Of a stretch of DNA of 64,000 nt, positions 1-64,000 are shown piece by piece. Both the position numbers and the translations under genes were made by a program. A model generated the notes under the pieces. The model was not told where the DNA came from. It searched no databases and saw nothing but the letters and a program-made list of their open reading frames with translations. Positions within the stretch are counted from its first letter, which is position 1. Every line of letters begins with the position of its first letter. Source of the DNA: Ginglymostoma cirratum (Eukaryota); assembly GCA_024137785.1 (NCBI GenBank), contig JAHRHZ010000087.1, positions 17,037,205-17,101,204 of the forward strand, in the 5' to 3' direction.

Positions 1-88
1 GAAGGGTCTAGGCCCGAAAAGTCAAGCTTTCCTGCTCCTATGATGCTGCTTGGCCTGCAGTGTTCATCCAGCTCCACACCTTGTTATC
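1..88 (+). mobile_element. PLE-terminus mini-element, family A, cut by the window edge; partial hammerhead motif
   Basis: GAAGGGTCTAGGCCCGAAAAGTC followed by the same ~65 nt as the copies at 4340, 15923 and 49899. Confidence 0.75.
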
Positions 89-414
89 AAGTGTTGTTGG
101 TGGTGGCAGTGTGTACTTGTTAATGAGTATGGTTGTCCACCTAGGAAATTCAGTCACAGTGAGCTTCATGGAGGGTTTCACTCTGTGAGCGCTAGGCGAT
201 TTTTCTCACAATCCTCTACTGCTCACCTCATTATGTATGCACCACAGTTTTGTGGCCCTGTGTTCATCTGAGATGGAAGTACTGGCCAGTACAAGGACCT
301 TCTGGAATTTGAGCCACAGGTGCCATTAATAAAACTCAACTGTGCATCAGTTAAAACACTGAGAGCCCGGGAATAGGCCTTCACAGTTGGAGTAAGGAAT
401 GAATCACCTTGGAG

Positions 415-545
415 ATGGCTGACAGCAGTTAGTTGGATCCCCCCTTTTGCTGACAGGAACGTCGAGGTCCTGGTGGATGAGGAACTGGAAACAAGAGCCT
501 TCCTCTTTCTGCAGGACTGACAAAGGAGGCCATGCCAACAGCAAA
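415..545 (+). pseudogene. Decayed PIF/Harbinger Myb/SANT-like ORF fragment
   Basis: Hand translation PPFADRNVEVLVDEELETRAFLFLQD*QRRP resembles the Harbinger Myb/SANT N-terminus (PRFxDxELEVLVxEVxxRRxxLF); contains stops. Confidence 0.5.
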
Positions 546-1879
546 GCTCCTTGTAATTTATAATTATTGCTCATTGATCTCTGAACTCCATGCATCTCAG
601 CAGCTCACAGAAGTGGGAGGCTCTCTTTGCATGCCAATTAATGTACACAGAGCTTCCCAGTGGCTGCATAGCTTGGAGGGAACTTTGGCCATCTTGGTCT
701 ATATGGTGTCCATGTTCTAGATGAACATCCAGCAGTATAGGAAGATGATTAATGACCTGATGTGATCTCAAGCAAAAATGCCACCATTTTATCTTTGCTA
801 CCTCGCACTCTTTCGAAACCCCCAACTGAACCCAGCTCCCACCAATGCTAATGGACTACCACTCCCATTATTGCATGCTGTAGCTTCCCTCATTGACTCC
901 CATCTACACTATTCCCCCAGACGGTTAACCCTTCTTGACCATTGGGCTTCCTGCTCTCATTAAGGATAACTCCCAACCTTTCTCCCACCTGAACCAACAG
1001 GAATAGCTGTACTAACCACATTCATTGTACACAATCTCTCCTTCTGTCTCATTTCAGAGTGAACAGCCCACTAACAGAAAGAATGAAGGAGGATTATGGG
1101 ATGCCTGACATTTCATCCCCTCACCTCAGGGTAGGAGACGATCCTTGAATTAGTGAGAGAAGATCAAAATTGTCCATTTGAGTATGCCGAGACCTCCATG
1201 ACCCAGCAACATTCATCGCAAACTGCTGCACTGCTCCCTTATTACCACCCTGTAAATGTATTCTTAAGGTGTCCAAACCTCTTCCCCCATTTCTTAGGTA
1301 TTTCCTGCTCTTGTCTCCTTCTGGCACAAATGGCAACTGACTCTCCCCTCAAGAGTGCAGTCCCTGAAGCAAACATACTCTTCTCAATCTTAATGAATCC
1401 TGAAGCTTTAATGTTCCTTTCTGCCTTACCTCCCTCTCAACATTATTGGATTTGATCTTCCCCATGTTGCCACCCAACTCTTTGATTTAACTGTTCCTCT
1501 CCACACTTTGCCACCTGAGTCTCAGGTATACAGCTTTATTATGAGGAATGTAATTGTGCACCATCCCACCGTGGAAGCCAAGTAATGGTGACCTATCATG
1601 ACCCCAACCTCACTTCCACAGTACCCCCTGCCCTATCACACTTTATTGTCTCCCACTGATATGTTGAGTTGCCCCTCCCACATTACAATTATTACCTCTG
1701 GTGCAACCCAGCATGCTGCCTCCAATCCCCATTATTGACTTCTTCAACTTCTACAACCAGTCGTGGCCCTGATAACCCTTCTTGGCTTTCAGTGACCAGA
1801 TCCCTGACTGATTGTGACCCATTCACTTACTGACCAGATTCCTGACTGAGGTCTGTGCAGCTCCCTGTCAGACTTCCCA

Positions 1880-3380
1880 CTCAACACTTCACTTGATTTT
1901 TTTTTTGCCCTCCGATTGTCCAGTCCCTTCCCACTTACATCTATAATTCTCTGATGCTTAATGTCAGTTTCAGAATTTCCAGTTTGCAGGCTCCGGCTGC
2001 CTCTTCTTCACCAGGGACATGCAATCTCTTTACACTTCCATCCCTCATCAGGATGGTGTCAGGGCTGTCTGCTTCTTCCAGGAAAGAAGGCCTGAACTGT
2101 CCCCATCCACTATCACCCTCCTCTGCCTTGCCGAGTTCATCGCCACTTTGAACAACTTCTCTTTTAACTCCTGTCACATTTTTCAGGTCAAAGGTGTGGC
2201 CATGGGTAGCTTCATGGGCCCCAGTTATGTCTGTCTCTTTGTGGAGTACATGGAATATACTTCTTCTAGTCCTACTCCAGCCACCAATCACAACTCTTTC
2301 TCCAGTATATCAATGACATCATTGTTATTGCTTCCCCATCTAACCCGGAATTGGAAAAGTTTATCTATTTTGCTTCCAATTTCCATCCTGCTGTAACTTT
2401 CACCTGATTCATCTCTGACTCTGCCCATCCCTTCTTCATCACTTGTTTCCATTTCTGTGTTAGGCTGGACACCAATATCCACTACAAACCCACCTACTCC
2501 CACAGTTGCCTGAACTATACATCCTCACACCCAATTTCCTGTAAAGACTCCATTGCATTTTCCTGGTTTCTCCATTTCTGTCACATCTGTTCTGATGATG
2601 TCACCTTCCACAGGAGGGTCCACTATTTTACACAACTGAGGATTCCAGGCCTCTGTGGTTGACAAGGCCCTTAGCCTTGTCCAAACCATTTCCCGCAAAT
2701 CCGCCTTCATGCCTTCATATCCACCCCCACCACAACAGCAATAGGGTCTCCCTGGTGCTCACTTACCACCCCACCAGAACATGCATCCAAGGGACCAAAA
2801 GCTGCTATTACCACTACCTGTAGAAACACATTCCCCTCCATTCCCTTGTCAGCAATCCCTCTGGGACACGCTGGTCCACTCCTCCTCCACTCCCAATGCC
2901 ACTCCACAGCCCCACAGCACCTTCCCATGCAATTGCAGAAGGTGTAACACCTGCCCATCTTCTCTCCTCACTATCCAAAGCCCCAGTCACATTCCAGGTG
3001 AAACACTGACTTATACGCATTTCACTCAACCTAATCCGTTGTATTTGTCACTCATAATGTGGTCTCCTCCACATTGGGAGTTGAAATGCAGACTGGGCGA
3101 CTATTTTGCAGAACACCTACATTCTGTCTGCTTCTAGTTGCCTGTCACTTCAACAGTCCACCATGTTCCCTGGCCAATATTTCTATCTCTGGTCTGTTTT
3201 AATGCTCCAGCGAGGCTCAGCACAAGCCAGAAGACCAACATCTCGTTTTCTGCTTGGGAAAACTGCAGCCTGCAAAACTCAAAATCAAGTTCAATAATTT
3301 TAGAGCCTAAGCACCTTCTCCTATATCCTTCACCCACCCCACATTCCAGGCCCTGTCATGACATCAACCTCCATGTATAT
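1880..3380 (+). mobile_element. Penelope-like element (Neptune-type), degenerate RT + Cys linker + GIY-YIG
   Basis: ORF 2019-2396 QSLYTSIPHQDG...QVKGVAMGSFMGPSYVCLF; ORF 2781-3137 TFPCNCRRCNTC...KCRLGDYFAEHL; many frameshifts. Confidence 0.9.
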
Positions 3381-4029
3381 CTCCAATTAATACCTTTTCC
3401 AATTAATACTATTAATCCCTTGGAGGATAAACTGTATCATAAGCCAACATCAGTGACAGACTTGTTCCAGTGTCTCTCAAGATCTTTATTGGTTTACTTC
3501 CTTGTTCGGAAAAATAAGGAAATATCTTACACTTTGAAATAAATTATTCAGAGTTTAAAGTTCATTGATAACTGAACTCCTAAGTGATAATGTCATAGCG
3601 TAGAAATATTTTTACCAATACCCCAACTATATAATGTATTTCTCCAATCCAGATCAAATTAGTTTACCTTAATCAAATATCACCTCAGTATTTCAAAGAT
3701 TTGAATCAGGTGCAGAATGCTGTCAGGCTTTCCACACTCACTCTCTCACCTTCTATGTTGATGGCAAAGCTGAAAAATCATAAACATACGCTGGCAGTGT
3801 GCTAAGTAGCTCAGTGCCCATTCAGACTTTGGAAATTTATCATCAGAATCTACGTAAACTCTTTTTGGAGATGTTGGCATGCAAACAATTTGGCACAATT
3901 GATTCTGCATCTAACTTCAGGGCCTGCTAAACACTCAGAAGCATGAAGTATTTTGTAAGTAATTGGCTGGCTGCCTCGTGTAAAGAATTGAGGCACTCAA
4001 TTCACGAAAATAACTTAAAACAAAGGATT

Positions 4030-5995
4030 AAAAACTGAAAGAACTGCAGATGCTGTAAATCAGAAACAAAAACAGAAGTTGCTGGAAAAGCTCAGCCGGT
4101 CTGGCAGCATCTGTGGAGAGAAATCAGAGTTCATGTTTCAGGTCCAGTGACACTTCTTGAGAACTGATGGTCGCTAGGAAAATGTTGTTTTATATACAGA
4201 AGATAGGGTGAGGGGAGGGTGTAAGAAGTAAACAATAGGTGGAGATACAGCCTAAAGAGAGAGAAGAACAGTTGGACAAAGCAGTGAATAATGATCTGGC
4301 TAGGAGAGTGTTTGACTGTTATTGGAATAGCTGTCATTTCTGAAGAAGGGTCTAGGCCCGATACGTCAGCCTTCCTGCTCCTCTGATGCTGCTTGGCCTG
4401 CTGTGTTCATCCAGTTCTACACAGTGTTATCTCAGCTGTTATTGGAGACTGTTAGTGGCTAACAACAGGTTGTGTGTAATGGCAGACTATGTGTTAACAA
4501 GGCCTGGTGTATGGGATTGGGACATAGGATATGGAAGAATTCAGACCATAAAATTATTGAACTCAATCTTGAGCCCAGAGGGCTGCAGAGTCCCCAGGCA
4601 GCAAGCCTGAGACAGTGATGTTGGGCAGGGAACAGAGTGGTTTGTTAAAGTAGCAGGCAATTGGAAGCTCAGGATCATTTTTGTGGGCAGAACATAGGTG
4701 TTCTGCAAAGTGGTCACCCGGTCTACGCTTTGTTCCCCCAATGTAGAGGAGACCACATTGTGAGCAGCAAGTGCAGTAGACTAGATTGTGACAAATGCAG
4801 GTAAAGTGCTGCTTCATCTGGAAGACTAGTTTGGGACCTTGGATACGGGGGAGGGAGGTGGTACACCTTTGGTGTTTGCAGGGGGAGGTGCCATGGGGCT
4901 GTTGGGGGGTTGTTGGGACTGAAGGAAAAGTGAACCAGGGTGTCCTGGAGGGAACGGTCCCTGCAGAGACCATGCAATGGAGGGGAGTGGAATGTGTGTC
5001 TGATGGTGGCATCTTGCTGGAGGTGGTGGAAATGGAGTCTGATGATCTTCTGAATGTGGATGCTGGTGGGATGGTAGGTAAGGTCAAGGGGAACCCTATC
5101 ACTGTTGCGGGAGGAAAGAGTGGGGGTGCGGGCAGAAATGCAGGAGTTGGGTCAGACCTGGTTGAGGGCCCTATCGACAACGGTGCTGGGGATTCCTCGG
5201 TTGAGGAAGAAAGTGGTTATTTCAGAGGCTCCTTTGTCGAACTTGGTCTCATTGGAACAGATGTAATGGAGACACAGGAGCTGTGAGAATGGAATAGAGT
5301 CTTCACAGGAAGCAGGGTACGAGGAGATATATTTCAGGTAGCTTTGGGATTTGGTGGGTTTGTAGTAGATATTAATGGCCTGTTTATCCCCAGAAATGGA
5401 AACAGAGATGCTGAGGAAGGGAAGGGAGGAGTCAGGGATAGACCAGGTGAAAGTGAGGGCAGGGTGGAAATTGGAAGTGAAATCAATGAACTTTTCCAAT
5501 TCCCAACAAGAGAGGGAAGCAGCACCGATGATAGCATCAATATATCGGAGAGAGATTTGTGGTTGCAGACCGGAATAGGACTGGAATAAGACTTCCACAG
5601 ACCCCACGAAGAGAAAGACATAACTGGGGCCCAGGCGGGTACCCACGGCCACCCCTCTCACCTGAAGAAAGCCAGAAGAGTTAAAAGAGAAATTGTTCAG
5701 GATGAGGACGAGATTGGCCAAGCAAAGGAGGGTGGTGGTGAGTGGGGACGGTTCAGTCCTTTGCTCCAGGAAGAAGTGGAGAGCCCTGAGACCATCCTGG
5801 TTGAGGATGGACGTGTAAAGGGATTGCATGTCCGTGGCAAGTAGGAGGCTGCTGGAGGCTGCAAGCTGGAAGTTCTGAAACTGGCGTAAAGCGTCAGAGG
5901 AATTGCAGATGTAAGTGGTCAGGGTCTGGACCAGGGGAGAAAAGACTGAGTAAAAGTAGGAAGAGATGAGTTCTGTGGGCCAGAAGTAGGCGGAT
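4030..5995 (-). mobile_element. Penelope-like element (Neptune-type), 5'-truncated, with family B 3' pseudo-LTR at ~4030-4170
   Basis: ORF 5152-5829 QSLYTSILNQDG, GVAVGTRLGPSY, LRYID; ORF 4563-5180 HFTCICHNLVYCTCCSQCGLLYIGGTKRRPGDHFAEH (GIY-YIG); terminus matches the family B mini-elements. Confidence 0.92.
4339..4433 (+). mobile_element. Family A hammerhead mini-element nested in the PLE 3' region
   Basis: CTGAAGAAGGGTCTAGGCCCGATACGTC (GAAA mutated to GATA); TSD-like AGCTGTCATT 4329-4338 / AGCTGTTATT 4434-4443. Confidence 0.8.
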
Positions 5996-6019
5996 AGCAG
6001 ATTGACTGCCTGTCAGAAA

Positions 6020-7600
6020 ATAGTGTGCACAAATGGGCCTCCGTCTGATTAGCAGGACATGATGACTGGAGTCCCGCAGGGTCCTTTGCCAGTGCCTCAC
6101 ATTTTTCATAATTAATATCAATGACTTGGAGGTGGTGAGTGAAGGTATGGTAACTAAATTCAGAGATGACACCAAGATAGGTAGAAAAGCATGTTGTGAA
6201 GAAGTCATAAGGAGTTTATTGGTGGATATACACAAATATATTGCATTGATTATAAGAGCAGGAAGGTCATGTTGGAGCTGTAAAGAACTTCAGTTAGGCC
6301 ACAGCTGGAGTGCTGTGTGCAATTCTGGTCACCACATTACAGGAAAGATGTGAATGCACTGGAGGGGGTGCAAAGGATATTCATCAGGATGTTGCCTGGG
6401 ATGAAACATTTCAGCTACGGAGAGAGGCTGGATCGGCACGGTTTGTCTTCTTTGGAGCAGAGAGGTTGAGGCAGCATGCAATAGAGGTGTACAAGATTAT
6501 GAGAGGCATGGGCAGGGTGAACAGAAAGCAGCTGTTCCCCTTGGTTGAAGGGTCAATGAAAGAGGCATAATTTTGAAGTGACAGTCAGGAGGTTTAAATG
6601 GGATTTGAGGAAAAACCTTTTCATCCTGTGGGAGGCGGCATCTAGAATGCACAGCCTAGGAGGGTAGTTGAGGCAGGAAAACTCACAGCCTTTTAAAAAG
6701 TACTTGAATGAGAACTTAAAGTGTCATTATATTCAAGGCTAAGGGCCGAGTGTGGGAGCGTGTGACTAGTGTCAGTAATAGTATATTTTTGGAGTACAGA
6801 CTTGGTGGGCCAAAAGATTTCTTCTGTATTGTATGATTTTGTGATTCTACATAGGTAGGTTTAGTGAATGTACAAAAACCTGGAGTATAATGCGGGAAGT
6901 TATTCACTTTGACAGGAAGAATGAAAAAAAATGTATTACTTAAATGGAGAACTAATGCAAGATTCTGAGATACAGAGGGATCAGGGTGTATCACAAAATG
7001 GTAGCGCGCAGGTAGAAGAAGTCTAATGGAATACAATCCTATATTTTGAAAGGATTTGCACACAAAAGTAAAAACATTATGATTATACAGGATATTATAC
7101 ACTGTATATTTGAGACCACATCTTGAATACAGTGTGCAGTTTTAATCTTATTTAAGGACAGATGTAAATGTTTTGGAGACCATCCAGAGGAGATTTACAG
7201 GACAGATACCTTGAATGAGTGGGTTGTCTTACGTAGCAAGATTGGACAGGCTAGGCTTGTTTCCACAGGAGTTTAACCGAGCAAAGTGTGACTTTATTGA
7301 AGTATATAAGATCCCGAACAGTTTTGACAAGATGAATATGGAAAGGATGTTAACTCTTGAATCCAGAGTTGGGGGGAGATTGTTTTAAAATTAGGATTGC
7401 CTTTTTAGGACCGAGATGAGGAGATTTTTTTTTTCACAGAGAATTGTGCAACTTTGGAAGTCTCAGAGCTGGTGGAAGCAGAGTCATTGGATATTTTTAA
7501 TATTTTTAAGGCAGAGATGGATAGTATCTTGTTACGCTGGGGAATGAAAGATTTTTGGTGGTAGATGGGAACCTGAGCAAATAAATGGGCAGGCAATGAA
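6020..7600 (+). mobile_element. CR1 LINE RT/3' region, with a second CR1 3' fragment (~6230-6850) nested inside
   Basis: VPQG...INDL...KFRDDTKIG (RT, cf. FADDTK); the C-terminal LEYxVQF/IEVYKI region occurs twice (6300-6500 and 7110-7310). Confidence 0.85.
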
Positions 7601-7604
7601 TGCT

Positions 7605-7770
7605 ACATGGTCAGAGGTGTTGTCTTTTGGAAAAAGTATTAAATATGCTCTCTCACATAAATGTAAAGGGACTGCAATGACCACTTAAATTATCCCATTG
7701 TTTTGGCCTACATTCACTCTTTAACCAATGCTTAAAACAAGTGAACTGATTATTTATATCATACTTTCTT
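7605..7770 (+). mobile_element. Highly decayed Deu-domain SINE fragment
   Basis: Weak resemblance to the Deu core and to the copy at 30755-31958. Confidence 0.35.
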
Positions 7771-8584
7771 TCTTGGTGAAGGGCCAGTTCCAGTTGGCTC
7801 ACAAGTTAGCAAAAAAAGACTTTGCTGGAGAAATAATTGGTTGATGATTTTCATCTGGCCACTTGAGATTAAGTATCAGGAATTCTCTGATGTAAAACCT
7901 TTACTTGTGATATCAACTATGTATGAATACCAGTAATACAGAGAGAGTTCAAACAATAGTTACTGTAACATATTACTCATCAAAACCACAAGCAATAATA
8001 TTTAACAAGCACTCATAGGCAGGCAACTGCTAATGACGCCATTGCATGTTTTCCCAAGGAGTATCTATGGAAAAAAAACAGATGTTTTGGCACAGTATTA
8101 AAGTGCTTGATGGGAATGGTCTGGAACTTGCACCTCAAAATAGTGCAACCAAAATACATTTCTTCAGGAAGCATTTTCAATACTATATGCAGTGAATGTC
8201 TCAACTAAGCTAATACACACTTCCTAAAAAATATACACATTCATGAAATGACCATCAGATTTTTTTTTACCAGGAGATCCTATTAGTACTCTACTGCCTC
8301 TTGCCTAATACATATCTGCACAAATCAATTAATTGCAAACTGACGAACAAGTGTTTTTTTTTCATTATTCACCATGTAAACTTACACTAAACAGTAATAT
8401 GGCTGTATGCATAAGTTGCTTATATGTAATAACATTAGCATTCACATTGTCTGCAACTTGTGATATGGTTTATTTTCTGTTTCATCATTAATGGTGGAAT
8501 AATCTAAAAGTACTTCAACAACTAGATCATTACCTACAATTTCCCTTCCAAATTACACAACAATCTGACTATTTGGACATTCAT

Positions 8585-8740
8585 TGCCATTCTTTTAAAG
8601 AATCAAAATCCTAGATTTTCTCCCTGACACTGTACAGCACAAAGGTTGCAATGGTTCAAGGAGGAAGCCCATCATCAGCTTCTCAGACTAACTAGTGATG
8701 GACAATAAGTGCAGCCTTGTCAGACATGCCTGAGAACAAT
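8585..8740 (+). mobile_element. 3' tail fragment of the CR1/L2-group LINE family seen at 28630-29838
   Basis: GGTTCAAGGAGGAAGCCCATCATCAGCTTCTC...GATGGACAATAA matches 29738-29793. Confidence 0.6.
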
Positions 8741-9459
8741 TATTTGTACTTTTACTGCGATAAATTATTTTGAAAAATCTAAATAAATAATTGCATTTGT
8801 ACCAAGAGACTTGATGTAACACTGCCTTCTGTTCATTTTGTGACAGGTTATGATCACATTGGTTGCATAAAAATATTTGCTTTCATTATTATACAATAAC
8901 CCAAAGTGTGGCATGCTCGTATCTTTGGGACAACACATAATATTAGACATTTTTTTTAAATTACAAGACAATAGGTTATTATGCCAGCAGTGAAATATTA
9001 AACTAAATAGAGAATGTCATGTAACTTGGAATTAATTGAAAATGAAATTCCTGTCAATGATTTAATGAATTGTCCTCAGAAAGCTCCTTGTTATACATAG
9101 TTCCTAACAAAATTCAAGACATATCAATGAACAATTTCAACAGGTGGATAAGAAGTGAAATAGGCATGAAATAAGCAGTCTTGTTCCAACTAATAGATAC
9201 ACAAGGGGAAAAATAAATCATTGGAAAATAATTGGGTGAATAATAACAAGGAGAGTCTGCAGGGGGCAAAAATAGCTTGAAGAAAATACCAATAACAGTC
9301 TTTTTTTGGAAGAGTTCCAAGGGAAGTCTGAACAAGCTTTTATTGACCATACAGCTATGTAATTGTTTTTTACTGAGTAGAACAGATGACAGCAAACCAA
9401 CAGTCAATAACTTACACTTGCCAAAGTTTCTATTCCACTGAAATTAAAAGGAATAAATT

Positions 9460-9585
9460 TAAAAAGTGGCAGACTGATGCGAAATTAAAACAGAAAGTGC
9501 TGGAGAAAAGCAACAAGTCTGGCGGCATCTGTGGGGACAGAGACAGTTAATATTTTGAGTCCGATGACTCTTCTTCCGAACTGTG
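9460..9585 (-). mobile_element. PLE terminus fragment related to family B, decayed hammerhead
   Basis: Reverse complement reads CAGTTCGGAAGAAGAGTCATCGGACTCAAAATATTAACT...CAGATGCCGCCAGACTTG. Confidence 0.65.
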
Positions 9586-11351
9586 GATTAGTGTAATTGG
9601 ATTCCAGGAGAGATGGGGCATCAGCAGGCTGGAAAGAAATCGAGACTATGACAAGTGTAGCATTTTAATATTTCACCCATCAACAAAAATAAATTCAAGC
9701 TAGGTGGGCTGAAGCAAATATTTGGGTAGTTGCAGGGGATTGGTTCATTGTCCATATGTGGCAGTGTGTGGATTGGTGAGTGGAGACAGGGGTAAGGCCA
9801 GAACAAAGAATGATTCTCGGACCAATCAAAGTACTCTTAGCCCTCTAGGAATCATCCTGAAAAGAAAAACTTACATTGTCTATGTCTGGTCACTACTGCC
9901 TGCTGTCAGGTTTCCCTGGTGGGTTCAGAACTTTGCATACCTTCCCTATGAAGTTCTAGATAAAGTTGCATTGTTGCACTAACGACATTATCAGGCCATG
10001 ACTTTTGCCTTTCAATTAGGCTGTGACAACTTTGTAGCAGAAACTGAAGTCAACCTGAAAGTCATCAAAGTGGAACTGACACCAGGAAACAGGGCAATAA
10101 TCACCCAATTTTAGCGTTTCCAATACACCATTTCCACCCAGTGGATTAAAATTGATCTGAATTGAAAATAAAATATTGCAATGTATAAAACTGCCCGCCA
10201 CATTTTTTTTATCATGATTGCTGAAAACTAATTTCACTCTTACACTACCACTGTATATAATAGAATTCAGTCAGTCTTCCGAAGATATGCTCCATGAGAT
10301 TGATTCAGATGATTGCTGAGAGCATAAAAAGAGAGAAATTGTACTCCAGAATAACATCATCTCTCTTTTGCAATAGTTATGACCTGATTTCAATGTTGAA
10401 AACTGCACAGCATTCATTTACCCATTTGGCTAAATTAGTCTAACTTCACCCTAAGTGCTGAAATAAAACAAACAGCCTTTCGTTATGGACCAATTTTATC
10501 ATCCAAACCAACAGTTTAAAATGCTAGAAAAGACACTTTCATTAAGGCTTCTCAGAAACTTATTAGGATGAGCTGCAACAAGGCTAGAGGAGGAATGCTG
10601 GTCTGAAGTTAATGGTTTTGACCTTTTAACTCTTCTTATTGAAACCATTCATTTGAGGCAAAGTTAATTAACTGAAATAGATTAATCTAGTGAATAATTA
10701 TTTCTTGAGGCTTCATAGAATGCAACCATGTGTGTTATCAAAACCAGGAATGTAACCAAGATTGTAAAAATGTTTAATATCTTGTGCCTATTTTGCTTCA
10801 GCTAATGCAAAGCAGAAGTAGAGACCATTTGGATCCTTGTGCCTATTCAATCATTCAGTAAGCTATGGCTGATCGGTTTGTGTTTCATATTCTACATTTC
10901 CACCTATTACCACGCCCATTTCTGGTAACCTTTGATCCTCTTGCCTAAAAAGAATCTGTCCACCTCCACTTAAAAATATTCAATGATCCCACCTTCACCA
11001 CCTTCTGAGGCTGGATGTTTTGAAGTTATGCAACTCTCCAAGAGAAAAAAAATTATCCTCATCTCTACTTTGAAAGGGTGACACCTAATTCTCAGACAAT
11101 GCTCGTAACTTCTGGACTCACCCACAATAGGAACCATTTTTTCCATTTCCATTTTGTCAACACCATTCAGGATCTTACACAATAAAGTGAAGTCACCCCT
11201 CACTCTTATAAAATCCAGGGAAAGCAATCCTAACCTGCCCAACCTATCCTCATAAAACAATCTGCCAATTCCATGTGTCAATCTCAGAGACAGCTCTGAT
11301 CCACCTTTAATATATTTAAATCCTTCCTTAGATAAGGAGACCAAAAGTTTT

Positions 11352-11897
11352 TGAGAAGATTTGTAGGTCGGGTTGTGGATGAGGTTGCAGATTTCATCTA
11401 CTGATGAATGTAAATGGCCCCATACCCCCAACCAATAAAACTAATGTTATATACAAAATTCCACACAAGGACTGTGAGAAATGTTACATAGATGCTGGAA
11501 GAAAACTGGCAAAAAGGATACACAAACACCAACTAGCCACCAAGAGACACAACCAATTCTTACTGGTCTCAATACACAAGGACAAAAAAGGACGCAAATT
11601 TGACTGGGAGAACACATCCATAATAGTGCAAGCCAAACAGAGACGTGCCAGGGAATTCCTGGAGACCTGGCATTCCAACTCGAACTCATCAACAAACACT
11701 GGATCCAACATACAAACCGCTCAAGAACAAAACCGGAAGTAATACCAACCACCCCAGCAAACCGAGGCATATAAGTAACAAACGGGACAGAACACCAATG
11801 TTTCACCAGAGGCACGCTGACAATGTTACCTAACAGGCTGACAAAGCGTCTGCAATCAAACACACCAGCTCAGCAAGCAAGTCTGCAACCTCATCAG
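11352..11897 (+). mobile_element. PLE 3' fragment of a second clade (Penelope/Poseidon-type GIY-YIG) with inverted terminal segment
   Basis: ORF 11404-11742 TNVIYKIPHKDCEKCYI...RKLAKRIHKH...FDWENTSI...REFLETWHS; GATGAGGTTGCAGA (~11378) is inverted as TCTGCAACCTCATC (~11882); decayed hammerhead CTGACAATGTTACC...GACAAAGCGTC at ~11817-11850. Confidence 0.85.
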
Positions 11898-13671
11898 AAG
11901 ACCAAATTTATATATGGATTCAAGATGTGGTCTCACAAATGCCCTGTACAATGAAAGAATGAAATCTTTTATGGACAACTCATCTCATAAGAAAGGATAA
12001 CTTTCCATCAGCCTCCTTAATACACTGTACCTGTGCACTAAGTTTTTATGCCTCATGCACTAGAACACCTAGATCCCTCTGCATCTCAGATTTCTGCACT
12101 GATTATTCATTTAAGAATTTGTCCTGTTTTTATTCTTTCTGCCAAAGTGAACAACTTCACATTTTCCCGCATAAAACTCCAACTGCCAGATTTTTGCTGA
12201 CTCATTCAACCTATCTTTATCCATCTACAACTTTCCTATGCCTTCTTCACAGCATGCTTTCCTATCTATCTTTGGATCATCTGCAAACGTAACTATTATG
12301 CCTTTGCTCCCTTCACTTAAGTCATTGATTTATATTGTTAAAAGGTGAGGCTCCAGCACAGCCCTCTGTTGGGGCTCTACTTTTAATGTGCTGCAAATCA
12401 GAAAAAGACTCATTTATGCATATCCTGTGCTTTGCCAGCTAATCAATCTTGTCACCACTTTGATATGTAATTGCACATTACTCATACAATAAGTTCCTAC
12501 TTGGCATAATAACCTTTTATGTGGCACTTTGTCAAATACCAGCTGGAAATTCAGCTACAGTACATCAACAGGCTCTCCTTCAGATGACATTCATTAAATA
12601 AACCCCAATAATTTGGTCAAATAAGAACCCCTTTCACAAAGCCATGTTAATTGTTCCTGATTAGCTTATATTTTTCTAAGTGCCAAACTATAACCTCCTT
12701 AATGATCAATTTTAATATGTTATCCGTGACAGATATCAAACTAACTGGCCTATAGTTTCCTGTTTTTATGCCTCCCCTCCTTCTTGTCTGGAGAAGTTAC
12801 CTTTGTTAATTTCCAATCTGATGGAACCTTTCCGGAATCTAATGTATTTTGGAAAATTAACATCAATGGATCCATTCCTCAATAGCTACCCCTTTTGAGA
12901 TCCATGGATGAAATCTATCAGGACACATGAACGTGTCAGCCTGCAGCCCCATCAGTTTGCAATGTGCCCCTTCCCTAGTGATTGTAATTTCAGCAGATTC
13001 CTCTCTCCCTTCCATCTCCTGATTTACAGATATTATTGGTATGTTTTGAATCCTGTTTTGCAAAAACAGAAATAAAATATTTGTTAATCTCTTCCACCAT
13101 TTCCTTACTTTCTGCTATTAACTCCCCATTATAATTTTCTAGAGGAAAAATAGTTTGTTTACTCTTTTCCTTTTAAATAGCCTATAGAAACTATGACTAT
13201 TCATTTTTACTTCACTACCTAAGTTCCTTCCATACTTTATTTTCTTGCTCCTTATTAACCTCTTAGTCATTCTTTGCCATTCTTTACATTCTGTCCAACC
13301 ATCTCATCTGCCATTCACCTTTGTGCAATTATATGCTTTTTCGTTAAGTTGGATGCTTTCCCTTTTTTTTCTAGTCAGCCATGGATGCTAGGTCCTCCCT
13401 TTAGAAATGTTTTTAATTTGTAGTAAGAATATACTTATTCTCAGTATTCTTAAATATGTTCTGAAATGTTTGCCACAGCATGTCCGTTGAAATATCCATT
13501 TGCCTAAATCCCTGTTCACTTCAACTAGCATGACTTTCATTGGCCTTATTTAAGTTTAGTCGTAGTTGCACTTTTCTCCCTATGAATCTGGATACAAACT
13601 TCAAACATATTTTGGTCGCTGCTACTTAAGAGTGCCTTTGCTCTAAAGTCATTAGTTAACATTAACATTAA

Positions 13672-13712
13672 CAATAGACAATAGACAATAGACAATAGAC
13701 AATAGACAATAG
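13672..13712 (-). repeat. (TCTATTG)n heptamer tail of CR1, ~6 units
   Basis: Perfect CAATAGA tandem on the + strand at the element 3' end. Confidence 0.95.
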
Positions 13713-14495
13713 GTGCAGGAGTAGGCCATTCGGCCCTTTGATCCAGCACCACCATTCATTAAGATCATGGCTGATCATCCACATCAGTATCCTGTCCTGC
13801 CTTATCCCCATAACCCTTGATTCCATTATCTATAAGAGCTCTATCCATCTCTTTCTTGAAAGTATCCAGAGACTTGGCTTCCACTGCCTTCTGGGGCAGA
13901 GCATTCCATATATCCACCACTCTCTGGGTGAAGAAGTTTTTCCTCAACTCTGTTCTAAATGGCCTACCCCTTATTTTTAAACTGTGTCCTCTGGTTCTGG
14001 ACTCACCCATCGGCAGAAACATGCTCCCTGCCTCCAGAGTGTCCAATCCCTTAATGATCTTATACGTCTCAATCAGATCCCCTCTCATCCTTCTAAACTC
14101 AAGTGTATACAAGCCCAGTCACTCCAATCTTTCAACATATGATAGTCCTGCCATTCTGGGAATTAACCTCGTGAACCTACGCTGCACTCCCTCAATAGCA
14201 AGAATGTCCTTCCTCAAATTTGGAGACCAAAACTGCACACAATACTCCAGGTGCGGTCTCACCAGGGCCCTGTACAGCTGCAGAAGGACCTCTTTGCTCC
14301 TATACTCAATTCCTCTTGTTATGAAGGCCAGCATGCCATTAGCTTTCTTCACTGCCTGCTGTACCTGCATGCTTGCTTTCAATGACTGTTGTACAAGAAC
14401 ACGTAGATCTCATTGTACTTCCCCTTTACCTAACTTGACTCCATTTAGATAGTAATCTGCCTTCCTGTTCTTGCCACCAAAGTGGATAACCTCAC
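13672..14495 (-). mobile_element. Young CR1 (HER1-like) 3' fragment
   Basis: ORFs 14119-14382 and 13765-14112 share one frame split by a single stop: LQLYRALVRPHLEYCVQFWSP...RGDLIETYKI...FFTQRVVDIWNALP; simple-repeat tail. Confidence 0.95.
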
Positions 14496-15804
14496 ATTTA
14501 CACAATACATATTACACAATACCAAGTCTAGTAGAACATATTCTCTGCTTGGTTCCAGAATGTGTTAACCAAGAAAATATCTTGAAAGCTTTGAAGAAAC
14601 TCATCATTCAGACCATCATTGTCAATTTGTCTTTTTTTCTAGTTTATATAAAGATCAAAATCACCAATATTTTCAACATCTCTTTATCATAAGCAACCAC
14701 TATTTCTTCCCATATATTTCATCCTATATTGTGATTACTGTTAGGCAGGACAAATGACCACTCTTAATTGTGGCTTATTACGCCCAATATTCTTTATCAT
14801 TACGCTAAAAAATTATACATGCTGATTTCCTGTACCAAGGTCACCAAAACTGTTGTGCCAATACCATACACTTTATCTAACTTCTTAACCTTCTAAATTC
14901 ATATACTGTTCACAAGAGAAATTTATAGATATGACCTTGGACTTCAGATGATGGATATAATTTAACTGATCGCATCCTAGAAGCAGACTTAGATACTGGG
15001 GTGGGGAAGAGTCAATTAATCCAGGAGAAAAGCGAGGGGTCGACAGGCCGTCACCTTCACCCACTCTTCCTTCAATTAAGATTAAGTCAGAGAGGGGTAT
15101 ATTTAGCTTGGTCTTCCCTTCAGACAAGAAAGGTCTTTGTGGCCAATTTAGGGCCCCAAATGATACCATTCAATTGTGGCTCGTATTCAATCAATGATAG
15201 TGCTGGGAGTGATGAGGTCAGGCTGTGCCCCACTAAAGGCCCTTTTAGTGACAAGGTAAGTAGATCCTTGCAGTTCCTAGGAGCAGGATTCACATTCTAA
15301 AGGCTCCAGAAACCCTAAAAGCAGGCAATTAAGATTTAATCCCATCAGAGTTTCCAGATATGGCCACAGTGGAGTTGCCACTGGCTTTCTGACCTGTATA
15401 TGGGGCCACTACTATGGCCATAAATATTAAGTTAATATTTCTTCATGTGGTGTTAACCAAGTCCTACGAATCTTATTCCTCATGAGATAGTCAATAGTAA
15501 AATTATATTCAATATGAATAATAGATTTTACAAGTAGCAAATACCCACCATGAAGATACGCTGAAAGTATGGATGCCCTTCTGCCAACCTTTTGCTTTGG
15601 TAAATATGGTAGAATTAAAATTCAAGACCAAAATAATACTTACAGTGTGACTCAAACTTCTCACAATGTTGGCATGCAGTATATTGAAGAAACTTGCATG
15701 AATTGTATATTTCATTTATAATACGGGAAAAATCATATTTAATGCATTAAGTTTCTAGTTCGTGTCCCTTTATTCTTCTGGCACTAATCATATTAAGTAA
15801 GAAA

Positions 15805-15915
15805 AAGGACTCTTGTGGCATACTGGTAATGTCCTACTCTCTGAACCAGGAGTGCAAATTGCAATACCATCTAATTTGGAAGCATGTCATAACATACCTG
15901 AGCATGTTGATTATA
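15805..15915 (+). mobile_element. Short tRNA-like SINE, decayed
   Basis: Similar to the reverse complement of 44760-44875 (TGGT..TGTCC.TAC...CTG.ACCA.GAG...TGT.ATAAC...GTTGATTA). Confidence 0.45.
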
Positions 15916-15922
15916 AATACTG

Positions 15923-16057
15923 AGATAACAAGGTGTAGAGCTGGATGAACACAGCAGGCCAAGCAGCATCAGAGGAGCAGGAAGGTTGACGTTTTGGGCC
16001 TAGACCCTTACACCTTGTTATCTCAGATTCTCCAGCATCTGCAGTACCTACTATCTC
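15923..16057 (+). mobile_element. Family A palindromic mini-element with most of the sense arm missing; 15-bp TSD
   Basis: TGATTATAAATACTG at 15908-15922 and 16058-16072; antisense arm ...GACGTTTTGGGCCTAGACCCTT joined to ACACCTTGTTATCTC plus tail. Confidence 0.85.
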
Positions 16058-16539
16058 TGATTATAAATACTGTTTTTTCATTAGGTAAAAAACAAGCTAT
16101 CCAATGTAGATAATATAAGACAGTTAAAAACCCAAAATTCTAACCCAAAAGCATTCAGAATCGGCTTCCTTATGTTCCACATCACTGTAAGAGCCCTGCC
16201 ACCCATCCAGCCCTCAAGAACTACTTGCAAAAAACCCAAGGGAACCCTATACCCACCAATACTACTGCTAACAGCCTGCAGCATGGCACCAGACCTGGCT
16301 GACAGCCATTATGGCAGTCATAGGGTTCAGTATCCATATCAACCTCCCAATCCCACCTGTGCAGAAGTTGGGGAGACAGCATGACATTCCCAGTACACTC
16401 CTACAAGCACTGTTAAATCAAAATGTAGAATAGTTTAATTATTTATATTTGGACACACTTAAACTGCAATGTTCCAAAAACTTTCCAATTATGAAAGATG
16501 ATGGATACCAGTAAAAAAAATCTATTTAAAATAGAATGT

Positions 16540-17965
16540 TTTCATGTGGTGCTCTTTTCACATTGGCCAAAGAGGCTAATCCGCGAGAGGCATGATCTGC
16601 CACACATGAAGCTACCAAGTGGTGTTGTGTGTCAGTAGTGAACCTGCTTTAACCACTGATCAGAGAGGTGGTACACACCAGCCATTGGGAGATGCTGTCA
16701 TTTTCCTCAAACGTCAGCTACTGACTTTAACAATCATTAACTGGGATTATATCACTTTCGCATGCATTCCTGAAGAGAGTTTTAGGTACACCAGTGGTCA
16801 TCTGGCTCAGCTCGCACACCATATGGGAAGTCCTTGGCTTTCCGACCACCTTCCGTACTGTTGGTGTACTCACACCAATGACAATAACTTGTTTGATGGA
16901 TGCTAACAAACTTGGGAACTGTTTGTCAGAGGACAGCCGTATTCATTAATTGCTCGCTGCCAGGATGTACCAATAATGCTCTTCAAGTGTGAAAATGGAA
17001 ATTATTGAGTTTCTTTTCTTCCGTGGCTAAAAGTGATTCATGCTTCATGGCCATTAACAGGTTGCTGAGAACACAAGCCTTATAAACTGAGAGCTTGGTC
17101 CGAAATGTCACTTAATATTATTTCATGTGTGCTTTTTGACAGAGCCAAAGATGGTAGCTGCCTACTCTATGTGTCTATCTAGTTCTACATCAAGGGACCG
17201 ATTGTCTGCCATGTTGGAACTGAGGCAGTAGAGTTTACTAAGCACCTTCCAGTGGCCTGAATTTAGTGAAATCAGAGGCACTCATGACCACGTTTCCTCA
17301 GTGCTCATTGCCACGGAGAACAAGTTAAAAGAATGCAACAGTTTATGAATCTTTGTGGCTAAGTTTCCATGTGGGAGACGAGCCCTAACATCAGAGTAGG
17401 TTAACTCTTTGATCAGGACACAATGTGTTTTAATCTTCACTTTCAGTCTTTTTAGAATGTACACCCTGATGTATTGTGCAAATTGATCCCATCTGCTGTG
17501 ATGAGATTTGGCCACATGCTTCTGAACCAGTATTCTCAGTCTCTGGGTTACAGGTCCAGTAACAGCACAGGTCTATAGTGTAATCATATTCATAGCAGAC
17601 CTGCCAGCGTAGAAACCGCACTGAGTTTCCAAATGGAGTTTGTTAAGTATGAACCTAGCAAAGGCCTTTCCCATGATGCTAAGGCATATGATGCCCCACT
17701 GCTGTTGCAGAGTTGACTTTGTAAAGTGTGATAATTCTGGCATCATGCATCGCTTGGGGAATAGAGTTTACTCTTCAACAGAGGTGGAGAAGCTTGTAAA
17801 GGTGGAGTGATAGATAAGATTGATATGCTTGAGCATTTTGACTGGGATTCCATCCTACGAGGTGTCTTTCTGTTTGCTAAGCAGTCTGAGGCTCGTCTTC
17901 GGCAAGGCCTTCTCAAGCTCCAGTACTGAGGCGTCTTCATCCAACTCATCCACCACAGAAAACAA
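16540..17965 (-). mobile_element. Degenerate RTE-clade LINE (RT to C-terminal zinc motif)
   Basis: Hand translation: ELDEDASVLELEKA, DGIPVKMLK, LSIMGKAFARFILNKL, ETQCGFYAGRS, C-terminal FMCGRSCLSRISLF; short SINE-like insert ~17430-17590. Confidence 0.75.
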
Positions 17966-18096
17966 AAATGGATACTTAAATGGACAAAATCTCCTTAAAA
18001 TATACATGCACAGGTATGTAAATGTACAATGGCTTCAGGAGAATTATGTGAATGTACTTTAGACTAGTCAATGAAATAATACAGAAGATGGAGTCG

Positions 18097-18530
18097 TAGA
18101 ATCATAGAACTGTACAGCATGGAAACAGACCCTTCAGTCCAACTCGTCTATGCCAACCAGATTATCCTAAATTAATCTAGTCCCATTTGTCAGTATTTGG
18201 CCCATATCCCTTTAAACCCTTCCTATTCATATACCCATTCAGTGCCTTTTAAATATTGTAATTGTACCAGCCTCCATCACTTTCTCTGGCAGCTCATTCC
18301 ATACACACACAACCCTCTGCATGAAAAAAATTGCCCCTTAGGTTCCTTTTAAATCTTTCCCCCCTCACCTCAAATCAATGCCCTCTAGTTTTGAACTCCC
18401 TTACCCTGGGGAAAAGACCTTGACTATTCACCTTATCCATGCCAGTCTCAATTTTATAAACATCTAAAAGGTCACCTCTCAGCCTCCGGCACTCCAAGGA
18501 AAATAACCCCAGCCTATCCAAGCTCTCCCC
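18097..18530 (-). mobile_element. CR1/HER1 3' fragment
   Basis: Begins with AGAATCATAGAACTGTACAGCATGGAAACAG (reverse of the HE1/HER1-type tail) followed by CR1 ORF2 C-terminal sequence. Confidence 0.85.
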
Positions 18531-19644
18531 TGGTTTTATTCATTGTGTAGGTGTGTTGTGTTTAGAATATTGCACCTGCATCACCACATATGAATGATGA
18601 AATCCGAACTAATACTTGCCTGAACTGGCATCTTCCTGCTTAAGGTGGTTCTAACAACCTTACATACCGAGAGTACTTTCTGCTTGAAGGGAAGACTACT
18701 TTGCATGGATGCAGAATAAGTGGCAGTTTGTCATCTAAAATGATGCCTTTCATGTTTAATAGAGTCAGTCAGTGCTGGATATGAGTAAGCATTGAGAATA
18801 ATCCAGCTAAGAAATGACTTTTCAACAATTCTGAAACAACTAAAATTTACCAATTACATTTTCATGCTTGCTTCTTAGTTAGTTTTCAAAGTATCAATTT
18901 GAGTCACCGTCTTAAGAGATACGATTCAGTGGACAGAGAGTGGAATTTGAATGAAAATATAGTCTTCACCAATTAGACGAATTAATACATTGCTTCCCAA
19001 AAGACTTTTGTTTTCTTATGGAAGCATTCCTGCCCAAAATCTTCTTTGTGGTTGTAATATCCTGAACAAGCTTCATCAATTTTGAAGCTTGTTGAAGGAG
19101 ATGGGGCTATTGCTTCATCTGCTTGCAAGTGGATAAACAGTAAGTCCCAGGTAATCAGGACAGGATTTATAAAACACTGTAATGTGAAGATTTAGTGTGA
19201 GAAACTGTCTCATGTGGCTTTGCTTGTGATGAAACAATGGAGACGTGATGCCACTCTACCAGTGCACCTCACCCCACCTGCTGTCTCCTGGGCTATGTGG
19301 CATTCTGCCAGAATACATGCACACATAGGTGTATCTCTGCATAAGAAAGCTCTTATTCAGCATTATTCTGACATCATGCAGCCCTGTCGGCTAATATGAC
19401 ACAGGTTCCTAATTTTGGGCAACAAATGTCCAGGCAGCATCTCTGTTATTTAGTCAAGAGGAAATAAGCATGAAGCTGTATGATGGACCTTGTAGTAGTA
19501 CTGTTTAAAGGGTCAAGCATTCTGATTGCAAATAAGTTATTTTGAATATTTGTTCCATACAAAGCTTCTGAAGTACTCTACCGTACATGCACAGGGCCAG
19601 CAATTACACTTAATGAGCTACCATGCATGCATTTCATCAATACA

Positions 19645-20322
19645 GATTGAATTGAATTAGCTTTATTGGCACATATACTCAAATGAGAACAGTGAAATGT
19701 TTACAAGTCGCCAATTACAGCACCATCTTACATACCAGGTACCTAGGTACAGATTCTTCAGCATGACTTATTAGGAAAAAAATAGAAAATAAAGAAATGA
19801 AAAGTCCTGCGTTACAGATTGTACCAATGAATTATAAAACAGAGAAATATAAAGTTCAGAACAATGGTCCTTCCAACCCAGTCCGCGCTGGCACCTAGCC
19901 TTCAGTCTCCGTCAGACCTTAATGCCTGAATGTGTTGGGCTTCATCTCCAGGCTCTCGAGGCCATGAGACCGCTCTGGAATCACCTCAAGGCTGGAAGTC
20001 CATGCTGAGGCCATGTTGCCAAAAGACCACTACACATGGTTGAGTGGAAGCCATACTGAGCCAAGAGATCAGTATGCCAGCCTGGGAGACCGCCACGACA
20101 GGCCAACAAGGTGCCTCGCTGGATCCGCACCAAGGTCGACAGTCCGAGTCCATCTGAGGCCGGGAGTCTGAGTCTGCACTGAGGCCAGGAGTTCAGGACG
20201 TCACCAAGACGAAAGAAGGGAGATAAAAAACACAAAAGAAAAACATAAGAGACAAAAATGAGAAAGAAATGGATGGAGAGGAAGAGCTCCAGCTGAAGTG
20301 CCCTACTCCACCACCATCTTGG
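19645..20322 (-). mobile_element. Non-autonomous LINE-like element, no ORF
   Basis: Minus 5' end CCAAGATGGTGGTGGAGTAGG, GC-richer body, 3' end AATAAAGCTAATTCAATTCAAT; related copy at 20850-21345. Confidence 0.55.
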
Positions 20323-20539
20323 TGTACTGATGGACTACAACATTCAGCATCATATGCATCAGGGCTACTCAAGTGCTCACACTTATCTCACACTTAACAT
20401 TAATAAACCTTTGCTGCCTTTTGCACTTGCTCATCACACTTTGGGGTCACTTTACAACATTTCCTGCTCATGCATTACAACTAACTGCTCTTGAATCCAC
20501 TTCCATCCTTCAGAGTTCCTCCATTTGTCTCATTGCAGA

Positions 20540-20660
20540 AGGATTAGCCACATCCAGGCCAAGAGAGCCAAAACAGGTAGAGGCTGACAAACATCAGGCT
20601 TCTCACTCTATATGAAGAGATGGTGGTGGAGCTGATGGGGGAGAAAACAAAAATGACCAC
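20540..20660 (+). pseudogene. Harbinger Myb/SANT-like gene second-exon remnant
   Basis: Acceptor TTGTCTCATTGCAG then RISHIQAKRAKTGRG*...IRLLTLYEEMVVELMG, resembling HNxRERxKTGGG...LTxxEERVLxL. Confidence 0.5.
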
Positions 20661-20744
20661 TTATGATTACAGGGAGACCCCAAAGGGTGACTATCATTGT
20701 ATGGTGAATAGCGTCGTGCTTCTCCCCTATGACATCTTTGTTCT

Positions 20745-21430
20745 ACTTCACTCATGCGATATGGACATGGCTAGCTGGGTCAACATTTATTGTCCATACC
20801 TGCTGTTTAGAGGGTGGAAGTGAGCTGCCCATTTGAACTGCTGCAGCCCATTTAGAATTAGAATTAGATTAGTACATGAGTATGGTGAAAAGTGTACAAT
20901 GTTGCCGTTCCCAGTGCAAACTTAGGTACAAAGGTACCTAGGTAAAAATCTTAGGTACAGTGTAGGAAAATTTTAAAAAAGTTAAAGTCCAAAAGTCTTT
21001 CTTAAGTGCTTAGCATTGCTGGGCTCATGCTGCCAACAAGGGCTTGATCTCCCTTGCTTTGGCCCGCTCACCAGGAGACTTCGGGGTGCCTGCTCCCACC
21101 GCTGCCGCAGATGCCGGGGGACCTCCCTCACCACAGCTTTGGGTTCGATCTCAGACCCTCAAAGTCCCGATCAAGGCCCCCTGCACTGGCCACACTCTCA
21201 ACCCAACGAAGTCACTGCAGCCTCCACAACCGAGCCCTCTCCAAGAGGTAAGTAGAAAAAGAAACAAACTAAAAAAAATAAAATAAAAAGAAATGCAAGA
21301 AAAGAAGAAAAAAAAGGAAAAGAAAAGCAGATGGAGTGGATGAGCTTATTCCGCAGCTGCAACCTGTAGATAGACCGTAATGCTGTTAGGGAGGGAATTC
21401 CAGAATTCTGATGCACTGACAGTGAAGGAC
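20745..21430 (-). mobile_element. LINE 3' tail split by a second non-autonomous element (~20850-21345)
   Basis: CATTTATTGTCCAT...GTGAGCTGCC...CTGCTGCAGCC resumes as CCGCAGCTGC...GCTGTTAGGGAGGGAATTCCAG after the insert; the insert shares GGTACCTAGGTA and A-rich blocks with 19645-20322. Confidence 0.6.
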
Positions 21431-22069
21431 TGTACTACTCTCTCTTCTTCTGCACAAGCTTTCATCCATTTTTGTCCAACTAAATCCCTCTCTCTTCTTA
21501 TATAGGAAATATTGGTACCGAGGGAATGTATGGAAGGAAGAGGCCACTGCCTGAGGCCCTCAGCTCCACCTCCACTTCGAAAGAGGGTACCTACAATCCT
21601 TCAGGTGATGCATTGGCAAGAGCTTCAGCTGCAGCTTCCATCAGCACAGACTTTTATGTTAGTTGGTTCTCTACCTGGATTGGATGCAGGATCATGATCT
21701 GATGAGTATATCACTGACATATCTACACTGCTTGTTTGAGGAAGATATCCCTGAGGTCTCCCTCATTCAGAGGAACTGCTGGAGATCAAACACTTGCTTA
21801 GGCCCAGGCATAACTCTGAGAAGATGTGCCAGTGCATCCATTGCAGCATTGCCACGTACATTTTCAGATAACTGAAGTGAAGACTATAAACCTTGGTCCT
21901 CACTGTTCACCTGTAAACCATTGGTGGATCTTGCCCTGCCACTCCTCCATTGGGAGGCTGTGCAGCAGCCGCTAGAAATCATTATTCTTTTCCTGGCTTG
22001 TTGAGTGCTTGTAATCACTGTCTGCTTCTCTATTGCCTTCTCATTCAGTGTAAGACTGCAAAAAATTCC

Positions 22070-22240
22070 CCGGAAAATGTGGAATTCCCTTCATAAGGAC
22101 ATTGTGCTTTTAACTCCAGCCCATGAAACCGCAGCAGTTCAAGGAGGCAGCTCACCACCACCCTGTCGAAAGCAACAAGGGACAGATAATAAATGCTAGA
22201 CAGCCAGCGACGCCCACATCCCATGAATGAATAAAAAAAA
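22070..22240 (+). mobile_element. CR1/L2-group LINE 3' tail
   Basis: GTTCAAGGAGGCAGCTCACCACC...ATAAATGCT...GCCAGCGACGCCCACATCCCATGAATGAATAAAAAAAA. Confidence 0.8.
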
Positions 22241-22539
22241 CTAGTCAAAGCATCTGTCATTTCAGCTCCATGAACAGATAAACTGGTAGAATAGTCAGAG
22301 AGATCATGTCGTGTTATTGAAGGTCTGTCTGATCCTTTGACCTTTACAATCAGGCTGAATGCTCTGCCCTCAGACAATCTGGCACAGAAGCTTCTCAAAG
22401 AAGTCATTGTCATGCCTCAATAAAGAGCTCAAAACTATGTGACCTTATCAGAAGCATGGAGGACAGCCAAAGTGTTTATGTTACATTGGGAGTAGACATT
22501 TTGCAGGAAGCTACAATGAAAGGCTTGCATCCCAAAAAA

Positions 22540-22765
22540 GAGATAGTAAGAACTGCCGATGCTGGAGTCAGAGATAACACAGTGTGGAGCTGGAGGAGCA
22601 CAGCAGGCCAGGCAGCATCAGAAGAGCAGGGAAGTTGACGTTTCAGGTTGAGACCATTCTTCAGAAAATGAGCTTCTGAAGAAGGGTCCCAAACCGAAAC
22701 ATCAACTTTCCTGCTCATCTGATGCTTCCTGGCCGGCTGTGTCCCTTCAGCTCCACACTTTGTTA
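22540..22765 (-). mobile_element. Complete head-to-head palindromic hammerhead mini-element (family A variant), 15-bp TSD
   Basis: TTGCATCCCAAAAAA at 22525-22539 and 22766-22780; ~95-bp inverted arms meeting at CTTCAGAA...TTCTGAAGAAGGG; ~30-nt tail on the left arm only. Confidence 0.9.
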
Positions 22766-22809
22766 TTGCATCCCAAAAAAACCTCACAGCCCAGGCACAT
22801 GCAGATTTC

Positions 22810-24470
22810 GTCACAGTTATCTCTTAAATCCTGCAGACAGAGCTTGCTCAGGGAAAGCAATCTTGAGATGTTTCTTCAAGCACTCTTTCTGAAGAATAAA
22901 TAACTCAGACAGAAAACAAACCCAGTAAAACATCCAAATACACATATTGGTCCAATTCGTTCTGTATACTTCAGAACAGAACTCCGGTATGACCAGTACA
23001 TTCATTTCCAAGTATTACTTTTTTTTTGCTGATTTTCTTCTCTCTGGGAAGTTTCACCCTAAACTCAACAAGAATGTCAAGGAGGAAGCTTATTCTTAAC
23101 AAGTTTTCCTGCAACTCAATTTGTTCTTCCCTCCAATTGAACCAGAAAAAATCAAATACGTCTCCAAACCAGTCACTGTTCAAAACAGTCTAGTTGAGGT
23201 CAACAGTAAAGCAAGGAGTTATGACCAGTCATGTGATTCACAGGAAGTCTTGTTAAAAAGTAATCTCTGATTTCCTCAGTGAACTTTGAACCGTCTCTTT
23301 TAAATAAACTACCCTACAAAATTTAAAATGATTTTATTTTCCACAATCCTTCAAAAACTCCAAACAATATTACATATAAAATGTCCTTGTAACAATACAG
23401 TCTTGTGTTCGGCTACAGTTACAGAATTGAGGAAGGGTCCAGTTCTGAGGAAGCATCACTGGACCCGAAACGTTAACTCTGATTTCTCTTCACAGATGCT
23501 GCCAGACCTGCTGAACTTTTCCAGCAACTTCTGTTTTTGTTCCTGATTTACAGCACCCACAGTTCTTTTGGTTGTCAAAAGATAAGCATTACTACTGAAG
23601 TTTGGCATAAACTTTTGATAGAAATCACACATCCCCCAAAACTTCATAATTTCTAGCTTAGTTTTCAAGGTAGGGGATTCCACCAAGTCTATATTTTTGT
23701 CTTTCTTGGCAGAAAGAATCATTGTTGAACTTTTTGCCTTAGATAGGTTACCTGTCCTTTAGTAAATCCTTTTTTGACAAGGTTTACTTAAAAAAAAGTC
23801 AGCTGATTCTACTTATACATGTTTTGGTCTTATGGATCCCTACATCCTTGCCAAAGGAATTTCATGGACCATCCTTAATATGTCTTGACAATTTTTGGGA
23901 AGCACCCTTCATCTATTCTTCCTCCACAAGTCCATAAGGAGGTCTTCACTTCCTTATCGGAAACATTTTTACTACAGTTGCATTCTAGAACACCTTCTTG
24001 TCAACATCAATTTGAGCCAATTGTGCTACTCTATTTAAAACAGGCTTAACTCGCTGAGACTCGATAAAAGAAGACTCATTGGATGTTTCCTTCAGAATGT
24101 TCAAAGCCCAAAATAAAATAGCTGATAACCAAAGATCGGGCTGTGGTGTGAATGTGATCTCTGTTTAGCCATTGTTGGGTCACTACACATGAAGGAAATG
24201 TTCCTGAGTCTTTTTCTTTAACTGCTCTATTCTCTTTGACTTGTCTTGACTTTTCTGTAATGACTGGAGAAGCTAGTACATTCACTCTGGCCCAATTATT
24301 CCCAGGAGTAGGTCAAATCTGTCCACAGGCAATCTATGGACAAACTCTACAGTAGTTTCCAGATATTAGGTTATATTCTAGGTGAACCTGATAAAGAGGA
24401 ATATGTTCCCCACCCATACCATTTGCTAAAATATTGGAATTCATTATTCCTTTTCCCAGTCCTTCTGAGG
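22810..24470 (-). mobile_element. Decayed Gmr1-like Gypsy LTR retrotransposon (protease, integrase start, RT/RNaseH linker, putative LTR)
   Basis: NGMGGEHIPLYQVHLEYNLISG and DLLLG (protease end); SPVITEK...FPSCVVT; ILRMVHEIPL...VGIHKTK (integrase zinc region); KFWGMCDFYQKFMPNFS (RT linker). Confidence 0.75.
23428..23572 (+). mobile_element. Family B hammerhead mini-element inserted in the Gypsy element
   Basis: AGTT-CTGAGGA-AGCATCACTGGACCC-GAAACGTT-AACT at 23441-23478, preceded by a partial duplicate TGAGGAAGGGTCC; 3' tail present. Confidence 0.85.
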
Positions 24471-24560
24471 CCCCAAACACAAGTCTTTGTCCAGTACATT
24501 GATGATGTCGGTGCTGCTTCCTGATCTCGTCTGGACTTTGATCAGTCTTATTTCCAATCT

Positions 24561-24880
24561 GGGGCAGCACAGTGGCTCAGTGGTTAAGACTGCTGCCTCA
24601 CAGCACCAGGAACCCAGGTTCGTAACTACCCTCGGGTGACTGTCTGTGTGGAGTTTGCACATTCTGTCCATGTCTGCGTGGGTTTCCTCCGGGTGCTCCG
24701 GTTTCCTCCCCCAGCCCAAAGATTTGCAGGTTCAGCAGATTGGCCATGCTAAATTGCCCATCATGTTTGGGAATGTGTAGATTAGGTGGGTTACAGGGAA
24801 ATGGGTCTGGGTGGGATGCTCTGAGGGTTGGTGTGGACCTGTTGGGCCAAAGGGCCTGTTTCCATTCTATAGGGATTTTA
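24561..24880 (+). mobile_element. HE1-type tRNA-derived V-SINE
   Basis: A box TGGCTCAGTGG, B box GGTTCG, core GTGTGGAGTTTGCACATTCT...GGGTGCTCCGGTTTCCTCCC, tail GGGCCTGTTTCC...TAGGGATT. Confidence 0.92.
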
Positions 24881-25939
24881 TGAATTTCCATCCTTCTCTC
24901 ACTTTCAGCTAGGCCATCTCTGATTCTTCCCTTCTTTTCCTTGACTTCACTTTCTATTTCTGGGGATAGTATGTCCACCAATATCCATTACTAGCCCACT
25001 GACTCCCACAGTTACCTCACACACTGCCTCCTATAAAGATCCCATTCCATTATCCCATTTGTCCATTTCTGTCACATCTGTGCCGACAATGCAACTTCCA
25101 CCAATGTGACTCTGGCACGTCCTCCTTTTCCCTCAACCAAGTATCCCCCATCCTCCACTGTGATTGGACACAGTAGAAGGCCCTATCAATGTATCTGATG
25201 CACTTCTGCCCTCACTCTTTCACCTCCCTCCCAAATAAATCTCCTCTTTATCCTCACTTCCCACTTCACCTGTTTCCCCATTCAAAGGATTATCTTCCTG
25301 CCACTTCCACCATGTCCAGCAGGATACCAACACCAAGCACATCTTTCTCTCCCCTCCACTGTCAGTATTCTGCAGAGACTATTTTCTTGGTGACACTCCG
25401 GTCCACTCCTCCATTACTCCTAAAACTTCTTTACTCCCCCATTGCACCTTCCCATGCATTCACAGAAGGTGTAACACTTGCCCACGCATCTCCTTCCTCC
25501 TCACTATCCAAGGCCCTTCACAACCTTTCAGATGAAGCAGCATTTAACTTGTCCTTATCACAATCTAGCCTACCGTATTTGCTACTCAAAACTCTATCAC
25601 CTTTACACTGCTAAGACTCAATGCAGAATGGTGACTGCTTTGCGGAAGACCTCTGCTCTGTCCATAGGAATGACTCCTCTATTCTAGTTGCTTGTCATTT
25701 CAAAAAAAAATCTTGTTACCTTACTAACATTTCCATTCTTGGTCTGCTACAGTATTTCAATGAAACTCAATGTAAGCTGGAGGAACAAAACCTTATTTTC
25801 CACTTAGGCATTATACAGCCTCCAGTACTCAATATTGAGTTCCACAACTTCAGAGTTTGACCACTGCACTCCATGTTTCTTAGATTCTCCACTTCTCAAA
25901 GCTATGCCTTATTTGTTTCCTGACTTACCACCATCATCA

Positions 25940-26167
25940 GTGGTGGGCGTGTGGAATGCCAGCAGTGGTAGTGGACTCAGATGCTTTAGAGACTTTTAAA
26001 CGACTCTTGGATAGGCACACGGAAGGTAGTAAAATGTAGGGAATGCAGGGTAGATTGACCTTAGTAGGATAATAGATCGGCACAACATCGTGGGCTGAAG
26101 GGCCTGTACTGTGGTGTACTGTTCTATGTTCTATGTTCTATGTTCTATGTTCTATGTTCTATGTTCT
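25940..26167 (+). mobile_element. CR1 3' end with (ATGTTCT)n tail
   Basis: GTGTGGAATGCC...GGGCTGAAGGGCCTGTACTGTG followed by ~6 ATGTTCT units (~26119-26167). Confidence 0.9.
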
Positions 26168-26554
26168 ACCACTGCCTTTGTCTCTTGCTCTGGATTCTCA
26201 ATCATTTCCACTTTCTCCTCTTCCTCCTCTGTCTACAGCATTAAAACTACCACTTCCAGCTCTTTATCTTTCTGAAAAAGAGTAATGATGGAATGAAAAT
26301 ATTAACTCTTTTACTCTCACCAAAAATGCTGCCAGATCTGTTAGTTTCTTCAGCACTTTCAGTTTTTATTGCATAATTAATGAAGCAAGTTTGGCAAGAC
26401 AGAGCAACAGAATACAACAGGTCTCAAGGTGAAAAACCTTAAAAAAAATGATGCCATGTGAAAGTTTCAGCACTTGGTGTCTTTCCTTCTATCCTTCTCT
26501 AATTAACATTACTCCATTTTCATCTGAATAATGTCAACAGTGATGTCTTACTGA

Positions 26555-27500
26555 AGCCTCCAGTTTTGTTATGACTGAGATGGGAGAAGTGCACCTTCTT
26601 TTCTAGTCCTAATACTTTGAGACACAACATAAATTTAAAAGTTTTATTCAGTTTCCGATATGGCCCGACACAGACTTCCCATGTTGTAAACGTAGATCCA
26701 TTGACTGGGTTTCATTAATAAACACAAAAATATACATGTATTGTAAATCAAAACTTACTTCACAACTTACTCTTTAATATATAAAAAAAATGTTTAACGT
26801 ACTCACGCAGTCTTTGTAGAGATTCACTTAAAAAAAGCATTTTTGGCGAATAAGTCTAATTCTTGAAGACAAATAGGATAAGGTTTAACAAGTTCAGTTG
26901 GTTGTTGGACTGATGTTCTGCTACATAACTATGGATGTTGCTGAAAGCATGTGATTGACATTGGGACCTATGCCAACGTTGGTTAGAAAATATTGACAAT
27001 CCGTTTCTCAGGCAAAAACTGAAAGAACTGCGGAGGCTGTAACTCTGAAACAAAAACAGAAATTGCTGGAAAACCTCAGCAGGTCTGGCTGGATCTGTGG
27101 AGAGAAATCAAAGTTAACTTTGTCACTTAACCCGAAATGTCCACTCTGATTTCTCTTCACAGATGCTGCCAGACCTGCTGAGCTTTTCCAAAAACTTCTG
27201 TTTTTGTTTCTTTCTCAAGCAGTTTTTCGATGAGAGCAGCTGAGCAAGGTCTCCCGGTAATTCAGAAAACCTGCCACAAGGATTTTTTTTCCAGAAAAAC
27301 AAGAGAACTGAGTTTGCAAGCTTCTTCCTTTCAGCAGGCTTCTCCTCAACTATGTCAAATGATATCCAAAGCAGAAACCAGAGCCATCTGACTGTCATAA
27401 ACCCATGCAAATGGTCTCCAATAAAAAAGCAGTTATCACAGGACATACAACTATTGAGAACTACCTTGTTAAAAAAGTTCTAATGTACCTGCATTGACTT
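26555..27500 (-). mobile_element. Putative Gypsy-type LTR with PBS-like start
   Basis: Minus strand reads ...GTCATAACA then AAACTGGAGGCTTC (LTR end followed by TGG); composition resembles the other putative LTRs. Confidence 0.45.
27012..27210 (-). mobile_element. Head-to-head palindromic mini-element, family B, hammerhead core largely deleted
   Basis: Inverted arms AAACAGAAATTGCTGGAAAACCTCAGCAGGTCTGG / CCAGACCTGCTGAGCTTTTCCAAAAACTTCTGTTT; TSD-like TTTCTCAGGCA / TTTCTCAAGCA; tail on the left arm only. Confidence 0.85.
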
Positions 27501-27824
27501 CTTTAAACACAAAAAAGCCAAGATATTTGATATTCTTCAAGCTGAAGTCACCAAATATTTTAGATATGAAACCTTCAAAACAGTGTTTGGATGATGTGCC
27601 TGGCATAGCCAAAAAGGTGGCCTGTGCAAAGTCAGTGAGAGATGGATATGAGGCATGCAGGAGTGGTAAGTGTGTGAGGGTTAGGTTGAGTAACTGGATA
27701 TGAGTTGTGCCGTCTGAGAGCCAAGGAGTGTTAATGTATGAATGACGGTGGTGAGTTGCGTTGTGCAGTGTGAGGGACAGGCGGCATGGTGGATAAAAGA
27801 TATTATGTCAAGGTCTATTCTCTG

Positions 27825-28070
27825 ACCTTGACTGCCTCAATAAGGCAGTTAGACTTCTGGTGCTGTTGTCAAGTCCTTAGATACAGGTGACAGGCTATTA
27901 TCCCTCAGCCAGTGACTCCAATTCTGCTCAGAACTAGTTTTTGATAGTTCCTTGACACTCCTGCCCACAATGGAACCATGACCCCGGCATCGCTCCTCAT
28001 ATTCACTTCGACCTCCAATGCTGCATTCATTATCCTGGAACCATCTCTGTCCTGGTGTTTCATTTTGCAT
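27825..28070 (-). pseudogene. Harbinger Myb/SANT-like ORF remnant
   Basis: Across frames: MNAALEVEVNMR...RT*QQHQKSNCLIEAVKV, resembling RTWxQCRKKFNDL..VKV. Confidence 0.45.
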
Positions 28071-28629
28071 GTTTAGACAGTGCAGTAATATTTTTCAATT
28101 TGGGCTTCCCTTCCAGAGGGACAGATTGTTTTCTGGAAGAGCAGGATGTCTGCACCATGTGCTAATAGACCAAGGCAAATTGTACTGCTGCTGAATCCAG
28201 AGGCAGCTGGCAGGAAAGTGTCTCCCCAGAGCAAGGCAGGTGCTTGACCCTACAAAAGAATCATGGGTAATGAGGTGGGAATGACGCATTTATTTGCTAT
28301 GTACCTTCATAGGCTGATCTAAGCAGGTTGCATATTACAATAATCCCACACCTGAAAAATAAGGTAAGCTGACTTTCAACCCCAGATCCTGTAGCCACAC
28401 AGAAGCACGGTGATGGGTCTAAGTACTTCATGGAGGTTATTAAAAATGTAGTGGTAAACATGCACGCTCAAAATATCCCAAATTAAACTTGTTTGAACAG
28501 TGTATCTGGTGTGTGGACTAGTGTTTTTAGTAGTCACTAATAGTAATCTTCCTCATACCCTTTTATTTAGAACTGATTATACCCTGTTAGAGAAGGAAGA
28601 ACAAATATATGACCAACTATGGTTTTAAG

Positions 28630-29838
28630 GAGCCCTAACAAAATTGGAGTCAATGGGAATCATGGAAAAAGTCTCTTTGCTGGTTGGATTCATACTTAGC
28701 ACAAAGGAAGATGGTTGTGGTTATCTCGAGTCCAGGAAATCTCTGTAAGAGCTCCTCAGGTTTGTGCCCTAGGCCCAACCACCTTTAGTTGCTTTATCAA
28801 TGGCCTTCCCTCATTCGGATGTTCAGAAGTGGAAATGATTGCACAATAATCAGCATCATTCATGACTCTTCAGATATTGAAGCAGTCCCTGCCAAAATGC
28901 AACCACAATAGAAATTGCTGGAAAAACTCAGCAGGTCTGGCAGCATCTGTAGAGAGAAAGCAGGGTTAACATTTTGGGTTTGGTCACCCTTCTTCTGAAC
29001 TATGTCGAAATACAACAAGGCCTGGACAATATCCCAAATGGACAATGTCCAGACTTGGGCTGATAAATGGCAAGTAACATTCATATCACACATATGCTAG
29101 GCAACAATAATTTCCAATAACAGACAATCTAATCATTGCACCTTTACATTCAATAGTGTTTCTATCATTGTATCCCACTCTACCACATCCTGATGGTTAC
29201 CATTGACCAGAAATTGAATTGGACTCACCATAAAAATACAATGGAGACAGGAGCAGGTCAGAGGCTATGGATACTGCAACAAGTAACTCATCTTCTAACC
29301 CCCTAAAGCCTGTCTACCATCAACAAGGCTCAAGTCAGGAGTGCGATGGAATACTCCCTATCTACATGAAGAGTTCAGCCCTAACAACACTCAAACATCT
29401 CAAGAAACCCAGCTGGAAAAAAGTAGCCCCCTTGATTGGCACCACATCCACAAACATCACTCCCTCTACCGTGAACATTCAGTACCAGCAGCACGTACCA
29501 TCAATTAGATGCACTACAGAAATTCAGCCAGGATCCTGAGATGGTACCTTCCAACTCAAGGCCAGCACAATCTAGAAGGACAAGGGCAGCAAATACATGG
29601 AGACACCAACACCTGCAATTTTCCCTCCAAGCCACTGACCATCCTGACTTGGAAATGTATTGCCATTGCTTCTGTGTTGCTGGGTCAAAATCATGGAATT
29701 TCCTCCCTAACGGCATTGTGTATCTACCCTTGGCAACAGTTCAAGAAGGCATCTCACCACCACCTTCTCAAGGGGAATTAGGGATGGGCAATAAATCCCA
29801 ACCAGCGATGCCCACATTCCACAAGTAAATAAAAAAAT
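28630..29838 (+). mobile_element. CR1/L2-group LINE, degenerate RT 3' part and tail
   Basis: APQVCALGPTTFSCFINGLP (cf. VPQGSVLGPT.F.CFINDLP), WADKWQVTF; tail GGGATGGGCAATAAA...CCAGCGATGCCCACATTCC plus A-run. Confidence 0.85.
28905..29000 (-). mobile_element. Family B PLE-terminus mini-element nested in the LINE
   Basis: Reverse complement AGTTCAGAAGAAGGGTGACCAAACCCAAAATGTTAACC...CAGATGCTGCCAGACCTGCTGAG. Confidence 0.8.
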
Positions 29839-29899
29839 AGGCAGATTGACAGTGGTAGACAAGTAGCGAAAGAAAACAGAAGGGAAGCTTGCTTTTGTA

Positions 29900-30755
29900 T
29901 TGAGCAAAAACCATGGCTTTTTATGTTTCTGTATTTTTGGTTTTGGACTGAAATAGGAAAATAATTGTTTTAAAAACCAAGGATAGCTGAAGGATTACTA
30001 TATGTTCTGAAAGCGGGTAACAGAACACTCATAGCAAGTATTATTTATACTGCTGCTGGTTCAAACAGTAGTAGGTTTGCAGACAACTGTAGCTAAGGTC
30101 TGTGAACAAATGGAGATTTAGCCAGCAAAAAGTACCTGATTGGTCATTGGCCTAGTGACCAGTTATCGATGACAAGGGCCTTCAGCCTGCCAACAACTAT
30201 GCGATTGTCTGTCAGATAACTGAACAGCTTGGCACTCTGAACAAGATAATGAGAAGCCATTAGATCTCTACCTGTTCTCTGGGGTAAAATGCACATTAAA
30301 CCTGAAGAAAACCAATTTATTCTTCCTTCAGCAGATGCTGTAAGCTGTGACTTTTTCTTAATAAAGCAGAAACAATTTATAATTATGAGCCAGTCACCCT
30401 GCGTCTCCTGCTGACCAATGAAAGCATCCAGAGAAGGAATATAGAAAAACCCTCTGTCCATAACACTCAAGTTTTTCTCCCGCTGTCTGTGTCTGTTTGT
30501 GAGCATGTGTGAGGGAAATCAAAAGGGTTAGCTTTTCTATGCTGTCAGTTCATAATTGTTTACCTGTATCTATTTACTTGTAATAGGTAGTAATACTTGT
30601 TAAGTACAGAAATCTGGTCTATACTTTCTATTAACCTGCATCTGAAAATCAGGCAAATTGAGAATTTCTGCAATTTTTAAAAAATCTTTAACTTTTATTA
30701 CAACTCCAGGAATAATGGGGCTGATTTCCAGCACATTACTTTGGTGAGACAGAGC
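29900..30755 (+). mobile_element. Putative solo LTR
   Basis: Non-coding; layout resembles the putative LTRs at 22810, 34190 and 44050; no paired copy or TSD established. Confidence 0.35.
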
Positions 30756-30840
30756 AATAGCATTTATCATCATCACCTGATGTCACAAAGTGCATTCCAG
30801 CCATTGAAGTGTTGCTTGAAGTGCATTCACCATTGTTATG

Positions 30841-31074
30841 TCATAGAATCACAGAATCCCTACAGTGTAGAAACAGGCCCTTCGGCCCAACAAGTCCACA
30901 CTGACCTTCAGAGCATCCCGCCCAGATCCAGCCCCCTATAACCCACCTAATCTACACTATGGGCAATTTAGCATGGCCAATCCACCTAGCCTGTGCGTCT
31001 TTGGACTGTCGGAGGAAACTGGAGCACCTGGAGGAAACCCAAACAGACACGAGGAGAAAGTGCAAACTCCACAC
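30841..31074 (-). mobile_element. HE1-type SINE, 5'-truncated
   Basis: Reverse complement of the HE1 core and tail (GAATCCCTACAGTGTAGAAACAGGCCC...GTGCAAACTCCACAC). Confidence 0.9.
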
Positions 31075-31249
31075 ATTTTGAAATGTACAAAACATGGTAG
31101 TCAATTTGCAAATGGCAAACCCCCACAAACAGTATTGTGATAAAGACTAGATCATCTGTTTTTTGTGACATAGATTGAAAGGTAAATATTGGCCAGGATG
31201 CCAAAGAGAGTTCCACGTTTCTTCTTCAAAATAGTATCATGGAATCTGC

Positions 31250-31790
31250 TATACTGGCGTGTCCATAAGGACTGTCACTAACTTTTATAGATGCACCATA
31301 GAAAGCAGACTATCCTAGTGCACAACAGCCTGGTATGGCAACTGCTCTGCCAGGATGGTAAGAAACTACAGAAGGTGGTGTGCACAGTCCAGACAATCAC
31401 AGAAGCTAATCTTCCATCTATGGACTCCATTTACATGGCTCACTGCCATGGAAAGTCTGCCAACATAATGAAAGACCCATCGCACCCCGGTAATGATCTC
31501 CTCCATCAGGCAGACGATACAGAAACCTGCACACAGACACCAGCAGGTTCAAGAACATTTTCTTCCCTGCTGTTGTTAGATTAATGAATGGACTCTGTAA
31601 CTTCAAATAATGTTGATCTGTTAATGTTGATCTTGCCTTGCGTGCCTTGTGTGCACTGTAATCTGAATACTTCATTGTGTCTAAACACCCTATGCTCTGC
31701 ATGTCCTTGCTTACTATGATCTGCCTGTACTGCTCTCAAACAGAGCTTTTCATTTATCTAGGTACACATGACTGTAATAAATCACATCAA
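31250..31790 (+). mobile_element. Rex1/Babar LINE 3' fragment
   Basis: TNFYRCTIES...TAWYGNCSA..RKKLQKVVCTVQTI...KDPSHPG, typical Rex1 C-terminus; AATAAATCACATCAAA tail. Confidence 0.85.
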
Positions 31791-33499
31791 ATATCCACCC
31801 AAACAGGCAGACGAGACCTTAACCTAAAGCCAGCAGCTGTGACAGTGTAGTACTCCCTCAGTATTGTACTGTTAACCTTCATTTTTATGCTCAAGTTGTA
31901 GAATAAAGCTTAGGCCCAGAATCTTGTGACTCAGACATGGGAGTGCCACCAACTGAGTTCTGTGTGCTTGGATTAAGTACTTCAGCCACCAATGTGATTT
32001 GCATTTCTGACATCGATTTCAGCATAAATATTTTTAGCATTGGCACTGAGGCATTTTGTTGGAGTAACACTCTAAAAACCTAAGAAAAAAAACTAATAAA
32101 GCTACCCATGTTAACATACAAAACAATAACGTCCCACAGAATTAAAAATTTTTGTGTAGACTTCCCACTACGTTGTATTTTGTTGGTTCAGTCAAAAATA
32201 AACACAAACAAGCAGCTGAATGATGTCAATAGTGAACTGTGGTTTGACAGGAAATGCAAGCCGCAGCCCAAAAACGGGCAGCGTCAAGCCAAGTAATAAT
32301 ATTTATCAAAGACAGATAAATAAAATTGTAATGGCCTATTTATTTAAAGGGTCACTGAAAGCCACAAATGACGTTCTACACAGTACAATGTTTCAAAAAA
32401 GATCACCACAAAGAAGGAAATCTTTTTTTCAGCTGGGAGTTATATGTATGAGCCTGGCACAAAGGCAGATGGGGAAAATGAGAGGAGGAAATGATCAAAT
32501 TCAAAAACTTCATAATATTCTGGCACAGAAGGCTTGACATTTGAAAAATGCCTTTCTCTGTCAGTAAGCACAATGTTAGGAACTATTTGTTTTTCCACAG
32601 GGCTTTTATTCATTCATCCTATAAACATTGCTATGTATTTCTATCTTTAAAATGTGACTCAAAATTATTTTATTTTTCCCATCCCTTTTAGGTGAGTCTC
32701 AGTCAAATGGATGCAACCATACAAAGAGAGGCAGGGCGTTGAAGTAAATATTGAGGGACAGAATTGTACTCACACCAAGCTGACAGAGGTTGGGAGCTGC
32801 TGGCTCCCTAACACGATGTCGTTGTTGTCAGGATATTTTCCAGTAGCAGGAGCAAATGCAGAGAAACTGACTTCTCCAAGGAAATGAGCAACTAATTTGC
32901 ATAGTTAAAGGCCATATAAACACGTCCTTTCATTTGGATTATTTGAGAGCTGTTTTTATAGTGAAGGCAGGCTCTATGGCTCAATCAGCTCCCTGGAGGT
33001 GGATTGCCTCCAAAATTCTCCTGGCCTCCAAATACATGTTTCCAAACTTATCTGTCCAATCACCTGGTATCTTCTACATGCCTACGCACCCCTCTGATTG
33101 GGCTGGCAACATCAGGAACCTGCATGCCATCCTTCATTGGATGTTCAGCTAAGACGCAGCCAGTTCCAAGACCATCTGTGATGAAACAGGCAGACCAGTC
33201 CCAGCAGGTGTGGGCTCACAACTCACTTTTCATCCCAATGTCACAACCCTGAAGCCTGGGCTAAAACTCATGTCAATGTAATCAGAAGAATGGAACTCTT
33301 TCTCACAAAAAGCTGTAGAATCTATTTCAATTACTACTTTCAATAATGGATTTTTGCTGGATAAAAGAACAAAAGGATACGGAACCAAAGCTGATGTGTA
33401 GAGGGGCTGAATGGCATACCTTTCTTTCTTATATTATGTCTCCAAATAAATTTTCAACCACATATTCTAGTGGTGCTATCTTATGGTTTTTGTACTCTC

Positions 33500-33797
33500 A
33501 CAGAAATCACAGAAACCCTGTCGTGTGGAAGCAGGCCATTCAGCCCATTGAGTGTACACCAACTCTCTGAAGAGCAACCCACCCAGACTCACCTCCCGTC
33601 CTATCCCTGCATTTCCTATGGCCAATACCACCTAACCTGCACATCTTTGGACCGTGGGAGAAAACCAAAGCACCCAGAGGAGATCCACACAGGCACAGGG
33701 AGAATGTGTAAACGCCACACAAACAGTTACCCAAGGCTAGAATTGAACCTGGCTCCCGAGCCCTGTGAGACAGCAGTGCTAACCACTAAGCCACCCT
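33500..33797 (-). mobile_element. HE1-type SINE
   Basis: Reverse complement of HE1 ending GCAGTGCTAACCACTAAGCCACCC. Confidence 0.9.
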
Positions 33798-34189
33798 GAA
33801 CAGGCAAATATGAAAGTATGATACACGTTCCCATCTTCACCCAATCATCCACATTTCCAGCAAAGGTTACTAGAACTTAGTCAGATACCAAGAATTTTTT
33901 TTTTCCTTCCTAACCTTAGGAAATTGAAGCTAACTGTAGCATCACCTGCATATTGAAATTGGAATCTATATTTTTTTGCTGGTGGAAAAGTTTTTCCTCA
34001 AGCGTAGGCAGGAAGATACAAACTCATCATCAGCACAGTCCACAGATCCACCAGCAGACTCAGAGATCCAGACAGAACCTAAAAACAAAAATGGAACAAC
34101 AACAAGTACCACAGCAACAAGTGACATGGGAATGGCACTCCCTGGTGAAGAAGCATCAACTCGGTGAATAGCCAATGACAATGCACATT

Positions 34190-36100
34190 AAGAAAACAGC
34201 ATGGTTTAAGGATTAAGCATGCAATGTATATGTGCAGGCTAATGAGAACAGTTAATGCATGAGATGAGTCATGTTTATATTGTGTAATTTTTTCTGCATA
34301 TGTCTAGGAGTTTTAAAAGATGATTTGAATTTTAACTAGTAGAGCAACATGTTGATCATTTATATTTGCTTACTTGGAATTAGAATTTACTTATTTGTAA
34401 GGAGTAGATATTCTTGTCTAGTGTTTAAATCTGATCAGTGTTTTTGGTTACCTTGATTCCATCAGAGAGATAAATCAAGGACTTTGCACATTTGGATGAA
34501 ATCATTAACCATTGCCATGACTTTGGGAGTTGTAGGTCTTGAAAATCAATGCACTTTCCCAAATGGATTGAAACAATAGACTAGGGGCTCATCTGGGATC
34601 ATTTTGAAGCAGGCACATTGAGAATTTGGGAATGGTATTAATAAGTGATAACGACAGAGAAAGCAGGTTCATTTCTGAAAATAAGAAACTGAAAATTACT
34701 ATCCTTCAGGTGACAGAATTGTCCTTGACAGTTTTAAGTGAACTTGTAAAAAGCCAGATAATTGATTTGGCATGTAGGTTGGGTGGCTTGGCCTACTAAA
34801 GCTAAAATAACAAATATAATTGAAGCACCAACGTAGCACTTGGGTTTAGCAGAAATAAAAGAGTGACCAGGTATTCCAAATACTGAAAAACCGGAATGAG
34901 GTTATGGTTGAAGTAGCTTATGCATAAGCAAATTGAAGCAACTTGAAATTTTAAAGAAAGATAAATTTTCACAGGGAAGGAAAAGACAAAGAAATGTAAT
35001 GATAAAGATGGGAAATGGGAATGAGAAAACTAGAATTAGAATTGCAGAGGGAAATAGGAGAGAAAGGTATAGATTTTAAGCTAAAAATGTTGCAGTTAAA
35101 ATAGGAGATACCAGATGCTGATGCTTTGACATGGGGAATCCAAGAAATAATCTAAAAACTATTAGCAGCGGCATGGTGGTTCAGTAGCTAACACTGCTGC
35201 CTCACTGCACCAAGCAACCAGGTTCAATTCCAACTTTGGGCAACTGTCTGTGTGGAGTTTGCACATTCTCCCTGTGTCTGTGTAGGTTTCTTCCAAGTGT
35301 TCCAGTTTCCTTCCACAGTCCAAAGATGTGCAGGTTACATGGATTGGCCATGCTAAATTGCCTATAGTGTCCAGGGATGTGTAGATTAGCCTTTGGAGGG
35401 GTGGGAGTGTGAGTCTGGATGGGATGCTCTTTGGAAAGTCAGTGTTGGGTTGAATGGCCTGTTTCCACAAGGTAGGGCTTCTATTCATTCTAAAAATTTT
35501 GTTTTAAGTTTGTGCAAAAAGCCCTGCCAAAATTCAAGAAATGGAAGGTGGAGGCATTCTTTAAGTATTTTGAGAAAATAGCAAGATGATTGAATTGACC
35601 AAAGGGAATCTAGACATTGCCCATGCATAGTAAGCAGACAGGTCAAACACAGAAAAGTATCTTGGGATTATGATACTGTTAAAAAAAAAACAGGTATTGG
35701 CTATGTATGAGTTACTGCCTGAGGCATATGGGCAAAGATCTCAGAATTTAAGGAAACAGTCTAGGCAAACCTATACAATAGTCGCCTGGGGCACGGTGAC
35801 CCTCAGGTTAAACCACCACCAGTTTTCTCTCTCTCTCTTTCATGAGAGTAAAGCTTTATGGTCCGGTAGCACTATGGTGACCTTAAAAAAGACTTAGAAC
35901 TTTATTTTATTTCAGCCCAGCATGAGTCCCAAGGGATGCCTATTGCTGATACTGGGTAAGTTGCTGCCAAAGGGTGGTGGACGGGGATCCACACTTCTAT
36001 TAATCCCAAATGTCACATGACCTTTCCCAAAAGGCACTTGATTGCAATTATGTCTTTCAAAGGACTACCTTGCCTCTTCAAAGAACTCTACAAAGTTTAG
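34190..36100 (+). mobile_element. Decayed Gmr1-like Gypsy element: putative LTR, tRNA-Pro PBS and SCAN-like gag
   Basis: TAGGGGCTCATCTGGGAT (34582-34599) matches the tRNA-Pro PBS TGGGGGCTCGTCCGGGAT at 15/18; gag ALPKFKKWKVEAFFKYFEKIA and KKQVLAMYELLPEAYGQRSQNLRK. Confidence 0.8.
35164..35490 (+). mobile_element. HE1-type SINE inserted in Gypsy gag
   Basis: A box, B box GGTTCAATTCC, V-core and HE1 tail. Confidence 0.9.
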
Positions 36101-37159
36101 ACAATTTCTTTAAGCAAAGGGTTCAAGTCATGTTTTGGGGAACCCACAAAGGAAAACTGGATCCATTTGAAGGAAGTTGGATCCATTTGTGTAGCTGCCC
36201 CTGTGAACCTACAACTTATCCCAACCTCATGGCAAAAATGGTAGGTGTCAGGCTCAGGGCTAGGATGACCAGAATCCGGGCTTCATGCCAATCTGAGCTA
36301 AATCAGATCCATCTCTGCAAAAATTCAAACATTTTTTTGTCCCATCACCATTCACTTTGGCCTTGAAGACCATTTCTTCTTTTATTCAGTCTCTTCTGTC
36401 TTTCACCCAATCTACATAGCATTCTTACCCTATCCATCCTATGTCAGTTCAGATCCATGCCAGCCAGTAAAGCAAGAACCAAGACACTTTTCTTTGTGAA
36501 TAGTTTATCTGCTATTCAGTCTTATACCCACTACTGCCACCTGTTGTCCTTTTATAGCTACCCAGTTGATTAATTAATCGAAAAATAGAATCCCGAAGTG
36601 TAGAAGTAGGCTATTCAGCTCATCGAGTCCATACCGCCCCTCTGAAGAGTATCCCACCCAGAATAACCAATTATTCTGAGTTATGCACTTAACTACTTAA
36701 TTTATTAATGCCCTTTGCTCAGAACCTTTGATATTTCAATGTTTTCCCAGTTCTGAAATGTCATCGACATGTAACATGCAACATTTCTTAGATTTGTCCT
36801 TGGTCTTCTGGTTTTTCAAATTTTTGCCTGCCAAGTTGCTGACAATATCAAGTGATAGTGAACAGATCTGAGTGAACTGCGAAAGCAACTCTGCCTGTTC
36901 GTTCAAAGGATTGAGAATTCAACACACAAAGGTTCAGAAGGAATTGTATGTCAAAGTGGATAAGTTCGAGGCAGGTAGACAAAGAGAAATACAAAACAGG
37001 AGAGAAAAGTTTGTTTAAGAAAGGAACAGAACAAAAATGACAAGAGGGATTTCTTTTAAAAAAAGCTAAATTTAAAAGTATAAATTTTCACAACAACAAC
37101 AAAACATAAAACCTGAAAGAATAAGACTACGTGTCTGGTCCATTTTCTGTACCAGTGGG

Positions 37160-37795
37160 ATTTTTATTCTTTAATCATTCACAGGATGAGGATATCACTG
37201 GCAGGCAGCATTTATTGCCCATCCCTAATTGCCCAGAGGGCAGTTAAGAATCAACCACATTGCTGTGTGTCTGGAGTCACATGTAGGCCAGACCAGTAAG
37301 GATGGCAGTTTCCTTTCCTAAAGGACATTAGTGAACCAGATAGGTTTCTCCCAATAATCGGCAATGGATTTATGGTCATCAGGGGTGGCACAGTGGTTCA
37401 GTGGTTAGCACAGCTACCTCACAGCACCAGGGACCTGGGTTCAATTCCAACCTTGGGCAACTGTCTGTGTAGAGTTTGCACATTCTCCCCATGTCTGCGT
37501 TGGTTTGCTCCAGTTTCCTCCCACAGTCCAAAGATGTGCAGGCTAGATGGATTGGCTATGCTATAGTGCCCAGGGATGTGTGGGTTAGACATGGGGAATG
37601 GGCCCAGGTGGGATGCTCTTTGGAGAGGTGGTGGTGACTCGTTGGGCCAAATGGCCTGTTTCCATACTAAAGGGATTCTATGATTAGACTCTTAAGTCTA
37701 GATATTCATTGATTTGGGATTTGAACCTGCATCCCCAGAACATTATCTGGGTCTCTGGATTAATAATCCACTGATAATACCACTAGGCCATCAGC
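37160..37795 (-). mobile_element. tRNA-derived SINE with LINE-shared tail, split by HE1
   Basis: Matches 43500-43850, 48003-48375 and 59015-59350 (ATTTATTGCCCATCCCTAATTGCCC...TAATACCACTAGGCCATC). Confidence 0.85.
37382..37684 (+). mobile_element. HE1-type SINE
   Basis: GGGGTGGCACAGTGGTTCAGTGGTTAGCAC...GGGTTCAATTCC...GGGATTCTATGAT. Confidence 0.92.
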
Positions 37796-40700
37796 TCTTC
37801 ACATTTTTTAGACTTGAGTACCTACGGTCAACTTTAAAAGGACACTTAGAATTGAAAACACAAGATTTACATTTAAACATTTGGTACAATTCCAGGAACA
37901 GCAAGGCCCAATTTACAGTGTGCTATCCCAGTGAGCTATATTGATAAATAACCTATTTTCTGAAAACAAAATGTGTGAAGTTGCCCAAATAAGAGAATTG
38001 AGTCTTTTTGTTGCTGCTACAACATGAAACAACTAGCATATAGTAGAAATACAACAGGTTTCAACATGCCTTCTCATTTTGAGAATGAATTTCCTTTATG
38101 CAGTAAGGAAACATGAAGGTTTTAAAACATTAAAATAACACAGTCAAGGTCAAAATACAATAAAATCTTTCTAGTTAGGAGAGAACGGGAAAATATTTAA
38201 CAATCTGGTTGATACTTTTGGAGGCAAGGACATACCAGGCTGTCATAATTAATTTCTTCAGTGCTACCATCTTCATTGCTATAAAAAGGGAGGGATGGAT
38301 CAATTTACATTTAAATTTGTATGATCAAATAACCTACATTTCGCTGAAATAACTTGGGGATATTAATGTGATGAAATTGATTGTAAGTTTTATTTTGTAT
38401 TCCTGCATGTGGTGAGCAAAGTATTTCCCCCCTATCTTTTCAATAACACAAATGTCAGTTGCAATTAAATAATGTTGATTTCACAGAATCACAGAAGTGT
38501 TACAGTGCAGAATGAGTATAATCGTCCCATGTGCCAGGACTGGATTTATTTATTCAATGCTAACATAAAATCTAGTCGTACATCCACATTTCATAAATAT
38601 CCAATTTCTAATAGACTTGCTGAGATTAAACATTATCAAAGAAAATTAGTAGGCTACACAAAATGGAAATGGAAAAATCAGCTGATACTACAGAAAACTG
38701 TATCCCTGCTGTAAACGCAGATCAGAATTCCACTTTAGTGAGTCTTATGAATGGATTGTGCTCACAAGAGGTCAGGAAATGTGATAAAATAACTGAGTGA
38801 GGGTGTGCAGCAAAGCTAAGGAACCATTAAAATATAATTGTTTAATCAAGGAAAGGAGGAAAATATGTAAAACTGGCCTTTATCTCTAAGCTGTCATGCA
38901 TTTCTAGAAAGAACAGTGGGTTTTTTTTGGCTATGTTAAACTTCAGGGCATTTATTTTTAGTTGTTCTGATTGCCAAATGTTCACATGTAACCATGTTAG
39001 CTCCTGCTTTGTTGAACTTAGAGGGATTTAACAGTTTCTGAAAGGTTAAGAAGCTTATTATCTTTGGCCAACCACAAACAGCCATTGTAGAACAATGAAC
39101 TCACTGTAGAACTGATTAGCTAAGATTTAGATTGATCTAAAACAGAATGTGTTTGTCAAGAATTTTCAGAGATTAACTGTAAAGAAAAACTACCTGCAAT
39201 TTAATAGCAGTAATGATGGAGAAATTATTGTAGCCAGCCTTGGCTATTTCATTACTTCATTTCAGACAATCTTCAAAACACCAGTAAGCATGGGTAAAAC
39301 CATGCCTTTGATCTATCTTCCTACAGTGAGTGAAAAATACAGAAATGTGCCCCAGCAAATGCTGAATCAGAGGCAAAAAGATCCAAAATTACTGGTGACC
39401 AATCATGACCCCCACCATGCTAAATCATAAGCAGCAATGTAAAGAATCTAACACTTTTGCCAGAACTATGCAAGAGCAGTTATTGTTTTCCACTCCCTCC
39501 CCATTTTAAATTTTTTATTTATTCCCTAAACATAAACACATTGTCTAACTGTTAAAGCAAGACATAATCTGCTCCTAAGCATCTACCAACATAATGATTG
39601 CCACCTGTAGGAGCTGTGATAGGAGATGACTCGACATTTTCTTCCAGTCACTGTAGGGAAGTGTTTGACCTGTATTTTCCCAGGTAACATAATGACAACC
39701 AGGAAATTGCTACATGTACTGCAACTGCGTGAATCTATCATTATCATTTCACGGCAGAATATTGAGCCATTGCTGGAACAGGTCTGAGGAGCTGAGTGGC
39801 CTACTGCTGTTCCGATGTTCCTATAAAGTCTTACATTATCACACAATCCTTGACTTCAGACAGCAACGTAATAACATTAGACTACTTTGTGACTTGGGGT
39901 TTAACTCACAAATTTAGGAACAAGTGAACATTAACAATCAAAAAATGTTAAATTTTACAGGAATTGTTAAACTTTTATCACCCAAAATGAACAGAAAACA
40001 CAGCTCAATAACTTGCATTGAGTTATGCATTCGTGCATTTTGGCTCCTTCTTTTAAACCATCCACAGAAAATGTGACCTCACTACCACTTTCTCAAGATT
40101 TTACATAAATTCTTAAATTTGAGCCAGCTAGAAATACTTACCTGTAAATGACACGGACAAATAATATCAAGGAGCTTTCTGTTAAATTTGGGACTAAAAC
40201 TGAATCATTCATATCAAAATATAGTAAGATATGATTTTTTTGTGAGCAAAATATTTTTGAAAGCGGAATTTGCCAGAGAAATCTTTAATTTGGTCACTGG
40301 CTATTTTCTTTCATGCAGTCATCCTGTTAGGCACAATTGAAAATATATCTATATGTAAATAAACAATACGTAAATTTTCGATAGAATTTCATGATGACTT
40401 TTATATTTGAAAATGGGCCATCAACATCTCAAAACTGGCTACCAATCGATGGAATATTTGAGTGTCTATAGTGCTTCAGAAATCACAGCATGAAGTAAAG
40501 ATAAATAAGCGTTCAAAATGTATATTTTGGAAACCTGGAACTTAAAATAAGTGTCACAATTTAAGTACGTCAGCATGAACTGGAAAACTGTTTTAACAGC
40601 TATTCCTGAGGTACTCACTGAGGTTGCAAGCTGGAAATCAAACTCTGCTATTCCCGGAGTCATCGCAAACATTAACAATTTTGAAAAGTATGCAAGATTC

Positions 40701-41149
40701 CTCAATTAACCTGTCTTACACCCAGGATGATAAACAGCACAGGTCAAATTTCTGTAGTTAACAAGGAAACTAATTTTTACGAATAAATAGATTATAACTA
40801 CAGATAAATAATTAAAAACCCGGTGACGTAGAACTACTAGTTAAAATTTTAACCCCCTTATAAACACCGTCCCTCTGGAGTAAATAGTAAGAAATCTAAT
40901 ATTTTGTGCCATTCCTATGTGTATTCACTACAGTATGCATTAGTCTTGGTTTTAAGTCTCAGGTGGTATCTCTCCAAAGCTCACTGTGTTTTTTGGACAA
41001 TACACAGTTGACTCTAATTGATATACACCCAGACTAGCTACCTACAGAGTGTTAACAGCATCTAATCCAACAAAGTATCCTTCAAGATCAGCTTGTGTTG
41101 TGACATTTCCAGCATTCACCAATCTTCTCTTACTTATCCTCTTCTGTAG

Positions 41150-41480
41150 GTTCTTCTGTTGGTCTGTTCATCATGTACAACACTTCCTCTTCAAGGACAC
41201 TCAGGTGTTTTAGCACTCCTGTTCCTCCTCCAGCTGTATATACTTTGTACTATTTTTCTGGACATAGTTTCTCTAGGAGAGAGAAAGGACAATGTTATGG
41301 ATTTGTGTAAAGCGACTGAAACACTTACAGCTCTACGTGCAGTTCTTGGGACAATGCAAGTAGCACCGATTGCCTTGGCCACTGTCCTCCTTATACGCTT
41401 GCTAATTAGATTTCCCAATTCAATGTCCAAAACATCCCATTCTTTTTAACATAAATTGTGCCGCAACAACATCAGGGATT
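41150..41480 (-). pseudogene. Harbinger Myb/SANT-like gene remnant
   Basis: VAKAIGATCIVPRTA followed in another frame by YTAGGGTGVLKHLSVLEEEVLYMM (cf. TGGG...LTxLEExVL). Confidence 0.55.
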
Positions 41481-41989
41481 AATCTAGGAAACATTGTAGT
41501 TGCCAGCAGCCGAAGGCTGGTGTTGTGGCAGCTATCCCTGTGGAAAAGAAATCGTACCCTCTCCGATTACCATTTTAAAGCTGGCAGCTAGACTACATTT
41601 TCTGTAATCCAAACTCAGATAAGTCTATCAAGAGTGGTGTTACTACACAACCCTTCAAAGGAATGAAGTTCTTTATGAGAGAATATTTGTGGATTCACAC
41701 TGATAGGTGACTCTTACTAACTTGCCAATGGAAGGGGAATCCAAGCTGAAATGTTTTGAATACTTTTTCATTGGTCACTGGGCATGTGCTAGGGATCTTA
41801 CTATTCTTGACGTCAGTGAGCAGTCTGGCTACAAAACTGGGCCACTTGTTGTTGGCACCACAGGATCTTAGAGTGGTAAAAGTGGGCTGAGCATGTGGCT
41901 TTGGCTGAATAATGACGTGCACAATAATGCAGAGAAACAACATGGCACGTACATGGCTCAGCAGCAGCACACTTCAACAGAATGATGTA

Positions 41990-42450
41990 TTAAATGGCCA
42001 AGGGTTTTCAATGTCAGTTGATGTGGGACCATGCACAGAGCATTCTTAATACCCACATCCTTGCAGTACCCACAATGCTTTCACTCTGCTCCAATCTGCC
42101 GTTCCCACCATTTATGAGCCACCACGATAAACAACACCTTAGAGACTGATGACTCACCTCCACAACCAAAACATAGATAAATTGAGCTAATGCAATGATC
42201 TGTGACACGAATGTCACAGTGTGAACTATTGGCTTTCTAAAACATTTCATTTACTGCCAATATTCATGTCTCCAAATTCAAATAATGCATTCTCCACTCC
42301 TTGGGTCTCATGATAGCACAGCCCTTGCCATTAGGCCTTTGGTGAGCATTTCATCAGAAGAGGAAGAGGAAACAGCAAGAAGGGAGGAAGCATCCATAGT
42401 TGTGGATGGGCCTTCACTGAACAGTTGATCAGATTGCAATTCTCTTCAAG
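41990..42450 (+). pseudogene. Harbinger (HARBI1-like) DDE transposase remnant
   Basis: QLMWDHAQSIL (cf. NVQLVCDH), CSTHNAFTLLQSAVP (cf. PGSxHDAFILxxS), RLMTHLHN (cf. WLMTP), TIGFLK, acidic SSEEEEE tail. Confidence 0.7.
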
Positions 42451-42980
42451 GCGATCACATACACCATTGCTCGCCAGTTCATTATTTTTCATCCTCTGCA
42501 ACAGAACATCAGGATATCCCCTTGGTCAAAATCCAGAAATAAAAGACACCACTTTAAAAAACCATAATAACTTTATCCAACAATACTTCTTTTAATACAT
42601 ACAAAACTGAACTATTCATCCTTATGCATAGAATATTATAGGGTTCTGAGTGATGTGAGCTTTGGGAGATTTATTTGGCAAGGCTAATCTCCATGTTGGG
42701 AGTGAGTTGTTCTAGGAATGACGTATGGCAAGATGGGGCCAGAATTGATTGTGATGATTGTCAAAGAGCATGGGGTAAATAGTTAATGAGGCAAGTTTGA
42801 ACAGTTAGGGCGAGAATGCTTGCTAGGCCTTACAACAGAAATCCTCCAAAAGATTTAACAGAACTCAATCTTAGCCAAAGAAACTAAGTTCCAGCACATC
42901 TTGTCTGTCATGTGAGTGACTGTCTCTGGTCTATTCCTCTTAAGCAGTGTTAATCTAGTGGCTACAACATGCCTAGTGCA

Positions 42981-43018
42981 AGTTCTGAGGAAGGGTCATC
43001 GGACCCGAAACGTTAACT
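42981..43018 (+). ncRNA. Minimal type I hammerhead ribozyme motif, best-preserved family B copy
   Basis: AGTT|CTGAGGA|A|GGGTC-ATCG-GACCC|GAAA|CG|TT|AACT: 4-bp stem I, perfect 5-bp stem II, palindromic AACGTT in place of stem III. Confidence 0.7.
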
Positions 43019-43076
43019 CTTGTTTTTTTCCTTCAGGTGCTGCCAGACCTGCTGAGCTTTTCCAGCAACTTTGTTT
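42981..43076 (+). mobile_element. Family B mini-element, single arm
   Basis: Matches 23441-23540; TSD-like ATGCCTAGTGCAAG (42969-42982) / ATGACTAGGGCAAG (43077-43090), 12/14. Confidence 0.85.
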
Positions 43077-43499
43077 ATGACTAGGGCAAGGCTACTGAAT
43101 TTCACTGGGGGAAACTGAAGATGGTCTTGCAGGATGTTGTCATGCAGCTTTAAGGATTTACAGGCCTAACTGCCGACTGCAACACCACAGCATCTGAAGT
43201 AGCAGTGTAGGCTGGCTAGTTGAGAAACACCAGATGAAACAATGGCTGCATAGCAGGGTTCAGAATACTGTCCTCAAAAGAGAACAGTCATTTCTTTAAA
43301 CATTGAGTCACTGCCACAGCTCTGTACAGGTACCAGTCCACAGAAGCACAGATTAATGGAGTGTGAAGTGAAAGTGAACATTTAAAAATTTAAATAGAAA
43401 CAGAACATTTGAACACTTTCTTATATCCACCTTCAGCTTCCTGTGCAGTTATGTCACTTTAAATCCTACTATTTTAATTTGTCATTTAACAATGGTGAA

Positions 43500-43850
43500 T
43501 TTTTTTTTCCTTTTATTCATTCAGGAGGAAGGCATCGCTGGCCAGGTAGCATTTATTGCCCAGAGGGCAGTTAAGAATCAACCACATTCCTGTGGGTCTG
43601 GAGTCACATGTAGGCCAGACCAGGCACGGACAGCAGATTTCCTTCCCGAAAGGACATTAGTGAACCAGACAGGTTTTTCCCAACAATTGGCATTGGATTC
43701 ATAGTCATTATTAGACTCTTAAGTCCAGATATTAATTGAATTCAAATTCCACTGTCTGTCATGGTGGGATTTGAACCTGGGTCCCCAGAACATTATCTAG
43801 GTTGCTGCGTTAACAGTCCAGTGATAATACCACTAGGCCATCGCCTTCTC
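43500..43850 (-). mobile_element. tRNA-derived SINE with LINE-shared tail
   Basis: Minus head GGCGATGGCCTAGTGGTATTATCACTGG...GGTTCAAATCCC; same family as 37160, 48003 and 59015. Confidence 0.88.
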
Positions 43851-44049
43851 CATGTTTTCCTTTTCTGGTTTCTTTTTAAATGTGAATACCTTCTCACTCT
43901 ATGCATGAAGGCTCAACATCTATTTTGGAAGGAGGAACATGTTTGGCATTTGGTTGATAGAAATCTATTCTATTAACCAATATAAATCGAGCATTATATT
44001 GTTCAATATGTTCAACATATTATGTCTAGTGATACATATTTATTTATGG

Positions 44050-45010
44050 ACTGTGAGAAAATGAAGTATGTTTTCGTTTGGGCAGTACACGGATGCCCAC
44101 TGCTTATAAAAGCAAACTGATTTTATCGAAAGAATGTCCAGAAAAGTTTTTAAGAAGAAATGAGAGATAGATTTTGTTGTTTAATTATTGGATGAACAGA
44201 CTTGAGAAAACCATTGGATTTGTATGGAAGGTTGTCCAGCAACAGCCTCTGACCTAGCATTGTTTTTTCACTGCACACCTAGATGTGACAGTTAAGGAGA
44301 AGCTTACAAGAAAAAGTAGTCCTATCTCTCTCTCTTTCTCCATTGGTAAGAGAATAATCCCTAAACAAAACTAAAAAGCTCCTTCTGTCTGTGCAACAGT
44401 TTGAAAACCCTGAGAAAGTTTCAAATATCAGGATTCCTAACCATTTCTCCTCCGAATTTGAGACCTGATCTGAAGATCTTCATTAAATCTGTCACTGTCA
44501 ACAATTGGATCCTATCAACAGGATCTCAAAGGAACTATGAGAGACAACCCATTTTATCTTATGCATTTGCCTTTATCTTTAGAGGTGTTGTTCTTTTTTT
44601 GTCTATATTTTTCAAGACCTTGATATCTTTGCTGAGTTGTGTCGGCTTGTCTATGTATAAATGCGTGAGTGGGATTAAGGAGATATAGCCTGCATAGTAG
44701 TTTATTAAATTTCCCATTTTGTTACTTGTTGAAATAATAAGTTACTTTCTTATTTAACTTATCTTTCTAATCAACCTGTTGAGAGACGTTATTACATACC
44801 TCGAGCAGGCGGGGCCTAAAGCTGGGCCTCTTGGTCCAGGGGTAGGGACACCACTGCTGTACTAAAAGACAGCCAATAAGTTATTTTTGAGCTTATGAAT
44901 TTATGGAAGCAACCTGGTGAAAGTTTATTTTGTTCTAGACAATAGTGATAAAGGGAACGAAATTGATCATTTTGTAATGAAATAAAATATTTATACTTTT
45001 GGTATAGCTC
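44050..45010 (+). mobile_element. Putative solo LTR with nested short SINE
   Basis: TG start, (TC)n stretch and layout like the other putative LTRs; no paired copy. Confidence 0.35.
44760..44875 (-). mobile_element. Short tRNA-like SINE
   Basis: Similar to 15805-15915; flanking AATAAGTTA at ~44736 and ~44876 may be a TSD. Confidence 0.55.
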
Positions 45011-46049
45011 TTAAATAATGAGACTTCATTAGCTACAAACATGCAAGTTTTGGGATAATTTGCAAACATCAGAGTTCTATTCAACAATTATTTATTTGTT
45101 TTCATAGCTGTGTAAATAAACCCATAGCTAGGTAGCCCATCTGTGATGATGCTCTGAAGGCTACATCAGAGCCTTACTATTCATCATAGCATGGACTTTT
45201 TGGTAAAAGTGTTAATCAGACAGGAACTTCCAGCATCTATACATGTGCTTCTAAATCTAAAAATCAGGAAGTATCTGCTCACACTGCCCTGAACCTACAG
45301 AACTTTCAGTAATAATATTTCAATAAGAAATTCAACATTGAAATGCTTAGAGAGTTGTGAAATTCTTGTACATACATGATAGATTTCTTCTAAGTTCACA
45401 TTAAAAAGCCAGCCCATTCCTGTGCAAGTAAAGTTTTAATTTCTACTGGTCTCACACACATTATCCCACCACCACCCAAACCTACCTAGAGTGTCTGATA
45501 AAACTTTCCCTGCATGCCTTTAAGATCAGTTATCTGTTCATATGAGGTGCAAATCCACTATAGTGTTTGGTGTGACAAAAATGTGATTTTCTTAACACAA
45601 AAATCCCAGTGCAAAAGCCCATGTGTGTGAATGTCAGTATAAAGGACGGCCACTCCATTCAGTGACCACTGACTGCAAGATCTGGGTTCACCTGCAAAAC
45701 CTTCATAAAGGAGAAGATAACCATATGCTGAATTACATAATCAATGGAGAAGTGCTCTTTCAACAATAATACTTGCTTTTATTTCATGCAGAAACTTAAA
45801 ACATAATTATTATTCAAACTGTAAGAAAACATTTGTGTCGGATGTTCTGCTGATAGATTTGGTTTGGGAATGCTTTGTGCACAGAGCAGAAGATACAGGT
45901 TGTCTATCATGGCTCTAATAAGAGACTATCCAACCTCAGGCATATTACCAGCTAAAATTCATAATATAATTCAGGAACTTCTTTGAAAGAGCAACAAATA
46001 GAAAACCAGGGAGAAATGAAAAGAGAGAAAAAAAATCAGAGTGTAACCA

Positions 46050-47320
46050 AATCAGCAAATCTTCTGATTTACACACTCCTCATGATGTGTGACTTCAGGA
46101 AACTTTGGGGAAGATACCCCATTAGTCAGTGAGCCACTTAAATAATTAGTGGGAATCTTTTATCTTACTTTGATCTTCACATGGTTTTTAGCCATCATAG
46201 TGTTCATACATATCCCAAGATTCGTAACTGTGTAGCAGACACCTTTTGCACATACCACTATCACTCAGCCAACAGGGAAAGTGAGCTAAAACAACTCCCG
46301 GTTATGAATACATATGTATCAATAAGTAGTTAAATCAAATCAAACTCCATTTTAGAAGCCTTGAATCAGTTTCAGATTCAAAACAACTGATCCATTCTAT
46401 ATGTGGACAGAAGTCAAATCTATTTCTCATCATCCTGTTCAGCAGATCCAATGTCACAGCAATCTATATGACCTGCTCTAGGCCAACACCATCAAAATCA
46501 AAAGAAACTCCATTTAACCCAAGTGTATTTGCTTGGTTAGGGTTATCTTGTGTTGTAAACTTACAGGACTCTTTTTTTCCTTAGTGAGTAAATCTATAAC
46601 ATGTTCAAATTGAACCAGTATCTCGAGATTTTCTTGTTCCACCGTCACTGGAAGATTTATGTTTTCCAGAAGTGTAATTCCCTCTAGGGTATGAAGTGTA
46701 TTCTAAATAACAGCAACAACATGAGGCTGGAAATGCTGATGCACAACAAGCTGTCAAAAAAATTTAGTGCACAATAAGTATTTACAGCCTGATTTTTCTG
46801 CTGTTTTGCAGGTAAGACATGCATAATATAGGAAAAGCCATCAGCAAATAAAATCAGTTCCAAAGTTTTGCACGTAATGAAATGGTCCATCATGTTATGC
46901 TCTTCAGATAGAAAACACTACCTATGCGTGTAATCATTCTTACTCCTAAAAGTGTAAGACAGTTATACGTTCACGTGAAACCACACCAGTCTTTCTCAAC
47001 GCATTTCATGTATACTGAGGAAATTAGTACTTCCTCCCCCTGTACCAAATACATCTCTCAAGCTTTAAGCTGCATTAAGATATGTGACGTACTGATCTCT
47101 AGTTGATGTCATCAGAACAGCATCTTCAGTAGATCTAACCACCTTCAAAACATCCGCATCCAGAAAGGCCATTAATGGTGAGACAGGAAGTACATTTGAT
47201 AGACGCACAACTAGCATCACAGCAAGATGGCTCGTTAGGATATGCTGTTTGTGGTTTTCTGCTAATAACCTAATTTCACTCTGCTCTCTGCCCAAGAGAA
47301 ATGCTACTTTTTCCTGTTTT
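46050..47320 (-). pseudogene. Probable P-element superfamily (THAP9/Galileo-like) transposase relic
   Basis: Colinear pieces across frameshifts: ILTSHLAVMLVVRLS..PVS, INGLSG, VLKVVRSTEDA, QHFQPHVVAVI, ITLLENI, GMCKRCL, LTD*WGIFP. Confidence 0.4.
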
Positions 47321-47549
47321 GCTATATTTGTAAAAGAATGCTGATGTAGTCCCCTGCAATTTTTAAATTACAACTTTTAACTGGTTCATTTATTCACATA
47401 AAATATGTTGAACATCTGATATTTTCAGTATTTGTCAGGGCCACTTATCTGTACAAATATTTCCAGTCAATTATTATTCATATAGAGTACATTTTTGTAT
47501 ATAAAATGTACAACAGTAGAGTGTAAAATTTGGGAGCAGCATAACAACA

Positions 47550-47740
47550 ATTAGCTTACTACTAAGACTCACATCTCTGAGTCAGAAAACTGTGGGTTTA
47601 AGTTTTACATAATGCAAAACTTTGGGTGGCCTAGCCAGCAAAAATCATATAGCCAACATCCCAAAAACAACATAAGTGATTACTTACCTCATTACAACTT
47701 GTGAAGTCTTGATGTGTGCAAATTGGCTGCCATGCTTCCT
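47550..47740 (+). mobile_element. Deu-domain SINE fragment
   Basis: TCTGAGTCAGAAAACTGTGGGTTTAAG head and TTGATGTGTGCAAATTGGCTGCCATGCTTCCT. Confidence 0.55.
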
Positions 47741-48002
47741 TGTGGCATGCACCTTATGATCTTTACATGAAGGCAATTCCGCAGAGAGTATATACACTGC
47801 GGCACCATAAAATCCTTGTTATCACAAGCAGCAGCCCCAATTGGACATATTATTTATGGTATTATTTATGATGATTATCACAATTAACTTAATCCTGGAG
47901 ATTCTAGCAGTGTAGACAATATTTAAACCACATCATGTCCATCTCCCTCCAGGTCAGTATTGAAAATCAGCATGTCCATTTTTATCTAAAGGAATTTGGA
48001 TC

Positions 48003-48375
48003 GGGGAGGCAATGGTGCTGTGGTAATGTCAGGCGACTAGTAATCCAGAACCCAAGACTAATGCTGTGGGGATCGGAGTTTAAATTTCACCATGGCAAAT
48101 GGTGAATCTTGAACTCACTAAAAATCTGCTATGAAAACTGACCCTAATACTAATTATGTAATCATTGTCAATTCTTGTAAGATTCCATCTGGTTAACTAA
48201 TGTCCTTTCAGGAAAGAAATCTGCCATCTTTACTAGGCCAGCGTCTGATTCCAGATCCACAGCAATGTAGTTGATCCTTAAATGCCCTGTGAAATAGCCA
48301 AGCAGATCAAGAAGCAATGAGGGATGGGCAATACTTACTGGCCGAGCCAGCGATGCCCACATGACACAAACAAAT
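48003..48375 (+). mobile_element. tRNA-derived SINE with LINE-shared tail
   Basis: GGGGAGGCAATGGTGCTGTGGTAATGTC...GGGATGGGCAATA...GCCAGCGATGCCCACAT. Confidence 0.85.
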
Positions 48376-49481
48376 ATAAGTACTTAAAAGATGTTTTCTG
48401 AAATTGTGGATTGTGCTTGATACAGTAAATCTTGCGGCAATTGATAAAGGATAAACGTCTACTCTTTTTAGATGTAATAGATTTAAATCTTTCGGAAAAA
48501 CAAATGTTTAATTCTAAATCCTCTCTGAAGGTAGTAACTTATGTGCCTGAAATCAGCAGCCATTAAAAGTGCATAAATTCATGATGGAGTAGGCTTAGGT
48601 TTCAAATACAAATAATGTATCTCTCAACCATCTCTCAAGCAGCATGGCAGAACTTAAACTACCTCATCCTTTCCATGTCTTTCCTATCAATTCAATTCAT
48701 AACTTTGTTATTATTTTTCTATCAAGTTATTTACAGGAGAGTTTAAGCACGAACCTCAGGGGAGCAGGATGGAAACTAAGTCTCGCAGCAAGATTTGTGG
48801 ATTCATTAAACCATTAAGAGACTTTGTAAAATTTTAATTGCTTGTTTTTGTTGCAATAATGTAATACTTCTTTTAATAGTATAGAATCGCAACATGTGAT
48901 ACCTTCTCACTTATTTGCAGCCTGCCCAGTATCCAAAGAAATTCTGATGGATTGAGAAAAGGAGGGGAAGAGGAACAAGGAGGACTTGGATATGATGTAC
49001 GCTGACCTAAACTTCCTCTCCAGTCCACTGGTAAAATATTTTTACACAAATTTCAGCAGGAAATGTTAGAGCATTGAGTTTTACTTTACTCTCTCTGTGC
49101 TTTAGGCTTGCCTACTAATCACCATGAAGATGCAGCTCTCTCCGATATTTAATGGTTCAACTATCTTTACTGCCATCCAAGGCAAACGTACCCCGTCAAA
49201 CTTATTGTCTGCTTAAAATCTTAACTAAATAATACTTCAGAACATTATTGGAACTCTGTCAATTTTACAAGCTAAAGACTGAGTCTTGTAGTTATATCAG
49301 AGATAATAGGAACTGCAGATGCTGGAGAATCCGAGATAACAAGGTGTAGAGCTGGATGAACACAGTAGGCCAAGCAGCATCATAGGAGCAGGAAAGCTTG
49401 ACGTTTTGGGCCTCGACCCTTCATCAGAAAATCAGATTTTCTGATGAATGGTCTAGGCCCGAAACGTCAAGCTTTCCTGCT

Positions 49482-49881
49482 NNNNNNNNNNNNNNNNNNN
49501 NNNNNNNNNNNNNNNNNNNNNNNNNNNNNNNNNNNNNNNNNNNNNNNNNNNNNNNNNNNNNNNNNNNNNNNNNNNNNNNNNNNNNNNNNNNNNNNNNNNN
49601 NNNNNNNNNNNNNNNNNNNNNNNNNNNNNNNNNNNNNNNNNNNNNNNNNNNNNNNNNNNNNNNNNNNNNNNNNNNNNNNNNNNNNNNNNNNNNNNNNNNN
49701 NNNNNNNNNNNNNNNNNNNNNNNNNNNNNNNNNNNNNNNNNNNNNNNNNNNNNNNNNNNNNNNNNNNNNNNNNNNNNNNNNNNNNNNNNNNNNNNNNNNN
49801 NNNNNNNNNNNNNNNNNNNNNNNNNNNNNNNNNNNNNNNNNNNNNNNNNNNNNNNNNNNNNNNNNNNNNNNNNNNNNNNNN
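49482..49881. other. Assembly gap (400 N)
   Basis: Run of N. Confidence 1.
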
Positions 49882-49898
49882 ACCCTTCATCAGAAAAT

Positions 49899-49926
49899 CT
49901 GATGAAGGGTCTAGGCCCGAAACGTC
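49899..49926 (+). ncRNA. Minimal hammerhead ribozyme motif, intact family A core
   Basis: CTGATGA|A|GGGTCTAGGCCC|GAAA|CG|TC: canonical core, GUC cleavage triplet, ACGT palindrome; stem I weak in this copy. Confidence 0.65.
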
Positions 49927-50289
49927 AAGCTTTCCTGCTCCTATGAGGCTGCTTGGCTTGCTGTGTTCATCCAGCTCTACACCTTGTTATCTTGTAGTTA
50001 TGTGCCCTTTTTTCCAGGAGTTTGCAAATCAGCAAAGTTATCTCAGGATAGACTATACTTGCGTGTATCTTATAGCAGAATGCCTTTTTAAGTTTTCCTA
50101 GATTAAGAATTCTAGGAACTGTTAGCCGAACGGTGGTTTATGAGGATTTAAGCATGAGATTACAATGTTGTTATAATTACTCCTGAACATTTATTGTAAG
50201 AATCAATTCTAAATTACATTATGGAATTGAATACTCTATCATTGAATATCAACACTAGTAATAATATGACTATTCAATTTAAAATGTGG

Positions 50290-50765
50290 TGGCAATTAAC
50301 ACAACTCCTGTCTCTCCAAAGCCTGCCCACCATCTAAAAGCATAAGTGAGAAGTGTGACAGAATATTCTTTATTTATCTGGATGAGTGCAGTTTCAACAA
50401 CACTTAAGAATAATGACACCATTGAGGACAAAGGTGTCCACTTGATTGGCAACCACCACCACCTCCAACACTGCGCTGCAACATTGCAACAAGCTCCTTC
50501 AACAGGACTTTTCAAATCTGTGACATCTACCACCTAGAAGGACATGGGTAGCAGATGAATAGAAGCAACAACACCTGCAACACTAAGCCACACAATATCC
50601 TGACACAGAGCTGTATAGCTGTTCCTTCTCTGTTGCTGAGTCTGAATCCTGGAACAACTTTGTAACAGAACTTTGGATGTTCAAGAAGACAGCTCACCAC
50701 CATCTTCTCAACTGCAGTTAGAAATGGGCCATAAATGTGGGCCTAGCTCATTTCCCATTGAAAAA
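50290..50765 (+). mobile_element. CR1/L2-group LINE 3' fragment
   Basis: Colinear with 29290-29830 (AAGCATAAGTGAGAAGTGTGACAGAATA...GTTCAAGAAGACAGCTCACCACCATCTTCTC). Confidence 0.75.
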
Positions 50766-51399
50766 CATACAGTTTTTAACACAATAAGCATTGTGGAGAA
50801 ATTATCTTGAAACTCTATACTATATTCTAAGTCTGTAATTTACCCTGGCATTTCCAGTACCACTGGATGTCTTTTCCACAAACTAAGAGACTGCTTCAGC
50901 TCATTCCACAGACTGCATTTATCAATACAGTACATATCTGTGTGTTGACAGGAAACTGGCTTGCATGGCAATATCTACACTCATTACTCAAATTCAGATA
51001 GTATCAGCTAAACATTATACATTTCTCCTTGACCTAAGCCTAGAATTTATTGTTTACTTTATATATCATGTGGTTCATTATCTGATGCTGTAGTTAGTAT
51101 CAGGGTGTGACATAGGATGTAACCTCATTGTTGCCTGCGTTCACACTTATTTAGGGTAGCAGGTTTTGAAACATTTTCTGCGAACAATATTTCCTTTTTA
51201 TAAATGTGCATAGTTATTTTATATATGAAGAAGATGATGATGTTCCTACTACATGAACAAAAAGGTCTTCATTTAAAATCATCCCACTAAGGCTGGCTCC
51301 TGTCTATCCCGCCACTTAGTTTGTGGAGATGTTGATAAAGAAAAAGCAAACCTCACCTTTAGATCAAATCAACAGTCAGACTTTTGCTCAACATACTTT

Positions 51400-51540
51400 T
51401 GTTTTATTCACTCATGGGATGTGGGTGTCTCTGGCGGGGTCAGCATTTATGGCAAATCTCTAGTTGCAATTGAGACAGAGGTGGTGAGCTGTCTTCTTGA
51501 ATGGCTGCAGTTCACATTTGAGAGATAGACCTACAATGTC
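51400..51540 (-). mobile_element. LINE 3' tail fragment
   Basis: TTATTCACTCATGGGATGTGGGTGTC...GTGGTGAGCTGTCTTCTTGAA. Confidence 0.7.
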
Positions 51541-52559
51541 CCTTGTCCCCTAATACCCTACCTTAGCTGTACACTTTGTACGAATACCTAATTTGTTAAC
51601 CAAGGTAAACATGTCACTGTTTCTTGCAAACTTAGTCAAAAAACATATTTGGTTAATCTCTTCTGGCATCTATCTCTAGCATTACCAGGAATGTTGGGCT
51701 CTAAGCAACTGTTACATGAATGGGTGTTAAAATCATGTTGAGAACTGAATTACAATTATTAATGGATCTCCATGAATCTCTGAAAGAATACTGGAGGGAA
51801 TTTTAACCCAAAGCATGGGCTGGTTCTCATTCAGCAAGAACAAAAAGGTTGTTCAATTTTGAGGTGTGTTTGGCTCATGCAAGGTGTCTGGTTGTCAGAC
51901 GCAGGTTGAACATTATCACAAATGTATGAGGTGTATTTGAAGAGATTTCAATGGGGTCTTGAATTCAATGCTTTCAGCACTAGTTTCACGAGTGGAATGA
52001 CAGCAAATTGGAGTAGCATTTTATGGGAGTGTTTAGAGTGCAGATTGCCCAATATGAATAAAAGCCAATGCTTTCAGCTGCTTTTCAGTTCCCTTTGGCA
52101 AAGAATTAGCAGGAGATTTTTCTGATATGAGATATGTTTCAGATGCTTGGAAGTTTTTTAATGGGCATCAAACGCTTTCAATAGTACAACTCAACATTCA
52201 ATCAAAAATGTTTAAAGAAAATTATACTCACAATCCACCATAAGTTCTTTAGAATGCCTTGTCACACCCTTTAAGGAGTATTGTATTAGATAGTAGGCAT
52301 GTTTCAGAAATTTGGAACTTTTCAATGGACATCAGGATAGAGGCGTCATATATGTTTTTGATTGGACATTAAACCACAAAGACAATCATATCCATGTCAA
52401 CAAGACAATGTTGTGATAGGACCTGCAAGTATACAAGAGAGAATTAGAGAACAGAAAAGCACATCATATAGATCTGGTGAAAAGCAGAAAAAGAACAGAG
52501 TGGAGAATAATAGAAGAGAGTAATTGAGTAGCTAAAGTTGCAGACAGCACTAGTCATAT

Positions 52560-53560
52560 AACAGGATTTAAAAAGAGCCTCAGATTCCTTGACCTATTTG
52601 AAAAGTGATGGTCAGCATGCTCAGATGACATTTCAGGTGGCTACAAATGTTGACTTTATCCTGCAAGACGAGTTATTCTCTGTAGAATCTGGCAGTGAAG
52701 CTTTGCCCAAAACTCTGAAAGTCACCATTGCCTCAAATTATTTTGTTTTTGGCTACTTCCAGTACACAGACAAATGATAATCATTAGAAAGAAGAGTCTG
52801 TCAGATTCCAACAGATATATGGTGCCACTGATTGCATGTACATAGTGATATGAGAACAATCATGAGCTTTTTATCATTCAATCAACGTACTGTCAGTTTA
52901 CAATCACAAGATTGGTTCATACAAATTTTATGGCAAGTACTTGGGCCAGTACTAATTTATTACTGTCCCAGACTGGATACTTCAGTTTGTAAAGCTCACT
53001 AAGAAGGCATGAACTGGCTCCCCTTCTTTATTGACCAATCTCCTCAGCTGGACACAAAGATGTTGATTAAAAAGACCCCTTTCTTCCAGACTCAATTTGT
53101 TGACATTTTAAAAGGAACCAATTTTGTTACATTTTTTGAATGAACTAAACAATGAATTTATCAGTGACTAAATGTGAAAAGAAGTAATAATGAAATGCCA
53201 AACACACAAATTCGCAATTAGAAGAGAATCCAAAAAAACAATAAAAATAAATGTACAGCTCAGTCACTGAGCCTAGTGACGAGTAGATGATGGTGCATTG
53301 CAGCCATTACTTTGGGTGGATTCTCCCATCCAGACGGTAGGACATTTATTGTGCAGGGTTTGACTTGGAGTAACAGGCTGAGGTGGATTTGAACTTCACG
53401 GATCTGGAGGCATATTTAGGACTTGCCAGCAACTACTTGATCAGAATAATAGTGGCGTGCTGAGTCCCCACAGAGTGCGGCAGACAGGATTAGAGGTGTA
53501 AGATGACAAAGCCTTAATCAAAATTCCTTTGTTGATGCGAATGTTTAAAAGAAGAATGAG
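52560..53560 (+). pseudogene. Harbinger (HARBI1-like) transposase remnant
   Basis: ORF 52589-52777 ALPKTLKVTIASNYFVFGYFQ (cf. ALPVAVKVTxALNFFASGSFQ); IYGATDCMYIVI (cf. GAIDCTHV); YHSINV; DGALQ; IRIIVAC*V. Confidence 0.7.
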
Positions 53561-54939
53561 GATGATGAGCAATATGAAGGTGGGGTTCTCATCTCCAGAC
53601 CAGCCACATTTATTGCTGCCTGATATGTCTGAAAGTTCAGCTGGTGACTCATGCAGGAAGTAGGAAACAAAATGCTCCAGCCTGATCCCACTACCTCCAC
53701 CAGTAAATCCTCTACCCTTGACATAAAAATAGTCCTTCAATTAGCAAGATAGTGAGTGCAAATTGATTCTGTCCTGCATTGTCATTGTTAATAAAGCAAC
53801 CGAAAAGACAAGTTGGCATTAAGGGTGCAATAATTGGCATTAATTAGAAAGATAGGGTGAAGCTAAAAATCTAAGCATCATTAAAAAATGTGTTTGTACA
53901 ACATAACATGACGTACATATGCTTGGTGAATTGCAATAGCTTTCTTTCACATTTCCAATAAGTTCAACCTCATACATCATTTGTAGTTTCAGCAAAGGCA
54001 TAGGCAAGATGCTCAGATCCCTTAACACACTGCCAAAATGCTTTTGGCCTGTGTCTTCTGGATTTTGGAGCCCCTGAGGATCCCACCAAAGACTGCTCTA
54101 CCTGTACCTCTGCAGAGGATCTCACGCATCAAGAGATGAAGCAGCATTTCAAGTATTGGATGAAGTTGAGGGTTGCAAAGTGTGGAAAGTGGGAGCACTT
54201 TGAGCTTCTACTTATTTTTCATCACCATCCCTCTATCAACACATCATGACTACCATTTTGTCGAAGATGATCTTGATTTACAGCTGTGATATGTAAGGCC
54301 ATGGATGAGAAATTATCTAAGACAGCTGAAACCCCCTACAGTCCTGTGGTCTTGGCCTGCATAGATTCTTTTGACAACTCTGCATGAAATTCTGCCAAGG
54401 TGACAACCACCACCAATTGTCACAAATGTAATCCATTAATATTAAAGTTGGGCTTCTCAATCCCCTATGCTATGGTGGATAATGTGTATGATATTTCAGT
54501 CAGCATCTTGTAATATTGCTCTTGTATCTCTTTCATTCTCCTTCTCAAAAATGATCAATATCTGTTCGTGGTTACCTATGAGTTTGGCTCACAATGTAAA
54601 AATAATCATCAGACAAAGTAAAATGCAAATATTGGTGTTGGTGCACTGTTATACATTTTGGTGCACACTCAAAAGGGATGTGTGTTTAGGAGTCATCGTT
54701 ATCCATGCCCAGAGACTGTTACTCTAATAAGTCCGGGCCCTGGAAGGGCAAAGAAGCATGAATTAGTTGGGGTAGACTTCTGAGTTTATTGTGTCAAAAC
54801 TAAAGGCTGTTAAAATTTTATTGGATGCAAGGAATGAAGTGATGGTGTATACTTGACAAAACAGAGGGATGGAGAGATATTTGTCCATCACAGGATGTTG
54901 TTGAACCAACTATTGTAGCCATATTTCCTGATCCATTTC

Positions 54940-55237
54940 AAAGAATCCCTACAGTGTGGAAACAGGCCCTCCAGCCCAACAAGTCCACGCCGAACCACAG
55001 AGCATCCCACCCAGACCCATCCCCCTATAATCCACCTAATCTACACATCCCTGAACAATACAGGCAATTTAGCACTACCAATCCACCTAAACTGCACATC
55101 TTTGGACTGTGGGAGGAAACCGGAGTACCCGGAGGAAACCCACACAGACACAGGGAGAATATGCAAAATCCCAAGGCTGGAATCAAACCTGGGTCCCTGG
55201 CACTGTGAGGCAGCAGTGCTAACCACTGTACCACCCA
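54940..55237 (-). mobile_element. HE1-type SINE
   Basis: Reverse complement of near full-length HE1. Confidence 0.92.
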
Positions 55238-56049
55238 TTTTTGTTCATCAAACCACTTCCTGGACTACATGGCTGGTGCAAAAATTCAACTTCAACCATT
55301 CATTCTTGGTGACAGCAAAAGATTTCTTCTTCCCACTGTTGGGGAAATTAACTCCTTATTTCTCCTAACTGCAGCCAGCAGGAAGTCAAGGGCTGCACAA
55401 TTAAATCTGGGTGTTGACCTTGTTTATTCTGGAAACATATTTATCAACTATCACCATCTTCTTCCAAAACTTTTTAGCTGCTCCAAATTCCTTTTTTTCC
55501 ATTGGCTCTTTAAATATTCAGTTGGAAATTTTATTGCAGGCCTTGTGAGCAGCTCAGAAAACATAGAATGAAAAATTGAATGAGGTGATAACTTTAAAAT
55601 TGGAGATCCAACCCACTACTTTTTGCTCCGTGTTTTTTGCACACAATTAAATCATGGCTAAAAGCTCACCTTATTGACTTTATTTGATCTTGATCTCACA
55701 CTACAAATCTTCGAGTTGGAGTTGGTGCCAATCTCATTCAATTAACTCATTACAGATCTGATATTTCATGCTTTTGATCATATAACACAATAATTTTATT
55801 TCAATTGGAAAATCAACTTCATTCCCTCTTTCCAATCCCTCTCTACTGTTAGGGAGGAAAATGCCAATTGTACAAAACTGTTAATCTACAAATGATGCGA
55901 ATTATTCAAATTATGTGTCCTCCATCATGGTAATAGAATAACTTACCTGAGAAAATGTAGCCCTGCAATTGGTAGGATGAATACAATCAATAAATATTAT
56001 AAGAGGTCAATGAAAGAACACAATGTTTAACCATTGAATATGCCTATAT

Positions 56050-56670
56050 GGCATAGGAAGTAGGCTATTCAGTCTATCAACTGATCCACAATTCAATGAG
56101 ATTATGGCTGATCTGATAATCCTCAAATCCACATTCCTGCCTTTTCTCCATAAACCTTGATTTACATAATGATTAAAAAATTGTCTATATGAGCTTTGAT
56201 TACATTAAATGACCCTACCAAATTAGCTCACCACGGTAAAGAATTCCACAAAATGACTACCATCTGAAAGAAGAAATTTCTTCTCTTCTCTCTCTTAAAT
56301 GCGTAACCTTATACTCTGAGATCATGCCTTCTGGTCCTAGACTCTCCTACAAGAGGAAACAACTTTTCCCCATCTACCCAGTCAAGTTTCCCCAGAGTCT
56401 TGTAAATTTCAATAATGCCACATCTCATTCTTCTAAACTCCAATGAGCACAGGTCCAACCTACTCATAAGACAATCCCTCCATACTAGGTATCAGCCTGA
56501 TAAACCTTCTCTGGACTGCATCCAATTCCAGTATATCTTTTCTGAGACAGAGGCTCAGAACTGCTCACAGTTTTCCAGATGTGGTCTGACTAGTGCTTTG
56601 TACAGTTTTAGCAAGACTTCCCTACTTTTATATCCCTCTACCTTTCAAATAAAGGCCAATATTCTTGAAA
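56050..56670 (-). mobile_element. CR1 3' fragment
   Basis: Colinear with 13710-14330 (antisense frame QNCSQFSRCGLTSALYS; CR1 3' UTR). Confidence 0.85.
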
Positions 56671-57446
56671 TGCTTACAAACTATCCACTGGAAAAATGTT
56701 GTATATTATATATTAAACTCAGAGATTTACACCAGAAACTTGTAATTTTGGCCAAATCCAGACATGTAATTGCTATGGTAGAAAGTTTGATCATAAGAAA
56801 TAGGAGTAGAAGTAGGCCGTTCTGCCGCCTATGCCTACGCCATCATTCAATTGGATCATGGCTAATCCGACATTCCTCACCTCCACTTTCCTGCCCTTTC
56901 CCCATAATTTTTGATTCCCCTACTGCTCGAGAATCTATCTATCTCATCCTTAAATAACCACAAGGACTCTGACCCCAGGCTTGGGAATTCTGCTCTCTGT
57001 GATAAGGAGTTCCAAAGACTCAAAACCTCCTGACAGAAGAAATTCCTTCTCTTCTCAGTTTTAAATTGGTGCCCCTTTATTCTGAGACTATGCCCTCCAG
57101 TCCGAGATTCTCCCACGAGAGGTAACATCCTCTCAGCAATTACTTTATCAAGCCCCTTAAGAAATCCTATATGTTTCAATGAAATCACCTCTCATTCTTC
57201 TAAACTTCATCAAGTATAGTCCCAATCTGTTTATCTTTTGCTCATAAGACTATCCCTCCATATCCGGGATAATCCTAGTGAACCTCCTCCTAACCACCTC
57301 CAGTAAAATGATATGTTTCCTTAAATAAGGAGACCAAACTGCTCACTATACTCCAGCTTTGATCTCACCAGCACTTTGTACAGTTGCAGTAAGACTTCAC
57401 TACTCCTATACTACAACACCCTTGAAATAAGGGCCAGCATTCAATC

Positions 57447-57657
57447 CAGAAATAGTAAGAACTGCCAATGCTGGAGTCAGAGATAACACAGTGTGGAGCT
57501 GGAGGAACACAGCAGGCCAGGCAACATCAGAGGAGCAGAAAAGCTGATGTTTCAGGTGGGGACCCTGAAGAAGGGACCCAATCCAAAACGTCAGCTTTCC
57601 TGCTCCTCTGATGCTGCCTGGCCTGCTGTGTTCCTCCAGCTCCACATTGTGTTATCC
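57447..57657 (-). mobile_element. Head-to-head palindromic hammerhead mini-element (same variant as 22540) nested in CR1
   Basis: Inverted arms; core CTGAAGAAGGGACCCAATCCAAAACGTC; TSD-like CCAGCATTCAAT / CCAGTATTCCAT; tail on the left arm only. Confidence 0.88.
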
Positions 57658-59014
57658 CCAGTATTCCATTTGCCTTCCTGATTACCTGCTGCACCTGTGT
57701 GCTAGTTTTCTGTGTTTCATGGGTAAGTATATCCAAGTCCCCTTGTGTTAAAGGTTTCTGAAGGTTTTCTCCATTTAAATAATATTCTGTTCTTTTGTTC
57801 TCACTTCCAAAATGGAACAGCTTCATGTTTTCCCACATTATACTCCATTTGCCAACTTTTTGCCCACTTGCTTAACCTGAAAGTGTGTCTGTAAACTGTT
57901 CATATCCCTCTCACAACCTGCTTTTTGACTTGTTTTTGTATCATCTACAAATTTGGCCACAGTACATTCACACCTTTCCTCCATGTCATTAGTATATATA
58001 TATATATATCAGAAACCATTGCAGTCCCAGTACTGAATCCTGTGAAACCCCACTGGCCACAGGTTGCCAACTTGAAAAAGAACTCCTTATCCCCACTCAC
58101 TGTTTCCTGCCCGTGAGACAATTGTCTATCCATACCAATTTACTAACTCCAACACAGTGGACTCTTATCATATGATGTAACCTTTTGTGAGGTACTTTGT
58201 CGAACACTTTCTGGAAGTCTAAATACAACACATCTACTGGTTCCCCTCTACCTACTCTGGTTGAGACTTCCTCGAAAAATTCTAATAAATTAGTCAGAAA
58301 TTATTTCCTTTTCATGAAGCCATGCTGACTCTACTTGATTAGATTATGATTTTCCAGATGTTACTTCCTTAATACTTCGTTTTACTTCCTTAATAATTGA
58401 TTCCAACATTTTCTACAATAGATGTTCGGCCTATAGTTATTTGCCTTTTGCCTTCCTCCTGTTTTGAACAGGGTTGTCACATTGGCAATTTTCCAATTCT
58501 CCAGTACTTCTCCAGAATCAAGGACTTCTGGAAAATTAGAACCAATCCATCCACTATCTCTGTCACTACCTCTGTTAGCATTCTAGGATTCAAGTCATCA
58601 GGACCAAATGACCAATCTATCTTTAGCCCATTAGTTTGTCTAATATTACTTTGATTTTGATGGTGATGGTACTTAATTCCTCTCCTGTATTCTTTAGTTT
58701 TAGTGGGATGTTTGAAGTATCTTTCACTGTAAAAACTGATGCAAAGTATCTATTTAACTCTTCTGCTGTTTTCTTGTTCACCACAACCATATCTACAGAT
58801 TCATTTTGTAAGTGGCCTCTGTTCATTTTGACCTAACTCTTCCTTTTTATTTATTCAAATTTTTCTGTCCTCTTTTGCTGGATTCTGAATTTATCCTGGT
58901 CTTCGGAGTTATCTCTGACTTTTGCATCTTATACGCTTTTTCTTTCAATTTACTACTGTCCTCAATTTCCTTGGGTAGATATGATTGATTTATCTCTCTC
59001 TTAGAATCTTTCTT

Positions 59015-59350
59015 TTTTATTTATGGGATGTGGGTGTCATTGACTAGGCCAGCATTTATTGCCCATCCCTAATTACCCAGAGGCTAGTCAAGAATCAACC
59101 ACTTTACTGGACTCACAGGTAGGCCAGGTAAGAATGGCAGTTTCATTCCCTAAAGGATATTAATGAGCCAGATGGGTTTTTCCGACAATTGACAATAGAT
59201 TCATGATCATCATTAGACTCTTAATTTCAGATACTTATTGAACTCAAATTCTACCATCTATTATGGTAGGATTCGAACCCTGGGTCCCAGATCATTACCC
59301 AGGTCTCCAGATTAACAGCTGAGTGATAATACCACTGGCCATTGCCTCCT
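59015..59350 (-). mobile_element. tRNA-derived SINE with LINE-shared tail, nested in CR1
   Basis: Same family as 43500; B box GGTTCGAATCC on the minus strand. Confidence 0.88.
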
Positions 59351-60748
59351 TACTGGAATGTATTTTTACTGAGAATCATGAATAACCTGCTTTCATGTCT
59401 GTCGCTGATTACTTACTGTCATTCCTGCTAATCTGTTTGTCCAGTTCTCTTTAGCCAACTCTATCTTCATTTCATTGTAATTTCCTTTATTTAAATTAAA
59501 CATAGTTGTTTCTGACCCAACTTTCTCACTCTTGAACTGAATATTAAATTCTATCATGTTATGATCACTACTTCCTTTGGGGATCTTTTACTCTGAGGTC
59601 ATTTATTAAACCTGCCCCTTTACCCATTACCAGATCCAAGGTAGCCTGCTTCCTAGTGGGTCTATGACATAATGCTGCAGGAAACTGTCCCTTATGCACT
59701 CAATGACTTCATTGTCAGTGCTACCCTTTCCAATTTGATTAACTAAATCATATGAAGATTAAAGCCACCAATTATTATTGCTCTATTCTTTTTACATGAT
59801 CCTATTATTTGTTGATTTTATAGTCTTCCCTATATCATGGTTACTGTTTGGGGTCTTATATACTGCACCAATCAATGTCTTCTTTCCCTTGTTGCATTTT
59901 AGCGCTGCCCTCCAAGCCTAGTTCATTTCTCATAACTGTCCTCATTTCATTTTTTATTAACAATGCTAGCCCACTACCTTTTCCATCCCTCCTGTCTTTC
60001 TGAAAGATCAATATTGTTGAATGTTAAGTTCTCAGTTTTGATTTCTTCGTAATCATGTTTCTGTAATGATTGTGAGATGATCTGTAATGATGGTGAGATG
60101 ATCTATAGTTACCTCAATTTGTGCTGTCAGTTCATCTACCTTATTCTGAATGCTTTGTGCATTAAGATATGCAGTTTTTAAGTTTTTTGTATCATCAAAT
60201 TTCCCCACATGTTTATGGTTCCTTGTTGCGATGTAATATTCACACATTCTGTCCCTTCTTTTTATTTTCTGGTAACAATCAGTCCAACACTAACCTGCAA
60301 TTCTACCTTCTCCTTTACCTTAGATTTTCTGATGATTCATATAACTAAACAGCCCCTTCCCACCTCATTGTTAAGTTTAAAGCCCTATCTACAGCCCTAG
60401 TTATGCAATTCACGAGGACTCTGGTCCCAGCATGGTTGAGGTGGAGTCCATCCCATCAGAACAGCTCCCTCCTTCTCCAGTACTGGTGACAATGATCAAT
60501 GAATTTGAATGTATGTCTCCTACACCATTCTTTGAGCCACATGTTTACCTCTTTACCGTGTTGACCCTGCGCCAATTATCTCATAGGTCAGGTAGTAATT
60601 TGGAGATTATTGCCTTTTTCATTCTGCTTTTCAGTTTAGCCCCTATCTGGTAATATTCCCTCAGCAGAACCACTTTCCTTGTTTTACCTATATTATTGAT
60701 GCCTACATGGTCCACAACAATTGGATCTTTCCCCTCCCATTCGGCACT

Positions 60749-61070
60749 TGGGGCGGCACAAGTTGTTCAGTGGTTAGCACTGCTGCCTCACAGCGCAGGT
60801 GACCCGAGCTCAATTCCAGCCTCGGGCGACTGTCTGTGTGGAGCTTGCATATTCTCCCTGTGTCTGTGCGGGTTTCCTCTGGTTTCCTCTCACAGTCCAA
60901 AAGTGCGCACATTAGGTGCTAAATTGCCTATAGTGTCCAGGGACATGCAGGCTAGGTCAATTAGCCATGGGAAATGCTGGGTTATGGGAATATGATGGGG
61001 GTGTGAGTTTGATTGGGAGGCTGCTTGGAATGTCATGTGGACTTGATGGGCTGAATTGGATTCTATGATT
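60749..61070 (+). mobile_element. HE1-type SINE nested in CR1 ORF1
   Basis: GGGCGGCAC...TCAGTGGTTAGCACTGCTGCCTCACAGCGC...GATTCTATGATTC. Confidence 0.9.
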
Positions 61071-62139
61071 CACTCCAAGTTCCTCTGCACTCCAGATGAG
61101 ATATCCTGAAGCTGGACACCAGACAGACAACACAGCCTTCGGGATTCTTGATCCAGGCCACAGAGAACATTGCCTATTCTCCTGGCTATACTATCCTCCA
61201 TTATAACATCACTCCTCTTTTCTCTCTCTTCTTGAATGGGTCCTCGTACCATGGTATTATGGTCAGTTTGCTCATCATCCCTACAGCCCCTTCTCTCAAC
61301 CACTAGGGAGCAAGAATCTCAAATTGTTTGACAAGCTCAAGGGCAGAGACTCCTACAGCACTACCTCCTGAGTCCATCTATCCGTCTCCCTCATCGATAT
61401 ACCCTCCTGTCCCTGACTATTGACCAAATTTGAGATGGTTATTCTGGCAGGTGTGACTGATTCCTGAAATGCAGTGTCCATGTAACTCTACCCCTCCCTG
61501 ATGTGTTACAGTGTTTGAAACTTGGGTTCCAACTCATCTAATCCAAGCCAGAGCTCCTCAAACAATGAACACTTACTATAGATGTAGTCACCAATGAACT
61601 ACAATGGGGTCCCTCTGGATCCCACATTATGCAGATACAATCCTTTGCCTGACAGTGCATCTCTGTTTTATTTTTTTTTTAAGATGTCTTACTGGACTTT
61701 TAGTTCTTTTATCTGTAAAATACTTCTTCTATTTACCCTTATTCTGAAATCAACTTATAATGGATGGTCAAGTTAGCAGCTATTACCAAGCAATGAACTT
61801 ATGGTTTTCCTACGATGTCATTTTTTTGTTTTGCATTGGGCCCCGATCCTGGGTTTCAATTTATCCTTACAAACTATGAGCCAAAAAGCAGAAAGCATGT
61901 TTGTTTCTCTGCACAGCATTCCCACAGATTCCAAGATCTCAGGAATATATATTCACCGAGGTTGTGTCTCACTCTGGATGTGATATCTCCTTCCTGATCA
62001 TGTGAAGCTGACTGATCTTGAAATTGGAATGAAATATTCCTACCATTTTATATATTGTTTAAGTATACATACCCATAATAGGTGCACGTATATTGGAAGA
62101 TGCAAAAAAATGGGGAGCAAGTAGATCTTACCCTGAATC

Positions 62140-62245
62140 AATCAGAGTCTGCTAATGAAAATTTATTAACCTGAAACCATAACTGTTTGTCTCTCTACAA
62201 ATGCTATCTGAATTTCTGAGTATTGCCTACACTTATTGCTTTTAA
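62140..62245 (+). mobile_element. Very decayed PLE terminus
   Basis: CTAATGAA...CCTGAAACCATAACTG...CTCTCTACAAATGCT...CTGAGTATT. Confidence 0.4.
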
Positions 62246-64000
62246 TTATGTGTAATAGTCAGTAACGCTAGACTACAACAGTAAAATTCCCCCGATAACC
62301 TTTAGCTCACCTTTCTTTCAACTAGAGCACGTATCTGGAGTGCTGAGGTGCATTCCAGCCACATAAGAGAGCAAATGAGTCATTGAGATGAAGCAAAATG
62401 GTTTACCACCCTGGTAAAAGCCAGGTCATGGTTACCTATACAACAAAAATGGACCCAAGGGACACATGGGTAAAAGCATACATACAATACATTACAAAAG
62501 AAATCCAGCCCCTACACTGATCCAACCTCTTTGTTTTAATCACTGTTGGCAATATCTACATACTGAGTTGTAATTTAAGATATTTCACAGTATCTCGTAT
62601 TAATTGTTGAAGATTATTACAGATGTTTAGCACACAAGTACAAAATTAGCAATTCCAAAGTCACATTGTGTGCAAAGATTCACTGTGCCTCACTTTAATT
62701 ATGTGACTGAATTCAAATTGTGTGCACAAATAAAGAAATAATTCAAAATTAAAAGTCTAGACTTCTTTCAGTTGTCTTTTTTTCAGCCATATTATCTCAG
62801 AACTATTTGCATATGATGCAGATTTTTCCTCCTAAATCAAAATTAGAATCTTTATATATTTTATAATTTTAAAAGCTAACTTTCTTAAGTTGCTAAAATA
62901 GCAAACCAATGGGCACTTGTAAATTTCTTTTTTGTTTTCAAGGCTTAGCTTCAGCTTATCACTTAACTATAATTTCTACTGGGATCAGGGAACACATTTG
63001 TTAGGATAGGTTTGCAATAAAGTTTCACTATATTTTAGCAATTTACAACAATAAAAGCAAATTCAAGGCATTTAAAATACGAACTGGTATCTTAGTTGTC
63101 AACTGCAATTTGTTTTGTTCCGCATGTAATGGAATTTGGCAAGTAACATGGTAGTATAGTGTTGTAAACTGGAGTGCGATCCTCAGGCCTAGGAGCAGTA
63201 AAATTCCAAATACTATGTTTATTTCTTTTCTGCCATCACGAGTAAGCAGCAGTATTTATACTGAAATCCATTCATTCATACTGAAGACTATTTTTAGGCT
63301 TGGAGCCAGCTTACAGCTGACGTCACGGTGCACACTAGGAACACAATGTGCTGGCAGAGAAACAAAAATTCACTCTGGTAAAGAACAAGCAAAAGCATGC
63401 CCAGAAAAATTATACTCAGGGGCAGGGCTAGCTAAATAGTCATAAATCATTTCACCTGACTTTCATCATGACATCCTCTTCCTCCTTGGACTGCCTCCGG
63501 CTGTCAAATGTAACAAGTACAACATTTAAGGAGACATTTCATGGGAACCTAGAGCAGATGAATTTAGAGCCATGGTATGATCACTTAGTTAAACACAGTT
63601 AAACTAGCAGAATGACCAGGACAAAGCTGTACCAGTAAGTGAGGCAAATTTACAATCTGTGGAACTTTCCTTTCATTACTTGTATCTGCACTTAGAAAGC
63701 AGGAGATAATGATCAGTTTGAAGTTTGATATTAAACCCATCACCTTTGACAATGTAAGTTAACATTTCAGTAAAGAATCTTGTTAGAAGAAAGCCTCTGC
63801 TGGACATTCTGAAATATTTATATATTGCTGATTCTTTTCCAAAAGAAAATTTGTTAGCATTGAAAATGAAGGCTGTCACCATAAAACTGTCATAATCTTT
63901 CCAATAATAAAAGCTTTTACGTTTTTTTCATTGATAGTGTAATGTGGACTTAAGACACATGCAATGGCCAACGTTCTATTTACTACTCCCCACATTGTGA

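Follow-up and report, generated by a model that had tools for sequence, protein, structure and literature searches.

How does an insertion without coding sequence come to consist of two head-to-head copies of the terminus of a Penelope-like element (PLE), and why does the window (the whole 64-kb stretch of DNA analyzed here) hold five such inverted insertions? The insertion at 22540-22765 is 226 bp long and lies between identical 15-bp TSDs (22525-22539 and 22766-22780, + strand). Its left arm (22571-22670, - strand) is an inverted copy of a terminus subfamily that we call A2; it begins 5-6 nt upstream of C3 and is the only arm to carry the 31-nt PLE tail, which the alignment places at 22540-22570 (-) and which is unpaired in the predicted fold. 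Three unassigned bases (22671-22673) make up the head-to-head junction in the sequence, followed in the alignment by a sense A2 arm without a tail (22674-22765, +). A 4-bp palindrome lies at the apex. Both arms retain the letters of a minimal hammerhead, at 22664-22637 (-) and 22676-22703 (+), with 11/11 core letters and three of four helix II pairs in each case.

The two arms (22574-22666 and 22674-22766) are 86% complementary, and none of 200 shuffled sequences folded as well as the predicted hairpin (-142.5 kcal/mol, z -15.8). In this predicted fold each hammerhead core is paired with its own antisense copy within the stem, with an unpaired probability of at most 0.01 at all 11 positions checked, and opening the core would cost 20 kcal/mol.

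The remaining four inverted insertions share this layout to different extents. The insertion at 15923 (15908-16072) is an A1 copy of 135 bp with exact 15-bp TSDs on both sides. With arm positions numbered so that +1 is the initial C of the hammerhead CUGA box, its untailed, inverted arm spans +7 to +95 and its tailed right arm only +80 to +130; the latter consists of the final ~16 nt of body sequence and the tail, forming a 17-bp stem without a complete hammerhead. The 196-bp hairpin at 27012 (27004-27221) is of a third type, B, and has an 11-bp TSD with one mismatch and no CUGA box. Its left arm terminates in a 12-bp perfect palindrome (27110-27121) centred on the hammerhead cleavage site, which could derive from fold-back of cleaved RNA or from a 1-nt deletion. 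The A1 insertion at 49298 (49284-50001) has an exact 12-bp TSD, an intact minimal hammerhead (49899-49926) and 400 N inside it (49482-49881). The flanks of this gap overlap by ~57 nt, with the apex differing by an 8-nt indel and one substitution, and the insertion may be a single hairpin that was broken in assembly. At 49433-49435, both arms of its first junction have a G before the putative +1 A, where the left arm of 22540 and the single-arm copy at 4337 have a C; this G may be untemplated, having been copied from the RNA cap. The fifth insertion, at 57447 (57434-57669), is an A2 hairpin of 212 bp with a 12-bp TSD containing two mismatches.

No two of these five insertions have the same junction. 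The start positions of the tailed and untailed arms are +80 and +7 (15923), -5 and -2 (22540), +24 to +31 and +10 (27012, tailed on the left), -6 and -6 or -1 (49298), and +8 to +10 and +1 (57447, tailed on the left), respectively. Both arms of 15923 and 27012 lack the CUGA box, as does the left arm of 57447, the right arm of which has G12 changed; the box is present in both orientations only at 22540 and 49298. All five insertions have a TSD, varying in length from 11 to 15 bp. Among 992 random boundary pairs, none matched the scores of the exact TSDs; the weaker scores of 27012 and 57447 were reached by 0.6% and 3.8%, respectively.

A profile search recovered 13 clear terminus loci in the window: the five inverted insertions, five single-arm copies, two copies linked to an ORF (4030 and, probably, 26270) and an A1 arm without a tail that is truncated by the edge of the window (1-88, +; profile match and alignment). 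The same profiles had no matches in the reversed window, and the A and B profiles match each other's loci. Weak matches at 62168-62243 (E 6.5e-4; an old, B-like terminus remnant) and at 7808, 61458 and 61989 (E>0.1) were excluded from the counts. The termini fall into three subfamilies, represented among the inverted insertions by 15923 and 49298 (A1), 22540 and 57447 (A2) and 27012 (B). Arms are 91-97% identical within A1 and 73-85% identical between A1 and A2. The A2 arms of 22540 and 57447, two insertions that are laid out alike, are 84-89% identical and related in a star-like manner, with 18 of 21 variable columns private to one arm and one of 21, at a likely CpG, separating left from right arms; with four arms only, this comparison of left- and right-arm lineages is compatible with a master hairpin too.

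Of the single-arm copies, only the one at 4337 (4316-4446, +; exact 11-bp TSD) is of type A1. It sits, oppositely oriented, within the 3' UTR of the B-type PLE at 4030-6000, which shows that A1 was active after that B insertion. The four B copies comprise an old one of about 73% identity (9481-9586, -) and a tailed one (23440-23573, +), for neither of which a TSD was found, one with a weak 9-bp TSD containing one mismatch (28900; 28895-29016, -) and one with a 14-bp TSD containing two mismatches and an intact minimal hammerhead at 42985-43014 (42981; 42969-43090, +). Just 5' of the tailed copy, at 23427-23440, lies an extra 12-nt piece of the 5' part of the hammerhead, resembling a tiny partial tandem.

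Core letters were tabulated for 12 arms, and the window contains two intact minimal hammerhead matches (42985 and 49899) against a mean of 0.1 per resampled window. A degenerate terminus motif matched 14 times in the window, compared with no matches in 100 shuffles, and had none in GTDB genome contigs. Rfam at E<=1 returned no hammerhead and six miRNA-type matches, all under the gathering score, which we read as generic hairpin hits; a bacterial promoter scan, judged irrelevant here, was empty. Together the hairpins occupy 1.7% of the called bases, at five inverted insertions per 64 kb.

The link between these termini and PLEs comes from the element at 4030-6000 (-), a 5'-truncated and decayed copy that retains RT, a GIY-YIG-like motif, a 3' UTR, a TATA box (4196), an Inr-like A (4165) and a tailed B terminus. 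Its body, read from 6000 to 4030, matches a PLE-like protein (tblastn, E 4.6e-84), and the B terminus lies at its 3' end. This identifies B as a PLE 3' end (pLTR), and A1 and A2 are presumably PLE 3' ends as well, by their homology to B; an ORF-linked A-type copy is absent from the window. An older remnant at 24886-26379 (+) has a probable B-like 3' end (26242-26379), which is parted from the ORF by another repeat and presumably belongs to it. A second decayed PLE, at 1910-3305, is 69% identical to 4606-5939 on the opposite strand and has no recognizable A or B terminus.

Matches to the PLE ORF by tblastn occur only at 1968-2617, 4674-6000 and 24886-25532. Among matches to the RT that bear a species name, the best come from two rays, Mobula hypostoma and Hypanus sabinus (56-58% identity); closer ones, reaching 74%, bear gene ids only. 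The ray matches point to a likely elasmobranch host. The RT also aligns, over 79% of the query, with two ray gene models, P0015 and P0017 (named chitinase domain-containing protein 1 and divergent protein kinase domain 1C), into which retrotransposon sequence has probably been drawn. A CX2-5CxxC linker, of the kind described between RT and EN in the Neptune/Nematis clades (Craig et al. 2021, bioRxiv 10.1101/2021.04.23.441226), was found in the ORF remnant at 2745-3134 and in homologue P0003, with no match in the decayed 4566-5216 frame. This type of linker points to a possible placement of the window ORFs toward Neptune/Nematis. Pfam searches of eight window frames yielded sub-threshold matches to RVT_1 in two and to a C1-like domain in one, and nothing else.

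Other repeats are interspersed with the PLE sequences. A ~300-bp SINE-like repeat is present in at least seven copies that are 69-81% identical (24557-24886, 30833-31075, 33504-33798, 35168-35492, 37378-37685, 54937-55236 and 60749-60963), and an unclassified repeat of 200-350 bp in four (37161-37381, 43501-43849, 48005-48291 and 59026-59350). LINE-like repeats lie at 13708-14334 and 56091-57440. The 7-bp tandem tails at 13671-13712 and 26120-26168, the latter of which interrupts a PLE 3' UTR, are probably LINE 3' ends.

The earlier note, based on the letters of this stretch, had described each of the five insertions as two inverted pieces of one terminus, with no coding sequence and with its own TSD of 11-15 bp (exact at 15923, 22540 and 49298). 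The inverted pieces and the TSDs were confirmed at all five sites, and every tblastn match to the PLE ORF lies outside the insertions; in place of a single common terminus there are three subfamilies. Its assignment of the pieces to a PLE pLTR end with a minimal hammerhead is upheld, as is their insertion by PLE machinery, which the variable length of the TSDs supports. That the whole insertion is a ~200-bp hairpin applies to three of the five, but not to 15923 (135 bp, 17-bp stem) or 49298 (400 N). A hammerhead at the apex that would give a sense ribozyme in either direction was not confirmed for the set: a complete one is absent from 15923 and 27012, damaged in 57447 and base-paired in 22540. 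The five single-arm copies and the ORF-linked ends with the same termini were left out of that description.

Comparing all of these copies reveals regular ends. The 3' ends fall at two places, about +91 to +105 for untailed arms and +125 to +132 for tailed ones. Exactly one tail of 31-33 nt is present in each of the five inverted insertions (chance 0.03 if arms were independent at p=0.5), and in all five the untailed arm has a common second stop, which is also where 4/5 single-arm copies end. The insertion ends are asymmetric, having a one-sided tail and sharing a motif of only ~6 bp. Both 3' end sites (22540, 22571, 27014 and 27211) finish in a repeated motif, TATCTC in the A types and a GTTTTT-like run in B, suggesting that the RT start sites are defined by sequence. 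At the other end, the five single-arm copies start at -3, -9, -5, -4 and -4, all within a 12-nt window upstream of the hammerhead; the start at 4337 is bounded by its TSD at -13 at most, and the A reference extends only to -7.

In the ORF-linked B copy, this 5' boundary corresponds to the A in TCAGTT, which lies 31 nt below a TATATAAAA TATA box. A spacing of 31 nt agrees with the usual TATA-Inr spacing. We lean toward the 5' wall being the transcription start, a reading of the TATA box and Inr that draws on this one ORF-linked B copy and the general consensus. Because the same four bases form hammerhead helix I, the putative start site and the 5' edge of the ribozyme coincide. A splice acceptor was considered separately as the 5' boundary, by comparison with the D. 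virilis Penelope intron that ends at helix I (PMC4209133), and is disfavored because single-arm copies keep the AG and share no upstream exon.

We consider it probable, on balance, that the hairpins are non-coding insertion products of autonomous RT + GIY-YIG PLEs, each formed anew and probably dead on arrival; the general proposition that they are de novo PLE products is very likely. The PLE RNA would begin at the Inr-like site, 4-5 nt upstream of the hammerhead, and by analogy with in vitro work on another PLE the RT may have two internal initiation sites, which in these termini would lie at about +95 and +130. Priming within the 5' pLTR would yield run-off cDNAs of 95-135 nt, and one such cDNA would give a single-arm copy. 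If the endonuclease nicks both target strands 11-15 bp apart, each strand could prime at one start site of the same RNA; head-to-head joining of the cDNAs at their 3' ends, trimmed to varying degrees, would produce a one-tailed hairpin with its apex at the RNA 5' end. Such twin priming on a single RNA is plausible, and we would put it just short of an even call. The distal, tailed cDNA would be expected to trail on the shared RNA and so be more truncated; the tailed arm is more 5'-truncated in three of the five insertions (15923, 27012 and 57447), 3 nt longer in 22540, and tied or undecidable at 49298. The hammerhead would be a passenger adjoining the start site, which does not define the unit and, judging from the modeled stem, could not fold in the hairpin RNA. 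The units have neither a TATA box nor sequence beyond the tail and are therefore probably dead ends, although short copies might not be silent given the internal promoter of D. virilis Penelope (PMC2377424).

More tentatively, we propose that the commonest PLE integration product in this genome may be a 'double strong-stop' insertion, in which a PLE dimer would prime both nicked strands, using two fixed RT start sites close to the capped 5' end of a single RNA, and the run-off cDNAs would be joined head to head. If true, this rule would explain the inverted ends and the one-sided tail of PLEs together and could be tested on very many copies (about 78 per Mb if the window is typical), and the genome would be seeded with ~90-bp dsRNA stems directed against the PLE itself.

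A de novo palindrome might also form if a single cDNA, or an antisense template (Arkhipova et al.), snapped back and copied itself. Fold-back of this kind has been proposed for PLE junction palindromes (PMC3846280), and the 12-bp perfect palindrome at the end of the 27012 left arm and the 4-bp one at the 22540 apex are in keeping with it. However, self-priming does not readily explain why the untailed arm has a constant second stop, seen in 5/5 insertions and 4/5 single-arm copies, or why the tailed arm is the short one at 15923. We regard this origin as unlikely.

The earlier note had suggested a high-copy, non-autonomous, ribozyme-processed (retrozyme-like) family mobilised by the PLE RT/GIY-YIG. 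In such a self-propagating family, hairpin units would go through transcription, hammerhead processing and re-insertion in trans, and the junction differences would stem from later deletions at the palindrome centre. Palindrome centres are unstable, and the shared layout of 22540 and 57447 with 84-89% arm identity, the density of five per 64 kb and the retention of 11/11 core letters in both 22540 arms all fit such a family. Retrozymes, moreover, derive from pLTRs (bioRxiv 2026.07.22.740005). Against it, the three subfamilies would require at least three independent origins, and the five junctions are never shared. The core is paired (at most 0.01 unpaired, 20 kcal/mol to open) or, in 2/5 insertions, missing. 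Self-cleavage predicts 5' starts at +29 (A) or +31 (B), and at most 1/15 arms (27012 left) is compatible with this. Head-to-tail units are absent, none of the six tandem arrays in the window containing the unit, and the units include neither the TATA box nor the sequence downstream of the tail. Left and right arms are grouped by only one of 21 variable columns, at the likely CpG. We therefore consider this proposal quite improbable.

Ordinary random 5' truncation with 5' inversion is a further alternative, in which the pile-up at the hammerhead would be due to chance or to RT stalling at structured RNA. PLE insertions are often inverted and heavily 5'-truncated (Craig et al. 2021; PMC8969392), most genomic minimal hammerheads are single truncated copies (PMC4209133), and long truncated copies are present in the window. 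Nevertheless, all five short single-arm starts fall inside 12 nt (P<=0.027). Under simulated exponential truncation, the probability of at least 5/7 starts in any 12-nt window was 0.027 for a mean length of 30 nt, 0.010 for 50, 0.0014 for 100, 0.00015 for 200 and <1e-5 for 500. None of 15 arms starts upstream of -13, a result that is significant only for means of at least 100 nt (P 0.64 at 30 nt and 0.16 at 50 nt). In the window we found neither starts in the interval from -13 to the ORF-linked copies nor, at E<0.01, short 3'-only terminus fragments outside the catalogued loci. An RT stalled by the ribozyme would presumably halt 3' of it rather than just past its 5' end. Random truncation thus has little probability, and the earlier view that these copies reflect more than chance is sustained by their common 5' boundary. 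A MITE or fold-back DNA transposon, suggested by short, non-coding, largely palindromic insertions with TSDs, is very improbable and largely refuted by TSDs that vary from 11 to 15 bp, asymmetric ends with a one-sided tail and a shared motif of ~6 bp, single-arm copies with TSDs, and the identity of the sequence as a PLE terminus.

ORF-less miniatures in which two 3' ends and a single 5' end are fixed offer a clean genomic readout of PLE end formation. The hairpins can also break short-read assemblies, as with the gap at 49482 inside one of them, can mimic miRNA precursors, and could provide dsRNA for silencing or A-to-I editing.

L1 elements prime at the poly(A) end and at a random internal site, whereas both priming sites are fixed here and the arms often overlap fully. 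In L1 twin priming (Ostertag and Kazazian 2001, as described in PMC2246262), a single RNA is primed from either side of the break, which gives an inverted insert, and 15923, with its ~16-nt overlap, resembles that layout. Closer to the present case is Poseidon PAc of Anolis (Frangieh et al., PMC11167929), the protein of which extends both target strands, with RT starting internally at two sites that bracket the tail; product length follows the RNA 5' end, and ribozyme cleavage is dispensable. The two 3' end sites bracketing the tail are a likeness to PAc, and the hairpins connect its internal initiation in vitro to genomic insertions. PAc differs in belonging to the Poseidon clade and in having an ORF that begins inside the hammerhead, and hairpin products are not reported in the portions of that account available to us.

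Non-LTR retrozymes, reported in one chondrichthyan (bioRxiv 10.64898/2026.07.22.740005), are built of tandem units, arranged head to tail and each containing a complete ribozyme, and form circular RNAs (PMC7229834; bioRxiv 10.64898/2026.07.22.740005). The insertions described here are like them in being non-coding and pLTR-related, with a type I hammerhead, a size of 135-230 bp and larger TSDs. Unlike retrozymes as described in these sources, they are head-to-head and dispersed, without tandem units or cleavage-type ends, and the ribozyme is often absent or buried. In Schistosoma, dispersed single and opposite-strand minimal hammerheads derive from truncated PLEs and are active only as dimers (Cervera and De la Pena 2014, PMC4209133; PMC6765202 agrees). 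The opposite-strand pairs reported there are 100-700 bp apart, whereas those in the window abut or are trimmed at the junction.

The closest relatives are the inverted-pLTR insertions of EN+ PLEs, which share the head-to-head palindromic junction, the tail at one end, the TSD, and TATA + Inr and hammerhead in the pLTR. In Adineta Pen2a/Pen3a, head-to-head inverted junctions with palindromes are abundant; the tail is 31 bp long and one-sided, TSDs measure 8-10 bp, and the pLTR contains TATA + Inr (PMC3846280). This layout has been presented as general for PLEs, with the origin of the tandem and inverted ends and of the one-sided tail called unresolved (Craig et al. 2021, bioRxiv 10.1101/2021.04.23.441226; repeated in PMC8969392). 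In the insertions described there, the inverted pLTR caps an ORF- or gene-bearing insert and TSDs are 8-10 bp, whereas here there are arms only, TSDs of 11-15 bp and a high density, and both arms begin at or below the putative start site. A literature search that covered few subscription journals found no account of ORF-less PLE hairpins in sharks, nor of PLE twin priming; chondrichthyan retrozyme families in the supplements of bioRxiv 2026.07.22.740005 may bear on novelty. The hairpins are miniature members of the PLE inverted-insertion class. Their architecture is already known, and the miniature, start-site-bounded form, at five per 64 kb and from 13 loci in one window, appears to be an undescribed variant of it.

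Follow-up and report, generated by a model that had tools for sequence, protein, structure and literature searches.

A minimal hammerhead motif of Ginglymostoma cirratum as the 5′-head of a short insertion, probably derived from a Penelope-like retrotransposon

A complete minimal hammerhead motif in the genome of Ginglymostoma cirratum raises the question whether it is a ribozyme that works, and is kept, where it lies, or the remnant of a mobile element that brought it there. The motif is located at 42981-43018 on the plus strand of a stretch of 64,000 nucleotides (contig JAHRHZ010000087.1 of assembly GCA_024137785.1, positions 17,037,205 to 17,101,204), which was analyzed as a whole and is called the window here, and it had been pointed out in an earlier note made from the letters alone. 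The explanation that we consider quite probable is that it belongs to a solo piece of the terminal repeat (pLTR) of a Neptune-type Penelope-like retrotransposon (PLE), inserted as a 96-bp unit and decaying neutrally, as the best-preserved of 13 copies. According to this explanation, the minimal type I hammerhead would sit in the pLTR of the parent element, whose GIY-YIG endonuclease and reverse transcriptase (RT) would have inserted 42981-43076, giving a 12-bp target-site duplication. The uncleaved RNA would have been the substrate of this insertion, in which both sides of the cut are retained, and the copy would have been decaying neutrally ever since.

The hammerhead motif and the unit it heads

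Within the motif, a stem I arm, CUGAGGA, a single A, a 5-bp hairpin, GAAA, CGUU, and the complementary arm follow one another (Table 1). A strict descriptor of minimal hammerheads (min-HHRs; both boxes perfect, stems I and II of at least 4 bp, a palindromic or absent loop 3, and UH) yielded this one site on both strands of the window, as against two matches in 600 dinucleotide shuffles. Together with a family pattern that gave two matches in the window and none in 100 shuffles, this rules out a chance motif, and the identification as a minimal type I hammerhead of the PLE kind, as proposed in the earlier note, is confirmed in every part and far beyond chance. The AACGUU palindrome that had been suggested to replace stem III exists in its full 6 nt, but only part of it can be used. 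In an active hammerhead core, A14 and U17 have to be unpaired; since these correspond to 43009 and 43014, only the central ACGU (43010-43013) can act as stem III. A search with the hammerhead models of Rfam, likewise suggested in the note, gave no match, neither at the gathering threshold for the whole window nor at E ≤ 10 for 42700-43300, which is expected for a motif without stem III. Measured against a canonical type I hammerhead, the motif thus stays below the Rfam threshold, its stem I has 4 bp, and stem III is absent.

The min-HHRs described from PLEs (Cervera and De la Pena, 2014, PMC4209133) share with the motif the type I arrangement, a short stem I, CUGANGA followed by an extra base, G10.1-C11.1, GAAA, palindromic positions 15.2/16.2 without loop 3, and NUH, and they are also mostly single dispersed copies related to truncated PLEs that form covarying consensus families. 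Judged by these sequence features, 42981-43018 is a member of this known class. The extra A, regarded as notable before, is already part of the published consensus, as an extra base is present in 54 and an A in 30 of the 56 motifs, and CGUU follows GAAA in 15 of the 56 (counted from Fig. S3 of PMC4209133). The present motif differs in that no cartilaginous fish is among the 40 species of that figure and in that its 5-bp stem II is at the short end.

The hammerhead forms the 5′-head of a 96-bp insertion (42981-43076, plus strand). The flanking repeats are identical at 10 of 12 positions, or at 12 of 14 if the 2-nt microhomology is included (versus 43077-43090), a score reached by only 5 of 1500 random positions. 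The insertion is shared by a close relative, organism A, whose flanks differ by approximately 4%; in a contig of this relative, a G>T change at 43085 removes one of the two mismatches of the duplication, which supports a true target-site duplication. Among nine other insertions tested, three had perfect duplications of 11-15 bp and one a duplication of 10/11, whereas nothing convincing was found at 5 of all 10 insertions tested. The existence of target-site duplications around such short pieces suggests that units of hammerhead plus tail were inserted as such. The copy at 42981-43076 stops at a short 3′-end and does not have the optional tail of approximately 35 bp that is present in the copies at 4030, 23568, and 27014.

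Table 1. Positions of the hammerhead, its inserted unit, related copies and PLE remnants in the window (tail, optional 3′-extension; family A and family B as described in the text).
Feature	Position	Strand	Remark
Left target-site duplication	42969-42980	+	12 bp; 2 nt microhomology into the element, true 5′-end 42981-42983
Stem I, 5′-arm	42981-42984	+	4 nt; most frequent 5′-end within the repeat family as well (biggest piles of 5′ loose ends at 42981/42982)
Catalytic core C3-A9, CUGAGGA	42985-42991	+	
Extra A between A9 and G10.1	42992	+	
Stem II hairpin	arms 42993-42997/43002-43006	+	5 Watson-Crick pairs, 4-nt loop, closing pair G10.1-C11.1
GAAA (G12-A13-A14-A15.1)	43007-43010	+	
CGUU (C15.2-G16.2-U16.1-U17)	43011-43014	+	predicted scissile bond after U43014
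Self-complementary ACGU, stem III substitute	43010-43013	+	
Stem I, 3′-arm	43015-43018	+	4 bp only
Pyrimidine tract ending in CAG	43019-43036	+	12/13 pyrimidines; similar to a 3′ splice acceptor; predicted pairing with the catalytic core
Conserved 3′-block of the PLE terminal repeat	43037-43076	+	hairpin ~43044-43073
Right target-site duplication	43077-43088	+	12 bp
Older family-B solo copy	9481-9582	-	stem II intact, A-U at pair 2; core broken at four positions
Family-B copy with tail	23441-23568	+	core intact, stem II broken
Family-B solo copy	28901-29001	-	core broken
Head-to-head pair of 5′-truncated family-B copies	27014-27211	both	tail (longer 3′-end) on one arm only; outside 11-bp duplication, 10/11
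Family A	1-88, 4337-4433, 15920-16070, 22571-22766, 49333-49481, 49882-49992, 57480-57656		
Decayed Neptune-type PLE	4030-6012	-	RT and GIY-YIG; ends in the same family-B unit
RT frame of this PLE	5152-6012	-	286 aa
GIY-YIG region of this PLE	within 4563-5216	-	
3′-UTR of this PLE, family-A interruption	~4327-4435	-	
TATA-like box of this PLE	4188-4196	-	
Family-B hammerhead of this PLE	4128-4165	-	broken; tail to ~4030
Second, older PLE remnant	24883-26370	+	aligned part 24883-25855; family-B hammerhead at 26268-26307, degenerate, pair 2 of stem II A-U

Related copies, parent element and abundance

Eight pieces of the repeat family to which the 42981 copy belongs (family B) were found in the 64 kb, namely at 42981, 23441, 26268, and 27130 on the plus strand and at 4165, 29001, 9582, and 27121 on the minus strand, which corresponds to one piece per 8 kb; a related family A is represented by eleven pieces. 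Head-to-head inverted pairs are present at 27121/27130, 22666/22674, 49429/49439, and 57556/57565, and two alternative 3′-ends approximately 35 bp apart occur among the copies. Ahead of the 23441 copy, the 5′-half of the hammerhead is doubled in tandem (23415-23441, plus strand), giving an alternative long hairpin.

Family A is a second minimal hammerhead repeat of the PLE type; its triplet is GUC, and its stem II contains a G-U pair. Most of its pieces form head-to-head pairs, in which the arms likewise begin a few bases ahead of the core, and perfect duplications of 11-15 bp flank three of its insertions. At 49899, boxes and stem II are perfect and stem I is truncated. A gap of 400 N (49482-49881) is bordered on both sides by near-identical head-to-head family-A junctions and is possibly an assembly artefact at an inverted repeat. 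One family-A unit (4327-4446 including its perfect 11-bp duplication) is inserted in the 3′-UTR of a family-B PLE remnant, which shows that family A was active after that family-B element had inserted. Additionally, the window contains a SINE-like family of about 300 bp with at least seven copies (24557-24886, 30844-31075, 33504-33798, 35168-35492, 37378-37685, 54937-55236, and 60749-60963), another repeat family (37161-37379, 43501-43849, 48007-48291, and 59026-59350), 7-bp tandem arrays at 13671-13712 and 26120-26168, and the fragments 6026-6400, 10970-11440, 12218-12420, 13814-14452, and 56091-57442, which we take to resemble the 3′-regions of CR1/L2-type LINEs.

A candidate for the type of parent element is the decayed PLE that ends in a family-B unit. 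Its RT frame is 49% identical to protein P0001 (E 7.5e-71), which carries the Pfam domains RT, HTH_animal, and GIY-YIG, and in the Atlas this frame was assigned to the same families as P0001 (score 0.96). The frame at 4563-5216 matched the endonuclease region of P0001 with 35% over 113 aa (E 2e-18). Taken alone, the decayed frames of the window gave weak Pfam results (RVT_1 with E 0.007-0.08, no GIY-YIG). The degenerate hammerhead of the second remnant is located about 400 bp past the last aligned PLE sequence. A third decayed remnant (1910-3364, plus strand) comprises RT and endonuclease region, matches the element at 4606-5939 with 69%, and has no hammerhead end. A CX4CxxC linker is present in the remnants at ~2930 and ~25470 and in P0001, with its third cysteine lost in the 4563-5216 frame.

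Linkers of the form CX2-5CxxC are reported to mark Neptune and Nematis PLEs (PMC8557442), and head-to-head inverted copies and an optional tail of 30-40 bp are given as signatures of PLEs (PMC8557442; PMC3846280). The Neptune-type signs found in the window are RT followed by a C-terminal GIY-YIG, the CX2-5CxxC linker, inverted 5′-truncated copies, the optional tail, and target-site duplications. This is in line with the Neptune-clade EN+ PLEs (Arkhipova, 2006, as summarised in Craig et al., 2021, PMC8557442), for which C-terminal GIY-YIG, linker, 5′-truncated and inverted copies, tail, and pLTR hammerhead are described. In contrast to these, the window contains decayed remnants only and no intact full-length element, no microsatellite target was seen at the 42981-43076 insertion, and the assignment does not separate Neptune from Nematis by a tree. 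A location in the terminal repeat, as in PLE min-HHRs, is found for the sibling hammerhead at 4128-4165 (minus strand), the 42981 copy itself being solo.

For an estimate of abundance, contigs of four sequencing runs were aligned to 42720-43340 (28,545, 24,028, 7,329, and 990 contigs, respectively). In the two runs of organism A, the summed contig depth was 0.4-6.6 million over the repeat, as compared to 8-11 in the unique flank; this depth is no copy number. Even after division by 31, to allow for the overlap of contigs, the number of copies would lie between thousands and hundreds of thousands, which fits the density in the window. Abundance looks far above the 4,000-9,000 motifs reported for coelacanth and Xenopus (PMC4209133). 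A run guessed to be RNA had contigs over the repeat only, with the unique flanks uncovered. Searches of public collections gave two matches in metagenome contigs of other organisms, L001:350-432 and L002:401-436, both with paired stem II, extra A, and CGUU, and none in viral contigs or in prokaryote genomes; three viral matches to a pattern of TATA plus core were dropped as they had no convincing stem II. The L002 hammerhead lies within a head-to-head inverted repeat. No description of family B in cartilaginous fish was found in the freely available papers searched; the supplements of Li et al. (2026) may include the family.

The largest piles of 5′ loose ends were located at 42981-42982, with 757, 694, 234, and 37 contigs at 42981 in the four runs. 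Agreement of the sequences beyond was low (0.35-0.45), corresponding to mostly unrelated flanks with a trace of PLE upstream sequence. Such a pile also collects copies that extend further upstream, and on its own it is no proof of a sharp 5′-end. Among the joints listed, 9 of 15 were opposite-strand joints at 42981-42990.

The best surviving alternative to a solo pLTR piece, although an unlikely one, is that the unit of about 100 nt is a non-autonomous element (a non-LTR retrozyme or SINE-like), transcribed from head-to-tail arrays or by host read-through, processed by dimeric hammerheads, and served by PLE proteins in trans. Tail-to-head joints exist, 8 of the 12 listed joining the tail to 42978-42982, and the solo copies carry target-site duplications of their own. 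Tandem pLTR-derived retrozymes have been reported in the one chondrichthyan sampled (Li et al., 2026, bioRxiv 10.64898/2026.07.22.740005), and non-LTR retrozymes as reported (Cervera and De la Pena, 2020, PMC7229834; Li et al., 2026) are also non-coding, with a type I hammerhead, a pLTR origin, and dispersed monomers. However, the tail-to-head joints have a depth of 12-39, i.e., that of a single locus, and no tandem array of the family-B unit is present in the 64-kb window. Whereas the reported retrozymes form tandem arrays with a hammerhead in each unit, the 42981 copy is solo and bounded at stem I instead of the cut site, tandem joints being rare and located elsewhere in the family. Monomers defined by cleavage would moreover begin at 43015, yet the part of the hammerhead 5′ of the cut is complete in six of the eight family-B copies of the window, the other two are truncated inside the hammerhead at a head-to-head junction, and there is no pile at 43015 among the top loose-end piles listed.

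Covariation, decay and activity at the locus

Covariation was assessed in an alignment of 15 hammerheads, 13 from the window and two from unrelated metagenome contigs. Stem II is 83% paired in this alignment, and its pair 2 is G-C in 10 and A-U in 3 of the 15 sequences. The covariation score was 0.248 as compared to 0.170 ± 0.024 after shuffling (1 of 500 shuffles) and 0.01-0.11 for slid controls, values that are indicative only, the sequences being related. Stem II covariation across copies, on which the earlier note had made the reading of the structure depend, is thus present in these 15 rows. The compensatory change GAGTC/GACTC that had been noticed in the copy at 9460-9585 is real as far as stem II is concerned (minus strand, 9545-9582), but the core of this copy is not intact, with one mismatch in CUGANGA, one in GAAA, and two in CGU. 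The two window copies with A-U are also the most diverged ones, with 29-30 of 42-43 positions of the 3′-block identical as compared to 35-38 in the others, and their cores are broken, from which it follows that the pair change separates subfamilies. As read from these sequences, the change records selection on active source elements and not on the 42981 locus, so that the former conclusion of selection on the structure holds for the source retroelements but does not extend to the copies in the window.

Signs of decay are consistent with this distinction in that the CpG at C11.1-G12 is retained in 6 and that at C15.2-G16.2 in 8 of the 13 copies, the losses being mostly transitions. The two hammerhead variants listed among the aligned contigs, at 43007 and 43011, are both of the CpG type, and short contigs favor near-exact matches. 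Only the 42981 copy out of 13 combines perfect boxes, a full stem II, and a 4-bp stem I. Having been picked as the best of 13, it is no evidence of function, and one intact copy in 13 is what is expected from neutral decay of a huge family.

For this reason among others, it is very unlikely that the 42981 copy is a live ribozyme, kept by selection, that cuts a host or read-through transcript after 43014 with its ACGU paired to that of another copy in cis or in trans and with the help of protein. Its hammerhead has no mutation in core or stems, though its 3′-part differs from its siblings, and together with the insertion shared with the approximately 4% diverged relative this leaves some, if little, room for preservation by selection. 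Stem II has a pair probability of 0.98-1.0 in every context folded, stem I reaches 0.5-0.7 in the isolated 38-mer, very many potential trans partners exist, and GUU is reported as a cleavable triplet (PMC3138052) that is common in PLE hammerheads (PMC4209133). Against this, stem I probability drops to ≤0.19 by the time transcription has added 8 nt and is 0.0 for RNAs extending to 43033-43076. From 43033 on, the pyrimidine tract is predicted to pair with CUGAGGAA, and the probability of an unpaired core is 0.01-0.04 in seven of the eight folds that reach 43036 or beyond; the eighth (42981-43120) gave 0.51, with stem I at 0.05. Other copies sequester the core less (core unpaired 0.11-0.83 in seven copies), and the strong sequestration predicted here may be particular to the 42981 copy or its subfamily. 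Folds of PLE-terminal and other copies gave no sign of an extended, bulged stem I, which had been considered for the full element.

Partners for a dimer are also remote, as the nearest hammerheads on the same strand lie at distances of 6.5 kb (family A) and 19.5 kb (family B), and overlapping inactive palindromes (-3.4 to -6.2 kcal/mol) are more stable than the active 4-bp intermolecular ACGU helix (-1.7 kcal/mol). U17 sites, furthermore, cleave more slowly than C17 sites. For the published min-HHRs, no cleavage of monomers and low cleavage of dimers was found (PMC4209133); dimer cleavage of hammerheads is also ascribed to Lunse et al. (RNA Biol), as cited in PMC6765202, and no RNA-seq ends were reported at the site of the Anolis carolinensis Poseidon element (PAc) (Frangieh et al., 2024, PMC11167929). 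While the cleavage site after GUU at 43014 is predicted here as in the earlier note, activity is doubtful, both for want of a tandem partner and in view of the predicted sequestration of the core by its 3′-neighbor. As, in addition, no promoter-like box is located upstream, the ribozyme at 42981-43018 is probably inert in place.

A host gene at the locus was searched for with Pfam in 172 of the 355 unmasked open frames of at least 48 aa, namely those starting at 28-60 kb, and a single marginal match, 12.6 kb away, exceeded the cut-off. This match, EPTP (EAR repeat) at 30253-30411 (plus strand), is just above the cut-off (E 2.5e-4), has no clear splice sites, and is possibly due to chance. Elsewhere in the window, a crude scan points to a candidate exon (15124-15255, plus strand) whose reading frame is open and whose acceptor and donor sites score strongly. 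Least probable of the readings, and very improbable, is an exapted splice acceptor with UUAAC (43013-43017) as branch-like motif, the pyrimidine tract, CAG at 43034-43036, and an exon from 43037, to which the hammerhead would be a bystander or splicing competitor: the branch-like motif straddles the predicted cut, and 12 of 13 pyrimidines precede the CAG, followed by G where >90% of the contig depth has A, yet the tract is largely a trait of the family or subfamily that indels in contigs convert to the common variant, and no host gene is established among the frames scanned. The T-rich tract was therefore dropped as a sign of selection for splicing, the common variant in the contigs largely explaining it. 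Branch-point-like and pyrimidine-tract-CAG motifs are present downstream of the cut (43013-43037) and again in the tail of longer copies (~4050-4075, minus strand), and could represent ends of a PLE intron or a source of exonization.

Possible origin of the 5′-end and possible role of cleavage

For the solo pLTR pieces, the position of the 5′-end calls for an explanation of its own. There is about an even chance that transcription from the PLE promoter starts at the sharp 5′-end, with a TATA-like box at -31/-29 and an Inr-like +1, and that the solo copies are run-off cDNAs of the 5′-end of the uncleaved transcript. Positions 42981-42984 would then be the putative, Inr-like +1 of the parent PLE transcript. 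Reverse transcription would start internally, approximately 95-135 nt into the uncleaved transcript, and run to its 5′-end, and the run-off cDNAs would leave the TATA box behind. Both family-B copies that end a PLE indeed carry a TATA-like box 31-29 nt before stem I begins (29 nt in that at 26268); in four solo copies, no such box lies within 45 nt. By chance, a 7-nt slot would hold a box of this kind with a probability of approximately 0.0045; for the second copy, a looser pattern was adopted once its sequence was known. In the 4165 copy, the +1 base lies within TCAGTT, which we take to be initiator-like, and the L001 metagenome hammerhead has a similar TATA-like box at -35. Alternatively, reverse transcriptase may tend to stop at the closing helix of the ribozyme.

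A TATA-Inr pair has been reported in the pLTR of a rotifer PLE (PMC3846280). Drosophila Penelope, by contrast, is described as having a TATA-less internal promoter, with the hammerhead further downstream (PMC4209133; PMC2377424), so the TATA/Inr arrangement is not universal. No paper stating the start-site point for these elements was found in the literature, repeat databases being outside the scope of the search. Internal initiation has been described for PAc, where two internal sites that match the tail serve as starts of reverse transcription and a template shortened at its 5′-end gives a shorter product (PMC11167929). According to the same source, the unprocessed RNA is the substrate of insertion, and the hammerhead cleaves only with protein and is dispensable for insertion. 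PAc shares with the present family a hammerhead upstream of two 3′-ends (short end and tail) and DNA copies that keep both sides of the cut site. It differs in belonging to another clade and in that its ORF starts at stem II, whereas the frame that follows the first ATG here (family state at 43037) is no more than a short one, and a 5′-boundary at a TATA/Inr-like site is not discussed there.

A more far-reaching proposal, which we regard as tentative and on balance somewhat doubtful, is that the hammerhead constitutes the 5′-end of the capped PLE transcript and that promoter-less run-off inserts result from initiation 95-135 nt downstream. Cleavage would cut off a capped leader of 34 nt and withdraw the cleaved RNA from use as a template; the ribozyme would in this way brake the element, and pairing of the core with its 3′-neighbor would hold this brake off. 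If this is true, a family of SINE scale would have been made without a SINE promoter, and start site, initiation sites, and covariation could be mapped in vivo from its very numerous dated copies.

The single locus at 42981-43076 matters little as such. The family to which it belongs extends the minimal hammerheads of PLEs to a lineage absent from the 2014 survey, in which it is very abundant. If the 5′-boundary is the transcription start, these fossil inserts would test the internal-initiation model of PLE transposition in vivo, and they would also bear on the question what the hammerhead does in PLEs.
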